A DNA stretch of 64,000 nucleotides from positions 669-64,668 of the forward strand of contig DATIXL010000138.1 of NCBI GenBank assembly GCA_035518615.1. Reading direction: 5' to 3'. Numbering within the stretch: position 1 is the stretch's first letter; each line of letters starts with the position of its first letter. Shown here in pieces: positions 1 to 64,000 of this stretch. Below the pieces are notes generated by a model. That model saw only the letters and a list, made by a program, of their open reading frames with translations. It did not search any database and had not been told where the DNA came from. The translations under genes were made by a program, and so were the position numbers. This stretch comes from Terriglobales bacterium. Lineage in GTDB: Bacteria; Acidobacteriota; Terriglobia; Acidiferrales; UBA7541.

Positions 1-795
1 ACTGCGCAATTCTGCACAGAATTTTGGAAAGCTGAGGTCTCTTTTCGGAAGCAACACGCACATGCTCATGCTGCCTCGATACGGTAGCCTCACAATCTGT
101 GCGCCGCCTCGCTCGATGTAAGAAAACTCTCCTGTCCGTCGCATCATTGGCACCAGTTCTTTGGCGCCGTTTTGTAGCGTAAATTCTTCTAATTTCGTCC
201 GCTCCGCTTCGAACGGAGTGATCCACAAGCCTTTGAAATACACTGCGTTTAGCGCAATCAACGGAGAGTTTTCCTCCAGTGAGCTGATGACTTCACGGAT
301 TTTTCCCCTCGTCTTTTCTTGGGCCCATCTGTTGACTTGGCCTGCCGCATCGGGTGCGCGAAAGCTGAGCGCGTGGATCGAAGCCCAGTAATGTTCCTTT
401 AACGTCTTCGCGTACTCTTCGTTGGGGACAAATCCATCGTCGCACCACAACGAGTTCGCCGTGAGCATCTCTAATCCCCGACGTTCCGTTTCCAACTGAA
501 ATCCCAACGGCCTCCCCAGTCGTTCGTAACAGTTGCCGCTGCTATTTGGATCTTCATCAAGCCGTAGTGTTTCCGCTATCTCCTTCCGTGTGTCGCCAGT
601 CGAGCCTTCGAAGAGCATGCCGAGCACCGCCCGTGCACCGTACGGGCAAACCGCAAGGTTGTGTTCGCCAGGATTCAACTTCTCAAACAAGTGAAAAGCG
701 AATTCCGTACTGCGAAGCACTCGAACAGAACCAGCGTACGGTTCGTCCTTATCAGCTGTTTTGTCTTTCTTGAGCCGAGAGAAAAGGGAGGGCAT
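1..795 (-). CDS. Serpin (serine protease inhibitor family), partial; 3' end lies beyond the left window edge
   Basis: Manual translation of an open frame from ATG at 795 (GAGGA SD upstream) to position 1: MPSLFSRLKK...EFAFHLF...NLAVCPYG...ANSLW...VNRWAQEKTRGKI...LNAVYFKGLW..PF...VPMM...LPY. These are the canonical serpin motifs. Absent from the ORF track because there is no stop codon in the window. Confidence 0.93.
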   Translation of the reverse strand, partial: MPSLFSRLKKDKTADKDEPYAGSVRVLRSTEFAFHLFEKLNPGEHNLAVCPYGARAVLGMLFEGSTGDTRKEIAETLRLDEDPNSSGNCYERLGRPLGFQLETERRGLEMLTANSLWCDDGFVPNEEYAKTLKEHYWASIHALSFRAPDAAGQVNRWAQEKTRGKIREVISSLEENSPLIALNAVYFKGLWITPFEAERTKLEEFTLQNGAKELVPMMRRTGEFSYIERGGAQIVRLPYRGSMSMCVLLPKRDLSFPKFCAELRS

Positions 796-935
796 AAGAT
801 CCTCGCGTCTTTGCGTTCTGCAATTGTTATCCAAACAACTACGTTCAGGGTCAAAGAAAGCTTTTTGAAAGAATGCCAAGTTTACCGCCAACATGGAGCC
901 TACTACCACAGTTGCCGGTTGATGTCATAACGAGG

Positions 936-1005
936 TCGGCCTCGCGACGAGCCGAGTAGACTGTGCGGTGTTCATCCCAACAGCGCTCGGAACGAAGGAG
1001 GCCGA
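936..1005 (+). ncRNA. Structured non-coding leader of the IS110 element (candidate guide/bridge-type RNA segment or RBS-sequestering hairpin)
   Basis: TCGGCCTC 936-943 pairs with GAGGCCGA 998-1005; CCGAG 952-956 with CTCGG 986-990; CTGT 961-964 with ACAG 980-983. Internal loops of 8 and 7 nt. The function is inferred. Confidence 0.4.
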
Positions 1006-1386
1006 ATGCGAATTATAGGATGTGATTTGCACGCTCGCCAGCAGACGTTGGCGATGCTCGACACCGCCACCGGAGAGCTGGTGAATCAGACCCTGACGCA
1101 TGAGGGCAACCAAGTGCGGGAGTTTTATGCTCAGCTTCCGCGGCCAGTGCGGGTGGGGATCGAAGCCACTGGCTCGATGCACTGGTTTGTGAACCTGCTG
1201 GAGGAGTTGGGAATCGAATGCCAGATCGGGGACGCTGCGAAGATTCGTGCGGCGGAGCCCCGCAAGCAGAAACATGATCGCCGCGATGCGGAACTGATTC
1301 TGAAGCTGCTGGTGGAAAACCGTTTTCCGGCGATCTGGAGACCCACGAAGGAACAGCTCGATCTGCGTGCTTTGCTGTTGCACCGC
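1006..1386 (+). pseudogene. IS110-family transposase, truncated (N-terminal DEDD/RuvC-like domain only)
   Basis: IIGCDLH, VGIEATG and KQKHDRRDA motifs. IS110-like sequence stops after ...LRALLLHR (~1386), and the ORF then runs on in unrelated sequence to 1569. The C-terminal domain is absent. Confidence 0.88.
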
Positions 1387-1451
1387 GTTAATCATGCGTG
1401 TGATGGAGGGCGTCGCAAAAAAGACGCGGATCGTTTAATCTGCTGTATCAA

Positions 1452-2411
1452 ATGGCCTTTCGAAATACCTCTGCCCTCTGTTACTTGGTTATTTCCGTAT
1501 TCTGGGAACAATTCAGCCTGTTGGTTATCGCGGCCTCGGGTGTCGCCTTCCTACTCCGCAAGCGTCTGAAGAAGCGCGCTGCCGAAGATCCGCCCGTGAA
1601 GTTCTACCGCCCGCGCTTCAATCAGCGCTCAGGAACGGCTTTTGCCGAATTGCGGCCCAACCCGGTGCTGCGCTACGCGTCGTGCCACTGCTTCGATCCG
1701 CAATACGAGGCCGACGAAAAGGAGCACCGTGGAGAAGAGAACGTTCGCCCCGCGTGGCACGAGCTCTTGCTTCATCCGGAATTTCAAGACACAGATTCTG
1801 AGGCCGGGGAATCTCTGGAAGCGTACATCGCGAAGGTTCTCGAGGAGAGGTCCGATGAGCTCAATCCGCGCGCGGAAATCGGCTCGGAGCAGTGGGAGCA
1901 GATTGTCACATTGCCCAAGACGATTGGGACCCTGAAGTCGGTTAAAGCTTTGAGCCTATATGGGAGCCACCTTGTCCGGATCCCTCCGGAGATAGGCGAC
2001 ATGACGAATTTGGAAGAATTCGATCCGTACACCTCGCGTTGCCTGCATTGGTTTCCCTACGAGATCACGAGGTGCAAGCATCTGACGCGAAGTCGGGTCA
2101 GTACGCGGTGTCTCTATGGCAATTACAAGTACAGATCTCCCTTCCCGAGATTGCCGCAGATTTCGCCCGCGCTCACACCGGCAACTTGCAGTGTCTGCGG
2201 TGGACCTTTCGCGCGAGAGCAAATACTTCAGGCGTGGATTTCACTGAGAGTTGCGACGGACGTGCTTCCGCTATTGGTGCACGCGTGCTCCAAAAAGTGC
2301 ATCGAAAACCTGCCAAGACCGGCCTTTGGTTACGTGCAGCGTCCGCATTCCGGCGGATTGGAGCTCGAACAGCCGCCAGCTGATTTCCGACAACCGCGGC
2401 CATCCTTCTAA
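1452..2411 (+). CDS. Leucine-rich-repeat-containing protein with Cys-rich C-terminus
   Basis: LRR-like LPKTIGTLKSVKALSLYGSHLVRIPPEIGDMTNLEEF, followed by STRCLYGNYK, CSVC and HACSKKC. Hydrophobic N-terminal segment. Confidence 0.75.
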   Translation: MAFRNTSALCYLVISVFWEQFSLLVIAASGVAFLLRKRLKKRAAEDPPVKFYRPRFNQRSGTAFAELRPNPVLRYASCHCFDPQYEADEKEHRGEENVRPAWHELLLHPEFQDTDSEAGESLEAYIAKVLEERSDELNPRAEIGSEQWEQIVTLPKTIGTLKSVKALSLYGSHLVRIPPEIGDMTNLEEFDPYTSRCLHWFPYEITRCKHLTRSRVSTRCLYGNYKYRSPFPRLPQISPALTPATCSVCGGPFAREQILQAWISLRVATDVLPLLVHACSKKCIENLPRPAFGYVQRPHSGGLELEQPPADFRQPRPSF

Positions 2412-2423
2412 GGACAGCCAACT

Positions 2424-2490
2424 CCTGATTAGTCGGGTTCCCGGAATAGTTCCTCCCAGCTCTCACTTGGACGGTTTCGCCGTTAACCAG
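2424..2490. repeat. Degenerate 67-bp junction repeat, copy A
   Basis: Matches copy C at 16/19 in the left box and 21/26 in the right box, with an identical 22-nt spacer length. Confidence 0.75.
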
Positions 2491-2968
2491 GGCCAGAGTG
2501 AGGCATAGCGTTCTTCCGTGTGGTCGCAGCCTCTACTTTGTAAACCTCAATCTCGATGGGATACATGTCCATGTGGCCGTATTTGCCGTCAGTCTTGATT
2601 TTCCCGACAAGCACAACATCGAGAGGCACTCTCCACTTCAGATTCGAGACTTTCTTCCGCACTTTGCGCGGTGTCCGAGATTCCCATCGCTCATCAAACT
2701 CAACCCATAACCTCATCGGAAAAGGCGCTGGGCAGGCCGGTGAGTTAATCACGGATTTTTCAAAATCCGTTTCGTAGACGGCCTGCACTCGAACCATCTT
2801 ATTTTTGAATTTGTCTGAATGCTGAAGAATGTCGCAGTAGGCGACGGTCTGGACGCTAGCAACAACTTGATTTGTAACTGCTCCAGCCCCTGTGCTCTGG
2901 GCTTGAATAGACTTGCCACAAAGAGAGCCTAGCATCAACACGGCAAGTAGAGAGCGGAAAGGGTGCAT
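2483..2968 (-). CDS. Secreted hypothetical protein (possible OB-fold-like domain)
   Basis: Signal peptide (MHPFRSLLAVLMLGSLCGKSIQA), then VAYCDIL...KMVRVQAVYETDFE. Alternative start at 2986. Confidence 0.7.
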   Translation of the reverse strand: MHPFRSLLAVLMLGSLCGKSIQAQSTGAGAVTNQVVASVQTVAYCDILQHSDKFKNKMVRVQAVYETDFEKSVINSPACPAPFPMRLWVEFDERWESRTPRKVRKKVSNLKWRVPLDVVLVGKIKTDGKYGHMDMYPIEIEVYKVEAATTRKNAMPHSGPG

Positions 2969-3010
2969 CGCGCGCAATGATAGCACTTGAGGACAAATCG
3001 GCGCTCAAGT

Positions 3011-3077
3011 CCCGATTTGTCGGCTTACCTTCCATCTTGGGGCAAGTATGTACTTGGGCGGTTTGCGCGTTTACCGG
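3011..3077. repeat. Degenerate 67-bp junction repeat, copy B
   Basis: 57/67 nt identical to copy C, ungapped. Confidence 0.85.
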
Positions 3078-3198
3078 GACCTGGCGCGACTTCTGCCATA
3101 ACTTCCGAGTTGCCGACAATCCGTCGAGTATCAGGGTGGGTCACTTCCACGAGGAGCGTGTTACACGTTCCACCGACCAGCGAAGGTCTACACTGGCG

Positions 3199-4311
3199 TC
3201 ACACGACCGCGACCTTGACGTTGTAGATCGGGGGCAGCGAATCGAACAGGCAGTCCCACTGCTCACCACCCTCTCTCCCGATCCACAGCTGACCGGTCGT
3301 CGTGCCGAAGTAGAGTGCAGGCGCCTTGAGCCGATCGATGTCCATCGCGTCGCGCAGGACGGTGAAGTAGCTCTGCTTCTTCGGCAATCCACGTGCAACC
3401 CGGCTCCACGACTCGCCGCCATTCTCGCTGCGCCAAACCGCTGGCGCGGCACTGGGACAGGAGCGCGTCGCCCCCTCAAGGGGCACGACGTATACCGTAT
3501 CGGCGTCGTGCGGGTGGACCACGATAGGAAAGCCGAAGTCCGACGGCAATCCCTTGGCGATCGACCGCCACGAGCGGCCATAGTCGTCGCTGCGTAGTAC
3601 ACCAATGTCCGGCCGGGGCCCGCCCGGCCCCGTCCAATCTGCCCATCCGCCGTGGTTCTGCATGTAGAGCCGACCGGGCGCGTCGTCGTGCCGCGCGATC
3701 TTGTGCACGCACTGACCGAACTCGGGATAGGGGTCGGGTGCGAAGCCGGCGCCGACGCCTTGATTGGACGCCCTGAATGTTTCGCCACCGTCCTCACTCA
3801 AATAGTGGCCGCCCGTTGAGATTCCCAAGTGCACGCGATTGCCGTCGCGAATGATGGTGTGCATGCAAAGCCCGCCATTGCCGGGTTGCCACTTGCGCGC
3901 GTGATCGTGGTTGCTAATACCAGGCACGAGGTCCCACGAATCGCCACCGTCATGGCTTCTGAACAAGGATGCCGGCTCGACGCCGCACCATAGCTCCTTC
4001 TTGCCACCACCGGCTTCAAGTGCCCAGATGTTGACGAGCGCGCGTCCGTCGTCTTTGGGGAACGCTGGCGCCGATTTCGTCTCCGCAAAGCTTTTCCCCA
4101 TGTTCGTCGAACGCAGCACTTTCATGCCGAAAAAAGGATTGCAGCTCGAAGCATAGAGGCGCGGTGTTCCGCGGGTGTCGATCAGCGTGGAGTATACGGG
4201 GACGCCCGGGCCAAAGGGCCCGCGCAGAGCGAAGCTGCGCCTCGGCTTCGCGGCATCCGCGACGAACACACCCTTTTTGGTGCCGATGGTGAGAATGATT
4301 CGATCCGCCAT
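3199..4311 (-). CDS. BNR/Asp-box beta-propeller protein (exo-alpha-sialidase/glycosyl hydrolase-like)
   Basis: Repeated Asp-box motifs: RSTNMGKSF, RSHDGGDSW, LSEDGGETF, RSDDYGRSW, RSENGGESW. Confidence 0.88.
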   Translation of the reverse strand: MADRIILTIGTKKGVFVADAAKPRRSFALRGPFGPGVPVYSTLIDTRGTPRLYASSCNPFFGMKVLRSTNMGKSFAETKSAPAFPKDDGRALVNIWALEAGGGKKELWCGVEPASLFRSHDGGDSWDLVPGISNHDHARKWQPGNGGLCMHTIIRDGNRVHLGISTGGHYLSEDGGETFRASNQGVGAGFAPDPYPEFGQCVHKIARHDDAPGRLYMQNHGGWADWTGPGGPRPDIGVLRSDDYGRSWRSIAKGLPSDFGFPIVVHPHDADTVYVVPLEGATRSCPSAAPAVWRSENGGESWSRVARGLPKKQSYFTVLRDAMDIDRLKAPALYFGTTTGQLWIGREGGEQWDCLFDSLPPIYNVKVAVV

Positions 4312-4313
4312 CT

Positions 4314-4601
4314 TTAGCCTCCTGAAACCGCCGGCAGGATCGTGACCACGTCCCCCGCCGCCAGCGTCGTGTCAACGCCGTTGAGGTCGCGCACATTGTC
4401 AGAGTTCACGAACATGTTCAGGTGCCGGCGTAACGTACCCGTTTCGTCACAGACATTGCGATACAAAGCAGCTTGGTTCCTCTGGAGGTCCTCAAGTGCG
4501 GCGCGCACGGTGTGTGCCGAGATCGAGAGTTGCGCTGCGCCGGCACAGTACGTGCGCAGCGGACCTGGGACATGAATCGTGATGGCCGGCGCCGAGCCCA
4601 T
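4314..4601 (-). CDS. MoaD/ThiS-family ubiquitin-like sulfur carrier protein
   Basis: ITIHVPGPLR...LRRHLNMFVN...VTILPAVSGG with C-terminal GG. The stop is 2 nt before the propeller gene start. Alternative start at 4634. Confidence 0.9.
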   Translation of the reverse strand: MGSAPAITIHVPGPLRTYCAGAAQLSISAHTVRAALEDLQRNQAALYRNVCDETGTLRRHLNMFVNSDNVRDLNGVDTTLAAGDVVTILPAVSGG

Positions 4602-4751
4602 ACTGTGAAACTTATCACTGCCAGTTGGGACCATGCAACCAACGCGATTGCAGACTGGGATCTGGCTCTACAGCTGATGTCCTGTAGAAGTGAATCAAGT
4701 CGCCATCCGCTGGCGGTTAAGTCCTGACTTACGGGCAACTCGGGCGTAGCG

Positions 4752-4818
4752 CCTGATTTTTCGGGTTGCCTTCCATCTTCGGGCTGGTATGAACTTGGGC
4801 GGTTTGCCCGTTGACCGG
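4752..4818. repeat. Degenerate 67-bp junction repeat, copy C
   Basis: CCTGATTTTTCGGGTTGCC-N22-ACTTGGGCGGTTTGCCCGTTGACCGG; homologous to copies A and B. Confidence 0.85.
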
Positions 4819-5005
4819 GCGGTGGCCGAAAGAATTTGTTTCGCTGTTCACGCGAACTGCGCCCGGACCGAAGGAGGGGGAGCCATCTTAACCCTTCCAA
4901 CGCCGAAAGGATGAAGGTTGGCACTCGCGGTAAGCTCAGGGTATATATCCATGAAGCGATTTCGGTGGTGGTGAACCACGAACCGCGGGGAGAGGTTCAG
5001 AACCC

Positions 5006-5425
5006 ATGAGCGTACAAGAACAAATCAAGAAGTATATCGCCAGCCAACTGGAGCCAAAACGCAGCGACCTGCAAGAGTTGCATCGGCTCACGCTTCAAGT
5101 GTCGCCCGAATGCAAATTATGGTTCTTCGATGGCAAGGACAGCAAAGATCATACTGTTTCCAATCCTACGATTGGATATGGATTTCACACAATAAAATAT
5201 GCCAATGGAAAAAGCAGAGAGTTTTTTCGAATTGGCGTGAGCGGAAACAAGACCGGAATCTCCGTCTATATTCTTGGCCTCAAAGATAAGAAGTACCTGG
5301 CCAAAACGTATGGGAAAAAACTGGGCAAGGCGAGCGTGACCGGATATTGCATTCGCTTTAAAGCTCTAAAGGATATAAACCTCGATACGCTGGAAGCGGC
5401 TATACGACATGGACTTGCAGCTTAG
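5006..5425 (+). CDS. DUF1801 (YdhG-like) domain protein
   Basis: NPTIGYG...KTGISVYILG...LGKASVTGYCIRFK pattern. Visibly AT-richer than its neighbours. Confidence 0.8.
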   Translation: MSVQEQIKKYIASQLEPKRSDLQELHRLTLQVSPECKLWFFDGKDSKDHTVSNPTIGYGFHTIKYANGKSREFFRIGVSGNKTGISVYILGLKDKKYLAKTYGKKLGKASVTGYCIRFKALKDINLDTLEAAIRHGLAA

Positions 5426-5640
5426 AATGAAAAAGGCAAGCTGATGAAATCATTCGAATGTTCAAGGCAAGCAGTGGTCGACGTAAAGGCGCTCCAGCAT
5501 ACGACCCCTAACCGGACAGGCGCCTGCAAGATTCAAATGGGCGGCAGAGCCGAGCACCAGGCGCGAAGCATTGGCAAATGAGGGGCTTGGGGAACCGGCA
5601 AGAGAGGAATTGAATGGCGCAAAAGGGCCAGGAGGAACCG

Positions 5641-6069
5641 ATGCCGACGATTGAGGGGAAACAAGCCAGGATTTGGATTGACGGTTATGTGAAGAAGGCC
5701 GGGAAGCTTGAGGGCGTGACGAAGGCGGTGCGGGCACTGGTGAAAAGGACGGTAAAGGGCGGCGAAGAGTACGTGAATCCGTGGAAGATTCCGTCGTTTG
5801 ATTCGAACGGGCCGCTGTGCTGCTTCATGGTGGGCAAAGAGCATGTGACATTCGCGTTTCTGCGCGGGGCGGCGCTGCCCGACCCGGAGAAACTGCTGGA
5901 GGGAACGGGAAAAGGCGTGCGACACGTGAAATTGCGGAGCGTCGCCGAGCTGAAGAGGCCGGGGGTGAAGAGATTGATTGTGGAAGCGGCGAGGCTGAAC
6001 AAGAAAGATCCACCTTCGGGGAAGATGGTGGGAATGGAAAAAAGGAAGGCGAAAACGAAAAAGAGGTAG
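5641..6069 (+). CDS. DUF1801 domain protein
   Basis: AGGAGG SD before ATG 5641; HVTFAFLRGAALPDPEKLLEGTGKGVRHVKL motif. Confidence 0.85.
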   Translation: MPTIEGKQARIWIDGYVKKAGKLEGVTKAVRALVKRTVKGGEEYVNPWKIPSFDSNGPLCCFMVGKEHVTFAFLRGAALPDPEKLLEGTGKGVRHVKLRSVAELKRPGVKRLIVEAARLNKKDPPSGKMVGMEKRKAKTKKR

Positions 6070-6222
6070 CGAAGACCGCACGAGATTGAAATTGCCACAA
6101 AGCCGGGGCCGCGAGCGGGAACAGGGAGCGCAGGCAGGGTCCGAACCAGGACAACACGGGAGACAATCTCTTGTAAGGGCGGAGCCTGACGAATAGCTGA
6201 TGGATGGACGGCCGAAAGAAAC

Positions 6223-6246
6223 AGGGGCACGACAAATCGTGCCCCT
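6223..6246 (-). terminator. Hairpin (REP-like) acting as intrinsic terminator downstream of TBDR 1
   Basis: Perfect 10-bp stem AGGGGCACGA/TCGTGCCCCT with a 4-nt loop, followed on the minus strand by GTTTCTTTC. Confidence 0.65.
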
Positions 6247-6267
6247 GAACGGAACAAGGCTGAAAAG

Positions 6268-9200
6268 CTAGAAGGCGTAGCGCAGCGAGAACTGGATGAG
6301 TCGCGGAGTGCCGACAGTGCTGGTGATTTTGCCGAACGGACTGTTCGGAACACCGATGGTTTCGACGTCGGTGACCGTGGGATTGGCGAAATTGGGATGA
6401 TTCCAGAGATTGAAGAAGTCGGTGGTGAAGCGCAGGGACTGGCGCTCGGTGAATTTGAAGTTCTTGATGAGAGAGAAGTCCCAATTCTGCTGGAACGGGC
6501 CGCGATAGATGTTGCGGCCAAGGTCTCCGAAGGCGGTGGTGCAGTAATTGGAGTCGCTGGCGCACTGCGTTGGATAGAGCAAAGGAGCCGTGGTGAAGGC
6601 AGCGGGATTGAGATAGCCATTGGTGACGCGCTGGCCGATGCTGCCGCCGGAGAGGCCGCTGGCGATGGTGGCTCCGGAAGCAAGCTGACCACCGAGCGTG
6701 CCGGGAGTGAAGCCGAGGCCGAGAAACGCGCTGCCCGCGCCGGAATCGGTGACGGAGAAGGGAGCGCCGGATTGGGCGGTGGTGATGCCGCTGACGGCCC
6801 AATTGGAAAGCAAAACGCGCTTGATGCCCTCCGCGCTTGCGAAAAAGGGAAGGTCGTAGCGGTAGCTGACGACGAAGCGGTGGGTGCGGTCGAAGTCGGA
6901 AAGGCCGCGGGAAGCGTCGAGCGACGACTCATCGTTGAAGGCGGTGTTGAAGGCGGTGTTGCCGGTGGAAGTGGCGTCGGTGGAACGCGAGAAGGTGTAG
7001 GCCGCCTGGAAATAGCCGCGGGACCAGCGGCGGGACAAGGTTGTTTGCAATGAGTTGTAGTGCGAATAAGCGTCGTTCGCAAACAGCTGGAACCCGGCAT
7101 AGCCATTGATGCCCTGGACGAGAGAGCGAGCGACGGCGTTATCGAAGGTGTTCGCAGTGATGGTGCAAGGATTCGGATTGCAGTAGGGGCTGGAGATCTT
7201 GACGGGACTCGAAGGGGTGGCGTTCTGGGATTGCAGGCTGTCTCGCGTTTCGCGCAGATGGATGGCGTGGGTGCCGATGTAGCCGACTTCAAGAACCCAG
7301 TCCTTCCCGAGGGAGCGCTGGACGGTGACGTTCCATTGCTGGGTGCTCGGAACGACAAAGTGACGCGGCACCTGCAGGCCGAAAATTCCGATAGAGCCAA
7401 GAGGACCGGGACAAGCGGCCCCGGTGGCGTTGCCGTAATTCGCGGCCTGGGTCGTATCGCCCCCGGGAAAGCCCTGAAACACCGAAAGGCAAGGGACGAA
7501 GGTGGGATCGAGAGTGCCGGCCTGAGGGAGGCCGTTGGGATTCGGATTGGGACAGCCGGCAGGAGGATTCTGCGAATAAATGCTGCCCATGCAGCCCGCG
7601 GGGCTGCCGCCGAAGGCAACGGGAAGGAAAGGGGTCTGGAAGGACAATTGGTCCACGGTACCAACATCTTCGCGAACGTAGTAAATGCCATACCCTGCGC
7701 GAATGGTGGTGGTGTGGTGGCCGAAAACGTCATAGGCCAAACCCAGCCGGGGCCCGATTCCCGTGGAGTAGTTGTTGTCGTAGGTGGTGACGCTGGAGTT
7801 GCCCGAGAGCCCGGAAAGGTTCAGAGAATTCACGCAGGAAGGATAGAGAAACGGAAAATCGCCTTGACTGGCAAGATTCGGATCGAGATTGCCGATGTGG
7901 CAATCGCCATCGTGAAACGCCCCAAACACTTCGGTGCGCAAACCAAGATTGAGCGTGAGATCCCTGGCGGCTTTCCAATCATCCTGGACGAAGACACTGT
8001 AGTTGTTCGAACGGTATTTGTGGTTGTAAACGCCGCCGCCTCCAAAGCTGAACTCCGGAGTTCCAAGGAGGAAATTCTGGAAGTCCGTGAGGCCGTCGGG
8101 CGTGTTGGTGAAGAAGAGTTCGCCATTGAAGACCTGCGGAAAATTCTTGTCGAGGTTGACGAAAGTCATGTCGCCACCGAGACGGAGCACATGCGCGCCC
8201 TTCACCCAACTGAGAGTGTCCATGAAGGTGTAGTTATTCTGAGTTTGCTGCTGGTTGCCGAACGGCGCGGGGCCAATTTCAAAGCCGGAACTGGCGAAGA
8301 CGAATTTGTAGATGGAGTCCGTGACGCTGTTGGTGGGCCTGTCTATTCCAAGGTCGTCAACGGTGACAGGCGGCACGTTGTTGAGGTCGTCGTTGATGTG
8401 CACGAAGCCGAAGCGGAATTCATTGACCAGGCTAGGGGAAAAGAGGTGCGTTTCGGTGGTGTTGAAGAAGCGCGCGTGGACAGGGGTATCGAAAGGGAAA
8501 TTCAAGGAGGCGGTGCTGATGCTGCTGGCGAGAGTGCTTCCGAGAGATTCCTGCAAATCGCCGCCGCCGAAGGGGAGATAGGCTTCGGAATCGGCAAAGA
8601 AAAAGCGGACGGAGAGCTTGTCCTCACCACCCTTGAACTCGCGATCCCAGTTGGTAGTGAACTGATCGTCCGTGTATTTGCCAGGCGAGCTGATGGCAAA
8701 AGCCCCGGTAGAAGGATTGCCGCTGGGAATCAGGAAGCCATTAGAAGTTCCGCCGAACTGATTGCTTTTGAAATTGAGCAAAGCGACAGAGACCGGATCG
8801 AGGCCGGTTACTCCGGCAGGTAGCCCGCTGGGGAAGAACGTCGAGATGAGTTCGGATTCGGAGCGCACGTCAGGCAAATTCGGAATCGTGGTGCTGATGA
8901 AGGTGCCGGGAGAGAGACCGCTGCGCTGGCGCGTCCCCTGGTAATTCACAAAAAAGAAGCCGGCCTTTTCATTGACGACGGGGCCGCCAAGGCTTCCGCC
9001 AAAAATGTTCTGCTTTACGGAGGGACGAGCGAGTCCCTGCTGGTTCAGGAAGAAATCGTTGGCATTAAGGATGTCGTTGCGAAAAAACTCGTAGGCATCG
9101 CCGTGGAGTTCTCTAGTGCCGGACTTGAGAATGGCATTAACGTTGCCGCCGCCGTTGCGGCCCTGGCTGGCGTCGTAGAGCGAGGTCTGGACCTTGAACT

Positions 9201-9870
9201 CCTGGATGACGTCCGGATTCGGCAAAGGAACGTAAGTGGCCTGAGCGACGTTGTAGTCGGTAGCACTGATGCCTTCGATGAGATAGTTGTTGTTATCTTC
9301 GCGCTGTCCATTGACAAAGAGTTTCACAGATCCCCGGCCGAGCTGTGCGGCGGCATTCAATTCGCCGGACGCACCCGTGGAGAGGGTGAGGAGCTCCTGA
9401 TAGTTTTGGGTAGCGAGAGGAAGCTCACGGATCGTCTGGGTCCCGAGCGACTGGCCGGTAGTCGCATTGGTGGTTTCGACAGTGGTGACTTCGGCGGTGA
9501 TTTCCACCTTTTCGGCCACGGAACCGGGCTTGAGCGTGACGGTCACCTTTGCCGTCTCGGTGATCCGCACGTCAATGTTCGACGACCTTGCTTGAGAGAA
9601 ACCGCTCTTGTTCACCACCAAATAGTAGGTGCTCGGCGGAAGAAGAGCGACGACGAAACTCCCATCCGCGCCGGTGGGAAGCTTGCGGACCAGAGTATCT
9701 GTTGACGCATTGAAGATTTGAACCTCGGCGTTTGCGACGAAGCCTCCGCTGGTATCAACGACGTTGCCGCTGATGGCGCCGGTGGCGCCCCCCTGTCCAT
9801 AGGCCCTGACTCCGATGAAAGAAATGATGAGTGCGAATAGAGTTAGAACTACCTTTGCCGTGCGGTGCAT
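6268..9870 (-). CDS. TonB-dependent receptor, Oar-like, with N-terminal carboxypeptidase-regulatory-like domain
   Basis: 1200 aa; signal peptide; VNGQR..NN plug motif; FVQDDWK; C-terminal GTPRLIQFSLRYAF. Confidence 0.92.
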   Translation of the reverse strand: MHRTAKVVLTLFALIISFIGVRAYGQGGATGAISGNVVDTSGGFVANAEVQIFNASTDTLVRKLPTGADGSFVVALLPPSTYYLVVNKSGFSQARSSNIDVRITETAKVTVTLKPGSVAEKVEITAEVTTVETTNATTGQSLGTQTIRELPLATQNYQELLTLSTGASGELNAAAQLGRGSVKLFVNGQREDNNNYLIEGISATDYNVAQATYVPLPNPDVIQEFKVQTSLYDASQGRNGGGNVNAILKSGTRELHGDAYEFFRNDILNANDFFLNQQGLARPSVKQNIFGGSLGGPVVNEKAGFFFVNYQGTRQRSGLSPGTFISTTIPNLPDVRSESELISTFFPSGLPAGVTGLDPVSVALLNFKSNQFGGTSNGFLIPSGNPSTGAFAISSPGKYTDDQFTTNWDREFKGGEDKLSVRFFFADSEAYLPFGGGDLQESLGSTLASSISTASLNFPFDTPVHARFFNTTETHLFSPSLVNEFRFGFVHINDDLNNVPPVTVDDLGIDRPTNSVTDSIYKFVFASSGFEIGPAPFGNQQQTQNNYTFMDTLSWVKGAHVLRLGGDMTFVNLDKNFPQVFNGELFFTNTPDGLTDFQNFLLGTPEFSFGGGGVYNHKYRSNNYSVFVQDDWKAARDLTLNLGLRTEVFGAFHDGDCHIGNLDPNLASQGDFPFLYPSCVNSLNLSGLSGNSSVTTYDNNYSTGIGPRLGLAYDVFGHHTTTIRAGYGIYYVREDVGTVDQLSFQTPFLPVAFGGSPAGCMGSIYSQNPPAGCPNPNPNGLPQAGTLDPTFVPCLSVFQGFPGGDTTQAANYGNATGAACPGPLGSIGIFGLQVPRHFVVPSTQQWNVTVQRSLGKDWVLEVGYIGTHAIHLRETRDSLQSQNATPSSPVKISSPYCNPNPCTITANTFDNAVARSLVQGINGYAGFQLFANDAYSHYNSLQTTLSRRWSRGYFQAAYTFSRSTDATSTGNTAFNTAFNDESSLDASRGLSDFDRTHRFVVSYRYDLPFFASAEGIKRVLLSNWAVSGITTAQSGAPFSVTDSGAGSAFLGLGFTPGTLGGQLASGATIASGLSGGSIGQRVTNGYLNPAAFTTAPLLYPTQCASDSNYCTTAFGDLGRNIYRGPFQQNWDFSLIKNFKFTERQSLRFTTDFFNLWNHPNFANPTVTDVETIGVPNSPFGKITSTVGTPRLIQFSLRYAF

Positions 9871-10003
9871 GATTTTCCCTCAGTCTGAGAACTGCGCTGC
9901 AGTGATTAGCGATCCCCACCCCACGATGCAGGAGCCCCAACCCCAGCGATCGAGCGGATCCTAAGACGCAGAGCGGGAGCGATTGACACAATCCCCCTAA
10001 CTG

Positions 10004-10032
10004 AAACTAATGATTCACTTTGCGCGTGTCAA
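10004..10032 (-). promoter_or_regulatory. Putative sigma70 promoter for TBDR 1
   Basis: Minus strand TTGACA (10032-10027), 17-nt spacer, TAGTTT (10009-10004). Confidence 0.45.
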
Positions 10033-10228
10033 GACGCCGGGCACGCGATTTTCTCATGCAACGCATCGACGGAATGTTTTCTGGCAGCGGGCCTCGCAAC
10101 GCCGGAAATAGATCCTGGCGAATGGAGGATGGAAAGTCCTATGAGGAGGGAGTCGTCCGGAGTAACGTGTTCCCAACTTTCGGCGTCATACTATGTACAG
10201 GTCATCTGCCGCACTGACGGGGGTGAGT

Positions 10229-11935
10229 ATGTCAAAACCAAATCCCATCCGAACCGCTGTGGTTGTCCCGTTTCTCATCGGGTGTTTTTGGGTGTCTCCC
10301 GTTCGAGCAGACGTGAGCCATGCCCGGATCGTGCGTTTGAGTATTGTGCAGGGTGACGTTCGCTTTGCGGAGGATGTGAAGGGAGATTCTCTGACCGCTT
10401 CCGGAGCAGGATGGCAGACCGCAGTAATGAATTTGCCGATTCGGCAAGGATATGTGCTGGCAACGGATAAGGGCCGGGCTGCCGTGGAGTTTGAGAACGG
10501 GGCTATGGCGTTTCTGGCAGAGAATACGGTCCTGGAATTTTACGATCTTTCCCTAGAAGATGGAGCGAGAACGACCCGGCTGATTCTTCGCCAGGGCTCG
10601 GCGGAGTTTACAGTAAATCCGGAGCGAGGTGAGTATTTCAGCGTGACAGGCGGGGACTTCAGCGTGCAAGCCGAGGGCAGGACGACATTCCGGGTGAATA
10701 ATTTCGATGACGGCAGCAACGTTCAGGTATTTCAGGGGCGGATTTCCGTCCTATCCAAAGATAAACAAACGCCACTCACGAGGGGGCAATCGCTATCGAT
10801 GAGGGCCGGCGATCCGCGATCGGAATCCGTTGGGAACGCAGCAGCGCCAGATGATTTTGATCAATGGGTTGGCGGCAGAGTGCAGGCGGCCGAAACGGCG
10901 ACATCTGCAGCTCTCCAGAGTCCCAATTATGGGGGATATGTCTCCGGATTCGGAGATTTGTACACCTACGGGAGTTGGTTTGGCGTTGGCGGATATGGGA
11001 GTTGCTGGATGCCATACGGGGTAGGCTTCGGCTGGTCTCCCTTTAATTCCGGGAGCTGGTATTTCGATCCGACCCTGGGGTGGACATTCGTGGGGAGCCA
11101 GCCCTGGGGATGGTTGCCCTACCATTACGGAGGTTGGATCTCGGCACCGGGGTATGGATGGTGCTGGAGCCCGGGGCCCTACATCGGGAATTACGCAGGT
11201 TACGGATGGGGTTACAGGAACCACAGGCGCTGGAGGGCGGCAACGGCGGTCTGGGTGCGCTCGACGGGCTTGACCGGCCTGGTGCTGAGCAATCCGATGG
11301 ACAAGAATGGGAAAAAACCGATCAATTTGAGCCAGGGCGTGTTTCCCGTGAATGCCCGAAGCGTATCGGATCGAATGGTCGCGGAAACCGGTGCCAATTG
11401 GAAGATTGAGAAAAGGCCGGCGCAGAATCTTTTGCAGAGCAGCCTGCAACCCGCCGCTCAACCCGCGCCCCTGGCGATTTCCATGTTCGATGGCGGCGGG
11501 GGAGAAGCGGAGTCAGCACGAACGAGCGCTGGCAGCGAATCGAGAATCCTGTACGATCCGGCGAGCCATCGGTTCATCAACTCGAATGTGATCGCCCGGC
11601 ACGGCGACGTGGCCGGAGCCAATGGACGCGATTATCCGGCGACCGCGCGCGGCCAACTTGAGAGGGGCACGGCGGAAATGGGCAGAGATTCATTCCGAAG
11701 CGCGCAGATGCCGGTTCGTGCAAGCGCTCCGCCGCGGCCTAGTTTTGCGCCGCCACCAGTGCCGCGCTCGACAGTAATGGAACGCCCGAACAGCGGCTGG
11801 GGCGGCTCGCGATGGGGCGGAGGATCTTCGGGAGATGCATCCGGCGGATCGTTTTCGAGAGGGAGTGCGCCGGCGGCTAGCAGCCCCGCGCCGCGGGCGT
11901 CCGCGCCAGCACCTTCGGCAGGGCGACCGCACTAA
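10229..11935 (+). CDS. Secreted FecR-domain / DUF6600-like protein with low-complexity tail
   Basis: Signal peptide; SHARIVRLSIVQGDV FecR-type start; YG.W...PF..G.W...WGWLPYHYGGW block; Pro/Gly/Ser-rich C-terminus. Confidence 0.8.
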   Translation: MSKPNPIRTAVVVPFLIGCFWVSPVRADVSHARIVRLSIVQGDVRFAEDVKGDSLTASGAGWQTAVMNLPIRQGYVLATDKGRAAVEFENGAMAFLAENTVLEFYDLSLEDGARTTRLILRQGSAEFTVNPERGEYFSVTGGDFSVQAEGRTTFRVNNFDDGSNVQVFQGRISVLSKDKQTPLTRGQSLSMRAGDPRSESVGNAAAPDDFDQWVGGRVQAAETATSAALQSPNYGGYVSGFGDLYTYGSWFGVGGYGSCWMPYGVGFGWSPFNSGSWYFDPTLGWTFVGSQPWGWLPYHYGGWISAPGYGWCWSPGPYIGNYAGYGWGYRNHRRWRAATAVWVRSTGLTGLVLSNPMDKNGKKPINLSQGVFPVNARSVSDRMVAETGANWKIEKRPAQNLLQSSLQPAAQPAPLAISMFDGGGGEAESARTSAGSESRILYDPASHRFINSNVIARHGDVAGANGRDYPATARGQLERGTAEMGRDSFRSAQMPVRASAPPRPSFAPPPVPRSTVMERPNSGWGGSRWGGGSSGDASGGSFSRGSAPAASSPAPRASAPAPSAGRPH

Positions 11936-11953
11936 GAACCTCACGACACGGGT

Positions 11954-11989
11954 AGAAAAGCGGCCTTTTTAGCGGGACGCTTTTTCTTT
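11954..11989. terminator. Probable bidirectional terminator
   Basis: AGAAAAGCG...CGCTTTTTCT inverted repeat between convergent genes. Confidence 0.55.
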
Positions 11990-12003
11990 GGCCTGCACAA
12001 GTC

Positions 12004-12813
12004 TCACCCAAATATCATTCCAGCGTAGCCTACGACGGTCTCCATGTCCCCAGAAACATCGGCCGAGGTGGCGTACTCCACGAGCTCCGAGCGAGTTTCC
12101 TTCATGGTGTTTAGCGCAGTGATCATGGTGACGGCAGGTCCGAGGCCGCACATGGAGATCCCCTCGTTCCGGCAAACGTCGTACAGACCCTTTGCATCCA
12201 GCGCCAGAAGCTGCTCGACTGCTTGGGAATCTTTGCGGCGCGTTGTTGCGTCGTCTTCATAGTGGTTCAAATCGGAGGTTGTGAGGAGAAGTGCATCCTT
12301 GCCTTCCTGCTGCAGAATCTTGCCGAGCGCTTCGCCCAGATTCACGAGCGTTGGGAAATGAATCGTGCCCAAGGCGATGGGCACAAAACTGAAATCGGGA
12401 CGAAGAACCTGCAGGAAAGGAAGCTGCACTTCGAGAGAATGTTCCGCCGCATGCGCGATCACGTCGTTCTTGAGAGTGGAACAGGAGCCGCGGATCAAGC
12501 CGGCGAGATGAGAGTCAATCGGAGCGTCGCCTAGGGGTGTGCGCCAGGCGCCCTCGGAAAGGATCGCAGCAGATTCTCCATGCGGAGAATGCCGGACTCC
12601 GAGAATGATGATCTTCGAAGGCAGGGCGATTCGAGAGAAAACGGCGCCAGCCACGTGCCCGGAGTACATGTAGCCGGCGTGGGGGACAAGGCAGGCGCGC
12701 ACCGTCCTGTGCTTCTCTTGTGCGGAGGCGGCCGCGAACTCGCGGACCTGCGAAGTGAGTCTTGCAGGCTCAGAGGGATAAAAACGTCCGGAAACTGCGG
12801 GAAGGCGGAGCAT
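12004..12813 (-). CDS. AmmeMemoRadiSam system protein B (MEMO1 family)
   Basis: RLPAVSGRFYP, VPHAGYMYSG, EHSLEVQLPFLQ, TSDLNHY, SMCG, VVGYAG. Confidence 0.93.
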   Translation of the reverse strand: MLRLPAVSGRFYPSEPARLTSQVREFAAASAQEKHRTVRACLVPHAGYMYSGHVAGAVFSRIALPSKIIILGVRHSPHGESAAILSEGAWRTPLGDAPIDSHLAGLIRGSCSTLKNDVIAHAAEHSLEVQLPFLQVLRPDFSFVPIALGTIHFPTLVNLGEALGKILQQEGKDALLLTTSDLNHYEDDATTRRKDSQAVEQLLALDAKGLYDVCRNEGISMCGLGPAVTMITALNTMKETRSELVEYATSADVSGDMETVVGYAGMIFG

Positions 12814-12883
12814 CGAACTTCCGACAAAATATCATGGAGGCGAAAATCGGCGCAGGATTTTCGAGCACGGAAGCGGGCAAGGA

Positions 12884-13279
12884 TCAGATGGGCTTGGAAG
12901 GTTTCCCTTTGATTTTCATGGCTACATGGGAGGTCGGATCGTAATAAATGGTCACCTTGTCTCCGTATTGGTAGCCGCCCTTGTCAATGATGGCCTGCAT
13001 TTTCTGCGAAACTTCCTGCGAGAGCGAAAAAGTCTGGAGATCGAGTTCGTTATCCTTGGCGCGCACAGTGATCTGCGCAACGTTGGCGTTCACCACGGTG
13101 CCTTGAAACTTGGGATAGGGAGAGGAGTGGTGTGCGGCGGTCACCGCCTTGACCACAATAGCTGCCGTAGTGTCAATGACGGGCGCCGGAACTTGCGCGA
13201 ATGAAACCGCGCACGCTGCAGCGCTCAACGCCCCGACCAAGACGAGCCGCAACCCCACGAATTGGAACGAAGATTTCAC
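12884..13279 (-). CDS. Secreted hypothetical protein
   Basis: Signal peptide; beta-rich FQGTVVNANVAQITV...GDKVTIYY. Overlaps the upstream gene stop by 4 nt. Confidence 0.7.
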   Translation of the reverse strand: MKSSFQFVGLRLVLVGALSAAACAVSFAQVPAPVIDTTAAIVVKAVTAAHHSSPYPKFQGTVVNANVAQITVRAKDNELDLQTFSLSQEVSQKMQAIIDKGGYQYGDKVTIYYDPTSHVAMKIKGKPSKPI

Positions 13280-13659
13280 TCGATGTCGTCCGTCGCGATG
13301 CGCAAGGACTTCAGAAAGCGCACGTCCTGCGGAGTCATGGTAAGCCTTGCGGCCGGCTTCCTGTCCGGCTCCCCTTCGTGGAGTGATTCCTGATCCACCT
13401 GAATGCGCAGAGACTCGAGAAAACGCCTGTCCAGCGTGGTCAAGCGAGACTCCTTGCCGAGAGCGTCCCGCTTGGCGAGCCCGATGGTGGCGTCCAACTT
13501 AAGGACAATATCATAGCCATGCGCGCGCACTCCTGCAATCGCGCCGGTAATGCGGTCGGACTCAGAAACGGTGTCGTTGATCGCATGACCGAGCTCTTTC
13601 AGCAGGTTTTTCAGGTGATCGTCGAGTTGCAAGGTTGGCTCTCCTACCTCTCGGCTCAT
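13276..13659 (-). CDS. Hypothetical protein with duplicated D.RFL.SLRI motif
   Basis: DRRFLESLRI and DVRFLKSLRI. Start ATG 13659 chosen. Confidence 0.72.
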   Translation of the reverse strand: MSREVGEPTLQLDDHLKNLLKELGHAINDTVSESDRITGAIAGVRAHGYDIVLKLDATIGLAKRDALGKESRLTTLDRRFLESLRIQVDQESLHEGEPDRKPAARLTMTPQDVRFLKSLRIATDDIE

Positions 13660-13787
13660 TGTAGAACTCGAATTGTGTGGATACAAGCGCCTCCAATCGC
13701 CATGTCTCCAAATGGTTCACAGTCCTGCCGGACAGGAAAGAGGCACCGGCTTATCCACCGTTCGTTAATCCGCGCTAAGATGTTTCC

Positions 13788-14045
13788 ATGGACAGCACTG
13801 CAAGTGTGACCGCGAGGGGCAGGCCGGTCCCGGTCGGCTTCCGGCGGGCTTGGCGGGCGCTGCGGCAATTGTTCCACGAAATGATCGGAGCGCTTTTTGG
13901 CATCCTCGCGCTGATTTGGATTCAAAATAGCATCCGGGCCTGGGCAAAGGATGTTCCGCGCTGGGTAATAGGACTGGCGCTTGCCGTAGCTGGTTTATTG
14001 GCGGTCTTTGCATGGACCTCCTTCAGAAGGGCCAGGGAATTGTAG
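13788..14045 (+). CDS. Small membrane protein (two TM segments)
   Basis: Hydrophobic [14 protein letters not shown] and [18 protein letters not shown]. Confidence 0.65.
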
Positions 14046-14106
14046 CAATCTCGAAAGCTGCGCAAGTGCAATCCCAGCCGGTTTTTCAAAGGATTCGAGC
14101 GCGACA

Positions 14107-15726
14107 ATGGCCGAGCAAAAATGCAAAAGTGCCTCTGAGCGGCGAGAGCGCTTCACCACGCTTTCCGGCCTGCACCTAAATCGTCTCTATGGCCCAGAGA
14201 GTCTCGTCAAGGGGGATGTGGAAGAAGCTCTCGGTTTTCCTGGTGAAGATCCCTACACCCGTGGCATCCACCCAACGATGTACCGGGGCCGACTGTGGAC
14301 AATGCGCCAGTATGCGGGATTCGGAACGGCCGTGGAGTCCAACCAGCGCTATCGCTATCTCCTTGCGAAGGGACAAAAAGGGCTTTCCGTGGCGTTTGAT
14401 CTGCCAACGCAAATCGGGATGGATTCCGACCATGCGCTTGCAGCGGGAGAAGTGGGCCGCGTGGGCGTGGCGATCGACTCGCTCGAAGACATGGAAGCGC
14501 TTTTTGAAAGTATTCCGCTCGAAACCGTCTCGACTTCGATGACGATAAATTCGACGGCGGCCATTCTGCTTTGTCTCTACGTTGCCGTGGCGAAAAAACA
14601 GAACGCGGACCTCGCGAAGATTTCCGGAACGGTGCAGAACGATATTCTCAAGGAATATATCGCGCGAGGAACGTACATCTATCCGGTGCGCCCCGCCATG
14701 CGCCTGGTTACCGATCTTTTTGCCTGGTGCCGCGATCACCTGCCCAAGTGGAATACAATCTCCATCTCCGGTTATCACATCCGCGAAGCGGGTTCCACGG
14801 CAGTTCAAGAAGTGGCTTTTACGCTCTCAGACGGCATCGCATACGTGCAGGCCGCCGTGGATGCAGGGCTCCCCGTGGACGAATTCGCGCCACACCTTTC
14901 TTTTTTCTTCAATGCGCACAACGATCTGCTCGAGGAAATCGCCAAGTTTCGCGCGGCGCGCCGCTTGTGGGGCCGCATCATGAGCGAACGTTTCAAGGCG
15001 CGTGACCCACGCTCGAGGATGCTGCGGTTTCACGCGCAAACGGCAGGTTCATCGTTGACGGCGCGCCAGCCGGAAAACAATATCGTGCGCGTGTCCATCC
15101 AGGCGCTTGCAGCGGTTCTCGGCGGATGCCAGTCCCTGCACACGAATTCGATGGATGAAGCACTGGCATTGCCCACGGAGGATGCGGCGCTGATCGCATT
15201 GCGCACGCAGCAAATCCTGGCGAACGAAACCGGCGTGGCCAACACCGTTGATCCGGTTGCCGGGTCCTACGCCATTGAAGCTCTCACCAATACAATTGAA
15301 GAAAGGGCCGGCGAGTACATTAGTAAAATTGATTCCCTGGGAGGAACACTTCGCGCGATCGAGTCGGGGTTTGTCCAGGGAGAAATTCAGAAGGCCGCGT
15401 ACGACACCCAGCGCGCGATCGAGACCGAAGAACAGATGATTGTGGGCGTGAATGAGTTTCTTGCGGAAGAAGACCGAGCGATCGCCACGCTCCGCATTGA
15501 CCAGAACATCGAGCAAACACAGGTCGCTCGTCTTCAAGCTCTTCGCAAAAGGCGTGATTCCTCCAAGACACAACTCGCGTTGAAGGAACTTGAGCGGCGC
15601 GCGGCTACATCGGAGAATCTGCTTCCCGCCATTCTTTCTGCAGTGGAAGCCTATGCCACGCTTGGGGAAATTTCGGATGCCTTGCGCCGCGTATTTGGCG
15701 AATACCAGGAGTCCCTGCGCTTGTAG
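14107..15726 (+). CDS. Methylmalonyl-CoA mutase family, substrate-binding subunit (no B12-binding domain)
   Basis: [55 protein letters not shown]. Confidence 0.95.
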
Positions 15727-15856
15727 GGTCTTTCAACATCTTGCGAAGCCATGTTTGCGCGCGAGGCGTTCCAGCCAAGGCCAGGGGGACCGGCTGAACG
15801 ACGGAACAGGCTGTCACCGCGAAGGCTCTGTAGTATGCTGGCCGCGAAACACGGCA

Positions 15857-16432
15857 ATGAAGTTGATTCTCGCATCCGCTTCTCCACGGCGCGCGGAAAT
15901 CCTGCGTGACGCCGGATTCGCCTTCGCAGTTCTCTCTTCCGCGGTCGATGAAACGCCGATGCCGGGAGAGTCACCGCCGGACCTTGTGCAGCGGCTGGCA
16001 GTGGCCAAGGCAGAACTCGTGGCCGCTCGCGCAGTGGGTCCAGCGATTGTGATCGCCGCGGACACGGTGGTCACGCTGGAAGGCGCAATCCTGGGAAAAC
16101 CGCGGACCACAGAGGATGCGCGGCAGATGCTGGAACAATTGTCCGGCCGCACTCACTCCGTTTTCACGGGGGTTTCCTTGATCCGTCTTCCGGATGCAGA
16201 GCGCCGCCAGTTTGTAGAGGTCACTCAGGTTCACTTTGCGAGCGTTTCTTCCGAAGAGGTCACGCGCTACCTCTCGAGTGGCGAACCTTTTGACAAAGCG
16301 GGAGCCTATGCGATCCAGGGCCGAGCAGGCCGCTTCATCCCGAGGATTGAAGGATGTTATTTCAATGTGGTCGGCTTGCCGCTCGCCCGTCTGTGCCGCA
16401 CTCTTTCCGAGATGGGATGGGTTGAGGATTAA
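15857..16432 (+). CDS. maf: Maf family nucleotide pyrophosphatase
   Basis: MKLILASASPRR, ADTVV, DKAGAYAIQG, NVVGLP. Confidence 0.95.
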   Translation: MKLILASASPRRAEILRDAGFAFAVLSSAVDETPMPGESPPDLVQRLAVAKAELVAARAVGPAIVIAADTVVTLEGAILGKPRTTEDARQMLEQLSGRTHSVFTGVSLIRLPDAERRQFVEVTQVHFASVSSEEVTRYLSSGEPFDKAGAYAIQGRAGRFIPRIEGCYFNVVGLPLARLCRTLSEMGWVED

Positions 16433-16460
16433 CCTCAAGACAATCGACCGTTCGTACCCA

Positions 16461-16491
16461 AAAAGCAAAAGGGGCGGCCCGGTGGCCGCCC
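16461..16491 (-). terminator. Intrinsic terminator after tatA
   Basis: GGGCGGCC/GGCCGCCC stem, followed on the minus strand by TTTTGCTTTT. Confidence 0.7.
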
Positions 16492-16534
16492 TGTCTCGAG
16501 GATGTTCCGTTGAATAGGCTGAATACCTTTTGAC

Positions 16535-16741
16535 CTATTTCTTCTCCTCGGCGGGCTTCTCGGATGGGGCCGGCGTCTGCGCGGCAGGGGGTGCCGCCTG
16601 TGAATGTGAGGTTCCAGACATGCCTTCCTTGAATCCGCGAACACCTTCGCCGAGGCCGCGCATCAATTCGGGGATCTTTCGGCCGCCGAACAAAATCAGG
16701 ATAACCACAGCGATAATCAGCCAATGCAGCGGAAATTCCAT
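16535..16741 (-). CDS. tatA: Twin-arginine translocase TatA/TatE subunit
   Basis: HWLIIAVVILILFGGRKIPELMRGLGEGVRGFK; AGGAGG SD. Confidence 0.93.
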   Translation of the reverse strand: MEFPLHWLIIAVVILILFGGRKIPELMRGLGEGVRGFKEGMSGTSHSQAAPPAAQTPAPSEKPAEEKK

Positions 16742-16815
16742 AAATCCTCCTACCCCCGCAAAACCCAATCTATCGCGCCTGCCACTCGATCCGAAAGACG
16801 AGAGTTTGCTTGAAA

Positions 16816-18726
16816 TCAGAGTATAACACGCTCATCACCCGCTCGCCGCGTCACCCGCTCGCGATCCAGATATTCCAGCAAGGGAATTGCGTACTTTCTG
16901 GTGATTCCCGTCAATTCCTTGAAAACCGGCACGGTGATTCGCTCTCCCTTCGCCTTCCTGTATTCCTGAAGCTTCTCGCGTAATTGCCTCAAGGCCGCGG
17001 GATGAAACACCAGCTCTGGAGTGACGCGCACCAAATTGTTTTCGCGCAGAAGGAGCTGCAGGAGCTTCTCCGCGCGTTTCGGCTCGACGGGCAATTGCGA
17101 AAGGACTTCTCTTACCGAGGGTACCGCCAGCCCGGCCTTGGCAAAAGCCGCCTCGATTTGTTCCTTTGAGCGCGCTTCTTCGGGCTGAAGCGCAATGGCA
17201 GCGCCCGCTTTTCTGACCAGCTCGCCAGCGAGCTCAATTTTCTTCTCCGCAACGAGCGCCTCGAGCACCGCGCGAAATACCACCTGCCTTACGCGCCGGC
17301 CAAGGCTAATCCGGAGGTCCTCCCGGGGCATTCCTGGCGAAAGCGGATTTTCCCTATGAAAGTTTGCGATGGTTTCCGCGAGCCTGAAGCGGAGTTGCTC
17401 AAAATCCTTCGAGGCGAGCAGGAGAAGAGGATCGGAGGAAAGGTGCTTCGCCTGACCGGAATTCACGAGCTCGCGGGCAACCTCGATGATCTCCGCGTCC
17501 AGCCAATTCATGCGCGCGGCGATCTCGGCAAAGGTCAAGCCGAATGGCGCGCGCGCGAGCATTGCCGCAAGAATTTCTTCGCGCGTGCCATTTTCCAGCG
17601 TTCCGAGAAATTTCAAACGGCTTGCATCTCGCGCCAGGGGGCGACGGGCGAGCGGATCCAGAATAATTCCGCCGCCGATCGTCACCACGGGCGAGAATTG
17701 CCTCGCGATAAAACGATCTCCCTTTAGAACAGGGAGCGCATCGTTCAGACGCAATTGACCGTAGGCGTCCTCGCCCGGCTGCAAAACGCTGCGCTCATAA
17801 AGAAATACCTCTGCGGTGGCTTCGGCGGAGGAAGTGTGCAAGTGGACTTTGCTTCTTTGCTTTAATTTCGGCGCGGATTTCAAAAGCTGCAGCCGCACGT
17901 CCATTCGCCGGCTGCCGCGAAAACGTCCGGGCACCACAAGGGCCATTCCTCTCTTTATGGCAGTGTGCTCGATTCCGCTCAGGTTGACGGCGGTCCTTTG
18001 CCCCGCCACAGCTTGCTCCACATTTCGGCCGCCGGACTGCAGGCCCCGCACGCGCAAATAATCCCCTTGAGGCAGCAGCTCGACTTGATCCCCCGGGGCG
18101 ACACTTCCGCTGATCAACGTACCGGTGACGACCGTACCGAAGCCTTTGATCGCAAACGAGCGGTCAATCGGGAGGCGAAAATGGCGTCGCGCATCCTTAA
18201 TGGGGATCTCCGCTGCGAGCTTTTGCAACGCGCGCTTGAGTTCCTGAATTCCCTCCCCGGTTTTCGCGCTGACAGGAATGATCGGAGCATTTTCGAGAAA
18301 GGTGCCTCTCAAGTAATCTGCCACTTCGAGAGAAACCAGTTCTCGCGTTTCGGCGTCCACTAGATCGGTCTTGGTCAGGGCTACGATGCCTCGCGAAATT
18401 CCCAACAGGCGGCAAATGTCAAAATGCTCCCGAGTTTGCGGCTTGATGGATTCATCCGCCGCGATCACCAACAAAACAATGTCAATCCCTGCGGCCCCTG
18501 CCAGCATGTTGCTCACAAATCTCTCGTGACCGGGCACATCCACGAAGCCGAAATTGACCCCTCCCTCTTCCAGAAAGGCGAAACCGAGGTCAATGGTGAT
18601 GCCGCGACGCTTCTCCTCTTCGAGGCGGTCGGGATGCGTTCCTGTCAACGCTTCCACGAGCGAGGATTTGCCGTGGTCAATGTGACCGGCAGTCCCGACG
18701 ATCACACTTCTTGGCAATGAGCTCAT
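16816..18726 (-). CDS. selB: Selenocysteine-specific translation elongation factor
   Basis: [25 protein letters not shown]; C-terminal winged-helix [13 protein letters not shown]. Confidence 0.96.
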
Positions 18727-18811
18727 AGAAATCACGTTGGGTGAAGGACTCTCTGGGATGCTACTGGAGTTGGGAAGAGCGGGTCAAACCTCGGGCAGGC
18801 CTCCCGATTTT

Positions 18812-19555
18812 TTATCGTGCTGCGGCGATCTCTTCCACAATTGCCTGTATTGCCGCTCGGGGATCTTCAGCAGTAAGGATTGGCCGGCCTACAACGATGT
18901 AATCCGCGCCGGCGCGAATGGCTTCTGAAGGAGTGGCTGTCCGGGATTGGTCGTCGCCCTTGAGAGCTTTAGATTTACCGCCCGGCCGAACCCCGGGCGT
19001 GACGATCAGGAATTCACGTCCACATGCTTTGCGAATCATTTTGGCTTCTTGGACGGAGGCCACAACGCCATCTACACCAGCCTTCTTTGCAAGACGAGCC
19101 AGCTTGACGGCACGGTCTAGGGGGGTGCCGCCTACGCCGACGTCCCGCATGGCTTTTTGGTCCATGCTTGTCAGAATGGTGACGGCCAAGAGGCGCGGTC
19201 GATCCGCTCCCATTGGAACTCCGGCGCTGATGGCCTGGGCCGCTGCTTCAAGCATTGCTTTGCCACCCAACGCATGGACATTGACAAGCTGAACACCCGG
19301 CACGGCTGCTGCCGAAAGCACGGCGCCGGCAACGGTGTTGGGAATGTCATGAAATTTCAAGTCGAGGAAAATCCCTGGACCCAAAGCAGCGACTTCCTTG
19401 ATGGCGGCGGGACCTGCTGCGGTGAAGAGCTGACTGCCAATTTTGAAAAGCCCGACGACATCCGCGACTTGAGTGGCGAATTTTAGGGCCGAAGAAATGG
19501 AATCGAAGTCCAGTGCGACGATCAGGCTGCTTCGGGGATGTGCGTCGAAGGTCAC
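18812..19555 (-). CDS. pyrF: Orotidine-5'-phosphate decarboxylase
   Basis: IVALDF, FLDLKFHDIPNTV, VTPGVRP, VVGRPI. Confidence 0.96.
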   Translation of the reverse strand: MTFDAHPRSSLIVALDFDSISSALKFATQVADVVGLFKIGSQLFTAAGPAAIKEVAALGPGIFLDLKFHDIPNTVAGAVLSAAAVPGVQLVNVHALGGKAMLEAAAQAISAGVPMGADRPRLLAVTILTSMDQKAMRDVGVGGTPLDRAVKLARLAKKAGVDGVVASVQEAKMIRKACGREFLIVTPGVRPGGKSKALKGDDQSRTATPSEAIRAGADYIVVGRPILTAEDPRAAIQAIVEEIAAAR

Positions 19556-19584
19556 GTTATTCTCTGCCCCCCGACTTTGGGGTT

Positions 19585-20010
19585 TCAGGGTTTCTTGGGC
19601 ACTTCGAGTAGTTCGAGCCGGACCTGGGTGACGCCAGAATGAATTAAGCCGATCTTCTGGGCCACACGATAGGATACATCAATTTCGCGCCCTTCTTGAT
19701 AGGGGCCACGGTCATTGATGCGCACAAGTTCAAACTTGCCGTTTCGAGGGTTCACGACCCGGACAATCGAGCCAAAGGGTAGATTGGGATGGGCGGCGGT
19801 CATCGCGTCGCTATCAAAGGTCTCGCCGTCCGCGGTCATTTTACCGTCAAAGCCGGGACCATACCAGCTTGCATTCCCTACCCAGGTTTTGATTGGCATG
19901 ACGGGCGCATTCAAATGGGCCACTAAGGGGGCTTCCATTGCTGGAGCGATCAAAAAGAGCAATGGCACCCATCGGACTGCAGCCCAGATCATGAAGAGTG
20001 GACGTCTCAT
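19585..20010 (-). CDS. rlpA: Septal ring lytic transglycosylase RlpA family (DPBB domain)
   Basis: GNASWYG...TADGE...TAAHPNLPFG...VRINDRGPY...IDVS. Confidence 0.9.
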   Translation of the reverse strand: MRRPLFMIWAAVRWVPLLFLIAPAMEAPLVAHLNAPVMPIKTWVGNASWYGPGFDGKMTADGETFDSDAMTAAHPNLPFGSIVRVVNPRNGKFELVRINDRGPYQEGREIDVSYRVAQKIGLIHSGVTQVRLELLEVPKKP

Positions 20011-20067
20011 AGTGTGTTCATTATGCTACGTAAATCCAAAAAAGTGTAGCAAGAAAACATCATTATG

Positions 20068-21033
20068 TCAACCATTTTCTGCAGAAAATATTGCGCCTAT
20101 CTCATTCACAGTAAACATGTTAGCGTCAAAAAAAGCTCTGTGAACCTGATCCACAAGTCTCTCACTGGCCCGTGGGTCAGTAAAGCTGGCCGTCCCGACC
20201 TGTACGGCAGTAGCGCCTACAAAGAGGTAATTGAGCACGTCCTCTGCCGTCTCCACACCTCCGAGGCCCAAGATCGGTATCTTCACTGCTTTCTTGGACT
20301 CCCAGACGAGGCGAAGTGTAATCGGTTTAATCGCCGGACCTGACAGACCGCCCGTGGGTTTCCCCAAACGTGACTTTCGTGTCCTCCAATCTACGGCCAT
20401 TGCCGGGTATGTATTTGCAATCGTTAAGGCGTCAGCGCCAGCTTCTTCGGCGCACCGGGCAATAAGTCCAATGTCTGTAACAAGAGGAGAGAGTTTGACC
20501 CAAAGCGGCCTCCGGGTACAAGCCTTCCGGGCGTATCCAACGGCACCTGCCGCCTGTTCGGGATCACTTCCGAACTGGACCCCGCCCCTTTTCACATTTG
20601 GGCATGAGATATTGAGTTCGTAGGCGGCGATTCCCTCCGTGTCTTCTAGGATCCGGATGACTTCGGCATAGTCCTCCAGGCAGGATCCGAACACATTGAC
20701 AATGACGGGCACGTCAAATCGCCGCAGTTCGGGCAGTTTTTGCTTGATGAAGGCTTCAACTCCAATGTTCTGGAGGCCGATCGCGTTCAACATTCCGGAC
20801 GGGGTTTCGCAGATGCGGGGTGAAGGCGCCCCTTCCATCGGTTCGCGGGAGAGGCCTTTGGTGACAATGCCGCCCAAACGGGTCAAGTCAACTAGATGGC
20901 AGAACTCGACCCCGTAGCCAAAGGTCCCACTTGCGGCGAGGATAGGATTCCTCAGGCGCAAGGCGCCGAGGTTCACGCTGAGGTCCACGTCGGCCGGAGA
21001 TCGGCCGCGTGAGGAAGCGTCCGCGGAAGTCAC
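20068..21033 (-). CDS. pyrD: Dihydroorotate dehydrogenase (family 1B catalytic subunit)
   Basis: ASGTFGYG, NAIGLQN, ELNISCPNV, VKLSP, GGLSGPAIKP. Confidence 0.95.
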   Translation of the reverse strand: MTSADASSRGRSPADVDLSVNLGALRLRNPILAASGTFGYGVEFCHLVDLTRLGGIVTKGLSREPMEGAPSPRICETPSGMLNAIGLQNIGVEAFIKQKLPELRRFDVPVIVNVFGSCLEDYAEVIRILEDTEGIAAYELNISCPNVKRGGVQFGSDPEQAAGAVGYARKACTRRPLWVKLSPLVTDIGLIARCAEEAGADALTIANTYPAMAVDWRTRKSRLGKPTGGLSGPAIKPITLRLVWESKKAVKIPILGLGGVETAEDVLNYLFVGATAVQVGTASFTDPRASERLVDQVHRAFFDANMFTVNEIGAIFSAENG

Positions 21034-21159
21034 TTCGCGGAGAGCATAGCACGGCGCGCTTTTCCAAGTGACGAAATTCGCTGAACTCCGGCAATGAACG
21101 CTTCGCCGCGCGACCGCCGATTGGCCGCATTTCCTTGCCTTATGTTAGGATTACCGCAC

Positions 21160-21708
21160 ATGCGCATCGTCGAAAAAGCACAGTTGATGTCGGCTTCTGA
21201 AATTGACCGAACTCTGCAGCGCCTTGCACACGAAATTGTCGAGAAGAGCGGAGGAACCAAAAACCTAATCCTCATCGGCATCCGCCGCCGGGGAGCGCCT
21301 CTGGCCCAGCGCATCGCGCAACGCATGCGGGCGATTGACGGGGTGGAAGTTCCCGTGGGCACACTGGACATCACTTTGTATCGGGACGATCTATCGAAAG
21401 TCGCTCCGCAGGCGGTTTTGCAATCATCCGATATCCCCTTTACGGTGGACGGAATGGATCTAGTTCTTGTGGACGATGTGCTCTACACCGGGCGCACCAT
21501 TCGCGCCGCCATGAACGGACTCTTTGATCTCGGGCGGCCCAAGCGCGTCTCCCTCTGCGTCCTGATTGACCGCGGGCACAGAGAAATGCCCATCGAAGCC
21601 CAGTACGTTGGCCGAAATGTGCAGACCAGCAATACTGAAATCATCGAAGTGCGGCTCCATGAAATTGACGAGGAAGAACGCGTCATGCTCGTGGACCGCG
21701 TCGAATAG
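21160..21708 (+). CDS. pyrR: Bifunctional pyrimidine regulator / uracil phosphoribosyltransferase
   Basis: LDITLYRDD, VLVDDVLYTGRTIRAA, DRGHREMPI. Confidence 0.95.
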   Translation: MRIVEKAQLMSASEIDRTLQRLAHEIVEKSGGTKNLILIGIRRRGAPLAQRIAQRMRAIDGVEVPVGTLDITLYRDDLSKVAPQAVLQSSDIPFTVDGMDLVLVDDVLYTGRTIRAAMNGLFDLGRPKRVSLCVLIDRGHREMPIEAQYVGRNVQTSNTEIIEVRLHEIDEEERVMLVDRVE

Positions 21709-21746
21709 GAGCGTTATTTTCTAAGAGTGTCTCTCAGGACTGAGAT

Positions 21747-22739
21747 GTGACTCACCGCTTGCGCGATCTGCTTGCCCTTGAACCGCTTTCCGCGGACGAA
21801 CTCACTTTTCTTTTGGACCAGAGCAAGCCTTTTCAGGAAATTCAGCGCCACCCGCTTAAAAAGCTTGCCACACTTCGCGGCAAGACGGTTGCCCTTGCCT
21901 TCTTCGAAACTTCCACAAGGACACGCATCAGCTTCGGCACCGCTGCCTCAAGGTTGGGTGCGGACCAGATGAACCTTCAGGCCGAGGCCTCGAGCCTTAA
22001 GAAGGGAGAAACCCTGCTGGATACGGCGTTCAACCTAAATGCCATGAAGCCGGACTGCCTGGTAATGCGCCACGCAGCTTCCGGTGCTCCGGCGTATGTC
22101 GCGCGGCATTTGGACATTCCCGTGGTGAACGCGGGAGACGGCACGCACGAACATCCTTCGCAAGGTCTGCTTGACGCCCTGACGATCCGCGATCGGCGGG
22201 GAACAATCGAGAACTTGAACGTCACGATCCTGGGCGACATCCTGCACAGCCGGGTCGCTCGTTCAAACATCCATCTCTTGGGAAAATTCGGCTGCCGATT
22301 CACTCTCTGCGGTCCCGCCATGTGGGTACCCCGCGAACTGGAGCGCATCACTCCCGGTACGTCCATCCGCTGCGTTTACCGCATCGAAGAGGCCCTCGAA
22401 GACGCCGACGTGATTCTCATGCTGCGGGTGCAGACCGAGCGCCTACACGAGCCGGCGCTTTCCCCCAACGACTATATCCAGCTTTACCAGTTGCATTCCG
22501 AACGGCTCCGCCTTGCCAAGCCGGACGCGATCGTTCTGCATCCCGGCCCCATGAATCGCGGCATTGAGATCACCCCTGAAGTTGCGGACGGGCCGCAGTC
22601 CTGCGTTCTCGAGCAGGTCACCAACGGAGTCGCCGTCCGCATGGCCATCCTTTATCTGTTGGTCACCGGAGCTGCGGAAGACGGTACCCATCCCGCTCTG
22701 GAAGGAAAACCCAAGGAATCCGCTCATGCTACTGATTAG
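21747..22739 (+). CDS. pyrB: Aspartate carbamoyltransferase catalytic subunit
   Basis: FFETSTRTR, HEHPSQGLLD, LHPGPMNRG. Confidence 0.96.
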   Translation: MTHRLRDLLALEPLSADELTFLLDQSKPFQEIQRHPLKKLATLRGKTVALAFFETSTRTRISFGTAASRLGADQMNLQAEASSLKKGETLLDTAFNLNAMKPDCLVMRHAASGAPAYVARHLDIPVVNAGDGTHEHPSQGLLDALTIRDRRGTIENLNVTILGDILHSRVARSNIHLLGKFGCRFTLCGPAMWVPRELERITPGTSIRCVYRIEEALEDADVILMLRVQTERLHEPALSPNDYIQLYQLHSERLRLAKPDAIVLHPGPMNRGIEITPEVADGPQSCVLEQVTNGVAVRMAILYLLVTGAAEDGTHPALEGKPKESAHATD

Positions 22740-24000
22740 GAACGGCCGCGTTCTAGACCCTGCCTCGGCAACTGACGCGCCGCTGGACATTCGTCTCGAA
22801 GGCGACACGATTCGCGAAGTCGCTTCTCCTGGAAAACTTGCTGCTTCCGAGAACGCCCAGGTTCTTGACGCTTCGGGCCTTATCGTCGCTCCCGGATTCA
22901 TTGACCTGCACGCCCATCTTCGCGAACCGGGGCAGGAATCCTCGGAAACGATCGAGACGGGATCGCGTGCCGCGGCGCGCGGCGGTTTCACTGCCGTCTG
23001 CTGCATGCCCAATACCAAGCCGGTGCACGACAACGCCTCCATTACGCGCTTCATCTTGGACAAGGCGCGCAGCTCCGCGAGCACGCGCGTTTGGCCCATC
23101 GGTGCCGCCAGCGTCGGCAGCCAAGGTGAGGCGATTGCGGAAATCGCGGGAATGAAAGAGGCTGGGATCGTGGCGGTATCGGACGATGGAAAACCGATCG
23201 CACCCGCGCGGCTCGCCCGGCAAGTGATGGATTATTGTCGTTCACTCGACCTTCCGGTGATCGAGCACGCCGAAGATGTGTCGCTTGCCGCAGGCGCTGT
23301 GATGCGTGAAGGCGTCGCTTCAACGCGCCTGGGGCTACGCGGCATGCCCGCAGAGGCCGAGTCGGTGTGTGTTGCCCGTGACGTCCAACTCGCCGCATTG
23401 ACCGGGGCCCGCGTGCACATTGCGCATCTCTCCGCAACGGCTTCGCTTGTACAGGTGCGCTGGGCAAAATCGCAAGGATTGCGCGTTTCGTGCGAAGTGA
23501 CTCCGCACCATTTCACGCTGATTGACGAAGACGTTCAATACGACTCTCGCTATAAAATGAATCCGCCGTTGGCATCGCGAGAAGACCGCGAAGAGCTCCT
23601 TGCGGGTCTCGCGGACGGCGCTGTGGACGCGATCGCCACAGATCACGCGCCTCACGAGCCGGCGCTGAAGGACGTCGAATTCGACCGCGCCCCTTTCGGC
23701 ATCCTCGGCTTTGAAACCGCTCTTGGGCTTGCGCTCGAAAAGCTTGTGCACTCCGGCCGAATCAGCTTGATGCGCATGGTCGAACTCTTCACCACGGGCC
23801 CCGCTCGAGTCCTGGGCATCGAAAGGAAGATCGCCCCCGGCCAGCCTGCTGATCTTACGCTTTTTTCGGTAGATCACGGCTGGACTTACTCCACGAAGGA
23901 GTCACCGAGCAAGTCCCGCAACTCGCCCTTTGACGGCCATTCGTTCCGCGGCGGGCCCATGGCCACCATCGTAGCGGGCCGCGTGGTTTTCAAACGGTAA
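22726..24000 (+). CDS. pyrC: Dihydroorotase
   Basis: PGFIDLHAHLREPG, CMPNT, ATDHAPH. Confidence 0.95.
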   Translation: MLLIRNGRVLDPASATDAPLDIRLEGDTIREVASPGKLAASENAQVLDASGLIVAPGFIDLHAHLREPGQESSETIETGSRAAARGGFTAVCCMPNTKPVHDNASITRFILDKARSSASTRVWPIGAASVGSQGEAIAEIAGMKEAGIVAVSDDGKPIAPARLARQVMDYCRSLDLPVIEHAEDVSLAAGAVMREGVASTRLGLRGMPAEAESVCVARDVQLAALTGARVHIAHLSATASLVQVRWAKSQGLRVSCEVTPHHFTLIDEDVQYDSRYKMNPPLASREDREELLAGLADGAVDAIATDHAPHEPALKDVEFDRAPFGILGFETALGLALEKLVHSGRISLMRMVELFTTGPARVLGIERKIAPGQPADLTLFSVDHGWTYSTKESPSKSRNSPFDGHSFRGGPMATIVAGRVVFKR

Positions 24001-24093
24001 CTAACCGTCTCGCACCAGCATTATCACTGGCCCATCTGCAAGGCGTCTTTTCATTTTAGGATCTATCCAAAGGGCGGTACGCCCGGATTGCCT

Positions 24094-26040
24094 ATGTTCC
24101 ATCGAATTCATTTCGCTTCCGCGGGACTTCTGTGTCTGTTGGGGCTGCTCTCCTGCTTGGCCGCGCCTGCTCAGACCGAGCGCATTCTCTCCTATCACAG
24201 CGACATCACCGTGCAGGACGACGCTTCGATGAGTGTGACCGAAACGATCCAGGTTCTGAGCAACGGAATTCAGATTCGGCACGGAATCTATCGCGATTTC
24301 CCAACGCGCTACACAGACCGGCTCGGGAACCGCTACGTTGTCGGCTTTACTTTTCTCGGTGCCACGCGAGACGGCTCGCCTGAGGAATACCGAGTGGAAG
24401 ATCTCAGCAACGGCAAGCGCATCTACCTGGGAAGCCCGTCCGTTATGATTCCACCCGGAGACCACACCTACACGCTTAGGTACACGACCGATCGGCAGCT
24501 TGGCTTCTTCAAGGACCATGACGAACTGTTTTGGAACGTCACCGGGAACGGCTGGATCTTTCCGATCATCCGCGCTTCCGCCACGGTCCATCTGCCAGAT
24601 AGGGTTCCCCTGAGTGAGGTACAACTGGGAGGGTTCACGGGGCCACAGGGTTCGCTGGAAAAATCACTGACGACAGGCAAGGACTCCGAGGGCGCTTTCC
24701 ATTTTGTCACATTGCGGTCCCTGGGATCGCATGAGGGTCTCACGATCCTCCTTAGCTTTCCAAAAGGATTTTTCGCTGCTCCGACGCGACAACAGGAATT
24801 TCAATACTTTCTTCGGGACAATCGTGAGGCCGCACTTGCGGGTGGCGGACTCCTGGTGTTGCTTCTCTATTACTATCTGGTCTGGTCCGCAGTAGGGCGG
24901 GACCCCGCTCGTGGCGTGATCATGCCGCTTTATGAGCCCCCCTCCGGCTTTTCACCCGCGGCCACGCGTTATCTGGTCCACATGGGCTATGACAACAAAA
25001 CGTTTGCCGCGGCGATCCTGGATATGGCCGTGCGTGGCTACCTGACCATCGCTGAGCAGGCAGGTTCTTACACACTCTATCGCACGAAGGCCGACGACCG
25101 GGTTCTCACTCCCGACGAAAAGGAAATTGCCAGCGCGCTCTTCGATGGGCGCAACGAAATCTGGTTGCACAACGAAAACCATCTGACGATCAGTTCGGCG
25201 ATCAAACATCTGCGAGTCTGGCTCAAGTCCGCCGAGCAGCAAACCTATTTCCTCACTAACGGCAAGTACTCAATCCCCGCAATTGTGTTTTCCGTTGTCT
25301 TTCTATTCGGCATCGTGGCAATGCAAGGCGGCCCCAAAATCTTCATTGCCGCTTTCCTGTGCGTTTGGCTGAGCATTTGGAGCCTGGCGGTTGCCGGTTT
25401 GCTCGCCGGGACCTTCCAACTCTGGAAAGCCGTGTTGAGCGGCAGCTCCCCGGGTGCGGGCAGTTTGGCCAAGGCCATAATGGGCAGCGTGGCTTCTGTG
25501 CCTTTCCTGGCGGGGGAATGTCTTGGAATTTTCATGCTCACGAAGGCCACTTCGATCACGATCTCCATCATTCTCTTGCTCGCCGTTTTCATCCATATTC
25601 TGTTTCATTTTCTTCTGAAGGCGCCGACGCGAGCGGGCCGCGCGGTTCTGGACCGCATCGAAGGATTCAAGATGTTTCTTGGCGCGGTGGACGGCGATCG
25701 GCTCAATCACATTATGCCGCCGGAGAAAACTCCAGCCGTCTTTGAGAAGTTTCTCCCCTACGCTTTGGCACTTGGCGTCGAACAAAAGTGGGCGGAAAAC
25801 TTTTCGGGCGTGCTGGGCGCGGCGAACAACGCTCCGGGCTCTTCGTCCTCACCCGGCTACTCGCCGTCTTGGTACTCCGGCCCTGGTTGGACCACATTGG
25901 GTGCGGCTGGCTTTGCCAGTTCCCTGGGAGGCTCGTTCTCCAGCGCAATTTCCTCTTCTGCCGCGGCGCCGGGTTCAAGCGGCGGAGGCGGGGGTGGTTC
26001 CGGCGGAGGGGGCGGCGGCGGAGGCGGGGGTGGCTGGTAG
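24094..26040 (+). CDS. DUF2207 family membrane protein
   Basis: HGIYRDFP, ELFWNVTGNGW, FEKFLPYALALGV, Gly-rich C-terminus ending GGGGW. Confidence 0.92.
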   Translation: MFHRIHFASAGLLCLLGLLSCLAAPAQTERILSYHSDITVQDDASMSVTETIQVLSNGIQIRHGIYRDFPTRYTDRLGNRYVVGFTFLGATRDGSPEEYRVEDLSNGKRIYLGSPSVMIPPGDHTYTLRYTTDRQLGFFKDHDELFWNVTGNGWIFPIIRASATVHLPDRVPLSEVQLGGFTGPQGSLEKSLTTGKDSEGAFHFVTLRSLGSHEGLTILLSFPKGFFAAPTRQQEFQYFLRDNREAALAGGGLLVLLLYYYLVWSAVGRDPARGVIMPLYEPPSGFSPAATRYLVHMGYDNKTFAAAILDMAVRGYLTIAEQAGSYTLYRTKADDRVLTPDEKEIASALFDGRNEIWLHNENHLTISSAIKHLRVWLKSAEQQTYFLTNGKYSIPAIVFSVVFLFGIVAMQGGPKIFIAAFLCVWLSIWSLAVAGLLAGTFQLWKAVLSGSSPGAGSLAKAIMGSVASVPFLAGECLGIFMLTKATSITISIILLLAVFIHILFHFLLKAPTRAGRAVLDRIEGFKMFLGAVDGDRLNHIMPPEKTPAVFEKFLPYALALGVEQKWAENFSGVLGAANNAPGSSSSPGYSPSWYSGPGWTTLGAAGFASSLGGSFSSAISSSAAAPGSSGGGGGGSGGGGGGGGGGGW

Positions 26041-26057
26041 CCCGATTTGATATTTGA

Positions 26058-26936
26058 TCAGTGCGCAGGAGGCTCTGCGGCAGGGTGCATGCCGTGCTGC
26101 GGAACTTCGTGAACTCCCCGAGCAGGCGGTTCAATCCTCTGACGGTAGAAATGGTCGAGGGGGATGCGTCCCTTGCCGATGGGATAACCCTTCTCGATTG
26201 CCTTTGTGACATAAGCTTTCGCCAGAGTGGCCGCTTCCACAAGCGATCTGCCGGAAGCAAGCTGAGCTGTAAGCGCGGACGCGAAAGTACATCCTGTTCC
26301 GTGGGTATTGTCTGATTTCACGCGGTCGCCGCCGAGCTGAATCAATTCATTTCCATCAAAAAGCACATCCACCGCACGATCCATGTGGCCGCCCTTCACG
26401 ATCACGGCGGGCGCGCCCATTTCGAATATCTTCTTTGCGGCGGCCTCCATGTCCGCCACCTCCTTGATGGTCAATCCAGTCAAGATTTCGGCTTCGGGAA
26501 TATTCGGCGTGAGCACGATTGAGCGCTTCAATAATTCCGTCGCCAGATATTTGATTCCTGACGCGTCAAGGAGTTCCGTTCCGCTTGACGATTTCATGAC
26601 CGGATCGTGGACCACGTGCAAAAATTTGTGCGCCTCCAGAAATTCCCCCACGACCGCGGCGTTTCCCCTGTTTCCGAGCATGCCGATTTTCACTGCGGCG
26701 ATGTCGCAATCTTTTGCCAGAACTTCCAGCTGCCCCCGCAATTCCGCGCTCGGTAGATTGTGAACCGCCTCAACGCCTTGGGTGTTTTGGGCTGTCAGCG
26801 AGGTGATCGCCGCAACGCCGTAGCAGCCGTGCGCCGCAAACGTTTTTAGGTCCGCAACAGTTCCCGCGCCGCAACTCGGATCGAACCCGGCAATGCTGAG
26901 AAGGATCGGCGGCGCAGCGTGCCCGTTCGTGCTCAT
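26058..26936 (-). CDS. thiD: Hydroxymethylpyrimidine/phosphomethylpyrimidine kinase
   Basis: IAGFDPSCGAG..ADLKTF, VKIGML, LTPNIPEA, NTHGTGCT. Confidence 0.92.
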   Translation of the reverse strand: MSTNGHAAPPILLSIAGFDPSCGAGTVADLKTFAAHGCYGVAAITSLTAQNTQGVEAVHNLPSAELRGQLEVLAKDCDIAAVKIGMLGNRGNAAVVGEFLEAHKFLHVVHDPVMKSSSGTELLDASGIKYLATELLKRSIVLTPNIPEAEILTGLTIKEVADMEAAAKKIFEMGAPAVIVKGGHMDRAVDVLFDGNELIQLGGDRVKSDNTHGTGCTFASALTAQLASGRSLVEAATLAKAYVTKAIEKGYPIGKGRIPLDHFYRQRIEPPARGVHEVPQHGMHPAAEPPAH

Positions 26937-27127
26937 GGTTCTCCCGTTCGTCCTTGCCGAAGAGAAAATTGCCGGCCGCTTCTACTGGACTCCATGCTTT
27001 CTGGAGAGTCACAACGAAGCGCACCGGCAATTGCGAATGTACGCGCGTTTGTTTCTTTCGCGCAAGAGAAAATTTGTTGATGTAGGGGCAGCGGTCGATC
27101 GGTGGTCGGGGGGAACAGGCTCCCGCT

Positions 27128-28750
27128 TCAATACGCCGATTCAAACGCGCGGAACCTGCGTTCCAGTTCCCATTCTTCGCGCGCTTTTTCGCTGGAGGCG
27201 AGAAAGCTGGCACAGGTCCTTGACGGGCTTTCCGAACCAAGTGTGTCGCGCGAGCAGGCACTCCCGGCTAGCGCGAAATCGTCTTCCTTAGCCCACACGT
27301 TCTGTCCGTTGAGGAATGCGTGCTCGAGCCCTGTGCGTGCGAGGTTTTTCAGGTCCGCGTAACTTAAATCGTAAGTTTCCGCAGCGCGCACATATTCGTG
27401 AGTCAGATCAATGCGCGACACACCTTCATCGTCCGTGGACAGCGCCACGGGAACGCCGAATTTCCTGTAGATCGGAAACGGATGATCGTCTCCCTTCAAG
27501 CCGAGAATGACCTCGTTGCTTGTGAGATTGATCTCCACCATTACGTGCTTCTTCGCCATCTCATTCAGTAGTTCATAAGGCCGGTCTTCGTGCATGATGT
27601 CCACGCCGTGACCGATCCGTTCGGCGCCCGCTTCAACGGCCAGCCGAATGTGGCAGCACAATCCGTCGAGCGGCACCAATCCGTAAGCCAACTCCCCCGC
27701 GTGCAAGGTGATATGCACTTTTGGATACGCGCCATGCAGGTATTTAACCATTTTCATCTGCACTGCGTAGTCGCGCATCGAGACGTACCCGTCCTCCGGC
27801 ATCACGAAATTGATTCCCACAACAAGATCCGGGGCGGCGGACGCAGTTTCGAATCCTAAAAGCGTCTGGGCAAACACCTGCTCCTTGGGAAATCCCCGAA
27901 GAACTTGGTAGATGAAGCGAATTTCTACCCTGCAAGCCGCCGCTGCATCCGGCTCGCTGCAATGCTCCAATTTTCGGCGGACGACTTCGGCTCCCTGAAA
28001 GTGTCGCAGCGCGACCGGCACGTCTTCCCGCAGTCCATCCTGAAGAAGCGCCACTCGCAATTCCCGCAGGTCGTCCTTCCAGCCGATTTTCTTTGCAAGT
28101 TGCGCCGTGTGACTGAAGTCCGGTGTGTCCATCAATTCCAGATATTGCTCGTTCTGAGAGGCCGCGCGCGTGGCCACTTCGTCAAGCCATTCCCCGCCGT
28201 GGTTCGGGTTTGTGGCGAGAAACTTTGCGAACGCATCAAAAAAATGATCGTGAGCACTGACGCCGGCGGAGGGAACAAATGCGCGCATGGAGAACGCGTC
28301 CACCAGAGCATCGTAGAGATGTTGATCCGCAAAAGCTTCTTCCGCGGGCACCCTTCCATCGCCGCACTCGGGAGCCGCCCCATCAGCCTCACGCGAGACT
28401 GGCGGTTTCACAAAAGCCAGCTTTGCAAGGTCAACGCAGAGTTTGTCTTCCGCGCCATCGCGAATAAACGTTTCCGCATAAACTCCGCCGACAAGATGAT
28501 AGTGAAGATCGGCTCCCTTGGGGAAGCCGTAAAGAAACGCGCGCAATTCGAGTGGATTTTCTCGCGCCGCGTCGAACGCTCTGGCGGTACGTTGTTCTTT
28601 TGCTCGCGCGGAATTGGAAGGCTGTTGGCCGCGCACGGCTGGAGCGAGTTGCAGAAGGAGAACGAAAACACCGCCTCTTGCCAATCGCACAGTGCGGCGC
28701 GTTCCCATCCAGAAGGGTTTTGATTTCGTCTGGATTACTCCGCTCACCAT
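27128..28750 (-). CDS. Adenosine deaminase family protein with N-terminal signal-like segment
   Basis: KGADLHYHL, TLHAGE, RIGHG, STDDEG. ATG overlaps the gdh stop (TGATG). Confidence 0.9.
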   Translation of the reverse strand: MVSGVIQTKSKPFWMGTRRTVRLARGGVFVLLLQLAPAVRGQQPSNSARAKEQRTARAFDAARENPLELRAFLYGFPKGADLHYHLVGGVYAETFIRDGAEDKLCVDLAKLAFVKPPVSREADGAAPECGDGRVPAEEAFADQHLYDALVDAFSMRAFVPSAGVSAHDHFFDAFAKFLATNPNHGGEWLDEVATRAASQNEQYLELMDTPDFSHTAQLAKKIGWKDDLRELRVALLQDGLREDVPVALRHFQGAEVVRRKLEHCSEPDAAAACRVEIRFIYQVLRGFPKEQVFAQTLLGFETASAAPDLVVGINFVMPEDGYVSMRDYAVQMKMVKYLHGAYPKVHITLHAGELAYGLVPLDGLCCHIRLAVEAGAERIGHGVDIMHEDRPYELLNEMAKKHVMVEINLTSNEVILGLKGDDHPFPIYRKFGVPVALSTDDEGVSRIDLTHEYVRAAETYDLSYADLKNLARTGLEHAFLNGQNVWAKEDDFALAGSACSRDTLGSESPSRTCASFLASSEKAREEWELERRFRAFESAY

Positions 28751-30051
28751 CAGGGGAAAAGGCCTCGAACCAGCGTGGCTTCCGCCACACGTCCGACAGC
28801 AAGGATCATCGCTCCCGCGCGCGGCGGCACATGGTATTTCCGCATGGTGTCCACCATTTCATTAAAGCCGCGCACCATGATCTTTTGCAGCCGCTGATTC
28901 ACTTCCTCGGAATCCCACAGCAGCCCCTCCTGGTTCTGTACCCACTCGAAGTAGCTCACCGTCACGCCGCCGGAATTTGCCAGAATATCGGGGAGCACAG
29001 TAATCCCTCGCCGCGCAAGGATCTCATCGGCGTGGGGCGTAGTCGGACCGTTGGCGGCTTCCGCGACGATTCGTGCTTTCACCGCTTCCGCATTATTTAG
29101 GGTAATAACATTTTCCAGCGCGGCAGGCACCAGAATGTCACACTTCATGGTCAAGAGCTCGTCGTTGGAAATGCGGGAAGCGCCCGGCATTCCCACCACG
29201 GTCCCGGAACGTTCCTTGTATCGGATGGCTTTGAGTGGATCAATTCCTCGCGAATTCGTCACGCCGCCGCGCGTGTCGCTCAGCGCAATGATTTTCGCCT
29301 TCTTTTCCGCGAACAGCCGGGCTGCCGTGGCACCCGCATTGCCAAAACCTTGAATCGCAACCGTCGCTCCACGCAGCGGAATTTTCTTCACTCGGCAGGC
29401 TTCTTCCACAACGAAGACGAGGCCTCTCGCTGTTGCTTCCGCTCGCCCCACCGATCCGCCGATCGAAATTGGTTTGCCGGTCACCACTCCCGGCACCGTG
29501 TGTCCTACCATCATGGAATATGTATCCATGATCCACGCCATGGTCTGGGAGTCCGTGTAAACATCCGGCGCGGGGATGTCTTGGTCCGGCCCGATGACCG
29601 GAAGAATCTCGCTTGCGAACCGCCGGGTCATGCGTTCCAGTTCGTTCTTGGACATGCGCTTCGGATCGCAGATGATTCCGCCCTTGGCGCCGCCGAACGG
29701 GACGTTTACCACTGCCGTCTTCCACGTCATCCACGCCGCCAGCGCCTTCACCTCATCCAGGGTCACATTCGGATGGTACCGAATGCCTCCCTTGCCAGGT
29801 CCGCGGGAAATATTGTGCTGCACCCTGAACCCCGTCAGGACCTTGATCTGGCCGTTGTCCATTTTTGTCGGCAGGGAAACTTCCAGTACGCGCTTGGGAG
29901 TGCGCAACACCTGCCGCAAGCCCGGATCAAGCTTCAAGAGTTCTGCCGCCATGTCGAACTGAATCTGTGCAATCCGGAATGGATTGAGGTCTTCACGCGG
30001 GGCGATCCGCGGCACCAAGGGAGGGGGTGTGGGCTTCACGACCGTGGCCAT
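28750..30051 (-). CDS. gdhA: Glu/Leu/Phe/Val dehydrogenase (glutamate dehydrogenase)
   Basis: KGGIRYHP, FGGAKGG, DIPAPD, IQGFGNAG, EAANGP, GGVTVSYFEWVQN. Confidence 0.93.
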   Translation of the reverse strand: MATVVKPTPPPLVPRIAPREDLNPFRIAQIQFDMAAELLKLDPGLRQVLRTPKRVLEVSLPTKMDNGQIKVLTGFRVQHNISRGPGKGGIRYHPNVTLDEVKALAAWMTWKTAVVNVPFGGAKGGIICDPKRMSKNELERMTRRFASEILPVIGPDQDIPAPDVYTDSQTMAWIMDTYSMMVGHTVPGVVTGKPISIGGSVGRAEATARGLVFVVEEACRVKKIPLRGATVAIQGFGNAGATAARLFAEKKAKIIALSDTRGGVTNSRGIDPLKAIRYKERSGTVVGMPGASRISNDELLTMKCDILVPAALENVITLNNAEAVKARIVAEAANGPTTPHADEILARRGITVLPDILANSGGVTVSYFEWVQNQEGLLWDSEEVNQRLQKIMVRGFNEMVDTMRKYHVPPRAGAMILAVGRVAEATLVRGLFP

Positions 30052-30136
30052 CTACGTCGGTCCTTTCCTCTGCTCATATTTCTTCGCTATTCCAACTTCA
30101 GGGCCCAACCGCAGGGATTTCAACCAAGGTCTTCTT

Positions 30137-30445
30137 TCACCCGTTCGCTGCCATTGGATGAGTTTGGGACAAGAATTTGTCCCGGCAGCCTTCGCAACAA
30201 AAGTACAAAGTCTCATTCCCTTGTCGTAGCGGAATCGCAAGTACTTCCGCGACGTATGTGCCGCAAATCGGATCGTGCACCAGGCGGCGGTTTGGGAGGG
30301 AGTTGCTCACTCCGGAGGCAACCGTTTTCTGTGGCCTATCCGATCCACGCAACACCCACATCACGAGCCGTCGAACCAAACTTATGCCCCAGGAAAGAAC
30401 CAAAAGCCAGAACAGATACCGGAAAACGCGAATAATAAAGGTCAT
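30137..30445 (-). CDS. Membrane-anchored YHS/TRASH-domain protein
   Basis: N-terminal TM segment; DPICG...YFCCEGCRDKF. Confidence 0.8.
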   Translation of the reverse strand: MTFIIRVFRYLFWLLVLSWGISLVRRLVMWVLRGSDRPQKTVASGVSNSLPNRRLVHDPICGTYVAEVLAIPLRQGNETLYFCCEGCRDKFLSQTHPMAANG

Positions 30446-30674
30446 AGGATCATGCTACGCCGCCCCAGAACTCATGGAAAGTCCCGGCATAACAGTGAGG
30501 CGAGTGTATGAAAGACTAAAACCACCCGTCAAACGAAATTCTGTGCTTTCAATGGTTTGCGCGACGTATCCGGCCACATTCCGGATCGACCCGAGTGGCC
30601 ATCTAGAAGTAAATCGTTTATTTATAATGAGTTACAAGAATGACAGCGAGTCACATTCTGGCAAACCAATTCGG

Positions 30675-31949
30675 CTATCGGGGCGGGATGCGGTCTATGC
30701 CCATGTATGGCTTCAAGACTTCCGGAATCAGGATGGACCCGTCCTCCTGCTGATAATTCTCGACGATGGCGATCCAGGTTCGCCCTACGGCGAGTCCGGA
30801 GCCATTCAGCGTGTGCACGAAATCGCTCTTGCCTCCACCTTTCGGCTTATAGCGAATACCGGCGCGGCGTGCCTGGAACGCTTCGCAGTTCGAGCAAGAG
30901 GAAATCTCGCGGAACTCCTTTGCCGAAGGCAGCCACACTTCGAGGTCATAAGTTTTCGCAGAAGCGAATCCCATGTCGCTGGAACACAGAAGCATGGTGC
31001 GGTAGTGAAGGCCCAGCTTCTGGAGGATCGCCTCCGCGTTCTGCGTGAGCTTCTCGTGCTCCTCGTAGCTCTTCTCCGGGTGCGTAAACTTAAAGAGCTC
31101 CACCTTTTGAAACTGATGCTGGCGCAAAATCCCCCGCGTGTCTTTCCCCGCTGCCCCTGCTTCCGAACGGAAACAGGCGGTCCAGGCGGTAACGCGAATG
31201 GGGAGCTTTTCTTCTGGCACTGTTTCGTCGCGGTAGAGATTGTGGAGCTCGACTTCCGAGGTGGGCGTAAGCCAGAAATCGGTTTCCTGTACGCGAAACA
31301 GATCTGCGGCAAATTTTGGCAACTGCCCCGCGCCCATCAGTGAAGCCGTGTTGACCAAGAAGGGAGGAAGAATTTCCGTGTAGCCGTGCTCGCGCGTGTG
31401 TACATCCAGACAAAAATTAGCAATGGCGCGTTCGAGCCGCGCTCCCCAGCTCTTGTAAACAGCAAACCGTGCGCCTGTGATCCTGGCGGCAGCCGCCAGA
31501 TCCAGAATTCCCGCACGCTCACCCACCTCCCAATGGGGCTTTGGTCCAAAGGCAAAATGCGGAGGCGTTCCCCAGCGGCGCACTTCCACGTTATCGGCGC
31601 TGCTCGTTCCCGTCGGCACGGAAGCGTGCGGAATGTTAGGAATGGTCAGCAGCAGTTCACGTTGCCGTGCATCGAGTTCCCCGACGCGCTCATCGGTCTG
31701 CTTGATCTGCTCGGAAATTTGCTTCATCTCCGCGATCAGAGCATCGGCATTTTGCTTTTCTTTTTTCAGCCGGGCAATCTCATCGCTGGCCTTATTGCGC
31801 TGCGCCTTGCGCCGTTCGTTCTGGGTAATCAGTTGGCGCCTCTCGCGATCCGACTCCCGGAATCCGTCAAGATCGAGTGTGATGCTGCGGCGTCCGGCCA
31901 TCTCCGCAAAAACATCCAGGTGCTCGCGAAAATATCCGAGATCATGCAT
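30675..31949 (-). CDS. serS: Serine--tRNA ligase
   Basis: N-terminal coiled coil, [41 protein letters not shown]. Confidence 0.97.
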
Positions 31950-32130
31950 GGTCCCGCAAGAATACCCCAGAACCGGCGCGGATGGGAGGCGTGCGGAAAT
32001 TGCCGCCGGGTGAGCCGCGCACTTGGTCTTACGCATCTAACTTTGTGGACATCAAATTGTCCCGCAGTTCATCTCGCGGAGCCGCAGGTGTGCGTTTTCT
32101 CGAGGTGAATGGCGGGGAAAGAGAGAAAAC

Positions 32131-32526
32131 ATGAATGTGTCGAAACTACTTGCCGGCCTGACGTTGGGAGCCTGTCTGCTCTTTGCGTCGAGCGCCTTCG
32201 CTTCCGAACACGGAAATCTTCAGCTTTTCGAAAAGGTTACCGTGAACGGCACACAGCTTGGCCCCGGACAATATAAGGTTGAATGGTCTGGCACAAATAA
32301 CAAAGCGGAGGTGAAAATCCTCAAGGGAAACGACCTGTTGGCATCGGCGCCGGCCAAAATCGTGCCGACGGAAGCTCAAGACGACGACGGCTACACAATG
32401 AAGAAAACCAGATCGGGGAAAGAAGACCTAACGGGTGTTTTTTTCGGCGGCAAGAAGTGGACCCTGGAGATCAAGCAAGCCTCTTCTTTGGATACCGCTC
32501 ATTCCACGAATCAGTCTGGAGAGTAA
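32131..32526 (+). CDS. Secreted hypothetical protein
   Basis: Signal peptide; VNGTQLGPGQYKVEW beta-rich pattern. Confidence 0.75.
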   Translation: MNVSKLLAGLTLGACLLFASSAFASEHGNLQLFEKVTVNGTQLGPGQYKVEWSGTNNKAEVKILKGNDLLASAPAKIVPTEAQDDDGYTMKKTRSGKEDLTGVFFGGKKWTLEIKQASSLDTAHSTNQSGE

Positions 32527-32662
32527 TCGTAATCTGAGCGTCCTCGAAAGTGATACGGCCTGGTTTGCCCCGCGGAAAACGAGTGGCGTGGGGCCTCCTC
32601 CGTAGTCGAAGTTCACTTCAAAGCAAGGCTTCCTGCGAGTTACCGGGAAGGCGCTGGCACTA

Positions 32663-33862
32663 TCAGCCGGTCATCAGGAATAAGGGTTTCATCTCGAAGC
32701 TTTTGTATTGCGGCCTCAGTCGATCCGTATTGTAGTGTTCGTGGATGTCCACAAATTTTTTCGTGGCTGTCACCGTGCCAATCGGAACGTCTTCGTAGCG
32801 GCCGTTTTTCAGCACCACTAATCTGCCGAAATTCTTCTTCAGGATCATGTCCAGTGCCACGTTTCCATAGGCCATGGGCACGATGGAATCCAGCGCGTCA
32901 GGATCGCCGCAACGCACAAGGTACCCAAGTTTCTGGCTGATCACCTCAATCTTTTTCCCGTTATTGTACTTGGCGGATCTTTCCTTCAGTTGCTCGGCGA
33001 CCAGTTCCCCGATCCCACCCAATTTCTTGTGCCCAAACGCGTCCGCGGTGTCATGCTCGAAAACCATTTCGCCGCCTTCAAACATCGCTCCTTCGGAAAC
33101 GAGCACCACGGAGTACCTGCTCGGGTTTTTTCTGCGGTCCGAAACCATCAATTCCGTAAGTTTTTCCATATCGAATTTGAACTCGGGAATTACGCAGCGG
33201 TGCGCCGCTCCCGCCATCGTCGGCAGCATCGCGGTGTACCCGGCGTAGCGTCCGAATACTTCCAGAACCAGAAACCTCTCGTGCGAACCTGCGGATGTGC
33301 GCAGCGCGTTGGTCATCTGAATTGTGCGCGTGATGCAAGTGCTGAAGCCGATGCAGTAATCCGTGCCCGGCACATCGTTGTCCATTGTCTTCGGAATCGC
33401 TACCACCTTCATGCCTTCCTGGGACAGGCGCACGCCGTAGCTCAACGTATCGTCGCCGCCGATCGGGATCAGGTGGTCAATTCCCAGCCATTCCAGGTTT
33501 TTCAGCACCTCCGGTGTCAGATCGTTCTTTTCTGCGTTGAATTTGTCCCTGAGATGCGCGGGGACACTGTCCTTTTTTACGCGGCCCGGATTGGTTCGCG
33601 AGGAATGGAGAAAAGTGCCCCCGGTACGCCCTGCGCGATTGACCTCGACTTCAGTCAGTCTGTGAATATTGTCGCTGTTGTCGTATTCCTTGTCGCGAAT
33701 GAGCTCTACGAGCCCAGCCCATCCATGCCGTATGCCGATCACCTCATAGCCTTCACGCAGAGCTCGAAATGTCACCGCCCGAATGGCCGGATTGAGGCCC
33801 GGAACGTCGCCGCCCCCCGTAAGAATCCCGATGATTCCCTTCCTTGTGTTCACGTTTGCCAT
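32663..33862 (-). CDS. 6-phosphofructokinase, probably pyrophosphate-dependent
   Basis: TGGGDVPGLN, GGDDT, PKTMDND, EVFGRYAG. The GGDD and PKT residues are the PPi-type signature. Confidence 0.9.
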   Translation of the reverse strand: MANVNTRKGIIGILTGGGDVPGLNPAIRAVTFRALREGYEVIGIRHGWAGLVELIRDKEYDNSDNIHRLTEVEVNRAGRTGGTFLHSSRTNPGRVKKDSVPAHLRDKFNAEKNDLTPEVLKNLEWLGIDHLIPIGGDDTLSYGVRLSQEGMKVVAIPKTMDNDVPGTDYCIGFSTCITRTIQMTNALRTSAGSHERFLVLEVFGRYAGYTAMLPTMAGAAHRCVIPEFKFDMEKLTELMVSDRRKNPSRYSVVLVSEGAMFEGGEMVFEHDTADAFGHKKLGGIGELVAEQLKERSAKYNNGKKIEVISQKLGYLVRCGDPDALDSIVPMAYGNVALDMILKKNFGRLVVLKNGRYEDVPIGTVTATKKFVDIHEHYNTDRLRPQYKSFEMKPLFLMTG

Positions 33863-33975
33863 GAGTGAAGCCCTTTTCGCGGAGTCTGAAACACGCCAGT
33901 GTACACGGTCTCCCTCTTCCACTTCTAGTCGAAGTGCTCCTGCTGCCGTCTGGATTCGGAAATGGCTCCTCGATA

Positions 33976-35493
33976 CTACGGCGAAGTTTGCTTGGCGTAG
34001 GCTTTTGCCCCGGATTGCCGGAACTCGAAGCGCAGAATCCATTCGCTGGGCGCGCTACGACCGCCGGCTTCCGGAGAGATGAACTCCCAGCGTTTCGCGG
34101 CTTCAAGAGCTTTGCCGGCGAAAAACTCGCTGGGCCCCTGCGAGTCCAATTGCGCATTGGTCACTCTGCCCGCGGCATCCGCTTGGACTCGTACACTCAC
34201 CCGCACGGTTCCGTGGATTGTGCTCAGCGCCCTTTCCGAAACGTCGGGCAGGACTTGATCCAGAACCTGGCCTTTTCCACTTTCGTCTTTGGCTTCGGTT
34301 ACGGGTTCTTTGGGAGCCTCTTTGGACGCCTCCGCAATGAGTTTCGCGGGCCTGGGAGAATCGGTTTTTTCATGCTTCTTGACGGACCGTCCCTCATGCG
34401 CCGGCGCCGATTTTATCAGCCCCTTATCGGGAAACGATCCTGGGGGCGAGGTGGGCAGCGCAGCCGCCTCCGCTGCGGCCGATGACGGTGCCGGGGCTTC
34501 CGTTTGGTGCGGCACAGCCCGGTTGAGCGAAAGCCAGGCAACGAAAAAAGCAAATCCCGCGAGGCCTGGAATCAGAATCCACAGGGGCGAAAACGGTAAT
34601 CCCTGTTTGCGGGAACGTGGTTTTGCTGGAATGCTTGGCGGTTCCAGGTGTCTTTTCTTGGCGGATCGCGCGGGTTCCGGGGAAAAAGTCACTGTTTCGC
34701 TGGGCCATTCCGGTAGGGGCTTGCGCTGAGGAGGATAGAGTTCAGCTTTGAAATCTAAAATCTTCCAGCGCCGCGAAGTTTCGCGAACCAGCGCGTGGCG
34801 CACAATCTCCTGATAAGGATTGGGAAGCTGCTCAGCCAGTTCCAGTTCGCCGGCTGTGGATTGGCGCCACGAAGGATGATGCTGGGTCAGCACCTCCACC
34901 AGAGTGACTCCCAGCGACCAGACATCACTCGACGGTACTGCAATCCCCGCCACGTCCTCCGGCGCAGCATAGAGGCTCTTCGTCTCCTGGGGCATTGTCG
35001 CATCCCCGGCGGGGCAAATCTGGTCCGAGGAGATCTTGATCTTGTCATCGAGCGCGAGAATATTGGAGGGCTTGATCCGAGTGTGAACCAGCCGCTTTTC
35101 ATGGAGGTACTGGACCGCATCCAACACCGAGCGGAGCATTTCCTTTGCTTCTTCCGCGGTCAGGGCACGTTGCGGCAGGATTTGCGACAGATCTTCTTCG
35201 GCAACTTCCATAACCACGTAAAGTAAATCCCTCCCTTCCACTTGGCAGCGGCCCATGTCGAAAATCGGCTGCAAGCCCGGGTGAGAGAGTTTTGCCGCAA
35301 TCTTCCACCGGCTCATCTGTAGTTCCGCCCGCGAAGCATCGGCCGCGAGCAGCTTGATGGCCGCTTTGCTCGTCTGTGGTTCGCCGGTTTCCGTCAGGTA
35401 GACGGCGCTGTGCCCCGATCCGCCAAGAAAGCGAACCAGCTTGTATTTCCCGTCAACGATGAAGCCTTCCCAATGATTCCAGATTTCGCTCAT
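33976..35493 (-). CDS. Ser/Thr kinase-like (probable pseudokinase) - TM - TonB C-terminal fusion protein
   Basis: LGGSGHSAVY, AAIKLL, HTRIKPSNIL, YAAPE, SDVWSLG; TM LWILIPGLAGFAFFVAWL; TonB_C GTVRVSVRV...ALEAAKRWEF. Confidence 0.85.
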   Translation of the reverse strand: MSEIWNHWEGFIVDGKYKLVRFLGGSGHSAVYLTETGEPQTSKAAIKLLAADASRAELQMSRWKIAAKLSHPGLQPIFDMGRCQVEGRDLLYVVMEVAEEDLSQILPQRALTAEEAKEMLRSVLDAVQYLHEKRLVHTRIKPSNILALDDKIKISSDQICPAGDATMPQETKSLYAAPEDVAGIAVPSSDVWSLGVTLVEVLTQHHPSWRQSTAGELELAEQLPNPYQEIVRHALVRETSRRWKILDFKAELYPPQRKPLPEWPSETVTFSPEPARSAKKRHLEPPSIPAKPRSRKQGLPFSPLWILIPGLAGFAFFVAWLSLNRAVPHQTEAPAPSSAAAEAAALPTSPPGSFPDKGLIKSAPAHEGRSVKKHEKTDSPRPAKLIAEASKEAPKEPVTEAKDESGKGQVLDQVLPDVSERALSTIHGTVRVSVRVQADAAGRVTNAQLDSQGPSEFFAGKALEAAKRWEFISPEAGGRSAPSEWILRFEFRQSGAKAYAKQTSP

Positions 35494-35773
35494 GATGCGC
35501 CTCCGCTCGCGGCCTCAGATACAGGCGCGCGGAAGCTGGTTCGCGCGCTAGGAAGTTGGGGCTGGGGCTGGACCGGCCATGGGAGGAAACTTTCCAGGCA
35601 CGCCCGCGAAGGGGGTTGGAAAGCTCTCCGGGTTCATTCTGATTCGTTCGGGTCGCAATTGGAAGAGCCGGTTGCCCAAAAGCACATGGATTGTAACCCA
35701 GCGGCGGTTCGATGCCAAAAAAACACGATCCGGTCCGGTTGATTTTCGTTGCGTCTCTTGTATCTGATCGGTC

Positions 35774-37915
35774 CTAGACCGGCCGGCGAATCCCCAGCTT
35801 GCGCATGCGGGCTTGCAGGGTGGTGCGTTTCATTCCTAGAATCGTGGCTGCGCCCCGCGGCCCGGCAATCCGCCATTGGGTTTGCCGCAGCGCTCTCAGA
35901 ATGTGCTGCCGCTCCGCTTCCTCCATTGTCGCTAGAGACAATCCTGCCGTAACGGGCGAGAGTTCCTGCGCAGGTGCGGTCGCCGCAGCCGCTCCATTGG
36001 GCGGCCGGAGTTCGCTCAAGGGAACGCGCAATTCCTTCCCCGGCGAAAGCAGCACGGCCCGCTCGATCAAGTTCTCCAGCTCTCTCACATTGCCTGGCCA
36101 GGAGTAATTCACCAGCGCGTCCATCGCTTCCGACGGAACGTACTCGACCGTCTTGTTCAGACTACGGCTGAATCTCTGCACAAAATAACGCACCAGCAGG
36201 GAAATATCGTCGCGGCGCTCGCGTAGCGCCGGAATCTGGATCGGGAAAACGTTCAAGCGATAATAAAGGTCGCTCCGGAAAACGCGCTCCGCAACCAGCC
36301 TGTTCAGGTCCGCATTCGTGGCCGCAACCACGCGCACATCCACTTGCTGCGTGCGGTTGCTGCCCAGCCGCTCGAATTCCTGTTCCTGAAGAACGCGCAG
36401 TAGTTTTGGTTGTAATTCCAGCGGAATATCTCCGACTTCATCCAGAAAGATCGTTCCGCCATTGGCCATCTCGAACCTGCCAATTTTCTGGTTGACCGCT
36501 CCCGTGAACGCGCCGCGCTCGTGCCCAAAGAGCTCCGATTCCAGCAGGCCGGAGGGAATCGCGGCGCAGTTCACTTTCACGAACGTGCGTTCCCGCCTTG
36601 GGCTCAAATTGTGAATGGCCCGCGCAAACAGCTCTTTCCCCGTTCCCGTTTCCCCAAGCAGCAACACGGTCGTGTTTGCCGGCGCGGCGAGCTCCACCTG
36701 AGCCAGCGCGCGCTTCAGCGCCGCGCTTTCGCCGATGATTTCCTCAAAATTGAGTTCGCTCCGGATCTCCTCTTCGAGGTACAGCTTTTCCACCGCCAGT
36801 TTATCTTTCAACGAGTCTATTTCCTTGAACGCCAGCGCGTTCTCCACGGCAATCGCGATCTGCGCCCCCGCCTGGTACAACAGTTCCACCTCGGGCGGAG
36901 AAAATGCTGCCTCGCTCCGACTGGCGAGGTTGAGCGATCCGAAGGTGCGCCCGTGCGTTGTGAGCGGCACGCAGCAGGCGGAAACAAGGCCCTGCCCCCG
37001 CAAAATGCGCACAATCTCCGCTCCAAAGCGATCCAGCTCTTTCCCTCGAAACACTTTTGTTTCGCCGCTGAGAATGCAGTTCCCCGCCGGCGAGCTCTCC
37101 AGGGGCACCGTGAGCTCCTTGTTCCTGGGAATGCTGTTCCCGCCCGGAAATTCCAGTGCGTGGATCTTCAAAAGATTCGTAGCGGGATCGAGCAGCGCGA
37201 GGCTCGTGTAGTCGTGGTGGATCACCCGGGTCAGCGCCGTCACAATCCCCCGGAATAATTCCTTCAGCTCCCGGCTCGTAACCAGCACGTTGTTGATTTC
37301 CAGCAGCACTTGCAGCCGGTCGCGTTCCTGCGCGAGCTGTTTCTGATAAGCCTCCGCCGATTCGAAGTTCAGCGCGTTGTCCACTGCCACCGCAACCTGC
37401 GCTGTAACCCGCCGCATGAATTCGATCTCCGTCGGCGTCAGCCCCAGCGGCACGACGCGCCCAAAACCCAGCGCCCCGATTCTGCGTTGCGCCGTCGTCA
37501 AGGGCAGAATCACGATGGAGCGCACTCCCTGCTCCAGCAAATGCTGTACAAACTCCGGAAAGCGCGTTTCTTCTTCGAGATCGTGAACCACAAACGCCTG
37601 CTGCGTTTCCCAAACCCAGCCCGAGGGATACACCCCCACCGGCACTTCGCTCCCCGTATCTTTCTCCGTGGGAACCCGGCTTTCCAAAACGTGCAGCCGC
37701 ATCACGTTGCGGGCGGGATCGTGCAGAACCAGGGAGAGAAAATCGAACTCGATCACGGAATGCAGGCGTTCCGCAAGGTCGTGGAAGAGCACCGGCAAGT
37801 CGCGCTGCTGCGCGATCACTTCGCTCACTTCCAGCAAGGCTTCCAGTTGCCGCCGGGAATGGTCCATCCGCGCAAACGGTGCTGTTTCCAGTGGGGGAGC
37901 CGCGTTTTCCGCCAT
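35774..37915 (-). CDS. FhlA-like sigma54 enhancer-binding protein (GAF-GAF-AAA+-HTH)
   Basis: GETGTGKE, ESELFGHERGAFTGA, FLDEVG, WPGNVREL, C-terminal HTH. Confidence 0.93.
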   Translation of the reverse strand: MAENAAPPLETAPFARMDHSRRQLEALLEVSEVIAQQRDLPVLFHDLAERLHSVIEFDFLSLVLHDPARNVMRLHVLESRVPTEKDTGSEVPVGVYPSGWVWETQQAFVVHDLEEETRFPEFVQHLLEQGVRSIVILPLTTAQRRIGALGFGRVVPLGLTPTEIEFMRRVTAQVAVAVDNALNFESAEAYQKQLAQERDRLQVLLEINNVLVTSRELKELFRGIVTALTRVIHHDYTSLALLDPATNLLKIHALEFPGGNSIPRNKELTVPLESSPAGNCILSGETKVFRGKELDRFGAEIVRILRGQGLVSACCVPLTTHGRTFGSLNLASRSEAAFSPPEVELLYQAGAQIAIAVENALAFKEIDSLKDKLAVEKLYLEEEIRSELNFEEIIGESAALKRALAQVELAAPANTTVLLLGETGTGKELFARAIHNLSPRRERTFVKVNCAAIPSGLLESELFGHERGAFTGAVNQKIGRFEMANGGTIFLDEVGDIPLELQPKLLRVLQEQEFERLGSNRTQQVDVRVVAATNADLNRLVAERVFRSDLYYRLNVFPIQIPALRERRDDISLLVRYFVQRFSRSLNKTVEYVPSEAMDALVNYSWPGNVRELENLIERAVLLSPGKELRVPLSELRPPNGAAAATAPAQELSPVTAGLSLATMEEAERQHILRALRQTQWRIAGPRGAATILGMKRTTLQARMRKLGIRRPV

Positions 37916-38007
37916 GGACGCAGGATAGCATCCGCATCATCGGCGGCTCAACCAATCCGCCTGCCGGGCCCTCGGGATTCCGCCTCGTGCTAGAATAGTG
38001 GGTCTTC

Positions 38008-38084
38008 AGGCCCGTAGCTCAGTTGGTTAGAGCGCTACCTTGACACGGTAGAGGTCTGGGGTTCGAGTCCCCACGGGCCTACCA
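38008..38084 (+). tRNA. tRNA-Val (GAC)
   Basis: Acceptor stem AGGCCCG/CGGGCCT, D-arm AGCTCAGTTGGTTAGAGC, anticodon stem CTACC/GGTAG with loop TTGACAC, T-loop GGTTCGAGTCC, encoded CCA. Confidence 0.97.
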
Positions 38085-38361
38085 TTCTTTCATTTGCATA
38101 GTCTCCGAATCCGGGACTGCGCAACATTTTCCACCTGTTCTACCTGGGATCTCCTGCGCGTGCGCCGCCGCCTTTGATCCTGCAAGGTCCCATCGCTCCG
38201 GGGACCACCGCCTCGCGGTTTCCTGCGCGCGTATAGACACCTAACGCAAAAGCGGCGTTGCGTGACGCAAAATGCGTCGAGCAGTTTTTTTGGCCCTTAT
38301 TGTCCCTCCGTCATCCTTGCGGATCCCAGTTCGGACCGATGGGCATCAAGGTTCGCACAGA

Positions 38362-40560
<2,199 letters not shown>

Positions 40561-40598
40561 TCAGAAAGTTAAAACAAAACTCTTGTCAACGGCGTGCG

Positions 40599-41024
40599 CT
40601 AACGGGACACGCGGCGCGGAGCACACTTCGCGCAAAGCCCGCGAAAAATCAGTTCGCACTCGCGAAGAGTGCGCTTGCCGAGGGAGCGCGAACGCGGGCG
40701 GGGCACGTCGTACCAGTCAATGTCCTCCACAGTGCCGCAGCGGTCGCAGATGAAATGGTGATGGTGCAAGTCGCGCGCGTCGAAACGCGCGGCGCGGCCT
40801 TCGACGGCGACTTCACGCACCAAACCAGCCTTCACAAGATCGCGAAGATTGTTGTAGGTGGTGGCGCGGGAAGAGCGGGGATCCACGCGATTCACGGCCT
40901 CAAAGATTTCCGTGGCCGTGGGATGGCCGTGGCAATCCATCAGGAAGGCCATCACCGCATAGCGCTGCGGAGTGCAGCGCAGGCCGCTGCTCTCCAAGGA
41001 TCGCTTAATCGCCGCAGTATCCAT
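40599..41024 (-). CDS. perR: Fur-family regulator, PerR-like
   Basis: HPTA, RFD, HHHHFICDRCG, VED, CAKC. The Asp in VED is PerR-type, and the gene lies directly upstream of katG. Confidence 0.82.
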   Translation of the reverse strand: MDTAAIKRSLESSGLRCTPQRYAVMAFLMDCHGHPTATEIFEAVNRVDPRSSRATTYNNLRDLVKAGLVREVAVEGRAARFDARDLHHHHFICDRCGTVEDIDWYDVPRPRSRSLGKRTLRECELIFRGLCAKCAPRRVSR

Positions 41025-41031
41025 CTGGGGC

Positions 41032-41046
41032 TTAGAATATATCTAA
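41032..41046. promoter_or_regulatory. Palindromic Fur/PerR/Irr-like operator upstream of perR
   Basis: TTAGA-ATATA-TCTAA inverted repeat 7 nt upstream of the perR ATG. Confidence 0.6.
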
Positions 41047-41422
41047 TGTGAAATTTTGTCGAGAATGATGCCTTGGTTCGCCTCACGCGGGCTGACCATG
41101 TTTGCCGGGGTTCCTTATGTATCCTGCAGTGTTCAACCTCCAGAAATTTGGATTTCAGTTCCGCGCATGGCCACAGAGCAGGATTTCCAAACAATCGCTC
41201 GGCCATCCACCTTCAACGCCCCCAAGAAAATGTATCGCATTGGGATTTGGGAGATTTCGACTTCCCAAAACGGGCTGGGAACACGTCGGCGGGCACGCAG
41301 CTCACTCGGACTCAATAAGTCCGATAGGACCACCTTGGTCGTATTAGACTAACTCCATTCGATATGTTGGCCTTTCCGTAAAGCTCCGCGCCAAATTTTT
41401 TAGATTAGACTTCACTTTCTTG

Positions 41423-41450
41423 TTGACAATTCCTACAGCCGATGTAACTT
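41423..41450 (+). promoter_or_regulatory. Putative sigma70 promoter of the cytochrome operon
   Basis: TTGACA (41423-41428), 16-nt spacer, TAACTT (41445-41450). Confidence 0.5.
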
Positions 41451-41605
41451 GAAGGCATCCTTCCGGGCCCGTCTCATCCTGTGAACAGTTCTGGGATGTG
41501 ATGCCCTGCCGGCAAATTTACTGTGACGGAAGTGGTTGGGGTTGATGAAACTCACAGTAACACGTCTGATCCGACCCAAGAGTAGATTCGCTTAGGGGTG
41601 ACTGT

Positions 41606-42583
41606 ATGCCTTCGAAATGTGCCCTTTTCCTCTGGCTCGCTGCGTTTGGTGTGTCTGCCGCGCTCCTGCAGGCACAGCCGCCCGCCCACGGGCCCAAGAA
41701 AGACAAAACGAAGTCGGGCGAGACAACCCAAGCATACGTTCCGCCCGCCGATGCTTCTCAATACGTCGGTTCAGACACCTGCAAGACCTGCCACGAAGAT
41801 ATGCCGACGAAGGGCTTCTATAAAACTTTTGAGGATTCGCCTCATTTTGTAACGACCCTCAACACCGAGGGAGGTCCCGGGAAGCACGGTTGCGAAGCCT
41901 GCCATGGTCCCGGCAAAGCGCACGTGGATGGCGGCGGCGACAAGACCAAGATCTTTACCTTCAAGGACGCGTCCGCTCAGGAAATCAGCGCTCGCTGCCT
42001 CTCCTGCCACCAGTACGGACAGGAGCATTCCAATTATGCCCGCTCTGCCCATCTGCAGGCCGGAGTGAGCTGCATCGACTGTCACGATCCTCACCATCCA
42101 AAGGAATCGCAGTATTTGATGAAGGAAAAGGAACCCGAACTTTGCTACGGCTGCCACGTCGCCGAAAAGCAGCAGTTTGGCCTTCCATTTCATCACCGCG
42201 TGAATGAAGGCTATGTCTCTTGCAACGACTGCCACAATCCGCACGGAGGGTTCCTCGCCAATCAACTCCGCGCTTCCGCTACCGAAGATACGGTTTGCTA
42301 CAAATGCCATTCGGAAAAGGCTGGGCCGTTTGTTTACGAGCATGAAGCCGTGAAGATCGAAGGATGCACCTCGTGCCACACGCCGCACGGCTCTTCGAAT
42401 CCGCGCCTCCTCAAGCTTAATCAGGTGAACCTGCTTTGCCTGCAATGCCATGCCTTCCCAACGGGTCAAGGCCCCTCGGCGATCCCCACCTTCCACAACC
42501 AGGCGCAAAAATATCAAGCGTGCACCATGTGCCACACGGCAATCCACGGCTCGAATTCGAGCAGTGTCTTCTTCACCCCATAA
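41606..42583 (+). CDS. Decaheme c-type cytochrome, DmsE/MtrA/MtoA/PioA family
   Basis: Signal peptide plus exactly 10 CXXCH (CKTCH, CEACH, CLSCH, CIDCH, CYGCH, CNDCH, CYKCH, CTSCH, CLQCH, CTMCH); GPFVYEH and IHGSN family motifs. Confidence 0.93.
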   Translation: MPSKCALFLWLAAFGVSAALLQAQPPAHGPKKDKTKSGETTQAYVPPADASQYVGSDTCKTCHEDMPTKGFYKTFEDSPHFVTTLNTEGGPGKHGCEACHGPGKAHVDGGGDKTKIFTFKDASAQEISARCLSCHQYGQEHSNYARSAHLQAGVSCIDCHDPHHPKESQYLMKEKEPELCYGCHVAEKQQFGLPFHHRVNEGYVSCNDCHNPHGGFLANQLRASATEDTVCYKCHSEKAGPFVYEHEAVKIEGCTSCHTPHGSSNPRLLKLNQVNLLCLQCHAFPTGQGPSAIPTFHNQAQKYQACTMCHTAIHGSNSSSVFFTP

Positions 42584-42627
42584 GGGGGCCGGCGATGGGA
42601 GCAGCAAAGGCACAGGAGGATTTCAAT

Positions 42628-45084
42628 ATGCGAATGACGGTATCGAAGTGGTTTTCCCTCGCGACTTTCTGCTTGCTCTGCCTGCCGGCCGCAATGGCGC
42701 AGCAGGAACCCGAGCAGCAGGGCATTGATCAGGGCGATTACAACATCAAGCAGTCCATCGAATTCGGCGGACGTTTAACGAGCCTCTCCGGAGACTTGCA
42801 GTCCTACGACACCATGGTGAACTTGCAGCAAGGGCCCCGTTTGCTCGACTTCACGCTGGAGATGAGCTCCCTCAGCCATCACGCGACTTTGTTCGACCGC
42901 TTCTACTTCAGCAATTCCGGCTATGGCGGCGATCCCAACATGATTTCGCGTCTGCGTTTCAGCAAGAACAAGTGGTACGACTTTGATGCCCTGTTTCGCA
43001 AAGACGAGAATTTCTGGGATTATTCGCTGCAGGATAATCCATTGAATCCAGGCATTGCCGTCCCCAACGCTCCTGCAGGTTTTACCCCGATTTACAACAA
43101 TCCAGCCAATTTGGTGGGCACTGAAATCGTCGGCATCTCCCCGCACGATATGAACACACGCCGCAAGCTCGGCGATTATTCCCTGACTTTGCTGCCGACT
43201 TCGAAGATCCATTTCCGTCTGGGCTACGACCGCAATATCAATGAAGGCCCTGCTTTTACCACCATCCACCAGGGCACCGAGCAATTCCTGCTGGCCGACT
43301 CGAAAGCCACGGTGAACACATATCGCCTCGGCGTGGATTTTCGCTTCATTCCCCGAACCAACATCAGTTATGACCAGGTCTGGAACGACTTCAAAGGCGA
43401 CGTCGGAACAATCGATCCGAACGCACAATTCAACGTCGGCGCCGGGCTCCCTCTCGTGGATCTTGGCGTTTCCTGGAACCCCACGGCGAACACTCCCTGC
43501 GCCACCACTTTCTCCGCCACCACGGGTCTCGTCAACCCTGCCTGCAGCGGTTATTACTCTTACTTGCAGACTTCGCGCAGCCGTACCAATGCCACCACCG
43601 AACAGCTCAGCTTGCAGTCCAATTATTGGAAGAATTTGGAATTTTCGGGCAAATTCAGCTATACCGGCGCGGACTTGGAAGACGATGGTTACTCCCAAAA
43701 CTTCGTGGGTCTTGAGTCCCGCACCTTCCTCGCCAATGACACCACTAACGGGCCGATCTTCGGTCGCCATGTTGCCGCTTATGCCGATCTTGGCGCCACC
43801 TGGTACATCAACAGCCACATCAGCATCCTCGATTCCTTCCACTTTGAAAATTTCCGCGACCCCATGGAATTTGATTCCTCGGTCTGCTCGTTTTTCAGTA
43901 ACAGGTTGAATGTGCCCATCACCGCGTTCGCAACCACTGCGACTCCTCCCGTGACCTGCACTCCGCCGGCAGGCACGGCGATTGCGGCTTCGGTCACGCA
44001 TTCCACCAGCTCCGGCGCGGATGCCGCACTTCTCATCAACAGCAACTACTTGCAGCAGGACGAGAAGACCAACCTCGCCCAGGTAAATTGGCAAGTCAAC
44101 CGCCACTTCGGCGCCCATGCCGGTTGGCGTTATCGCCATCGCATGATCGCTGACGATTTCTTTACCCTGAACTCTGAAATCTATTATCCGGGCACGGCGG
44201 CGAGAGGCGATTGCGCCGGTTTTACCCTCGCCAACCCCGTCCCCGGATGCACCATGAACGCCGATGGCTCGCTCTCTTTTTTGACCCCGGACGCAACCTA
44301 TGTTCCGCCGGACCAGTTGTTTATCAACGAAAACGCCGCCGTATTTGGCTTCTGGGCCCGTCCCACAGATAATTGGCGCATGACCTTCGACACCGAATTC
44401 ATGACCGCGGACAACGCCTTTACGCGCGTCAGCCCACTCTCCTCGCAAAACTATCGTTTCCGGACAACCTACAAGCCCGCTACCTGGCTCAGCCTCAACG
44501 GCAACGCGTTAATCTGGCAAGGCAAGAACAATGTCGGTCAACTCTTCCTCGAGCACAATCGCATGGTCGGAGTCTCCGCTTTGATCCAACCCATGGAGAA
44601 AGTCACCCTGGACATCGGCTACAACTACGATGACATCTATTCACAAATTCCCATCTGCTTTACCAGCACGGCCAACGGTATCGTGAATCCGGGAATCGGG
44701 GCCTGCCCGAATGTCGCGGGGCTCGTCATGGACATCTCCACTTACGTGAACAAGACGCACACCGGCTACTTCAACTTTAGTTACTCACCGGTCCGGAGGT
44801 TTACCGCTCATATCGGCGCGAATCTCACGGGAACGGATGGCAGCGAACTGCGGCTCGATCCTCAAGCCACTGTACCCATTCAGGTCACCGGACCACTCAA
44901 TTCCAGCTGGCTGCATCCTTTTGGCGGAGTGGATATCCTGATTGCAAATCGCTGGACGGGAAAGGCCTATTGGGATTATTACGGTTACCATGAAGACCAG
45001 ACCCCGGGCGCTTTTCAGGATCTCTACGCTCCGCGTAATTTCCGGGGCAATTTGGTCACGCTTTCGGTACGATACGCTTTCTGA
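42628..45084 (+). CDS. Outer-membrane beta-barrel, MtrB/PioB-like partner of the decaheme cytochrome
   Basis: AGGAGG SD, signal peptide, 818 aa, aromatic/alternating beta-strand pattern, C-terminal SVRYAF. Position directly after the decaheme gene. The family call rests partly on synteny. Confidence 0.8.
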   Translation: MRMTVSKWFSLATFCLLCLPAAMAQQEPEQQGIDQGDYNIKQSIEFGGRLTSLSGDLQSYDTMVNLQQGPRLLDFTLEMSSLSHHATLFDRFYFSNSGYGGDPNMISRLRFSKNKWYDFDALFRKDENFWDYSLQDNPLNPGIAVPNAPAGFTPIYNNPANLVGTEIVGISPHDMNTRRKLGDYSLTLLPTSKIHFRLGYDRNINEGPAFTTIHQGTEQFLLADSKATVNTYRLGVDFRFIPRTNISYDQVWNDFKGDVGTIDPNAQFNVGAGLPLVDLGVSWNPTANTPCATTFSATTGLVNPACSGYYSYLQTSRSRTNATTEQLSLQSNYWKNLEFSGKFSYTGADLEDDGYSQNFVGLESRTFLANDTTNGPIFGRHVAAYADLGATWYINSHISILDSFHFENFRDPMEFDSSVCSFFSNRLNVPITAFATTATPPVTCTPPAGTAIAASVTHSTSSGADAALLINSNYLQQDEKTNLAQVNWQVNRHFGAHAGWRYRHRMIADDFFTLNSEIYYPGTAARGDCAGFTLANPVPGCTMNADGSLSFLTPDATYVPPDQLFINENAAVFGFWARPTDNWRMTFDTEFMTADNAFTRVSPLSSQNYRFRTTYKPATWLSLNGNALIWQGKNNVGQLFLEHNRMVGVSALIQPMEKVTLDIGYNYDDIYSQIPICFTSTANGIVNPGIGACPNVAGLVMDISTYVNKTHTGYFNFSYSPVRRFTAHIGANLTGTDGSELRLDPQATVPIQVTGPLNSSWLHPFGGVDILIANRWTGKAYWDYYGYHEDQTPGAFQDLYAPRNFRGNLVTLSVRYAF

Positions 45085-45146
45085 GGTGGTTTCCGGTCGC
45101 TGCCACAGATTTCGTTCTGCAACTTCTTTTCTGGGGGAAAACCGCT

Positions 45147-45476
45147 ATGAGACTCAACTGGACAACAAGGATCGCGCTAGGCGCGGGCATTCTTGCGGCC
45201 GCAGGGATGCTGGCAGTTTCGGCTCGTTCTGCCGAGAGTGCCGCAACCGTCTATAAGCAGAAGTGCGCAGGTTGCCACGGTGCGGATGGTAAGGCCGACA
45301 CGCCCGCCGGCAAAGCCATGAAGGTTCCCAGCTTTGCGGAATCAAAAGGTAAATCCGATTCGGAACTCGCGGACATCATCGAAAAGGGCAAGGGCAGGAT
45401 GCCCAAGTACGGCGCCAGCATGAAGCCGGACGAAATCAAGGAGATGGTCGCCTATATCCGGACTCTCGCGAAGTAG
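45147..45476 (+). CDS. Monoheme class I cytochrome c (periplasmic shuttle)
   Basis: Signal peptide, single CAGCH, GRMPKY distal Met. Confidence 0.92.
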   Translation: MRLNWTTRIALGAGILAAAGMLAVSARSAESAATVYKQKCAGCHGADGKADTPAGKAMKVPSFAESKGKSDSELADIIEKGKGRMPKYGASMKPDEIKEMVAYIRTLAK

Positions 45477-45663
45477 TGGCCCGGTTCTGCCGCGAATCGC
45501 GGCGGAGCCATCTGATCCCTTGGCAGACTCTGAGGCTCATTCCTTCGTTCAGAGTGTCGAGTCCCAAGACGGAATTCTCTTGGTCCTCTCGCCTGCAAGG
45601 AGAGGCGCACTTGCGGTTTTCGTGTGAATGTTCACGGAGGAAAGTGAGGTGTAACTACTTCCT

Positions 45664-47112
45664 ATGGGTTCAGCTGATTTCCTCCGAGACCGGTTTCGTC
45701 TGTTCTACTTCTTTGGCCAGAATTGGATTTCTCTGGCGGGCGCCGTCCTTACCACCAGCAGCGCCTTCACGCTGATCGCTTTTTGGTTTTACGAGTTCGC
45801 TCTTTCCGGCCCTGTCCATCCCTACGTCGGGATTCTCGTTTACCTGATTCTGCCTTTCGTGTTCGCATTCGGCTTGGTCCTCATTCCCATCGGAATTTTC
45901 CTGCACCGCAGGCGTCTTCGTGCTCTAAATCAGATTCCTTCCGTCTATCCCCATGTCAACCTCAGTTCCCCCGGTGTGCAACACACCGCGCTCTGGATCG
46001 GAGGTCTCACTTTTCTGAATTTGCTCATCATGGGCACCGCATCCTACAGCGGCGTCACTTATATGGACTCCGCCAAGTTCTGCGGCCAGACCTGCCACAC
46101 CGTCATGCAGCCGGAGTTCACCGCCTACCAGAATTCCCCCCATGCCCGTGTTGCCTGCGTGGAATGCCATATCGGCCCGGGTGCCGGGTGGTTCGTTCGC
46201 TCGAAGCTCTCCGGCGTCCGCCAGGTTTTTGCCGTTACATTTGACACCTACTCCCGGCCCATCCCTTCTCCCGTCAAGTATCTCCGTCCTGCGCGCGAAA
46301 CCTGCGAACACTGCCATTGGCCGCAACGCTTCAGCGGAGATCGCTTCCTGGTTCTCACCAAATATCAGGACGACGAAAAAAACACCAAACTTACAAGTAT
46401 CGTCGTCATGAAAATCGGCGGCCGCAACGGCGAAACCGATGTCGGTATTCATGGCCATCACATTTCCGCGCATGAAAATCTTCAGTACATCACCACCGAT
46501 CGCCAGCGCCAGGTGATCCCGGTCGTCTTCTACACCGACCCCAGCGGCAAGACCACCAAGTACGTCTCCACGGACATCAAGGCCACGCCACAGCAGCTCG
46601 ACGCTGGCGAGCGCCGCGTGATGGATTGCATCGACTGCCACAACCGCCCGACGCATACCTTTGAAACTCCGGAGGAGGGCGTGGACAAGAGATTGGCGGA
46701 AGGCCTCATCAGTACGGATCTTCCTTTCATCAAGAAGGAAGCTGTTCAGGTTCTGAAGGAAAAATATGCCGATCGCGATACCGCGCAGCGAGAAATCGTC
46801 AGCCAGATCAATGATTTCTACAAAACCAACTACGCCGTCCTGTACCAAAGCCATACTTCCGCGGTGCAACAATCTGCCGAGCAGGTTGCAGGGGTTTATC
46901 TGCGCAATGTCTTTCCGGCCATGAACGTTACCTGGGGCACGTATCCCAACAATCTTGGACACATGGATTATCCCGGCTGCTTCCGCTGCCATGATGGCAG
47001 CCACACCAGCGCCGACGGCCAGACCATTACCAACGATTGTTCCGCCTGCCACACTCTCCTGGCGGTGGACGAGCAAAACCCCAAGGTCCTGACGGACTTG
47101 GGGGTACAGTAG
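45664..47112 (+). CDS. NapC/NirT-domain multiheme inner-membrane cytochrome c (ImcH-like)
   Basis: Three N-terminal TM helices; heme motifs CGQTCH (CX3CH), CVECH, CEHCH, CIDCH, CFRCH, CSACH; 482 aa. Confidence 0.85.
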   Translation: MGSADFLRDRFRLFYFFGQNWISLAGAVLTTSSAFTLIAFWFYEFALSGPVHPYVGILVYLILPFVFAFGLVLIPIGIFLHRRRLRALNQIPSVYPHVNLSSPGVQHTALWIGGLTFLNLLIMGTASYSGVTYMDSAKFCGQTCHTVMQPEFTAYQNSPHARVACVECHIGPGAGWFVRSKLSGVRQVFAVTFDTYSRPIPSPVKYLRPARETCEHCHWPQRFSGDRFLVLTKYQDDEKNTKLTSIVVMKIGGRNGETDVGIHGHHISAHENLQYITTDRQRQVIPVVFYTDPSGKTTKYVSTDIKATPQQLDAGERRVMDCIDCHNRPTHTFETPEEGVDKRLAEGLISTDLPFIKKEAVQVLKEKYADRDTAQREIVSQINDFYKTNYAVLYQSHTSAVQQSAEQVAGVYLRNVFPAMNVTWGTYPNNLGHMDYPGCFRCHDGSHTSADGQTITNDCSACHTLLAVDEQNPKVLTDLGVQ

Positions 47113-47151
47113 CCAGGCAATAGAAGGAAAGCTGACGTTCGGAGTGGTTCG

Positions 47152-49302
47152 ATGATGGGCTCGCCTGACGAAGACGGTTCGCGCCACTGTGTTCGAACGG
47201 CTGCGTTTTCCGCGTTGGCGTTCCTTCTGTTCGCGGCCTTTCCAATTCTCGCTCGCTCGCAGAGCCCCAAACCGCTGAAGCAGGATGAAGAATGCCTCTC
47301 CTGCCACGGCCAGCCGGACTTCAAATCAGAAAAGGGTAAGAATCTTTCGATTGATCCGGCGAAACACGCGAAGAGCGTGCATGGGATTCTCGGCTGCCGC
47401 GATTGCCACACGGATCTCAAGGAATTTCCCCATCCCGCCAAAATTCAGAAGGTACAGTGCTCCACCTGCCACGCGGACGAAGCTCACGATATTCCAAATA
47501 GCATTCACGCCGCGCTGGGCGAGGACGCCTGCCAATCCTGCCACGGTGATCCGCACGTCATCGAATCCGCAAAAGCCGCTTTCACGAACTGTAAAACCTG
47601 TCACGAGCAGGAAGTCAAGGGGCTTCAGGAAAGCATTCACGGCGAGGCCGCCAAATTCGGCGATCCTTACGCCCCGAATTGCGAATCTTGCCATGGTCCG
47701 GTACATAAAATCCTCTCGTCAGGCGATTCGAACTCCACGGTGGCGAAGAAGAATCTTCCAGGGACCTGCGCCACTTGCCACAGCAATCCGGAATTTCTCT
47801 CGCACCACAAAATTCCCTTCGCGCATCCCGTCGAGCTTTATCTTCAGAGTGTGCACGGCCGCGCCGTCCAGGCGGGAAACGCGAACGCCGCCGCGTGCTC
47901 CGATTGCCACGGCAATCACGCCATTTTCCCTGCTCGCGATCCCCGTTCGAGCATCAACCATTGGAACGTCGCGAAAACCTGCGGCCAGTGTCACACGGAA
48001 ATCGCAAAAACCTATCTCGCAAGCATCCATGGCCAGGCCATGCAGGAGGGCAACACCGACGCGCCCGTGTGCACCGATTGCCATGGCGAGCACCTGATCC
48101 TCGGCCCGAAAGAGCCCCAATCCCTCGTGAATGCCGCGCGCGTTTCCACGGTAACGTGCGGCCGATGCCACGGTGAAACGCGCCTCGCCGTCCGCTACAA
48201 CCTGCCGTTGGACCGCGTGCCGACCTACGCCGACAGCTATCATGGACTGGCGAACCGTGAAGGTTCGCAGACCGTGGCCAACTGCGCCTCGTGCCACGGC
48301 GTGCACAACATTTTCCCTTCCAGCGATCCCCGATCAACGGTGAATCCCGCGAATCTCGCCAAGACCTGTGGACAGTGCCACGCAGGGGCGGGGCAAACCT
48401 TTGCGATCGGCCCCGTGCACGTGATGATTTCGAGCGCGAACGCCAACCCGGTCGTGAAATGGATTCGCTGGGTCTATCTGACGCTGATTCCTTTTACGCT
48501 CGGTTTCATGTTGTCGCACAACTTGATTGACCTGCTTGCGAAAATGCGCCGCCAGGCCGTCCGGGTGAACGGCGGGCCTCAGGTCGTTCGCATGAATCTG
48601 TGGTTCCGCATTGCGCACTGGGGCGTGATGCTGAGTTTTCCCGCGCTCGTGATTACCGGATTCGCGCTGAAATATCCGGACGCGTGGTACGCGCACCCGC
48701 TGTTGTATTGGGAAGGAACTCACTTCGCGCTGCGCGGCCTGTTGCATCGCATCGCTGCCGTGATTCTCATTGCGTCCACGCTCTACCACTTCATCCATCT
48801 TTCCGTGAACAGGCGCGATCGCGCGTTTTTGAAGGCCATGCTGCCGAAATTCAAGGACGCCACCGACCTCCTGCATGTTTTGCTCTACAACCTTGGCTGG
48901 CGGAAGGATTCGCCGAAGTTTGGAAAATTCAATTATGCGGAAAAGATGGAATATTGGGCGTTTTTGTGGGGCACCGCCGTCATGGCGCTCTCCGGTTTTC
49001 TGCTGTGGTTCAATAATTTCACGCTCCGTCATTTTCCGAAATGGATGGCCGACGCCGCCACTGCGGTGCATTTTTATGAAGCCATCCTCGCGACGTTCTC
49101 GATTTTAATTTGGCATTTTTATATCGTGATTTTCGATCCGCTCGTCTACCCCATGGACACCGCTTGGCTCGATGGAAAAGTTCCCGCCGAACATTACCGG
49201 CACACCAGGCCGGAATATCTCCACAAACTGCAAGAGCCGCCGCCAAAGCTTCCTGAAAAAGAAAAACCGCAGAAGGAAGAGAAAGAACAGAAAGAAGAGT
49301 AG
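47152..49302 (+). CDS. Multiheme cytochrome c / cytochrome b fusion (CbcL-like)
   Basis: Signal peptide, 13 CXXCH, then a multi-TM FdnI/b-type domain with His in RIAHW, LLHR, YHFIH, AVHF and IWHFY; GKFNYAEKMEYWA. Confidence 0.87.
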   Translation: MMGSPDEDGSRHCVRTAAFSALAFLLFAAFPILARSQSPKPLKQDEECLSCHGQPDFKSEKGKNLSIDPAKHAKSVHGILGCRDCHTDLKEFPHPAKIQKVQCSTCHADEAHDIPNSIHAALGEDACQSCHGDPHVIESAKAAFTNCKTCHEQEVKGLQESIHGEAAKFGDPYAPNCESCHGPVHKILSSGDSNSTVAKKNLPGTCATCHSNPEFLSHHKIPFAHPVELYLQSVHGRAVQAGNANAAACSDCHGNHAIFPARDPRSSINHWNVAKTCGQCHTEIAKTYLASIHGQAMQEGNTDAPVCTDCHGEHLILGPKEPQSLVNAARVSTVTCGRCHGETRLAVRYNLPLDRVPTYADSYHGLANREGSQTVANCASCHGVHNIFPSSDPRSTVNPANLAKTCGQCHAGAGQTFAIGPVHVMISSANANPVVKWIRWVYLTLIPFTLGFMLSHNLIDLLAKMRRQAVRVNGGPQVVRMNLWFRIAHWGVMLSFPALVITGFALKYPDAWYAHPLLYWEGTHFALRGLLHRIAAVILIASTLYHFIHLSVNRRDRAFLKAMLPKFKDATDLLHVLLYNLGWRKDSPKFGKFNYAEKMEYWAFLWGTAVMALSGFLLWFNNFTLRHFPKWMADAATAVHFYEAILATFSILIWHFYIVIFDPLVYPMDTAWLDGKVPAEHYRHTRPEYLHKLQEPPPKLPEKEKPQKEEKEQKEE

Positions 49303-49351
49303 ACTCGCACCTTGCGGTTTTGCCTGCGGCGAAATCTCTCTCGAGGGCGGC

Positions 49352-50014
49352 ATGGTACAAGTTGCCATTGATCCGGCATTGAAAGCGAAGTGCCCGCGCG
49401 TTGCTCTCGGCTGTGTTTCCGCGAGCGTCGAAGTGGCCCCGACTCCCCCGGAACTCGAAGCCGGATTGCGCGCTGCCGAGGAGAAAATCCTGAAGTTGCC
49501 GGAGCCGCGCGCGGTTTTGGAATCTTCCGCAGTTCTTGCGACGCGTGCTGGATACAAGGCGCTGGGAAAAGATCCGGCTCGCTATCGAGGATCCGCAGAA
49601 GCTTTGCTTCGCCGTGTGATTTCCGGAAAGAATTTGCCGCACATCAATTCCGTTGTGGACATCATCAATCTGGTGAGCGTGGAAAGCCGGCTGCCCATCG
49701 GTCTTTACGATCTGGCGCATGTCGAAAGCGCGATAACCTTTCGCGCGGGCCGCGCCGGAGAATCCTACAAGGGCATCGGCAAATACGATTTGAATCTCGA
49801 AGATCTCCCGCTTTTCGCGGATGCGCTCGGGCCGCATGGTAGCCCAACGAGTGATTCTGAACGCACCATGGTCACTCCGGCGACGAAGCAGGTTCTGGCG
49901 ATTGTTATTTCTTTCGGTGGCGAAGCGCCGCTGGCCTCGGCCTTCTCCCGGCTGGAAGAACTTCTTCTCTGCCACGCCGCAGCGGCCAATCTCGAGACTT
50001 GTATTGCGACCTGA
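49352..50014 (+). CDS. B3/4 domain protein (PheT-like tRNA-editing fold)
   Basis: YKALGKDPARYRGSAEALLRR, INSVVDIIN, PIGLYD, DALGPHGSPTSDS. Confidence 0.9.
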   Translation: MVQVAIDPALKAKCPRVALGCVSASVEVAPTPPELEAGLRAAEEKILKLPEPRAVLESSAVLATRAGYKALGKDPARYRGSAEALLRRVISGKNLPHINSVVDIINLVSVESRLPIGLYDLAHVESAITFRAGRAGESYKGIGKYDLNLEDLPLFADALGPHGSPTSDSERTMVTPATKQVLAIVISFGGEAPLASAFSRLEELLLCHAAAANLETCIAT

Positions 50015-50020
50015 GCCTTT

Positions 50021-51175
50021 TCAACGAACTGCAGGTTCACTCACAGCCTGCTCTGAAACTCCAACCCGATTTTTGAAGAAACCGCGGGAAGCGAGGAGTT
50101 CGGCGTTCAGGAGGGCTGCGCCGGCGGCGCCGCGCACGAGATTGTGCGAGAGCAGCGTAAGCTTGACGTCCAGCAAAGGACATTCGCGTACGCGGCCGAC
50201 GACGGCGGTCATGCCATTTCCGGCGTTCAGATCGCGGCGCGGCTGAGGCCGATTTTCCTCTTCCAGCACCACGATCGGATTTTTCACCGCGGTCGGCAAC
50301 GCGGCGATCTCAGGATCTACAACAAAGTTTCGCAGCGCTTCTCGTACTTCGTGAAGACTGGCGATTTTCTTCAGGCTGAGCGAAACGGATTCGAGGTGGC
50401 CGTCCTGCACGGGAACGCGGTTGCAATGCGCGCTGATGCCCAAGCCCGCATCCACAAAGCGCGCGCCATCCCATTTGCCGAGCAGCTTCTGCGGCTCGGC
50501 TTCCATTTTCTCCTCCTCCCCACTGATGAAAGGCACGACGTTGCCAACGATGTCCATGGATGCGACGCCAGGATAACCCGCTCCCGAAACGGCCTGCATG
50601 GTGACGACAAAGATTTTCTCGAGACCGAACGCGTCAGCAAGCGGCTTGAGTACAAGAACGAGGCCTGCCGTGGAGCAGTTTGGATTGGTGACGATGAAGC
50701 CGTCCTGATAACCGCGATTCTTTCGCTGCGCATGGATGGCGTCGAGATGCGCGGCGTTCACTTCCGGGATCAGCAATGGAACGTCGGCGTCCATACGGCG
50801 ATTTTTCGAGTTGCTGACGACCGGATAGCCTGCCTGAGCGAAATTCTCCTCGGCTTGTCCGGCGACGGAGGAATCCAGCGCGGAGAAGACAAAATCGCAA
50901 TCGAGGATGGGATCGAGGTCCTTCACGACCAGGCCGCGCGCGGCACGCGGAACGGGCGCCTCCAGATGCCAGCGCACCACGTCTTCATATTTCTTGCCGG
51001 ATGATCTTTCGGAAGCGGCCACTTCGGCGAGTTCGAACCAAGGATGGTTTGCGAGGAGGTGCACGAGCCTCTGGCCCACCATTCCCGTGGCGCCGAGAAT
51101 TCCGGCGCGGAATTTCTTTTCGAGGGGCATCGCAGGCAAGCCGGCGTCGCTATTGCCGGAGAGTGCGGCACTCAT
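50021..51175 (-). CDS. asd: Aspartate-semialdehyde dehydrogenase (archaeal/fungal-like type)
   Basis: GATGMVGQR, NPNCST, MQAVSGAGYPGV, HCNRVPV, SHNLVRGAAG. Confidence 0.95.
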   Translation of the reverse strand: MSAALSGNSDAGLPAMPLEKKFRAGILGATGMVGQRLVHLLANHPWFELAEVAASERSSGKKYEDVVRWHLEAPVPRAARGLVVKDLDPILDCDFVFSALDSSVAGQAEENFAQAGYPVVSNSKNRRMDADVPLLIPEVNAAHLDAIHAQRKNRGYQDGFIVTNPNCSTAGLVLVLKPLADAFGLEKIFVVTMQAVSGAGYPGVASMDIVGNVVPFISGEEEKMEAEPQKLLGKWDGARFVDAGLGISAHCNRVPVQDGHLESVSLSLKKIASLHEVREALRNFVVDPEIAALPTAVKNPIVVLEEENRPQPRRDLNAGNGMTAVVGRVRECPLLDVKLTLLSHNLVRGAAGAALLNAELLASRGFFKNRVGVSEQAVSEPAVR

Positions 51176-52215
51176 GCATCACCCCGGCGGCTGGCATTGC
51201 GGTTCATGGGCCCAATCTTTGTACCACGATTGTGCGGCTTGAAGGTGTTGCGAACCCAAACTAGCATTTCGCGCTCGGCAGCGAGTGGAAGAACATTGGC
51301 GTGGAGCACCCTCGCGCCCGAGGAAGCAAGAGCATGCGCTTCATCGTAGGAGAGCTCGTGAAGCAGAGTCGCCTCCGCGGATTCATTGGGATTGGCGGTG
51401 AAAACGCCATCCACGTCGGTCCAAATGACGAGTTCGTCGGCGTCCACAACGTGGGCGATGATCGCGCCGGAATAATCCGAACTGTTACGGCCGAGAGTGG
51501 TGACGCGGCCATCCCGCGTGGCGCCAAGAAACCCGGTGACGACGGGCACGAGGCCGTCTTCGAAGAGGGGAAGAAGAATTTCGCGGCCGCGGCGGCGCGT
51601 TTCGTGCAAATCGGGCTTGGCGTCGCGAAAGGTGTCGCAGGTAACGACAAAATCGGAAGAGCTCACGGGGACGGAGGCAACTCCGGATTTTTCGAGGGCG
51701 GCGGAGAAGAGCCGCGCGCTGAATCGCTCGCCGAAAGAAGCGAGGCGATCCTGCCAGGCGGCATCGATAAAGGGCGGCCGCGCGCCGTGCGCTTCCGCGG
51801 GAACTTCATGAAGCAGATCGCGGCCAAGTAACCGCAGTTCATGGCGCACGCGCTGCTCGGCGGTTTCCTCCAGGCGCAACTCGCTCAGCACATCGAGATG
51901 AAACTGAACGGCGGCTTCCGCTTCGGTGCGCGCGCGGAGCCATTGGCCATTTTCGAGCCACTGGGAAATAGCTAAGAGGCGGTCGGTGACGCCTTTCATG
52001 GCGGAAACGATGACCGCGACTTGAGAGGATTTCGCGGCGTCGCGGACGAGGCCAGCCGCGTGGAACATACGCTCCGCGCCGAGCAGCGACGTCCCGCCAA
52101 ATTTGAAGGCGACGACGTGCCGCGTGGCGGTCCCGCTAGCCGCTCCTTTTTCAAATGCGACGGCGGCGGGCAAAAGTTCCTCGGCTAAATCTTCCTGCAC
52201 ATTCTCCGGGCTCAT
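51172..52215 (-). CDS. lysC: Aspartate kinase, catalytic domain only (no ACT domains)
   Basis: KFGGTS, DRLASFGE, TTLGRNSSDYS, WTDVDGV. Ends right after the kinase domain, and the stop overlaps the asd start. Confidence 0.88.
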   Translation of the reverse strand: MSPENVQEDLAEELLPAAVAFEKGAASGTATRHVVAFKFGGTSLLGAERMFHAAGLVRDAAKSSQVAVIVSAMKGVTDRLLAISQWLENGQWLRARTEAEAAVQFHLDVLSELRLEETAEQRVRHELRLLGRDLLHEVPAEAHGARPPFIDAAWQDRLASFGERFSARLFSAALEKSGVASVPVSSSDFVVTCDTFRDAKPDLHETRRRGREILLPLFEDGLVPVVTGFLGATRDGRVTTLGRNSSDYSGAIIAHVVDADELVIWTDVDGVFTANPNESAEATLLHELSYDEAHALASSGARVLHANVLPLAAEREMLVWVRNTFKPHNRGTKIGPMNRNASRRGDA

Positions 52216-52292
52216 GAGTGCTGCTCCTTGTTGGGTGACCGCTCTTTGGTTGTTTCTTTCGGGTTCACCGCGGGAGCGTCTTTGGCGGGGGC

Positions 52293-52336
52293 TGAAACGA
52301 AGAAACCCACCGCCGGTTCGCTTCTGGCGGTGGGTT
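52293..52336 (-). terminator. Attenuator terminator hairpin upstream of aspartokinase
   Basis: 11-bp stem AACCCACCGCC/GGCGGTGGGTT, followed on the minus strand by TCTTCGTTT. Confidence 0.85.
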
Positions 52337-52355
52337 CGAAACTTTTTCTAGTTGC

Positions 52356-52436
52356 CTAGCTGTTTCTCCCCTCGCCAGAAGCGCCCGTAGTCTTCTTAAT
52401 AATGATGGTCGTCGTGGTGGTCGAGATCGCGGACAT
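52356..52436 (-). CDS. Leader peptide (thrL-like) MSAISTTTTTIIIKKTTGASGEGRNS
   Basis: 26-aa ORF with 7 Thr, 4 Ile and 2 Lys codons directly upstream of the terminator. Its GCGCTTCTGGCG is complementary to CGCCAGAAGCG in the terminator (antiterminator). Alternative ATG at 52442. Confidence 0.85.
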   Translation of the reverse strand: MSAISTTTTTIIIKKTTGASGEGRNS

Positions 52437-52757
52437 CGCCATCGACGTCTTGGGGCTAATTCGCTTGGCGGAGAGAGACAACATACCGAAAGACAGACTA
52501 GCACAACTTCAGCCTGAACCAAATGAAAAATGAGTACAAGTTTCTTCCCACATCGCCAAAAACGAGACACTCAGCCGAGAATTTCTTCACGATGCATCGG
52601 ATTGCTCGCGGATCGGAACGGTATAGAATTGTCATCCTATTGAAACTAAACGAGTTGCGAACCGGAACTTTCGGCGCCGACCGGGGTTTTTAGGGCCAAG
52701 GTTCGGTGAGGACTCCAGGCGCCTCAGGGGCAACTTAGCAAGAAAGGAAACTTCGCT

Positions 52758-54176
52758 ATGAATTCCAGGAAGTGGTTTAGCGCAACACTCTTGTGCGCCT
52801 GCATCTCCTTCGCCTTTGGCTGTGGCGGCGGGAGCATGACGAGCGGCAATCTATCCAACACGCAGCAGACCGGAATGGTTTTCGTCACCGGAACGGATGC
52901 GCCGCTGCCGAGCGTCGTGTCATTTCAGGTGGACATTACGGGACTCTCGGTTTCGGACGGCGTGAATCCTCCGGTCTCCGTTCTGAACGGCACGCAGACC
53001 GTGGATTTCGCGCGGTTGAACGGTTTGCACACGCTGCTGGACATCAACACGATTCCCGCAGGATCGTACACGAGCGTGTCCGTCACGCTGGCGAATCCGC
53101 AAATTCAATATCTGAACGTCGCCAATCCGCAGACCAATCCGCCGACTCGGCCGACGATCAGTACCCTGAATTCGCAATCCACGCCGCCGGTTACGCTTTC
53201 GATGTCTCAGGTGCCGATCACTCTCTCGACTCCGCTCGTCGTCAACTCCAACGACATCATCGGCCTGGGATTCGAGTTTGATATTCGCAAATCCATTCAA
53301 GTGGATGCCATGGGACAGATCACCGGCGTCGTGAATCCAACCTTGAATCTGAAGGCCATTACACCAAGCGATGCGGACGCTTACATTGACGAATTCACCG
53401 CGGGAGTTGTGAGCGTGAACGCGACCGGCAATTCGTTCGTGCTGCAAGGGCCGCACGGGCACCAGTTCACGGTAAACGTCAACGGCCAGACGGAATGGGA
53501 AGGCACCGACACGATCAACGACTTGACGACTTCGTCCATCGTGCAGATTTCCGGCACGCTGGACCGCACCGCGGGAACGATCCTGGCAGACTCGGTGTGC
53601 ATTCTCTCACAGGACAAGTTTTTCGCGGGAGGGCTGATCACGTTTGTGGATCCAGCGACAAACACCGCAAATGACTTTGATCTTTATGTGCGGAGCGTTT
53701 TGCCGGCGGGCACGGGCTTCCAATCCGGGCAGATTTCCACGATTGACCTGACCGGAAACGAAAAGTATTTCATCTACTGGTGGCACAATAAATTCACCAG
53801 CTTCCTGTTCAACTCCGCGCTGATGGTTCCGGGGCAGCACGTGAGCATCGGCGGACCGCTTTCCAACGGCGCGGTTACGGTAAAGCGGATCGTACTGCGG
53901 CACGAAGGGCACACCGGCACGTGGCTCGTGGGAAGCACGAACGTCGGAGCGAACACGTTCCAGTTCGATTCGAACGGGCTTGCCGGGGTGCTCTTCAATG
54001 GCCCGGTCACGGTGTACGTCACCCCATTCACAAATTGGGGCGGCGGACTGACTGGTCTGGGCGACCTCTCGGGCACATCCGCGATCAACCTCCGGGTGGT
54101 CGGTCTGGTGCTCAAGGATCCTGTCAGTAGCCAGCCGGTGTTTGTGGCGCGCCGGGTAGTGGAGCTTACGGACTAA
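52758..54176 (+). CDS. Lipoprotein, DUF4382/DUF5666-like beta-rich domains
   Basis: Lipobox AFGC; TDAPLPSVVSFQVDI; DFEFDI-like and repeated GVVSVN beta motifs. Confidence 0.72.
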   Translation: MNSRKWFSATLLCACISFAFGCGGGSMTSGNLSNTQQTGMVFVTGTDAPLPSVVSFQVDITGLSVSDGVNPPVSVLNGTQTVDFARLNGLHTLLDINTIPAGSYTSVSVTLANPQIQYLNVANPQTNPPTRPTISTLNSQSTPPVTLSMSQVPITLSTPLVVNSNDIIGLGFEFDIRKSIQVDAMGQITGVVNPTLNLKAITPSDADAYIDEFTAGVVSVNATGNSFVLQGPHGHQFTVNVNGQTEWEGTDTINDLTTSSIVQISGTLDRTAGTILADSVCILSQDKFFAGGLITFVDPATNTANDFDLYVRSVLPAGTGFQSGQISTIDLTGNEKYFIYWWHNKFTSFLFNSALMVPGQHVSIGGPLSNGAVTVKRIVLRHEGHTGTWLVGSTNVGANTFQFDSNGLAGVLFNGPVTVYVTPFTNWGGGLTGLGDLSGTSAINLRVVGLVLKDPVSSQPVFVARRVVELTD

Positions 54177-54201
54177 CGCCACGCTTCAACGGCAAATCCG
54201 G

Positions 54202-54247
54202 AAAAACGGCCGCTCGCCCGTGCTGGGAGCGGCCGCTCTTTTTTCTT
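54202..54247. terminator. Intrinsic (likely bidirectional) terminator
   Basis: CGGCCGCTC/GAGCGGCCG stem flanked by AAAAA and TCTTTTTTCTT. Confidence 0.75.
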
Positions 54248-54248
54248 G

Positions 54249-54770
54249 CTACTCGCATTTCAAAACTTTAGTGGCTTCAGCGACGCCATCTTTCAGTTTG
54301 CCTTCATTCCGGCGGGCAAGAAATTCATCGAGCTTCGGCGCATCGTATTTCGAATCCTGCTTGCGAATTGCCTGGTAAGCGTTCAGCGCGCCATCCACGC
54401 CGGCAACGTAAATCTCTTGTTTGTCTTTGGCTTTCTCCGGATGCTCGATGATCGCGGCGGCTTCTGAACCGAGCATCGCGGAAAGAATGGCCCCTGGATA
54501 GCCGGTCCCTTTATCGCCGAGGTCGCCGAGAAGCCCGCCGCATACATCCACGCCGATGTCGGGGATTTCGATGAGCCACTGGATCAGCCATTCGCGTTCC
54601 GGCTGAACGCTCCTCGACAAAGGATCGGTTTGCAGATCTTGGGCAATCTTCACCGCTTTCGCGCGTTCTTCCGCTGTGGATGGACCCCGCTTCTGGCTCT
54701 GGCCAAAGCATGCGGCGGACGCCCAGAAAACAATCAGCAGAAGAGAAGCAAGCCTGGCTTGCGTGCTCAT
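54249..54770 (-). CDS. Secreted hypothetical protein
   Basis: Signal peptide; helical domain WLIQWLIEIPDIGVDVC...AGVDGALNAY. Overlaps the ddah stop. Confidence 0.72.
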   Translation of the reverse strand: MSTQARLASLLLIVFWASAACFGQSQKRGPSTAEERAKAVKIAQDLQTDPLSRSVQPEREWLIQWLIEIPDIGVDVCGGLLGDLGDKGTGYPGAILSAMLGSEAAAIIEHPEKAKDKQEIYVAGVDGALNAYQAIRKQDSKYDAPKLDEFLARRNEGKLKDGVAEATKVLKCE

Positions 54771-55555
54771 CGCTTTTCTCCACGAGCTGCTTCACCATGG
54801 AAAAGTAGGCTCGAGCACGTGAGCCCCGATTCCGCTTTCTGCAATTCGGAAATATCTAGCGGGCTTACTTGGAATCCCTTTGCTTCGATGCGTGCTTTTG
54901 TTCGTGGAAACGATTTCGGAAAAATCACCGTCTCGCCGATAGTCAGAGCATTCGCCGAATGAGGCTCGCCCGGATCCACGTCCAGCCAGTCGCACCCGGT
55001 GAGGATCTTCCAGTCGAACCAGGCACGGTTCGCAAGCAGCGTATTCCGGCCGAGGTAAGTGGCCGCGGATTTCAGGTGCAAACAGCCTGTGACCGGAATC
55101 GCGATGACTTCGTACCCATATTGCGCGACGATCGTCCGAAGCTGCCTGATCCCCTCTTCGTTCGAACGTCCTGTCCTGCCCACGAACAACCTCCTGCCAA
55201 TACGGAGAACATCACCCCCCTCAAGCGTTCCTGGAAACTGCACGTATTCCAGCTTGCGAAATCGTTCCAATTCCTTTGCCAGAGATGGCGCTTCGGCGCG
55301 GCGCGTTTCCGTCCCAAGCGGGAAAATCACGGCAAGTTCGTCGAGCACGATTGCGGGATCTTCGACGAACATGGAATCCGGCAGGGCGGGCTCCGGGGGC
55401 AGCGAAATGACTCGCGCGCCGTGCTTCATGAGCAATTTTTCGTATGCCCGATGCTGCGCGCGGGCTTTCTGGAGGTCAATTGGCTTGCGCTCGATAAAGC
55501 TTAATTCGCAGTTCGCGAGTGCGGGGCTGACTCCACGGGTGATGGCCATCAACAT
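54767..55555 (-). CDS. Dimethylarginine dimethylaminohydrolase family (amidinotransferase superfamily)
   Basis: DSMFVED, LEGGDVL, CLHLKS, GLTCSSL catalytic Cys. Confidence 0.92.
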   Translation of the reverse strand: MLMAITRGVSPALANCELSFIERKPIDLQKARAQHRAYEKLLMKHGARVISLPPEPALPDSMFVEDPAIVLDELAVIFPLGTETRRAEAPSLAKELERFRKLEYVQFPGTLEGGDVLRIGRRLFVGRTGRSNEEGIRQLRTIVAQYGYEVIAIPVTGCLHLKSAATYLGRNTLLANRAWFDWKILTGCDWLDVDPGEPHSANALTIGETVIFPKSFPRTKARIEAKGFQVSPLDISELQKAESGLTCSSLLFHGEAARGEKR

Positions 55556-55654
55556 GGCATAGCACTCTAGCAGGACAACGCCTGCTTACAAATCTCCGAC
55601 TCGCGGTATGATCTGTGCGCACGAGTAGGTAAAGCCGAGCCGAGGGAAAACTCC

Positions 55655-57163
55655 ATGACAGATTCCATGCGCAGAGCCGTCGCCATTTTGTTGGTCATTG
55701 GAGGCGCTGCAGCGCTCTGCTGGCTTGGAGGCCAGACGGTGAATGCCCAAGCTTCCGCAAAAAATGTAATTGCCTCGACTCTCGATCAGACTCGCGCAGC
55801 CGCGGCGGCAAAGAATCCGCTGCTGAAAGGAAGCTATCGTTTTTCGCGGGGCGGCTGGATCTACCTGCATTTGGAAGGCGATCCTTCCGCGATCGGCTTT
55901 CAGCACGGCTACCTGCTCGGCCCGGAAATCGAGGATGCCTTCGCCGCGGTCAGCGCCAACATCGTCCATTCGACGGGCCGGGATTGGGCCTTCTTCCGCA
56001 AAAATGCGCAAGAGATGCTCTGGCCGAAGATTGGTCCGGAATACCAGCGCGAGCTCGCAGGAATCGTAAAAGGCCTGCATGCGCGGACAGGATCCAAACT
56101 CGATCTTGATGATATCGTGGCGCTGAACGCGTTCGAGGAAGTGCCGGACTACTATGTGCCGTGGCTGAACAAACAAGAGAAGATGGCGAAGGCGCCGGAT
56201 CTCAGGAGCCCCGGGAATTGCAGTGCATTTGTTGCGACCGGAAGTTGGACCAAGGATCATCAGATCGTGATGGCCCACAACAACTGGACCAGCTATGTGA
56301 ATGGTGAGCGCTGGGTAATCGTCTTTGATATCGTGCCGAAAGATGGCTATCGCATCTTGATGGACGGCTTTCCGGGTGTGATCGCCAGCGACGACGACTT
56401 CGGCATCAACAGCGCTGGTTTGATGGTGACCGAAACGACGATTACTCAATTCCAAGGCTGGGATCCCAATGGCATACCGGAATTTGTGCGTGCGCGGAAG
56501 GCCATGCAGTATGCCGGCTCGATTGATGAATACATTAAGATCATGCTGGGTGGAAACAACGGTGGCTACGCCAACGATTGGCTGCTCGGCGACCGCAAGA
56601 CCGGAGAGATCGCGCAGTTTGAACTGGGCCTGAAGGCTTACAAGGTCTGGCGCACGGAGGACGGCGCCTTCGCCGGCTCGAACTGGGCGCGCGATCCGAA
56701 AGTGCTCAAGCTCGATGCTCCGGAATTCGATCCCAACGACAAATCCTCTTCACCCAACGCCCGCCGCATGCGCTGGGAGGAGCTTCTGGACGAAAACAAG
56801 GGAAAAATTGACGTCGCGCTCGCGCAGAAAATGCTTGGCGACCACTTCGACTCATACGCGAAGATGGAAGACGCCGGCGAGCGGACCCTTTGCGGACACG
56901 TAGACGCTTCTCCGCGCGGTGTTTCCCAGTGGGAATGGGGCCCCCACTTCCCTGGCGGCGCGGTGCAGGGCAAGGTCACCGATTCCGAGATGGCCAGGGC
57001 CATGGAGCTTGTCGCGCGCGCCGGCCATCCGTGCGGCGAAGATTTCCTCGCCAAGCCCTTTCTTGCCGCGCATCCGGAATATGACTGGCAGGCGCCCTAT
57101 CTGCATGACATGAAAGCCGGCCCGTGGACCGATTTTCGCTCGGGTGACGCAAAGAAAAAATGA
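55655..57163 (+). CDS. C45-family / phospholipase B-like Ntn-hydrolase
   Basis: Signal peptide; GFQHGYLL; GNCSAFVATG (Cys nucleophile after autocleavage); MAHNNW; GGYANDW. Confidence 0.82.
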   Translation: MTDSMRRAVAILLVIGGAAALCWLGGQTVNAQASAKNVIASTLDQTRAAAAAKNPLLKGSYRFSRGGWIYLHLEGDPSAIGFQHGYLLGPEIEDAFAAVSANIVHSTGRDWAFFRKNAQEMLWPKIGPEYQRELAGIVKGLHARTGSKLDLDDIVALNAFEEVPDYYVPWLNKQEKMAKAPDLRSPGNCSAFVATGSWTKDHQIVMAHNNWTSYVNGERWVIVFDIVPKDGYRILMDGFPGVIASDDDFGINSAGLMVTETTITQFQGWDPNGIPEFVRARKAMQYAGSIDEYIKIMLGGNNGGYANDWLLGDRKTGEIAQFELGLKAYKVWRTEDGAFAGSNWARDPKVLKLDAPEFDPNDKSSSPNARRMRWEELLDENKGKIDVALAQKMLGDHFDSYAKMEDAGERTLCGHVDASPRGVSQWEWGPHFPGGAVQGKVTDSEMARAMELVARAGHPCGEDFLAKPFLAAHPEYDWQAPYLHDMKAGPWTDFRSGDAKKK

Positions 57164-57191
57164 AGAACACAAACGAAGGCAAACATGCGCG

Positions 57192-57761
57192 CTAAAAGAC
57201 TCCGCCGCGCCGCGTAAGGTGCGAAATCCAGAGTGTGGCGATTCCGGCCCCCAGCAGGATTCCGGCAAGAATGAACAGGATCACGCCCACGGTAACCCAT
57301 TTATTCGAAAAGTCTCCCCCCACCATACCCTTTTCGATTGCCTCTCCCTCTGCTGTCACGCCCTCTTCATTTCCCCCCCCGGCGGCGACAGCAAGAAACG
57401 GAACGGCAGAGTATTCAGCCTGTCCAACGAAGACATACCCTTTCCGCGGAATCGTCTCGATATACGTTGGTCTATCCGGCGAGTCGCCGAGCACCTGGCG
57501 CAGCTTGTTGACTGTCGTGTTCACGTTGGCATCGTAATTCACGAAAGTGTTCGCCGGCCACAAAGCCTGCTTCAACTCTTCCCGCGTGACGATTTGCCCC
57601 TGCTTCTGAATGAGCGCCAGCAGTACCTGATAAACCTTGCCATGCATCTTCAGCCGCACACCGCGCCGCATCACCATCTGCCGGTGCTGATCAATCTGGA
57701 ACGGGCCAAAGCGTACGTATCTCGTGGTTTGCGCTCGATCCTGATTGGCGCCTGATTCCAT
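57192..57761 (-). CDS. ToxR/CadC-like winged-helix regulator with C-terminal TM helix
   Basis: VRFGPFQID, VTREELKQALW, VNKLRQVLGD...YIETIPRKGY; TM WVTVGVILFILAGILLGAGIATLW. Confidence 0.88.
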   Translation of the reverse strand: MESGANQDRAQTTRYVRFGPFQIDQHRQMVMRRGVRLKMHGKVYQVLLALIQKQGQIVTREELKQALWPANTFVNYDANVNTTVNKLRQVLGDSPDRPTYIETIPRKGYVFVGQAEYSAVPFLAVAAGGGNEEGVTAEGEAIEKGMVGGDFSNKWVTVGVILFILAGILLGAGIATLWISHLTRRGGVF

Positions 57762-58097
57762 TTCTGATTCCGGGCAGGGCACGGAATGGGAAGTCATACA
57801 CCACACCCTTGCTCGGATAGACGCACGGTTTTCTAAAGCGTTTGCCGGTTTCCGCAAATTCCTTTTTCAATCTGTATTTCATGACTGGTTGATTGCAGCT
57901 TTTCATCCGTAGGAATGGAGCGCCTTCGAGAACTTGTACAAATCACCCTGGTCATGAGACCGGGTTCGCGAAATATATTCTAAAAAAATCATCGATTCCT
58001 CCGGGTGGCCGAGGTTTCATTCCCTAAGAGTCGTTTCCTCAGCCATTTGCTCGCTCATCTGCGCTTGATGCGTATTTGAGACACAAATTGTCTTCAC

Positions 58098-58112
58098 TGG
58101 CTCCCTTCTTGC
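58098..58112 (+). promoter_or_regulatory. Candidate sigma54 (-24/-12) promoter for TBDR 2
   Basis: TGGCTC-CCTTC-TTGC versus consensus TGGCAC-N5-TTGC (one mismatch), 108 nt upstream of the ATG. Confidence 0.4.
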
Positions 58113-58220
58113 CATGTTCCTGCCAACCAAAGTGTGCGGGCCCCTCGTGCTGATTCTCCAGCGGCTCCAGGTTTCAAAAAACGAGGTTCCGCTCATCGGG
58201 AATTCTTCAAGGAGAGTGAA

Positions 58221-61200
58221 ATGCGCAGAATTTCAGTTTTAAGCGTAGTGGGCCTCCTGTGTTTGGCCTTCGCGGGTGCGGCCCTCGCTCAGCGGCTCGA
58301 CGGAACTCTTCGCGTCACCGTTGCAGACAACACCCAGGCAAGCATTGAAGATGCCACTGTGACCGTCACGAATGAAGCGACCGGCGTTTCCGCAAGCACC
58401 ACCGCTTCCAGTGCGGGAACCTATGTGTTCCCGAACCTTCTCGTGGGCTCCTACACCGTCACGGTGGAGAAGGAGGGGTTCAAGAAGGCGATCCAGAAAA
58501 GCGTGGCCGTCGCCTCGAACCAGATTGCCGAGGCAAAGATTTTCATGGAAGTCGGCTCGGTCTCCGCAGTCGTGGAAGTCGAAGCGGGCGCGGAGCTCGT
58601 GAAGACCGAGTCTTCGGAACTTGGCGCTACCTTTGGGGGAAAAATAGTGAATGATCTCCCTCTCAATACTCTCGGGGGCGACGTCAAGGAATTCGCTGTC
58701 TTCGTTCCCGGAACGACGACGCAAGAGGGTGGAGTCCTCGGCTCGGGTGGATCGGTCGGCGGGACGCGCCCGCGTTTCAATGGCTTTTCGATTGACGGCG
58801 TGGACGACAACCGTCTTGACGTCAATGGTCCGACGCAGCCGGTCATCCAGGAATCCGTTGCGGAATTCAGCCTTCTAACCAACCAATTCAGCGCCGAATA
58901 TGGCCATTCCTCCGGCGGCCAGTTCAATATCGTCACGAAGTCTGGCACAAACGATTGGCACGGCGCCGGATGGTGGTTCAATCGCAATCGCGACTTGAAC
59001 GCCGCGACCAATCAGGAGAAAGTCGGCAATGCAGGCCAGCCGGACATTAAGAATCGTTACGATTACAACCGCTTGGGCGCCAGCGCGGGCGGCCCCATCC
59101 GGAAAGACAAGCTCTTCATTTACGGTGCCTACGAGTTTCAAAACAATGGCTTGGCGTCTCAAGGCGCCACCGTGACCATGCCCACCGCCAATGGAATCTC
59201 CCAGTTGATGGCCCTCAATCCCGATCCGGCCGTTGCAGACATCCTCAGCCAATTCCCCGTCGCCACGACGCCGAGCGGAACGACCAACGTCACCGTCAAC
59301 GGCGTTACCCAAGCCATTGAGGTCGGTCAGTTTTCCTCCACTGCCCCAAACTATTCAAATCAGCACGACTTCACCGTCAATGCCGATCTAAATCTCGGAA
59401 AACACCAGCTCCGGGGCCGCTTTTTGTACGATCGTTACCGCGCTCCCTGGGTCAATTTGATCCAGCCCCAGCCGCAATTCACCGGAACTGCAACCAACGA
59501 CGCTCGTAAAGTCATCTTCACCGATGCTTGGTCGCTGAGCAGCCGGGTGATCAACGATTTCCACGCTTCGTATTCGAGATTGAACGGCCTGAATCTCGAT
59601 ACGCCCGCTGCTTTTTCAAATTTTCCAAACGTGGAAATCGACGAATTTGGGAGCAATGTCGGTCCCCAAAGTCTGGCCCCACAAGGGTACACGCAGAACG
59701 TCTACCAGCTCATGGACGACGTCTCTTACATTCGCGGCAAGCATACGTTCAAGTTCGGCATCGAAGGGCGCAACTACATCGCTCCGACGAACGATTTGCC
59801 ACGCGCCCGGGGAGAATGGGACTACGCGACTCTAAATTCGTTCATCAATGACTTGGTTCCCGACGGCGCCAATGGCGCTCTGCGCGGCGCAGGCACGGGC
59901 AGCACAGCCGACAACTATCACGCGGTCTACTGGTTCGTTCAGGATGACTGGAAACTTACACCCCGTCTTACGCTGAACCTCGGTTTGCGTTATGAGTGGT
60001 CCGGCGTGCCTCGCGACGAAGCCAAGCAAGCCCTCAATTCCATCTCTGATGATCCCTCGTTGGGCATTTTCTTCCGCAAACCGAAATCGGACACAAACAA
60101 CTTCGGCCCGCACTTCGGTTTCGCATGGGATCCCACGGGTCGCGGCAACTGGGCCGTCCGTGGCGGAGCGCAAATTTCTTACGACGTGATTCCAAACAAT
60201 TTTGCGATCAACAGCCTGCCTCCCCAATTGCAGACGGAACAAAATCCCGCGATCACCTGTTCCCTCAGCCCGGCTCCGGCTTGGTGCGCCACCGGCCAGG
60301 GTTTTCTCGAAGGCGGCGGCCTCTTGCAGGTGAATGTGCCTCCGACGACCCAGGCGGATGCCCGTGCTGCTACGGGAAGTCTTATTCCCGACCAGACGAA
60401 TCCGAAGGTCATTACCTGGTCGCTCGGCGTTCAGCACGCAATCCTGCGCGATTCCAGCATCGAGGTCCGTTACGTTGGCACGCGCAGCTTGAGCCTGCCG
60501 GTGCAAATGCGCTTGAACTCCGCCTCCGCGTTTGATCCAAACGTTGCAGGCGGCGGCCTGGCCCCGCTTCCCACATATATCAATCCAAGCGATATCCCTT
60601 CCACGATGCCCGCGCCCGTGGACACCCTCGCGAATTTCCAGACCTTCTGCCCCAACCCAGGAGTTCAGCCGGTCGCCCCTTGCCGCAATCTTTCCGCGGA
60701 CGGCTTCCTGGGCAGCATGACCACTTTCCCGCCGATCGGCTCCGGGATCTATCATGCGGCTTCCGTGGACTTCATTCACCGGTTTGCAAAAGGCCTTTAT
60801 TTCCGCGTGAATTACACTTTCTCCAAGAACATTGACAATTCCACGAACGAATTGTTCAGCAGCTACGTCAACCCCCGCCGCGCGCAGGACGGCTTCGATT
60901 TTGCCAACGAGCGTGGACGGTCGGTGCTGGACCTGCCTCAGAAATTCGCGATGACTTGGGTGTACGACTTCCCCAACATCAATAGCGAAAACCGTTTCGT
61001 GCGTGGAATCGCCCAGGGTTGGGAGTGGAGCGGCACTTACCTGGCGCAGTCCGGCCAGCCGGTCACCCCTCTCTCCGGAGTGGACGCGAACGATAACGGC
61101 GACAACGCCGGGGACCGCACCGTTTTCAATCCCGCGGGCGCCGGCCTGACTGGCTCGACCGTCGAATCCGTCTGCAACGATGGCGCCGGCGGCGCGACCC

Positions 61201-61610
61201 GCATCGTCACTGACCCAACAACAAGTCCCTGCGCCGCCGCGAACACCATCGGCTATGTGGCCGTGGATCCCACCGCGCGTTTCATTCAGGCGGGAGTGGG
61301 TGCCCTTGCCACCACCGGCCGGAACACCGTCAGCACGCCCGGCTTGAACATCTGGAACATGTCCTTGTTCAAGACGGTCAAGTTCACGGAACGCGCCTCG
61401 CTGCAGTTCCGCCTCAGCACTTACAATACCTTCAACCACCGCAATTTCAGCATCGGCTTACCGACCAACAATGGCGCGCTCGACTCGAACACCAACACCA
61501 ATCCCTTGAACGCCGGTTATATCTTCGTCACCTCGCCGACGTTCCTCAACAAGTTCTCCTTCGACGGCGGCAGCCGCAACCTCGAACTCGGCCTCCGCCT
61601 CGTCTGGTAA
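58221..61610 (+). CDS. TonB-dependent receptor, Oar-like, with carboxypeptidase-regulatory-like domain
   Basis: GGAG SD, signal peptide, SIDGVDDN plug motif, FVQDDWK, C-terminal RNLELGLRLVW; 1129 aa. Confidence 0.92.
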   Translation: MRRISVLSVVGLLCLAFAGAALAQRLDGTLRVTVADNTQASIEDATVTVTNEATGVSASTTASSAGTYVFPNLLVGSYTVTVEKEGFKKAIQKSVAVASNQIAEAKIFMEVGSVSAVVEVEAGAELVKTESSELGATFGGKIVNDLPLNTLGGDVKEFAVFVPGTTTQEGGVLGSGGSVGGTRPRFNGFSIDGVDDNRLDVNGPTQPVIQESVAEFSLLTNQFSAEYGHSSGGQFNIVTKSGTNDWHGAGWWFNRNRDLNAATNQEKVGNAGQPDIKNRYDYNRLGASAGGPIRKDKLFIYGAYEFQNNGLASQGATVTMPTANGISQLMALNPDPAVADILSQFPVATTPSGTTNVTVNGVTQAIEVGQFSSTAPNYSNQHDFTVNADLNLGKHQLRGRFLYDRYRAPWVNLIQPQPQFTGTATNDARKVIFTDAWSLSSRVINDFHASYSRLNGLNLDTPAAFSNFPNVEIDEFGSNVGPQSLAPQGYTQNVYQLMDDVSYIRGKHTFKFGIEGRNYIAPTNDLPRARGEWDYATLNSFINDLVPDGANGALRGAGTGSTADNYHAVYWFVQDDWKLTPRLTLNLGLRYEWSGVPRDEAKQALNSISDDPSLGIFFRKPKSDTNNFGPHFGFAWDPTGRGNWAVRGGAQISYDVIPNNFAINSLPPQLQTEQNPAITCSLSPAPAWCATGQGFLEGGGLLQVNVPPTTQADARAATGSLIPDQTNPKVITWSLGVQHAILRDSSIEVRYVGTRSLSLPVQMRLNSASAFDPNVAGGGLAPLPTYINPSDIPSTMPAPVDTLANFQTFCPNPGVQPVAPCRNLSADGFLGSMTTFPPIGSGIYHAASVDFIHRFAKGLYFRVNYTFSKNIDNSTNELFSSYVNPRRAQDGFDFANERGRSVLDLPQKFAMTWVYDFPNINSENRFVRGIAQGWEWSGTYLAQSGQPVTPLSGVDANDNGDNAGDRTVFNPAGAGLTGSTVESVCNDGAGGATRIVTDPTTSPCAAANTIGYVAVDPTARFIQAGVGALATTGRNTVSTPGLNIWNMSLFKTVKFTERASLQFRLSTYNTFNHRNFSIGLPTNNGALDSNTNTNPLNAGYIFVTSPTFLNKFSFDGGSRNLELGLRLVW

Positions 61611-61634
61611 TCCGTCCGAGGCTTAGCCTCACGA

Positions 61635-61680
61635 GAAAAAAAGCGAGGAAACCTTGGCGGGTTTCCTCGCTTTTCCTTTT
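61635..61680. terminator. Bidirectional intrinsic terminator
   Basis: AAAAGCGAGGAAACC/GGTTTCCTCGCTTTT 15-bp stem between convergent genes. Confidence 0.85.
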
Positions 61681-61715
61681 GGGGGTTCTCGCGAAATGTA
61701 CCGATCCCTTTTTCG

Positions 61716-63611
61716 TTACGGCTGCGCGCCGCCATTTCCCGGCAGCACCATGATCTCCACCTTCGACGGATATTGCTCCGAGCGGTAGATTCGCTCCGTC
61801 GCTTTCTGGTAGTCGCTCTCTTTCGCTTCAAAAATATTCGGCACGAATTTCTGTGGATTCCGGTCGTACAGCGGAAACCACGTGCTCTGCACCTGCACCA
61901 TGATCCTGTGACCTTTCTTGAACACGTGATCCGCCGTATGCAGATCAATCGTGAATGGCGTCACCTGATCTGGCGTGATGGCCCCAGGCTTCTCGTACGA
62001 TTCGCGGTAGCGCCCCCGGAAAATCTCGTCGGCGATCATCAGCTCATAGCCTGAAAGTTTCCAATCCTCCGCCACCTTCTGCGGATAAACGTCAATCAGC
62101 TTCACCACCCAGTCCGCGTCGCTTCCCGTCGTTGATGCATACAGCTTTGCCGTCACCTGCCCGGCAACGGTCACGTCGTCCTTCAATTCCGGGGTCTCCC
62201 ACGTCAGCACATCCGGCCGGTTGTCCACGAATCGCTGGTCCTGCGTCAGCCACGTGTACCAGCTCCCCGGATGATCTTCCGGATAGGTCATGTCAATCGG
62301 CCGGTGCCGGTAAGGTACGGGATGCGCCGGGTCGCTCACGTAACTGTCGAACGCCTCCGCCGATTCCGCTTTGGGCGGGTCGAACGAAAGCTCTCCATTT
62401 GCGTGGAAATAAAGACTCTTTGTCTGCGCCTCCTCGGGCGGCCACGAATCGAACGCTGTCCAGGTGTCGCTCCCTGTCTGGAACAGCAGCGCCTCGTTCA
62501 ACGGCAACGTCCCTTTGTCGTGCAGCCAGTAGGCGAACCACGGCGCTTCCACCTTCTCGCGGAAATACACCCCCGTATCGCTGTGAAATGGGATCTCTCC
62601 CAATTTGTCTCCCGGACCGTGCGCCCATCCGCCATGATTCCACGGTCCCACCACCAGGTAATTCAAATGCTTCGTGTCCGTCTTCTCCAGCCGCTCGTAA
62701 GTCTTGTTCGGCCCGAAGAAATCTTCCTGGTCCCACCATCCGGAAACGTTCAGGTTCGGCACCGTCGCCTCTTTCAGCGTGTACGCCACTGCTTTCCGCT
62801 TCCAGAAGTCATCGTAGCTGCTGTGTTCCACAAAATTGTTCCACGTCGGAATTTTCCCGTGAAAATACTCCGCGTTCGCGTTCGAAAGCGCTCCCATCTT
62901 GAAATAAAACGTGTACATATCGAACCAGTCGAATGGAAAGCTGTAATTTTCTTTGGACGTCTCCATTAGCGCCGTGTATTCAAACGCGTAACTCAGCCGG
63001 AACGCCCCGTTATGAAAAAAATCGTCTCCTAGCCACGTGTCTCCCATGCACGCCTGCTCGGAAACCGCCTTCAGCGCCGGATGCGGATTCACCATTCCGA
63101 TCGTCACCAGGTATCCGTCGTAGGAAATTCCGTCCATCCCCACCCGCCCGTTGTTGTTCTTCACGTTCTTCACCAGCCAGTCAATCGTGTCGTACGTGTC
63201 CGTGCTTTCGTCCACGCCGCTCGCGTCGCCGGGATCGGGCGCCGTGTGCAGCATCTCGAATTTTCCCTGCGATCCGTATCGCCCGCGAATGTCCTGAAAC
63301 ACGAAGATGTACCCGTCCGGCATCAGATTCATGTAGCGGTAGAGCATGCGGCTGTATCCCCCCGCCTCATCGGATATTCCATACGGCGTCCGTTCGAACA
63401 AAATCGGCAGCGGCTCCGTCGCGTTCTTCGGCGTGTAAATCTCCGTGTGCAGCTTTACGCCATCCCGCATCCGGATCATCACTTCCTTCTTCTCGAACTC
63501 CTTCGTGAAATCCCGCCGTTCCTGCTGCGCTCTCGCCGGCAGCAGCATAAAAAGCACAACCGCCCCGATTGCTCCTGCCGCCAGAATCTCCCACCGCTTC
63601 CGCAAATTCAT
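61716..63611 (-). CDS. CocE/NonD family hydrolase (alpha-amino acid ester hydrolase-like)
   Basis: IRMRDGVKLHT, QDIRGRYGSQG, GISYDG (GxSYxG nucleophile), GWWDQED, GPWNHG. Confidence 0.93.
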   Translation of the reverse strand: MNLRKRWEILAAGAIGAVVLFMLLPARAQQERRDFTKEFEKKEVMIRMRDGVKLHTEIYTPKNATEPLPILFERTPYGISDEAGGYSRMLYRYMNLMPDGYIFVFQDIRGRYGSQGKFEMLHTAPDPGDASGVDESTDTYDTIDWLVKNVKNNNGRVGMDGISYDGYLVTIGMVNPHPALKAVSEQACMGDTWLGDDFFHNGAFRLSYAFEYTALMETSKENYSFPFDWFDMYTFYFKMGALSNANAEYFHGKIPTWNNFVEHSSYDDFWKRKAVAYTLKEATVPNLNVSGWWDQEDFFGPNKTYERLEKTDTKHLNYLVVGPWNHGGWAHGPGDKLGEIPFHSDTGVYFREKVEAPWFAYWLHDKGTLPLNEALLFQTGSDTWTAFDSWPPEEAQTKSLYFHANGELSFDPPKAESAEAFDSYVSDPAHPVPYRHRPIDMTYPEDHPGSWYTWLTQDQRFVDNRPDVLTWETPELKDDVTVAGQVTAKLYASTTGSDADWVVKLIDVYPQKVAEDWKLSGYELMIADEIFRGRYRESYEKPGAITPDQVTPFTIDLHTADHVFKKGHRIMVQVQSTWFPLYDRNPQKFVPNIFEAKESDYQKATERIYRSEQYPSKVEIMVLPGNGGAQP

Positions 63612-63633
63612 TCTCGCTCCTCGATCCTAATCT

Positions 63634-63657
63634 GTAGAGGCCGGGCTTCAGCCCGGC
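63634..63657. repeat. REP-like palindrome (GTAG + GC-rich hairpin)
   Basis: GTAGAG-GCCGGGC-TTCA-GCCCGGC. Confidence 0.5.
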
Positions 63658-63894
63658 TCCTCTTCGCGCACGCATACTCTTGCTGAGACGCGCCAAATCG
63701 CGCCGAGGATACCATGCTCTTCCCGGATTTCGCCTGTTTGCGCAAGAGAACTGTGCTTTCCATCCCGTTCTTTGGCGCAGCGCTTATCTCTGCTAAACTA
63801 TTGTTTGCACGGCCGCACCTGAGGACAAGTGAGCTTTTCCCGGCTGCTGGTTGTTTCAGCAGCTATTTTTGTCTGTGCGCGCAAGCTCATTACT

Positions 63895-64000
63895 ATGAAC
63901 AAGCGCATTCGCAACATCGCCATCATCGCTCACGTGGACCACGGCAAAACCACCCTCGTGGACGCCATGCTCCGCCAGTCCGGCATCTTTCGCGCCAATC
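63895..64000 (+). CDS. typA: Translational GTPase TypA/BipA, partial (5' end)
   Basis: [35 protein letters not shown]; runs off the window. Confidence 0.93.

Follow-up and report, generated by a model that had tools for sequence, protein, structure and literature searches.

Co-oriented palindromic repeats of Acidobacteriota as candidate recombination or insertion sites between mobile gene modules

Within the 64-kb stretch of DNA analysed here as a whole (the window), three short repeats stand at the borders of small groups of genes, and the question is what these repeats are. The first-pass annotation saw in them either recombination sites of an unrecognised gene-cassette system or a conserved coding module left behind at insertion junctions. 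Of the systems that stack promoter-independent gene cassettes at short structured sites, only integrons are, to our knowledge, well understood. The answer that we favour, with moderate confidence, is that the repeats are site-specific recombination or insertion sites which mark the junctions of mobile modules in a tandem array, an integron-like arrangement of Acidobacteriota without an integron integrase.

The window holds exactly three copies, A (2424-2490), B (3011-3077) and C (4752-4818), all on the + strand and within 2.4 kb. The right box ACTTGGRCGGTTTSSSCGTTNACC has three exact + strand matches (2465-2488, 3052-3075 and 4793-4816) and none in 100 shuffles; the left box has three matches against 0.77 expected. 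A nucleotide HMM built from the three copies and run against the 64 kb returned the same copies only (E 1e-17 to 4e-16; next E = 0.6). The three 67-bp copies described at first are thus confirmed by box and HMM matches alike, and the exact 22-nt spacer is true of them, while core length varies in the family. The common end point of homology claimed for the three holds only roughly, as the family consensus runs ~8-10 nt further on each side (YYAAST before CCYG, ASYTKG after CAGG) and reaches ~2415-2499 for copy A, ~3002-3086 for copy B and ~4743-4827 for copy C. A degenerate fourth copy lies ~0.45 kb outside the left end of the window (L138:14736-14790).

An invariant CGTT is found at 2481-2484 in copy A, 3068-3071 in copy B and 4809-4812 in copy C. 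Module 1 (2485-3071) is bounded by the GTTs of copies A and B and contains a single gene (2483-2968, minus strand) for a 161-aa secreted protein whose family is unassigned. The TTA at 2483-2485 in copy A is the complement of the TAA stop of this gene, which lies in the minus-strand GGTTAAC as had been reported. Module 2 (3072-4812), bounded by the GTTs of copies B and C, contains two minus-strand genes, for a BNR/Sortilin-type beta-propeller (3199-4311) and a ThiS/MoaD-like protein (4314-4634). Copies B and C are outside genes and upstream of minus-strand genes. The segment to the left of A (1-2484), whose far border is the degenerate fourth copy beyond the window, carries a minus-strand serpin gene that runs off the window start and, on the + strand, a truncated IS110-family DEDD transposase (1006-1398) and a 319-aa protein without a Pfam match (1452-2411). 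Adjoining copy C, a 36-nt stretch on the + strand (4841-4876) is 81% identical to 966-1001, directly upstream of the truncated transposase (local score 37; shuffles 16.2 ± 2.4, maximum 25). It is probably a leftover IS110-type left end inserted beside copy C. The earlier statement that no cognate recombinase lies in the window is only partly right: a tblastn probe of the whole window with an IntI1 query gave nothing, but the truncated DEDD transposase is present.

The three repeats belong to a widespread family in soil Acidobacteriota: a search of relatives, as suggested in the first-pass annotation, revealed 171 members in 98 acidobacterial genome and metagenome loci, with a search pattern biased to the right arm and with short metagenome contigs making up many of the loci. 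Host labels are mostly Acidobacteriota (Acidoferrales, Acidiferrum, Angelobacter), and relatives of the array-bearing loci are present in many soil and wetland metagenomes. The longest arrays reach 9 copies. Adjacent copies mostly share one orientation (67:5), their median spacing is ~650 bp, and each interval between them is occupied by one unrelated ORF of 92-400 aa, on either strand, with its stop 0-50 nt from a repeat. ORFs point with the repeat or against it at random (25 same, 28 opposite), and the 83 in-array proteins matched 65 different Pfam families. Genomes carry few copies, and these lie close together; the strict pattern gave one locus per species genome. No match was found when a plasmid collection was searched with copy B, and a literature search for an earlier description of these repeats found none in the papers covered.

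On the + strand the site can be written as CCYGRTWAGTCGSN-AAACCGGAM-AAGT, a loop, and ACTT-GGACGGTTT-SNGCGTT|NAYCAGG. This, and not the minus strand on which the repeats were originally read, is the natural polarity (…GCGTT|NACCAGG). The core from CCTG to CAGG is 59-73 nt across the family, or ~85-100 nt with the conserved flanks, and a few copies have loop insertions of ~30-40 nt. Long sequence blocks are conserved across species; in an alignment of 51 copies, CGTT is the only fully invariant block. The repeats are imperfect palindromes in which pairing barely exceeds a column shuffle: 67.9% of cells are paired against 66.4% (14 of 500 shuffles reach 67.9%), and the value drops to 30-40% when the partner is slid. 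Within GCGTTNACC the GTT is invariant; facing it are A, G and T, which gives the pairs A-T, G·T and T·G in 48 of the 51 copies. The opposite strand of the repeat has AAC and lacks GTT, so that there is one R-box triplet per strand only.

The same module is met in different surroundings, with homology ending at or close to the right arm's invariant CGTT. Loci L109 and L131 are 99.3% identical over one module, with the right boundary at GCGTT and the left boundary ~14 nt before GTT; the right boundary falls likewise at CGTT in L126/L100 and L041/L038. In soil metagenomes several different right arms meet one downstream sequence at window positions 3067-3069, in copy B, and a contig of run X9 follows copy C to 4812 and then diverges. 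The boundaries lie at or within CGTT(W), inside which the exact phosphodiester bond of exchange is not resolvable from sequence. In this reading of the site the sequence up to GTT goes with the left module, and NAYCAGG… starts the right one. Some breakpoints between orthologous loci are in the left arm, and IS insertions account for only part of these. Homologues of the secreted protein of module 1 occur in at least four unrelated contexts in other genomes, and in two loci with unrelated neighbourhoods (L152 and L150) repeats once more stand on both sides of them in the arrangement seen in the window, the stop codon being overlapped by a repeat. A unit with terminal inverted repeats, made up of right arm, ORF and left arm, was considered and rejected, as shared modules contain the whole repeat including its loop.

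Contigs of the window's own population, which are 99.7-100% identical, show no module gain, loss or structural variation. The reading as gene-cassette recombination sites is supported at the level of the family (arrays, breaks at CGTT and three kinds of mobile element), but the module presence/absence sought in this population did not appear. In one metagenome contig (X1) a joint leads from 3123 to 4800, a skip of 1,676 nt; it was left out of consideration since one of its sides is only 23 nt long. A module's left box pairs with its own start, which is the end of the previous repeat, no better than with the same or random repeats (of 15, it is 9.6 for own, 9.2 for same and 9.15 for random), an uninformative comparison that yields no positive sign of circular intermediates.

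Three kinds of mobile element use the repeats as targets, and one of them enters at GTT|. Loci L151 and L150, 99.9% identical, differ by a 2,490-bp insertion at GCGCGTTA|ATCAAG; the filled and empty sites share only CGTTA, and L150 is the empty-site allele. In L100 and 17 further loci the element always has …SNGCGTT to its left and WAYCRGG… to its right, in a single orientation. About 13 distinct insertion sites of this IS91-type element are known in relatives, and none in the window. All left flanks end in GTT, except one that ends in GTA, and 8 of 8 right flanks read WAYCRGG. The element codes for an IS91 Y2 HUH transposase (NF033538, 438-439 bits) and for a 288-aa XerA/IntI-like tyrosine recombinase (NF040815, 208 bits against a cut-off of 220; TIGR02249, 186 bits). 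The element is very abundant; homologues of its recombinase number more than 7,834, the top 120 being 85-94% identical. At its left end the element contains the palindrome GCCGCC-CG-GCGGCGG, and a palindrome with 17-nt arms lies at its right end; the 3' end carries a repeat-like palindrome of the element's own, followed by CGTT. These ends resemble the terIS and oriIS palindromes of IS91, a family with subterminal palindromes, no target duplication and a specific tetranucleotide beside the insertion (PMC13181058). The left end GGACGTAGCC was not found elsewhere, and the cargo modules lack it; they are therefore not simple two-ended non-autonomous copies of the element. Neither an IS91 element nor a tyrosine recombinase was found in the window plus ~6.8 kb of additional left flank. 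The recombinase of another locus (L030) was rejected as the cognate enzyme, its homologues lying at the ends of T4SS/ICE-like regions without repeats.

IS110-family transposases were found in 15 of 98 repeat-bearing loci against 0 of 33 repeat-free loci. IS1111- and IS110-type elements enter the repeat at two fixed points other than GTT|, with junctions of the DEDD elements at …ACCAG| (L009, L013) and at …TWAG|TCGG (L013, L098, L004); for insertion at …GATTAG|TCGG an empty-site allele is known. One element type has a 12-bp inverted repeat in subterminal position, GAGAAGGCCGGT, with a non-coding region downstream, an organisation that matches IS1111 (PMC11187229). The possibility that the repeat itself belongs to an IS110 bridge-RNA region was rejected, since no transposase lies close to most copies and alleles with an empty site are known. 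Their array position between modules, together with their role as an insertion hot spot for IS91-type and IS110/IS1111 elements, makes the repeats look like the junction sites of a cassette system.

The best surviving alternative, which we regard as unlikely, is that the repeats are REP- or terminator-like intergenic palindromes whose role is structural or regulatory for the host, or else selfish, that they serve IS elements only as a landing pad, and that the arrays are a variable island built in some other way. Repeats do lie directly after stops on either strand, as bidirectional terminators would, covariation in the pairing is small, some family copies are found 45-90 nt upstream of large kinase genes, and REP sequences are classical targets of IS110/IS1111 elements (PMC11187229). 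However, the copies are few and local rather than dispersed, a co-orientation of 67:5 regardless of gene direction is unexpected for terminators or REPs, the T/U tract that should follow the stem is absent in the window copies, and homology breaks at one invariant tetranucleotide. In addition, no Y1 (RAYT) protein is among the 25 most frequent Pfam families of 189 array and flank proteins.

True integron attC sites are imperfect palindromes of ~57-141 bp with the complementary motifs R'' (RYYYAAC) and R' (GTTRRRY), and they conserve structure over sequence; their arrays consist of co-oriented sites with one ORF each, and most ORFs follow the direction of the array. The term CALIN denotes a cluster of attC sites without an integrase, and in classical integrons group IIC-attC introns and the IS1111-attC group parasitise attC sites. 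It is a little less probable still that the repeats are attC sites of this kind in a CALIN, with IntI elsewhere in the genome and with the IS91- and IS1111-type elements as mere attC parasites. The length of the core, with or without flanks, fits attC, and so do the imperfect palindrome, the single ORF per interval, the co-orientation and the presence of a stop codon within the site. The position of the breakpoint, at a conserved GTT, fits G|TT of R', one end of attC sites is a known target of IS1111-family elements (PMC11187229), and Acidobacteria have chromosomal attC sites (PMC8352920). Against this, the GTT faces AGT and not AAC in 48 of the 51 copies, strong conservation of sequence across species with little excess of pairing is the reverse of attC behaviour, and ORF direction is unbiased (25:28). 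The consensus of the published Acidobacteria attC model starts GCCUAAC-AACUC-GUUGAAGC, a beginning unlike these sites (PMC8352920). Finally, no IntI-like protein was found in ~105 loci by tblastn with IntI1, NCBIfam and Pfam; the tyrosine recombinases that were found are Xer-like only, score 114-193 bits against the TIGR02249 cut-off of 265 and are without the extra domain of IntI.

A role of the repeats as cis-regulatory RNA (a riboswitch or other 5'-UTR element, for instance), as small RNA or as a conserved peptide module is very improbable: copies B and C do lie upstream of minus-strand genes, copy B alone folds better than its own shuffles in single-sequence folding (z = -4.2), and the open minus-strand frame noticed earlier does run through all three window copies, but Rfam gave nothing relevant at the gathering threshold or at E ≤ 10, RNAalifold found no consensus structure for the repeat alignment, covariation is weak, orientation relative to genes is random, and the frame is not coding, since element lengths fall in all three mod-3 classes and conservation has no 3-nt periodicity, for which reason the coding-module alternative of the first-pass annotation is rejected.

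If the repeats are recombination or insertion sites at module junctions, the enzymes of the IS91-family element are their likely partner, acting in trans, and would move the cargo modules. One option is that a tyrosine recombinase carries out exchange between two co-oriented CGTT cores, so that a circle would be excised and then re-inserted; alternatively, rolling-circle or one-ended transposition might start or end at the hairpin and CGTT signals. Insertions would stack head to tail, because every inserted unit ends in a new hairpin plus CGTT, and such stacking would explain both the co-oriented arrays and the irrelevance of cargo gene direction. A more far-reaching proposal, which is tentative and which we think rather doubtful, is that soil Acidobacteriota possess a second, independently evolved cassette platform, analogous in function to integrons and unrelated to IntI/attC, in which cargo cassettes would be taken up, lined up head to tail and exchanged at the invariant CGTT of the ~70-100-bp palindromes by the tyrosine recombinase and/or Y2 HUH transposase of the abundant IS91-family element, acting in trans.

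Should the preferred reading be correct, an IntI-free cassette array with different sites would mean that cassette platforms have evolved more than once, and the unexplained tyrosine recombinase of an IS91 subgroup would be given a role. It would also reveal a route of gene flux in Acidobacteriota, given that the array loci come from this phylum and have relatives in many soil and wetland metagenomes. In practice, the repeat model and the CGTT junction provide a means to delimit accessory modules in acidobacterial MAGs. Assemblies of such MAGs often break at exactly these elements.

How do the repeats compare with known systems? REP sequences are palindromes of 20-40 nt in high copy, dispersed between genes and accompanied by a Y1 RAYT gene, whereas the repeats here are 59-73 nt or more, with three copies within 2.4 kb and one strict-pattern locus per genome. 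The pdif modules of Acinetobacter plasmids and the CR2-sul2 units are alike in that gene modules lie between short sites and a tyrosine recombinase acts in trans, as we infer for the present case; the integrase of GIsul2 mobilises the ISCR-related CR2-sul2 units (PMC9376610). In contrast to the 28-bp pdif sites of alternating orientation, the repeats are ~70-100 bp, co-oriented and in another host phylum.

IS110 and IS1111 elements are guided by a bridge RNA or seekRNA. With REP-targeting members and the IS1111-attC group the present elements share DEDD transposases at fixed positions and in fixed orientations within the repeat, an empty-site allele and, in one type, the 12-bp subterminal inverted repeats with a downstream non-coding region. 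These elements account for insertions into the repeat, but not for the repeat itself or the cargo modules. IS91 and ISCR are rolling-circle elements with a Y2 HUH transposase and one-ended transposition, and several features are shared with them. The transposase gene of the element inside the repeats is of IS91 type, there is a subterminal palindrome at the element's left end and a larger one at its right end, no duplication of the target arises beyond the shared CGTT(W), and the element always abuts a specific tetranucleotide that follows a palindrome; IS91-type elements are also known to take genes next to them along. The present element differs in that the target is a conserved palindrome of ~70 bp and not a tetranucleotide alone, that the tetranucleotide is CGTT instead of CTTG, GTTC or GTCC, that a tyrosine recombinase is present in addition, and that cargo modules are without the left end of the element. 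We know of no description of tandem cargo-module arrays as a feature of IS91.

From integron attC sites and CALINs the repeats differ by AGT in place of AAC opposite GTT, by conserving sequence rather than structure, by cargo genes in either direction, by a consensus unlike the start of the published Acidobacteria model, and in that IntI, attI and Pc were not found with them. In architecture they are nevertheless alike: imperfect palindromes of ~60-100 bp separate single-ORF modules in co-oriented arrays, the site begins at or in a stop codon, IS1111-type elements parasitise one of its ends, and the exchange point is at a conserved GTT near the 3' end, which leaves the final bases of each site with the module that follows.

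The three 67-bp repeats reported in the first-pass annotation, A (2424-2490), B (3011-3077) and C (4752-4818), are real. The right box ACTTGGRCGGTTTSSSCGTTNACC has exactly three matches in 64 kb (2465-2488, 3052-3075 and 4793-4816, all on the + strand), with the left box at three matching positions, and no right-box match in 100 dinucleotide-preserving shuffles of the window. A nucleotide HMM of A, B and C matched only these copies in the window (E 1e-17 to 4e-16), the next-best match having E = 0.6. Between the copies lie three minus-strand genes, encoding a ThiS/MoaD-like protein (4634-4314), a BNR/Sortilin-type propeller (4311-3199) and a secreted protein of 161 aa without Pfam match (2968-2483). 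To their left are a 319-aa protein without Pfam match (1452-2411, + strand), an IS110-family DEDD transposase truncated to its N-terminal domain (1006-1398, + strand) and a serpin running off the window start; two DUF1801 genes and a TonB-dependent receptor follow on the right. A degenerate fourth copy, Z, of which the right arm alone is recognisable, was found on the overlapping contig (L138:14736-14790), ~0.45 kb before window position 1 and 26 nt past the serpin stop. Therefore, the array reaches beyond the window start, and in + orientation it reads Z, serpin, IS110 fragment and 319-aa gene, A, secreted protein, B, propeller and ThiS, C. No recombinase was found in the 6.8 kb of L138 beyond the window start. 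The 36-nt stretch 4841-4876, after copy C, resembles 966-1001, upstream of the truncated transposase (81% identity; local score 37 vs 16.2 ± 2.4 in shuffles), which suggests an old IS110-type insertion beside copy C, later mostly deleted. The sole Rfam match in the window, a tRNA gene at 38008-38081, is unrelated to the repeats.

Relatives, where it had been proposed to look for further copies, carry many. When one genome per species was scanned with the right-box pattern, 13 loci were returned, of which about ten are genuine, one per genome and nearly all in MAGs under the labels Acidobacteriota, Acidoferrales, Acidiferrum or Angelobacter; the same pattern gave at least 118 further loci in metagenomes. 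With an iterated HMM, at least 171 copies were found in 98 of the sources among the matches listed. Searches of the literature collection covered found no earlier description of the system. The largest arrays hold 9 copies in 7.9 kb (locus L044), 6 (L127) and 5 (L098, L006). Adjacent copies have the same orientation in 67 cases vs 5 opposed, at gaps of 325 to ~1,300 bp in most pairs. Nearly every interval contains one ORF of 92-400 aa, which takes up 65-100% of its length; 25 of these ORFs are encoded on the repeat's own strand and 28 on the other. Irrespective of strand, the ORF stops 0-50 nt from a repeat, often within it, and usually starts 10-130 nt from the other. The 83 in-array proteins matched 65 different Pfam families, each in at most 3 members, including kinases, cytochromes, peptidases, hydrolases, DUFs and PEP-CTERM proteins. 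Large genes for Ser/Thr kinases that have a PD40 beta-propeller (~880-965 aa) start repeatedly 45-90 nt past a repeat (L002, L004, L005, L009, L074, L156, L166); at the same kinase gene in L004, L005, L009 and L012 the right arm is identical, and the left arm and upstream content differ. Right-arm-like motifs also occur three in tandem at ~85-nt spacing (ACTTCCGGTTTGCCCGTTATAC … CACTTGGCCGGTTTGCGCGTTAACCAGG … CACTTCCCGAATTGTTTCCGAGTTGCTTAC), as a multi-copy sequence with several different left flanks (L026, L036, L040, L049, L051, L062, L077, L080, L101, L112, L122). The 5-kb contig L001, binned 'Candidatus Saccharimonadales', matches a stretch of the repeat-bearing metagenome contig L103 at 100% identity and is probably mis-binned.

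The aligned copies form an imperfect inverted repeat whose arms differ in conserved ways. On the + strand, the consensus is YYAAST-CCYGRTWA-GTCGSN-AAACCGGAM-AAGT, a loop of ~12-25 nt (occasionally 30-40 nt more), then ACTT-GGACGGTTT-SNGCGTT-NAYCAGG-ASYTKG. The invariant GTT faces A, G and T, making the pairs A-T, G·T and T·G in 48 of the 51 copies, and in roughly half of the copies GGAC opposite GGAC produces tandem G·A mismatches. A 31-pair model pairs 67.9% of cells, vs 66.4% after column shuffling (14 of 500 such shuffles equal or exceed 67.9%) and 30-40% with the partner column slid; RNAalifold predicted no consensus structure on the aligned copies. The palindrome is thus a feature of the consensus sequence, to which compensatory change adds little. 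The layout is like that of integrons, but the tests for attC and IntI came out negative: each strand has just one of the two R-box triplets, conservation is stronger in sequence than in structure, the direction of interval ORFs is unbiased, and no IntI was found in the flanks of repeat loci. The start of the published Acidobacteria attC model, GCCUAAC-AACUC-GUUGAAGC, is unlike the repeat, which likewise speaks against a canonical attC. A Xer-like recombinase beside the repeat in L030 was rejected as partner, since members of its family lie at the ends of repeat-free T4SS/ICE-like regions. A REP/RAYT reading does not fit the low and local copy number, and the list of the 25 commonest Pfam families of array and flank proteins includes no Y1 transposase. 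A known RNA is dismissed by the lack of any Rfam match at the window's repeats even at E ≤ 10, and the first-pass alternative of a conserved coding module is rejected, since core lengths of 59-73 nt are spread over every mod-3 class and conservation lacks a periodicity of 3 nt.

Comparison of related loci places the breaks in homology at CGTT. L109 and L131 have 699 nt in common at 99.3% identity, namely one ORF and a whole repeat; they diverge on the right after GCGTT(T/A)ACCAGGA and on the left within the preceding right arm. In the pairs L126/L100 and L041/L038, identity begins at CGTT and the arm before it differs. At copy B, several contigs from soil runs X8-X10 and wetland run X2 with different right arms (…ACATGGACGAGATCA, …CTTCGACGATAACCCG, …CTTCTCCGATTTTCCG) meet the same sequence at 3067-3069, between CG and TT. 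At copy C, one X9 contig matches up to 4812, the last T of GTT, and thereafter reads AACGGGACTTGAGAG. X8-X10 contigs at least 88-90% alike span the ThiS-propeller pair and DUF1801 without 1800-2969; therefore, content left of B varies among relatives. The 161-aa protein has 62 relatives in at least 4 unrelated neighbourhoods. In L152 and L150 its gene again lies between repeats, the downstream repeat overlapping its stop, and the L152 array, of at least 6 co-oriented copies, adjoins a suf operon; L148 and L154, which also carry relatives, have no repeats. It can be seen that the breakpoints fall at CGTT in a family with array architecture, and the cargo modules travel with the sites. The ThiS-propeller pair (3199-4634) occurs at ≥90% identity in many soil metagenomes; these runs hold ~14% of query words, and flanks differ directly outside the genes. 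The ~50 nt that follow the GTT of B (3069-3122) are multi-copy in unrelated soil metagenomes with both flanks different (depth peak 90-200 in X8) and do not occur in the other loci retrieved; the 3' part of this stretch, ACTTCCGAGTTGCCGAC, resembles a partial repeat arm in inverted orientation.

Two kinds of mobile element insert at the repeat, each in a site- and orientation-specific manner. IS110-family transposases (DEDD_Tnp_IS110 and Transposase_20) were found at 15 of 98 repeat-bearing loci vs 0 of 33 without repeats. The lineage in L009 and L013 lies directly after …GCGTTNACCAG; others lie in the left arm between …TWAG and TCGG, where the empty L044 and the filled L098 differ by the insertion and are otherwise 99.9% identical. 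The second is a 2.5-kb IS91-family element, consisting of a 288-aa tyrosine recombinase (against NF040815, 'site-specific tyrosine recombinase/integron integrase', it reaches 208 bits where the cut-off is 220, and against TIGR02249 186 bits, split over two pieces) followed by a Y2 transposase (439 bits on NF033538). L151 differs from L150 by a 2,490-bp insertion of this element between GCGCGTTA and ATCAAG of the repeat, and a copy in L100 (81-84% amino-acid identity) is flanked by GGTCGTT and AACCGGGAC. The recombinase family has >7,834 proteins at E ≤ 1e-30, the top 120 being 85-94% identical, and on 19 further contigs the Y2 gene always follows the recombinase gene. Wherever the flank is available, the left end (W)GGACGTAGCCGCCCGG is preceded by a repeat ending …SNGCGTT, and WAYCRGG comes after the right end …CATCCGGTAAAGCTCTAACGTT in 8 of 8, at ~13 distinct sites in one orientation throughout. 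A 316-aa Xer-like tyrosine recombinase also lies near repeats (L150:4555-5505, L156:2881-3831, L025:1608-1721); it adjoins a left-arm-only half repeat in L150 and lies directly upstream of the IS91-family element in L156. In addition, a repeat with a 24-nt insertion in L012 has directly upstream of it a gene for a reverse transcriptase (RVT_1, 490 aa; L012:4115-5587), by its domain perhaps a group II intron enzyme, an arrangement that recalls the group IIC-attC introns of integrons.

Taken together, the arrays, the CGTT breaks and the element insertions support, at family level, the first-pass reading of the repeat as a recombination or insertion junction of cassettes; in the window's own population, no module gain or loss was found among ten wetland-metagenome contigs 99.7-100% identical to the window. 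The closest mechanistic partner in the data is the IS91-family element with its additional tyrosine recombinase, and the enzymes of this element may move cargo modules in trans. This could proceed by tyrosine-recombinase exchange between co-oriented CGTT cores, or by rolling-circle events with hairpin and CGTT as signals. Each inserted unit would end in a new hairpin and CGTT, so that insertions would stack head to tail, which would explain co-orientation without constraint on cargo direction. Against mobilisation in trans, cargo modules are without the left end of the element, a circular-intermediate signature looked for in modules was not found, and the surroundings of the window's array encode no such enzyme.

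Both kinds of element resemble known systems. The 12-bp subterminal inverted repeats GAGAAGGCCGGT and ~285-nt downstream non-coding region of the L009/L013 lineage have the organisation of IS1111 (PMC11187229). The IS91-family element has one subterminal palindrome at its left end (GCCGCC-CG-GCGGCGG) and, at its right end, a palindrome with 17-nt arms (GCTTTACCGGACGCGCG … CGCGCATYCGGTAAAGC), whose core resembles the inner arms of the repeat, and then CGTT. These ends follow the terIS/oriIS pattern of IS91, which inserts beside a specific tetranucleotide without target duplication and shows one-ended transposition in 1-14% of events (PMC13181058). Exchange between CGTT cores would be comparable to the movement of an ISCR-related unit by a tyrosine integrase (PMC9376610).

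Follow-up and report, generated by a model that had tools for sequence, protein, structure and literature searches.

A candidate electron conduit in Candidatus Acidoferrum combining ImcH- and CbcL-like membrane cytochromes with an MtrAB-fold outer-membrane module

A 7.7-kb cluster of five genes (g1-g5) in Candidatus Acidoferrum, an acidobacterium (phylum Acidobacteriota) from wetland soil, probably encodes an electron conduit that spans the cell envelope and is complete in itself, running from the quinone pool to the surface, with outward flow the likely direction. The proposal is built on the identities, fold classes and motif layouts of the five proteins and on the conserved linkage of their genes, all of which we observed. 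Every kind of component is already known; what looks to be unreported is the joining of imcH to an MtrAB-like module.

The gene cluster

The five genes occupy positions 41606-49302 of the window (the whole 64-kb stretch of DNA that was analysed), and all of the ORFs were verified at the following coordinates, together with the intergenic region that precedes them:

Upstream intergenic region, 41025..41605, + strand: 581 nt, presumed promoter of the cluster
g1, 41606..42583, + strand: DmsE/MtrA/MtoA-family decaheme cytochrome c, predicted to be periplasmic, 325 aa, 10 CXXCH
g2, 42595..45084, + strand: predicted large outer-membrane beta-barrel, 829 aa by public gene calls (start 42595)
g3, 45147..45476, + strand: class I cytochrome c with a single heme, predicted to be periplasmic, 109 aa, 1 CXXCH
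g4, 45664..47112, + strand: predicted multiheme quinol dehydrogenase of the inner membrane, ImcH-like, 482 aa, 5 CXXCH and 1 CXXXCH
g5, 47152..49302, + strand: putative 13-heme c / dihaem-b fusion of the CbcL/MtoC/MtrH family, 716 aa, 13 CXXCH

The gaps between them are short (11 or 44 nt between g1 and g2, depending on the start of g2, then 62, 187 and 39 nt). Together the proteins carry 29 CXXCH motifs and one CX3CH motif, whereas residue-shuffled versions of the same proteins contained a mean of 0.18 CXXCH motifs and at most 2. The first-pass annotation had described five co-oriented, closely spaced genes with 30 heme-c motifs in an Acidobacteriota-like host, a description that was borne out on each count. 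It had also claimed that no MtrC/OmcA-type lipoprotein cytochrome is present. The 64-kb window contains no other genuine ORF with heme motifs, the sole further CXXCH match lying in a shadow ORF antisense to katG, and therefore no MtrC/OmcA-type gene is encoded there.

An identical five-gene arrangement recurs on 11 contigs, which were assembled independently from several ENA and JGI samples and all represent one population, so the gene order is not an assembly artefact; the sequence is present in wetland metagenomes. The genes may be co-transcribed: no terminator signal above chance was detected in the cluster. None of the RNA runs contains the 64-kb stretch. The presumed promoter region, in which sigma-70, sigma-54, FNR and Fur-box patterns gave no match above chance, is common to g1-g5 and a divergent perR-like/katG pair. 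Cytochrome c maturation genes were not found within the window.

The outer-membrane module and the monoheme cytochrome

The first gene had been taken to encode an MtrA-type decaheme cytochrome, and several results argue strongly for this assignment. The protein begins with a hydrophobic signal peptide without a lipobox, scores 269.6 bits against TIGR03508 (cutoff 192.2) over profile positions 1-257 of 258, and by phmmer matches MtrA of the Shewanella Mtr complex (chain 6R2Q_A) over residues 21-320 at 9.2e-39. Members of its 90% cluster are entered in NCBI as 'DmsE family decaheme c-type cytochrome [Candidatus Acidoferrum sp.]'. Judged from its sequence, then, g1 is a decaheme cytochrome of the DmsE/MtrA family.

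Immediately 3' of this gene lies g2, whose product has a signal peptide, a C-terminus ending in RYAF and no heme motif. It had been described as an 818-aa, MtrB-like barrel. The length is right for translation from the ATG at 42628, and public gene calls start 33 nt earlier; the likeness to MtrB stands for the fold but not for the sequence. Searches of Pfam and NCBIfam, including the MtrB/PioB models PF11854 and TIGR03509, returned nothing at E<=0.01, and neither phmmer nor two profiles of the g2 family, built from 34 and from 55 sequences, reached MtrB itself (6R2Q_B) at E<=10; a weak PF11854 match (E 0.0056) appeared in just two of 55 relatives. By contrast, an AlphaFold2 model made with 55 homologs (pLDDT 86.4, pTM 0.80, 27 long strand elements) had Shewanella MtrB (6r2q_B) as its first Foldseek match, at E 8.1e-15 and a TM score of 0.70 normalised to MtrB or 0.56 normalised to the query, with sequence identity of about 9%. 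The runners-up were 22-strand TonB-dependent transporters, at TM 0.3-0.4. MtrB, PioB and MtoB have 26 strands (PMC10654088), and the model points to a large, plug-less MtrB-fold barrel of ~26 strands that falls outside the MtrB/PioB sequence families. The g2 family comprises 1219 cluster representatives at E<=1e-3.

The product of g3 has a signal peptide, a CAGCH motif and a Met further downstream, and matches PF13442 (2e-15) and PF00034 (6.5e-11). Its best relatives in the PDB are Kuenenia c552, c6 and CcoP-type domains. The structure of MtoD is deposited in the PDB, but MtoD is absent by name among the 54 PDB matches of g3 at E<=0.01, and no specific similarity between the two was seen.

The inner-membrane cytochromes and their linkage

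The remaining two genes had been likened to Geobacter imcH (as a three-TM NapC/NirT protein with six heme motifs) and cbcL (as a 13-heme c/b fusion), and both likenesses survive closer inspection. The g4 protein has three N-terminal hydrophobic segments (22-40, 56-74 and 105-123), and the transmembrane helices of GSU3259 are at 13-35, 45-67 and 100-122 (Table S3, PMC6295460). A CX3CH motif at residue 140 is followed by CX2CH motifs at 165, 214, 322, 439 and 459, positions that are invariant across 9 homologs. The resulting spacing, 24/49/108/117/20, compares with 24/49/106/117/20/38 in GSU3259 (Table S3, PMC6295460) and 24/49/109/117/20 in the ImcH of Geothrix (PMC6295460). Helix 3 and the first hemes fall in a NapC/NirT-like region, recognised both by PF03264 (32.7 bits, cutoff 24.1, residues 115-197) and by comparison with NrfH (chain 2j7a_C, 3.9e-5, residues 106-219). 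We assign g4 as a predicted ImcH-like protein: it has each hallmark published for ImcH, and its layout and motif spacing follow the published ones nearly residue for residue.

The CbcL/MtoC/MtrH family is defined by an N-terminal multiheme c domain with 3-23 CX2CH motifs joined to a HydC/FdnI-type b domain, and by membrane-helix histidines serving as b-heme ligands (PMC6295460). In g5 a signal peptide precedes a periplasmic c domain with 13 hemes (residues 48-411) and an FdnI/HydC-type dihaem-b membrane domain. The latter matches PF01292 (53.5 bits against a cutoff of 30.1, residues 480-664), FdnI chain 1kqf_C (1.4e-6) and, under that model's cutoff, TIGR01583 (3e-14); six histidines within it (H456, H489, H532, H546, H640 and H655) do not vary among 8 homologs. 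The heme spacing ends in 30,29,43,28,30,29,42,28, which is the CbcL pattern of 29,28,43,28 twice over, a duplicated four-heme unit. Five hydrophobic segments follow the hemes (~434-463, 487-505, 526-544, 602-620 and 643-661) and then a charged tail; this count comes from a simple hydropathy scan, against a family criterion of six helices, and five-helix members are known (PMC6295460). Its architecture and heme spacing, set against the published patterns, place g5 as a probable member of this family.

Linkage was examined in 42 species-level Terriglobia loci related to that of the window. A decaheme gene lies directly upstream of the barrel gene in 41 of them (L031, the locus without one, starts inside its barrel gene), and in 37 the next gene after the barrel encodes a monoheme cytochrome. 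After this conserved core comes, in nearly all loci, an inner-membrane module of one type or another. Four alternatives occur among the 42 species: CymA-like, cytochrome b with a nonaheme, ImcH-like (9 loci) and CbcL-like (8 loci). The decaheme-barrel pair of the Terriglobia is joined, in other words, to interchangeable inner-membrane modules. The commonest relative of the window locus has a NapC/NirT CymA-like gene, a Sideroxydans-like set, and the closest relative differs from the window by a clean 3.56-kb indel, the cytochrome b/nonaheme module being missing in the window. The exact g1-g5 order recurs in locus L066, at 52-66% amino-acid identity. On metagenome contigs, a CbcL-like gene lies immediately 3' of the ImcH-like gene in 17 of 53 cases, and a barrel upstream of it in 7 of the 36 with enough upstream sequence.

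Known systems and the direction of electron flow

The earlier claim that ImcH and CbcL are not part of MtrAB operons is wrong for the CbcL family, whose members MtoC and MtrH lie inside mtoAB/mtrAB clusters, together with mtoD (PMC6295460). As to ImcH, imcH beside an MtrAB-like module was reported absent in 2018, and we found no later report. The tandem of imcH and cbcL has precedent, as the two adjoin in some Desulfuromonadales and Syntrophus MAGs, judging by the locus tags in published tables.

The Mto clusters are close parallels. That of Sideroxydans lithotrophicus ES-1 (MtoAB-MtoD plus CymA) shares the decaheme cytochrome, large barrel and monoheme cytochrome c, and likewise has no MtrC-type protein; Mto systems also encode a quinone-linked inner-membrane cytochrome within the cluster, and g5 shares its family with the MtoC of Gallionella ES-2 and Dechloromonas RCB (PMC6295460). 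However, the Mto clusters come from Fe(II)-oxidising Betaproteobacteria, the MtrB/PioB models recognise their barrels but not g2, the ImcH-like gene of the window is additional, g3 lacks an MtoD match, and the spacing of the 13 hemes of g5 is CbcL-like, unlike that of MtoC. Shewanella MtrCAB provides MtrA, which matches g1 at 9e-39, and MtrB, the best structural match to the g2 model, but the window has neither an MtrC/OmcA lipoprotein cytochrome nor CymA. Geobacter sulfurreducens supplies the inner-membrane parallels. ImcH (GSU3259) shares with g4 the 3 TM, the CX3CH after the third and the motif spacing, and has 7 motifs against 6, the 6-motif form being found also in Geothrix, Anaeromyxobacter and other Acidobacteria. 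CbcL (GSU0274) likewise fuses a multiheme c domain to an FdnI-like dihaem b domain, with last-heme spacing as in g5, but has 9 hemes and 6 helices after them where g5 has 13 and a predicted 5. The two Geobacter genes are unlinked and not beside an MtrAB-type module, and the partners of their products are outer-membrane conduits of the Pcc/Ext type and triheme carriers of the PpcA type. Precedent for several quinol dehydrogenases in one Mtr cluster comes from Rhodoferax ferrireducens, whose mtrABC cluster includes two cymA genes and mtrH, the product of the latter being, like g5, a CbcL-family member (PMC6295460); this proteobacterium has CymA and MtrH instead of ImcH, and MtrC is present. Finally, the EET1 and EET2 clusters of peat Acidobacteriota encode sequence-divergent Mtr-like porin-multiheme systems in uncultured Terriglobia, supported by structure modelling and transcribed in peat; they are described for Terriglobales/UBA7540 and Bryobacterales, in a text that mentions neither Acidoferrales nor ImcH, CbcL or any inner-membrane module (Fiorito et al., bioRxiv 10.64898/2026.05.27.727921).

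These comparisons suggest a model in which g4 and g5 would exchange electrons with the quinone pool and pass them to g3, acting as a periplasmic carrier, and so to g1, although direct contacts would be possible too. The decaheme g1 is envisaged as threaded through the g2 barrel, perhaps as part of a complex, which would put its last heme at the cell surface. Lacking a surface cytochrome of the MtrC type, the conduit would resemble MtoAB and PioAB and react directly with soluble or closely apposed acceptors. Its most likely role would be outward, in the anaerobic respiration of Fe(III) or of humic and particulate organic acceptors in wetland soil. ImcH homologs are so far confined to Fe(III)-reducing bacteria, no known Fe(II) oxidiser having one (PMC6295460), and Candidatus Acidoferrum, which takes its name from the Fe-cycling genes it carries, is correlated in acid soils with genes for Fe(III) reduction, its abundance following these genes and anaerobic markers (PMC7980381). 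The occurrence of the sequence in wetland metagenomes points the same way. Two results weigh against the conduit as a whole: the barrel shows no detectable sequence homology to MtrB/PioB, and the window has no cytochrome c maturation genes.

The opposite direction, an Mto/Pio-like wire for Fe(II) oxidation or electron uptake, seems to us unlikely. Here the surface-exposed g1 would receive electrons from Fe(II) or from organic matter in reduced form, g3 would deliver them to a terminal oxidase, and g5, being CbcL/MtoC-like, perhaps with g4, would drive a part of them uphill to the quinones. A decaheme cytochrome, a barrel and a His/Met class I monoheme cytochrome with no MtrC-type protein are indeed the mtoAB-mtoD set typical of Fe(II) oxidisers, and the Sideroxydans-like combination with a CymA-like gene prevails in most related Terriglobia loci; both observations count against outward flow. 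Clusters of this kind can also contain the CbcL-family MtoC, as in Gallionella ES-2 and Dechloromonas RCB (PMC6295460), yet the heme spacing of g5 is nearer to Geobacter CbcL and to 11/19-heme forms than to the MtoC of Gallionellales. The c552, c6 and CcoP relatives of g3 usually serve oxidases and the neighbouring katG/perR pair suggests an oxygen-exposed lifestyle, but the missing MtoD match of g3 and the ImcH and abundance data above favour the outward reading.

It is less probable still that the conduit is bidirectional or switched by potential, with g4 and g5 as alternative entry or exit points at high and low acceptor potential and the modules setting each species' redox window. Two quinol dehydrogenase families are encoded in tandem, and in Geobacter ImcH and CbcL serve different potentials (summarised in PMC6295460); the four module types at one locus and the 3.56-kb indel would fit as well. 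Redox potential is not readable from sequence, however, the tandem genes might just as well encode a single complex or redundant proteins, and drift and horizontal transfer may explain the module differences; potential tuning and bidirectionality are pure inference. That the genes are mere neighbours, g1-g3 for instance serving a periplasmic or extracellular reductase (compare DmsEF with DMSO reductase) and g4-g5 being an unrelated quinol:cytochrome c module, is very improbable: TIGR03508 is named for DmsE and its members are partners of non-metal reductases too, a separate promoter could lie in the 187 nt between g3 and g4, and 29 of the 36 ImcH-like genes whose upstream sequence is long enough lack a nearby barrel, but no DmsAB-like or other terminal reductase gene lies in the cluster or its flanks, the linkage repeats in lineages down to ~45% ImcH identity, and an inner-membrane module follows the core in nearly all loci.

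Returning to the outward conduit, Acidobacteriota are among the most abundant bacteria of soil and peat, and recognition of their part in the respiration of iron and organic matter is only now beginning (PMC7980381; bioRxiv 10.64898/2026.05.27.727921). Since Pfam and NCBIfam miss the g2 family, screens based on TIGR03509 miss it too, and soil EET surveys that demand an MtrB/PioB match will under-count such systems. More tentatively, the MtrAB-fold conduit of the Terriglobia may be a fixed socket for swappable quinol dehydrogenase modules, the module set defining the redox window and possibly the direction; the organism of the window may have shed a bc-type module and kept a minimal dual-entry wire of ImcH and CbcL, switched by acceptor potential like the unlinked Geobacter pair. 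With every proposed step from quinone to surface encoded within 7.7 kb, the cluster is a compact candidate for heterologous expression. It unites Geobacter-type inner-membrane cytochromes with an outer-membrane module of the Shewanella/Sideroxydans type, so that electron hand-over by ImcH and CbcL, and the difference in potential between them, could be tested against a single defined partner.

Gene content and inner-membrane cytochromes

All five open reading frames of the cluster are present exactly as the first-pass annotation described them:

41606-42583, plus strand: g1, decaheme cytochrome, 325 aa, 10 CXXCH
42628-45084, plus strand: g2, barrel protein, 818 aa (public gene calls: start at 42595, 829 aa)
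45147-45476, plus strand: g3, monoheme cytochrome, 109 aa, 1 CXXCH
45664-47112, plus strand: g4, ImcH-like cytochrome, 482 aa, 5 CXXCH and 1 CXXXCH
47152-49302, plus strand: g5, CbcL-like cytochrome, 716 aa, 13 CXXCH

Successive genes are separated by 11 or 44, 62, 187 and 39 nt, and together they encode 29 CXXCH motifs, compared with 0.18 expected from residue shuffles. The 64-kb window contains no other true heme-motif gene, and the statement that an MtrC/OmcA-type cytochrome is absent here therefore holds. No cytochrome maturation genes were found within the same 64 kb.

Homologues of ImcH have been defined by three N-terminal helices, an atypical CX3CH motif beside the third helix and 5-9 CX2CH motifs (Zhong and Shi, PMC6295460). 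The g4 product, already proposed to be ImcH-like, has every one of these features, with hydrophobic segments at residues 22-40, 56-74 and 105-123, a CX3CH at residue 140 and CX2CH motifs at 165, 214, 322, 439 and 459. Comparison with Geobacter ImcH (GSU3259) was made through the published motif layout (Table S3, PMC6295460): the spacing is 24/49/108/117/20 in g4, 24/49/106/117/20/38 in GSU3259 and 24/49/109/117/20 in Geothrix, and six motifs in about 480 aa are the norm for Acidobacteria. The protein also scored above the Pfam NapC/NirT threshold and matched NrfH, and its motifs showed no variation among nine homologues.

The CbcL-like assignment of g5 was similarly upheld. The protein has a signal peptide, a 13-heme c domain and a five-helix domain that lies above the PF01292 threshold and matches FdnI, with six invariant membrane histidines. 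When compared with CbcL through published heme spacing (Table S2, PMC6295460), the g5 series (...30, 29, 43, 28, 30, 29, 42, 28) runs twice through the CbcL pattern (29, 28, 43, 28), which implies duplication of a four-heme unit; the family is known to include 11-, 19- and 23-heme forms. Among related loci, one has its CbcL-like gene divided in two, encoding an 11-heme c protein and, apart from it, a b-type protein of 277 aa (L008:17948-20002), and another carries two tandem CbcL-like paralogues with 19 and 13 hemes (L003:18195-22374).

Outer-membrane module and periplasmic cytochrome

The decaheme protein g1 scored 269.6 bits against TIGR03508 (DmsE/MtrA family; curated cutoff 192.2), the search by which its assignment was to be checked, and its match to MtrA in the solved structure of the Shewanella complex had an E-value of 9e-39. 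Against the Geobacter GSU2203 decaheme family it scored 223.8 bits, below the cutoff of 325. No family was assigned to g2 by Pfam or NCBIfam, its sole match being a weak one (E 1.9e-8) of residues 602-678 to the C-terminal part of the GSU2204 (seleno)protein family of Geobacter. The GSU2203 and GSU2204 families are neighbours in Geobacter, and this pair may be a distant relative of the g1/g2 module.

The proposal that g2 is an MtrB-like barrel survived in respect of fold and gene context, but not of sequence family. In the PDB, MtrB (6R2Q_B) was reached by sequence neither from g2 itself nor from profiles built on 34 or 55 of its relatives, and PF11854 (MtrB_PioB) was detected in only 2 of 55 barrel relatives, marginally in each. 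The protein belongs to a sizeable family that lacks annotation: exhaustive HMMER searching recovered 1219 cluster representatives with E<=1e-3, of which 219 had E<=1e-30. Single-sequence AlphaFold gave no usable model (pLDDT 29); including 55 relatives gave a confident, all-beta model with 27 long strand elements (pLDDT 86.4, pTM 0.80). The top PDB match of this model was MtrB in the Mtr complex (E 8.1e-15, 9% identity; TM 0.70 on MtrB, 0.56 on the query), with 22-strand TonB-dependent transporters well behind at TM 0.3-0.4. By its predicted structure and its gene context, g2 is thus an MtrB-like protein that lies outside the MtrB/PioB sequence family. Three cysteines (C306, C677, C693) never vary among 55 diverse homologues whose mean column identity is only 24%, and a fourth, C291, is conserved in at least 90% of them; this pattern suggests conserved loop disulfides or another functional role.

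The g3 product has a signal peptide and a class I monoheme cytochrome domain (PF13442). Its nearest relatives are c552, c6 and CcoP-type domains, and no match or specific similarity to MtoD was seen.

Synteny, distribution and genomic surroundings

Scanning the barrel protein against one genome per GTDB species yielded 42 loci, the closest barrel being 91% identical. They come from Terriglobia or Candidatus Acidoferrum/Acidiferrales MAGs, the rest being a few contigs binned as Dormiibacterota or Patescibacteria. Three of the latter (L004 and L010, labelled Dormiibacterota, and L029, labelled Patescibacteria) carry an Acidobacteriota-type locus with 47-56% barrel identity, and are probably mis-binned or come from mislabelled bins.

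The decaheme-barrel pair is conserved, and the genes that follow this core vary between loci. The decaheme gene lies upstream of the barrel in 41 of the 42, the exception (L031) beginning inside the barrel gene, and a monoheme gene lies 3' of the barrel in 37. In about 24 loci the core is followed by a NapC/NirT (CymA-like) gene of about 210 aa. This cytochrome, with 3 CXXCH, replaces ImcH and CbcL at the locus end (L005, L009, L024, L033 and about 20 others; ~12.4-13.5 kb), the components then being those of the Sideroxydans mto cluster. Genes for a PetB-type cytochrome b are found in 14 loci, as are genes for a nonaheme cytochrome c, and the two coincide in 13; L004 has the former without the latter, and L011 the reverse. 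ImcH-like genes are present in 9 loci and CbcL-like genes in 8.

The closest relative of the window, L001, combines the cytochrome b/nonaheme pair with ImcH and CbcL. Its DNA is collinear with the window at 80-83% identity save for one clean 3.56-kb indel, which occupies precisely the space between the stop codon of the barrel gene and the start codon of g3 (L001:7537-11101; window 45085-45146). The additional block carries genes for the PetB-type cytochrome b (PF00033 and PF00032), the nonaheme cytochrome c and a second monoheme c; since it is absent from the window, the latter represents a reduced version.

Searching metagenomes with an ImcH alignment gave 80 loci. Among the 36 that extend at least 4.5 kb upstream of the ImcH-like gene, 7 have a barrel gene on that side; among the 53 that extend far enough downstream, 17 have a CbcL-like gene immediately 3'. 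One contig (L066, 555 kb) reproduces both the exact five-gene order and the flanking genes, B3_4 and asd, at 52-66% identity. Eleven contigs that were assembled independently, from several ENA and JGI samples, carry the five-gene arrangement with the same flanks as in the window, and the cluster occurred in seven wetland DNA metagenome runs. Members of the same 90% clusters are named at NCBI 'DmsE family decaheme c-type cytochrome [Candidatus Acidoferrum sp.]' and 'cytochrome b/b6 domain-containing protein'.

Other genes in the window include the following:

6268-9870, minus strand: very large outer-membrane barrel protein, Acidobacteria-typical
10193-11935, plus strand: FecR/DUF6600 protein
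16816-18735, minus strand: SelB selenocysteine-specific elongation factor
18812-24000: pyrimidine biosynthesis cluster (OMP decarboxylase, dihydroorotate dehydrogenase, phosphoribosyltransferase, aspartate carbamoyltransferase, dihydroorotase-like amidohydrolase)
38362-40536, minus strand: katG, catalase-peroxidase
40599-41024, minus strand: Fur-family regulator
58134-61610, plus strand: second very large outer-membrane barrel protein, Acidobacteria-typical

One of the two large barrels has CarboxypepD_reg and OMP_b-brl_4 domains, the other weak TonB-receptor matches. Because SelB is encoded, the organism probably makes selenoproteins. The Fur-family gene was rejected as a regulator of the cluster: PerR is its best-scoring assignment, and it lies on the opposite strand, immediately 5' of katG, the pair (38362-41024) being divergent from the cytochrome genes. 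A 766-aa plus-strand open reading frame at 38272-40572 was discarded as a shadow of katG.

Promoter-like and terminator-like matches around the cluster did not exceed shuffled expectation, and simple sigma-54, FNR and Fur-box patterns 5' of g1 showed nothing recurrent in the window and its relatives. A GAF-domain sigma-54 activator is encoded 3.7 kb upstream (35774-37915, minus strand), with relatives (52-62% identity) upstream of the cluster in L015, L017 and L028; the region ahead of g1 yielded no sigma-54 promoter motif. No RNA-seq run containing the region was found, the matching runs being wetland DNA metagenomes only.

Proposed conduit and relation to known clusters

The first-pass annotation held that CbcL is not part of an MtrAB operon. 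This was wrong, because the CbcL-family genes mtoC and mtrH are already known within mtoAB/mtrAB clusters, alongside mtoD, and the Rhodoferax mtr cluster has two cymA genes and mtrH (PMC6295460). Adjacent locus tags also place imcH next to cbcL in certain MAGs of Desulfuromonadales and Syntrophus (Tables S2/S3, PMC6295460). An imcH gene adjacent to mtrAB/mtoAB was not found in that study, and we found no report of one in the post-2018 literature. Mtr-like clusters that are divergent in sequence and are transcribed have been described from Terriglobales and Bryobacterales of peat in a 2026 preprint, which makes no mention of ImcH, CbcL or Acidoferrales (Fiorito et al., bioRxiv 10.64898/2026.05.27.727921).

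The results are best read as a complete conduit from the quinone pool to the cell surface. In such a model, g4 and g5 would provide two entry points from the quinone pool, g3 would act as a small periplasmic carrier and g1-g2 would form an MtoAB-like outer-membrane exit with no surface cytochrome. We favour outward flow, in Fe(III) or humic respiration, because Fe(III) reducers are the only bacteria in which ImcH is known so far, because Candidatus Acidoferrum, named in 2021 for its Fe-cycling gene homologues (PMC7980381), correlates with Fe(III)-reduction genes, and because the population comes from wetland soil. Inward flow in an Fe(II)-oxidising role is nevertheless plausible, since the composition of the cluster is Mto-like and g3 is a class I cytochrome.

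The significance of the cluster lies in its linkage of imcH to mtrAB-like genes, in the swapping of modules across Terriglobia, and in a family of barrels that goes undetected in standard screens for MtrB/PioB.

Follow-up and report, generated by a model that had tools for sequence, protein, structure and literature searches.

A probable leader-peptide attenuator with Thr, Ile and Lys codons precedes an ACT-less aspartate kinase-asd operon in Candidatus Acidoferrum

How is an aspartate kinase that lacks ACT domains controlled together with the only asd gene found in its genome? The question is raised by an operon on the minus strand of the window, which is the whole stretch of 64,000 nucleotides analysed here. 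The first gene (51172..52215) encodes an aspartate kinase of 347 aa with the catalytic AA_kinase domain only (TIGR00657, 1.4e-71; PF00696 over residues 36-323 of 347), and its PDB relatives align with it over their kinase domains only, while a normal, ACT-bearing aspartate kinase is encoded elsewhere in the genome. The second and last gene (50021..51175) encodes an aspartate-semialdehyde dehydrogenase of the archaeal type (asd_EA; TIGR00978, 9.2e-133), whose start overlaps the kinase stop (ATGA), and the next gene downstream is convergent. This asd_EA gene is the sole asd match found in this 90%-complete genome, and no bacterial-type asd above the cut-off was found in any genome of the genus examined. 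The sequence-only reading of this DNA had named the pair lysC-asd, which is right for an aspartate kinase and asd, while the kinase is an ACT-less paralogue and not the canonical lysC.

The region upstream of the kinase offers an answer. Its sequence suggests that it is most likely a classical leader-peptide (ribosome-mediated) transcription attenuator of the ACT-less kinase and asd operon, which very probably lets the host, a soil acidobacterium, raise kinase-asd expression when Thr, Ile or Lys is scarce. We compared the element in 35 orthologous loci, 28 from relatives of the same genus (Candidatus Acidoferrum, Acidobacteriota) and 7 further public loci, and most counts below refer to 33 distinct leaders or orthologues. 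The leader ORF, both alternative pairings and the hairpin are present in all of them (28 of 28 genus loci and 7 of 7 further loci), and the sequence conservation of this cassette exceeds that of the adjacent kinase, whose orthologues are 58-70% identical among the same genomes. The earlier proposal of a thrL-type ribosome-mediated attenuator before aspartate kinase-asd agrees well with the conservation of ORF, frame, stop and all pairing strands in the 35 loci.

The whole element lies on the minus strand, at the coordinates given by the sequence-only reading, which had described a short leader ORF rich in Thr, Ile and Lys codons. Such an ORF is present, and MSAISTTTTTIIIKKTTGASGEGRNS is its in-frame reading from ATG 52436 to TAG 52358-52356. 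The start placed at 52436 or 52442 is wrong, for the frame remains open upstream of 52436 to ATG 52484, a start 48 nt further upstream and the one conserved among orthologues. The resulting leader ORF (52356..52484) has 42 codons plus TAG and encodes 42 aa (MLSLSAKRISPKTSMAMSAISTTTTTIIIKKTTGASGEGRNS); it is kept in the 35 orthologous loci. Its UAG stop codon (52356..52358) is situated in the apical part of the antiterminator hairpin described below, 22 nt upstream of the terminator 5' arm, and the position of this codon relative to regions 2 and 3 is conserved among orthologues. Twelve different lengths occur for the spacer between the anchors of regions 1 and 2, and in 32 of 32 loci the length is 2 mod 3; third codon positions of the ORF are somewhat more variable than first and second positions. 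The conserved frame, start and stop point to an ORF that is maintained by selection.

Upstream of the ORF there is an extended -10 element, TGCTAGTCT (52495..52503, minus strand; pattern TGnTAnnnT), which ends 10 nt before the leader ATG. The motif precedes the ATG by 15-21 nt, mostly 18-19 nt, in 32 of 33 distinct orthologues. Its distance from ATG 52484 implies a 5' UTR of roughly 0-4 nt without a Shine-Dalgarno (SD) sequence, and from this promoter position the leader mRNA is probably nearly leaderless. A -35-like hexamer, TTGGTT (52517..52522, minus strand), 16 nt upstream of the -10 hexamer, is a weaker candidate, and a TTG-type hexamer at similar spacing is found in several orthologues. 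A pairing of the 5' UTR (UAGUCU...) with the Lys codons, seen in a first minimum-free-energy (MFE) fold, was dropped as unconserved in orthologues.

Four regions of the transcript can form competing pairings. Region 1, the protector strand (52453..52483, minus strand), covers about codons 1-11 to ~13 of the leader, including AAGCGAA, and is a partial copy of region 3. Region 2, GCGCUUCUGGCGAGGGGAGAAAC (52362..52384, minus strand), corresponds to codons G-A-S-G-E-G-R-N and has region 1 and region 3 as alternative partners. Region 3, GUUUCGAACCCACCGCCAGAAGCG (52319..52342, minus strand), is the antiterminator partner of region 2, and its CCCACCGCC part forms the terminator 5' arm. The mutually exclusive pairings of antiterminator and terminator had been recognised earlier, but the 1:2 protector at the 5' end of the ORF had been missed. 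The 1:2 duplex has a free energy of -29.4 kcal/mol in the window and of -24.46 kcal/mol on average across orthologues, compared with -22.09 +/- 0.43 kcal/mol for permuted partners, and none of 5000 permutations was as good as the cognate pairs. Among the orthologues the short core helix of this duplex shows 79% pairing and 7 compensatory cells; regions 1 and 2 covary. The position of region 1 is atypical, at least 30 nt upstream of the control codons.

The antiterminator consists of GCGCTTCTGGCG (52384-52373) paired with CGCCAGAAGCG (52329-52319) over 11 bp, just as the earlier reading had placed it, and it is conserved. The 2:3 hairpin reaches -36.8 kcal/mol in the window, and the duplex ranges from -19 to -36 kcal/mol across orthologues, where 84% of cells are paired and synonymous sites are fixed or change only to G-U. 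In region 2 the Ala codon GCT is invariant, and the third base of the Gly codon is only C or U opposite G (21 CG, 7 UG).

Regions 3 and 4 form a hairpin resembling an intrinsic terminator (52295..52336, minus strand), composed of AACCCACCGCC, an 11-nt loop and GGCGGUGGGUU, then UUUCUUCGUUU. The arms AACCCACCGCC (52336-52326) and GGCGGTGGGTT (52314-52304) make a GC-rich 11-bp stem of -22.7 kcal/mol in the window, followed by TTTCTTCGTTT (52305-52295). Pairing is kept in 98.7% of cells among the orthologues, 28-33 of them share an almost invariant stem, and a canonical U-rich tract directly follows the stem in 31 of 33; the orthologue L020 has a weak U-tract, and L027 keeps the rest of the cassette with a hairpin that has no U-tract. 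The 11-bp terminator with U-tract claimed before is thus recovered as a predicted intrinsic terminator between the leader and the first structural gene. A simple terminator scanner with a loop limit of 8 did not flag the 3:4 hairpin because its 11-nt loop exceeds that limit. The hairpin occurs a single time in the genome, by which the idea of a generic repeated terminator was rejected. Since the terminator and the antiterminator core are almost invariant, covariation is uninformative for or against either of them.

Between the hairpin and the kinase there are two further elements. Region 5, GCCCCCGCC (52284..52292, minus strand), is rich in C and nearly repeats region 3; in read-through RNA it can pair with region 4, and about 30 of 33 orthologues show this 4:5 hairpin in their MFE folds. 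An SD-sequestering hairpin (52223..52277, minus strand) pairs the anti-SD GCUCC (52277-52273) with the kinase SD GGAGC (52227-52223), and the kinase SD is at least 3/4 paired, mostly to the CUCC motif, in the folds of 29 of 33 orthologues.

To figure out which amino acids the leader may sense, we counted its control codons. The core control codons (52386..52421, minus strand) are five Thr (52421-52407), three Ile (52406-52398), two Lys (52397-52392) and two Thr (52391-52386), and Thr, Ile, Lys and Met codons also occur further upstream, up to 52460. Across the genus (691 control codons) Thr accounts for 39.7%, Ser for 22.3%, Ile for 13.6%, Lys for 8.0% and Met for 5.9%, compared with 5.2, 6.4, 4.9, 3.8 and 1.7% respectively in the proteome; Thr, Ile, Lys and Met together make up 67% against 15.6% in the proteome. 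Asp, Glu, His, Gln, Trp and Tyr are absent from the 691 codons. Thr (40% of control codons) is clearly the main predicted signal and Ile the putative second one, while the conserved Met codons may be a fourth input. Ser is not an aspartate-family amino acid, yet it makes up 22% of the control codons. The expectation that Thr, Ile and Lys codons would be conserved in orthologous leaders was borne out, with Lys codons in the control region of 27 of 33 distinct leaders. Of the three-amino-acid attenuator proposed before, the thrL-type reading is supported, but the conserved Met and abundant Ser codons show that the leader is no neat device for just three amino acids.

The following mechanism would fit these features. 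Transcription would start a few nucleotides before ATG 52484, from the conserved extended -10 promoter, and the 42-codon leader would be translated with RNA polymerase still close by. Region 2 could pair with region 1 or region 3, and region 3 alternatively with region 4 to give the GC-rich hairpin and U-tract. When charged tRNAs are plentiful, the ribosome would reach the UAG at the antiterminator apex and cover region 2, so that the 3:4 terminator would form and transcription would end near 52295; when the leader is untranslated, 1:2 would form first, with the same termination outcome. When Thr-tRNA (or Ile-tRNA, probably Lys-tRNA, perhaps Met-tRNA) is scarce, the ribosome would stall between regions 1 and 2, leaving region 2 free for the emerging region 3, and the polymerase would continue into the two genes of the operon. 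With region 1 situated upstream of the control codons, antitermination would need stalled or queued ribosomes to prevent region 1 from pairing with region 2. A single stalled ribosome covers region 1 in the trp and his attenuators, whereas in the Acidoferrum leader one stalled ribosome would not do so, given the distance of at least 30 nt.

Folding models, in which equilibrium ribosome masks serve as illustration only, agree with this mechanism in part. None of 200 shuffles of the 221-nt stretch folds as stably as the stretch itself (z = -3.35), and the two states are nearly iso-energetic in the window (-66.0 vs -69.0 kcal/mol). In the model of the window, a ribosome mask at the stop codon gives the terminator fold and masks at the first Thr through the first Lys give the antiterminator, while a mask at the second Lys gives the terminator. 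The Lys codons stand at the 3' edge of the stretch in which stalling would still leave region 2 free, and in this model the second Lys and the next two Thr codons are outside the productive zone. In 30 of 33 orthologues the free RNA adopts protector 1:2 and terminator 3:4, which suggests that the default state is 'off'. For most orthologues, equilibrium masking yields the terminator wherever the mask is placed, with cross-ribosome pairing allowed or forbidden, so the switch would have to be kinetic.

Similar cassettes were found in other Acidobacteriota. A covariance model (R1) built from the present element, with scores of 32-48 bits that come mostly from the hairpin, finds Thr-rich leaders and leaders with Cys runs in other Terriglobia and one further class that are followed by an A-S-G region 2 and the same hairpin. 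A Thr-rich cassette leader stands before a full-length aspartate kinase, and Cys-run leaders stand before sulfate-assimilation genes; the genes after R1 matches, named from N-terminal sequence only, are aspartate kinase, sulfite reductase-like and sulfate adenylyltransferase-like. The shared pattern, which the present element also has, is a hairpin CCCACCG(C/U)C...GGCGGUGGG with a U-tract behind a short ORF, in which the last ORF codons (A-S-G...) pair with the 5' flank of the hairpin and the control codons match the downstream pathway. Besides, no leader was found upstream of hom in the relatives, and a crude genome-wide scan for other amino-acid-run leaders with terminators returned only false positives (C7 'CCCC' and C85 'MMM').

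Several other explanations have to be weighed against this attenuator. The device might respond to Thr alone or, like E. coli thrL, to Thr and Ile, and the Lys, Met and Ser codons would then have no part in sensing and be spacers or mutational neighbours, one step away from Thr codons (ACG to AAG, ATG or TCG). Thr does dominate, Lys is enriched only 2.1-fold over the proteome and is missing from the control region of 6 of 33 leaders, the pathway-irrelevant Ser is commoner than Ile, Lys or Met, and the Lys codons stand 2-6 codons before region 2, where in the window model stalling at the second one leads to the terminator. That same placement near the end of the control region is, however, conserved in the 27 leaders with Lys, and codon usage also speaks against mutational neighbours: there are 55 Lys and 3 Asn control codons, though 95 ACG vs 178 ACC+ACT codons predict about twice as many Asn by the same C-to-A step, and all 55 Lys codons are AAG, whereas AAG has a share of only 55% in the genome. 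The asd gene of the operon, the only one found, is needed for Lys and diaminopimelate besides Thr and Met. Judging from these counts, the Lys codons are conserved and non-random and Lys sensing is plausible, and we regard sensing of Thr, or of Thr and Ile, alone as possible but rather unlikely.

Control might also be mainly translational or Rho-dependent, with the 3:4 hairpin, region 5 and the SD-sequestering hairpin gating kinase translation or Rho loading and the leader ORF acting via RNA refolding. Such control would be in line with the anti-SD:SD pairing in 29 of 33 orthologues, the 4:5 hairpin in about 30 of 33, the C-rich, G-poor stretch after the hairpin and the orthologue L027, which has the whole cassette without a U-tract. 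We consider it improbable, as the canonical U-rich tract follows the 11-bp GC-rich stem in 31 of 33 orthologues, the alternative pairings are laid out exactly as in intrinsic-terminator attenuators, and no pairing was found by which the anti-SD would depend on the state of region 4. Least probable of all is that the near-invariant hairpin and its flanks are a protein or small-ligand site (riboswitch-like or a protein-mediated antiterminator) with the ORF incidental. The cassette (CCCACCGCC...GGCGGUGGG, GAAGCGAA) is conserved far beyond the need of a terminator next to a kinase of 58-70% identity, and the same hairpin recurs in other families; this invariance is nevertheless explained by overlapping constraints, a strand with two partners that is also coding. 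An incidental ORF would fit poorly with a frame preserved over 12 spacer lengths and a fixed stop codon position, no Rfam family matched, and the control codons track the pathway on one backbone (Thr-rich before aspartate kinase, Cys runs before sulfate assimilation), as ribosome sensing and not ligand sensing predicts.

The ribosome-mediated attenuator, which we prefer, would be a well-conserved and dissectable example in an abundant, poorly studied soil phylum. In Proteobacteria, leader-peptide attenuation belongs to the textbooks. According to a survey of 2010, it had been demonstrated only in Proteobacteria and Actinobacteria, and the attenuators predicted in Acidobacteria had no assigned function (PMC2965389). 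In the largely open-access literature covered, we found no earlier report of this element or of acidobacterial leader peptides; the remark in the sequence-only reading that such attenuators are poorly documented in this lineage fits with that. Unusual features are the probably leaderless regulatory ORF, the protector strand encoded in its first codons, the Lys and Met codons beyond the Thr/Ile set, and a target that joins an ACT-less kinase to the only asd found. Should the kinase indeed be feedback-insensitive, flux into the whole aspartate family would be governed mainly by the RNA switch, and this would be of practical interest for amino-acid production strains. One cassette that serves several pathways by a change of control codons would illustrate clearly how attenuators can evolve in a modular way in nature. 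Taken together, one may speculate, with more doubt than confidence, that a leaderless 42-codon ORF reads Thr, Ile, Lys and Met on one ribosome track, that queued ribosomes hold the protector off region 2, that a feedback-insensitive (ACT-less) kinase and the sole asd found are controlled mainly by this switch, and that the switch belongs to a modular Acidobacteriota cassette family whose near-invariant terminator/antiterminator backbone is retargeted by control-codon swap (Thr-rich here, Cys runs before sulfate assimilation).

The closest known system is E. coli thrL (Rfam Thr_leader, RF00506), a 21-codon Thr/Ile-rich leader attenuating thrABC, in which aspartate kinase comes first. Both have a short Thr/Ile leader whose peptide start looks similar (KRI(S/T)TT), protector, antiterminator and terminator alternatives, an aspartate kinase as the first gene, and more than one end product sensed, putatively in our case, by a single leader. 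The Acidoferrum leader differs in having 42 codons instead of 21, added conserved Lys and Met codons, a region 1 that precedes and does not overlap the control codons, a probably leaderless start, an operon of ACT-less kinase and asd instead of thrABC, and its phylum, Acidobacteriota. It also has no RF00506 match even at E <= 10: cmscan of 51500-53500 against Rfam 15 at this threshold gave only a chance lncRNA match and no Thr_leader, lysine riboswitch, other riboswitch, T-box or any curated cis-regulatory match. The ilvGMEDA and ilvBN leaders of enterobacteria show multivalent attenuation by Leu, Val and Ile, where one leader likewise reads several end products of a branched pathway, so a three-amino-acid attenuator is not new in principle; the pathway and amino acids are different, and there is no sequence relationship.

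For Lys, the lysine (AAA pathway) cluster of Thermus thermophilus reportedly has a Lys-codon leader peptide, which resembles ours in using tandem Lys codons as a transcription-attenuation sensor and differs in reading Lys only, in its pathway and genes, and in having no aspartate kinase or asd. The lysine riboswitch (L-box) before lysC in Firmicutes and Gammaproteobacteria shares lysine-responsive premature termination before an aspartate kinase gene, but it is a ligand-binding RNA without a leader ORF, and no Rfam riboswitch matched the Acidoferrum element. In mycobacteria, leaderless polycysteine short ORFs attenuate operons, and leaderless initiation was shown experimentally (bioRxiv 10.1101/834739). 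The Acidoferrum leader is similar in that it starts at or near the predicted mRNA 5' end, has no Shine-Dalgarno sequence and contains runs of a pathway-product codon, while it belongs to Acidobacteriota instead of Actinobacteria, would sense Thr, Ile and Lys instead of Cys, and is probably leaderless by its promoter position. Compared with the other acidobacterial cassettes, the Acidoferrum cassette has its own apical block GGAGAAACAGCUAG, a long 5'-end region 1 and Lys codons; it is single-copy in this genome and would control an ACT-less kinase together with asd.

The leader peptide proposed in the sequence-only reading, MSAISTTTTTIIIKKTTGASGEGRNS followed by a stop (ATG at 52436 to TAG at 52358-52356, minus strand), is present in the window, but its frame is open farther 5', to an upstream ATG at 52484, which gives an extended leader ORF of 42 codons, MLSLSAKRISPKTSMAMSAISTTTTTIIIKKTTGASGEGRNS and stop. 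The genome belongs to Candidatus Acidoferrum (Acidoferrales, Acidobacteriota), a genus known through soil MAGs. A leader ORF lies 5' of the short aspartate kinase in all 27 of the other Candidatus Acidoferrum genomes with that kinase, whose identity across these genomes is 58-70%, and at 7 further public loci. The consensus peptide across the orthologues is M(I/L)S(I/L)ATKRIT..S.MS.TSTT.K..T..ASG(A/E/D)(W/G)RNS, then the stop. Between AAGCG in region 1 (the protector strand) and CGCTT in region 2, the spacing takes 12 distinct lengths, all of which are 2 modulo 3 (32 of 32 loci); we estimate the chance of such in-frame spacing without a reading-frame constraint at about (1/3)^11.

The gene 3' of the leader encodes an aspartate kinase of 347 aa (52215-51172, minus strand) with the AA_kinase catalytic domain only, and relatives of solved structure, among them those from M. 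jannaschii (3c1m) and E. coli (LysC, 2j0w), have alignments to it that are limited to their kinase domains. An archaeal-type aspartate-semialdehyde dehydrogenase gene (asd; 51175-50021, minus strand) follows, its start overlapping the kinase stop. The next gene, for a B3/4-domain protein (49172-50014, plus strand), is convergent to asd, and the operon therefore consists of the leader, the kinase and asd. A minus-strand ORF of 318 aa (49019-49975) overlaps the B3/4-domain gene; it matched no family and is probably spurious.

The RNA architecture has four conserved strands, with three alternative pairings: protector (1:2), antiterminator (2:3) and terminator (3:4). It turned out that the antiterminator strands (GCGCTTCTGGCG, 52384-52373, on the region 2 side; CGCCAGAAGCG, 52329-52319, on the region 3 side), the terminator arms (AACCCACCGCC, 52336-52326, 5'; GGCGGTGGGTT, 52314-52304, 3') and the trailing tract TTTCTTCGTTT, running to 52295, were all located in the minus-strand sequence as first proposed. 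On folding, the 221-nt region is more stable than its shuffles (z = -3.35). The terminator hairpin was not flagged by a simple terminator scan, because its loop is 11 nt. Across the orthologues, 98.7% of the cells of 3:4 are paired, and its stem gives no covariation signal since the sequence is almost invariant. For 2:3 the paired share is 84%; region 2 has GCT as its Ala codon throughout, and the third base of the Gly codon, opposite G, varies only from C to U. Two orthologues, L027 without a U-tract and L020 with a weak one, retain the rest of the cassette, and their tracts hint that the hairpin could also be active without intrinsic termination.

The pairing scheme of the sequence-only reading had no place for region 1, and in this respect it was incomplete. 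Region 1 spans the initial ~30-39 nt of the ORF, and its pairing with region 2 gives an extended duplex in all orthologues (-17.6 to -31.4 kcal/mol). Cognate 1:2 pairs average -24.46 kcal/mol versus -22.09 +/- 0.43 kcal/mol for permuted ones (0 of 5,000 permutations as good), and a short core helix contains compensatory changes. Region 1 also holds a partial copy of region 3 (AAGCGAA versus GAAGCGAA), which is probably why the N-terminal "TKRIT" has been conserved together with its CGA codon, normally a rare one.

The best-supported reading of these pairings is classical attenuation. For the window, the calculated energies of the two global states nearly coincide (terminator plus protector, -66.0 kcal/mol; antiterminator, -69.0 kcal/mol). 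Free RNA folds to protector plus terminator in 30 of 33 orthologues, so the default would be "off". A ribosome at the UAG, 22 nt 5' of the terminator's 5' arm, would cover region 2, because the stop sits in the antiterminator apex, and the 3:4 hairpin would form. A ribosome stalled on the control codons would leave region 2 free for pairing with region 3; region 1 lies 5' of these codons, so it would have to be held off region 2 by the stalled ribosome itself or by others queuing behind, a step that we infer. When the ribosome footprint was masked in an equilibrium model of the window, masks at Thr1-5, Ile1-3 or Lys1 gave the antiterminator, and masks at Lys2, the following Thr-Thr-Gly or the stop codon gave the terminator. 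For most orthologues this model fails, as the terminator fold is obtained wherever the mask is placed, and the decision must therefore be kinetic, as in textbook cases.

To describe the control codons, we counted 691 codons from 33 distinct control regions against the proteome background. Thr accounts for 39.7% (5.2% in the proteome), Ser for 22.3% (6.4%), Ile for 13.6% (4.9%), Lys for 8.0% (3.8%) and Met for 5.9% (1.7%), while D, E, H, Q, W and Y are absent from all 691. Lys codons are absent from 6 of 33 leaders. Judged from this composition, Thr is the main signal and Ile the second. In the 27 leaders that contain them, Lys codons occupy a conserved place 2-6 codons 5' of region 2, and Lys outnumbers Asn by 55 to 3, whereas the same C-to-A change in the available Thr codons would be expected to yield Asn about twice as often as Lys. 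The enrichment of Lys over the proteome is only 2.1-fold, and in the window model its codons lie where the productive zone ends; we put the sensing of Lys by the leader at somewhat short of an even chance. Met may be a fourth input, because an internal ATG occurs in 31 of 33 leaders, and the 22% share of Ser shows some codons to be spacers. Almost every control codon has the form ANN or UCN. Lys is written as AAG in all 55 cases (genome share 55%), Ile is encoded by 80 ATT versus 14 ATC (37% versus 58% in the genome), and among 274 Thr codons ACA occurs once and ACT makes up 34% (genome 13%). Such bias could come from sensitivity to the tRNA pool or from structure avoidance.

An extended -10 motif (TGnTAnnnT), TGCTAGTCT, is found at 52503-52495 on the minus strand and ends 10 nt 5' of the leader ATG; among the orthologues, 32 of 33 have it 15-21 nt 5' of that ATG. 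Its position predicts a transcription start with a 5' UTR of ~0-4 nt, and no Shine-Dalgarno (SD) sequence is found between the motif and the ATG. The leader ORF is probably leaderless or nearly so; mycobacterial polycysteine regulatory ORFs have been shown to be leaderless (bioRxiv 10.1101/834739).

Read-through RNA is predicted to contain two further conserved hairpins. The C-rich region 5, CCCCCGCC (CCCACCUCC in some species; 52292-52284, minus strand), is a near-copy of region 3, and it can pair with region 4 around the U-tract (52284-52314) in ~30 of 33 orthologues. An anti-SD GCUCC (or CGCUCC; 52277-52273, minus strand) pairs with the kinase SD within GGAGCG (52227-52223, minus strand); in 29 of 33 orthologues the MFE fold has the SD paired. 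The modelled hairpin may form a second, translational layer of control.

The window's genome has a second aspartate kinase, on contig C6, which is of the normal type with two ACT domains and has no leader upstream. The attenuated ACT-less kinase reads TTLGRNSSD versus TTLGRGGSD in the C6 kinase. The operon asd is the sole asd match in this genome, and no bacterial-type asd exceeds the cut-off in any genome of the genus. Homoserine dehydrogenase (PF00742) was not found in the window's 90%-complete MAG, probably owing to an assembly gap; of the 38 genomes in the genus, 30 carry it, so the Thr/Met branch exists in the lineage. In the relatives, no leader was found upstream of hom.

A covariance model built from region 2 through the terminator found one copy per Acidoferrum genome, the hairpin being unique in the window's genome. 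In other Terriglobia it found a Thr-rich leader, MNFPIQKSTRITSTSTRMSTRITCLLEDGNG and stop, 5' of a full-length aspartate kinase. In other Acidobacteriota it also found Cys-run leaders with the same terminator hairpin, e.g. MAMNLQHGTAMCCCKASGRVCGGGLK and MSDSRNFRLMCCCTCCCCACVRTGAGRLLT (each with its stop), MCCCK... and CCCQCCCCCCMC..., at eight loci (L118, L119, L120, L121, L124, L125, L127 and L129), some of which retain the A-S-G codons. Named from N-terminal sequence alone, the genes downstream are sulfite reductase-like (L118-L121, L125, L129) and sulfate adenylyltransferase-like (L124), with none identified at L127. These loci resemble cysteine-sensing attenuators that share the backbone of the window's element. 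The window's arrangement of extended -10 element and leader ATG, with no SD between, recurs among them, e.g. in L125 and L129. In one Terriglobia genome, the Thr-rich L117 (G160:C1:4199905-4200010), 5' of a full-length aspartate kinase, and the Cys-run L129 (G160:C1:4194202-4194297), 5' of a sulfite reductase-like gene, are 5.7 kb apart and have the hairpin in common.

No published report of the element was found, with incomplete coverage of the literature, and Rfam gave zero family matches to it even at E <= 10. It would work like thrL of E. coli, likewise with Thr first and Ile second as signals, yet it falls outside the Rfam Thr_leader family. Multivalent sensing by a single leader is known from thrL and the ilv leaders, and leaders with Lys codons are known in Thermus. 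In conclusion, the novelty lies in the lineage, in a cassette that is uncatalogued and probably has a leaderless start, in its 5' protector, in the presence of Lys and Met codons and in the operon that is targeted.
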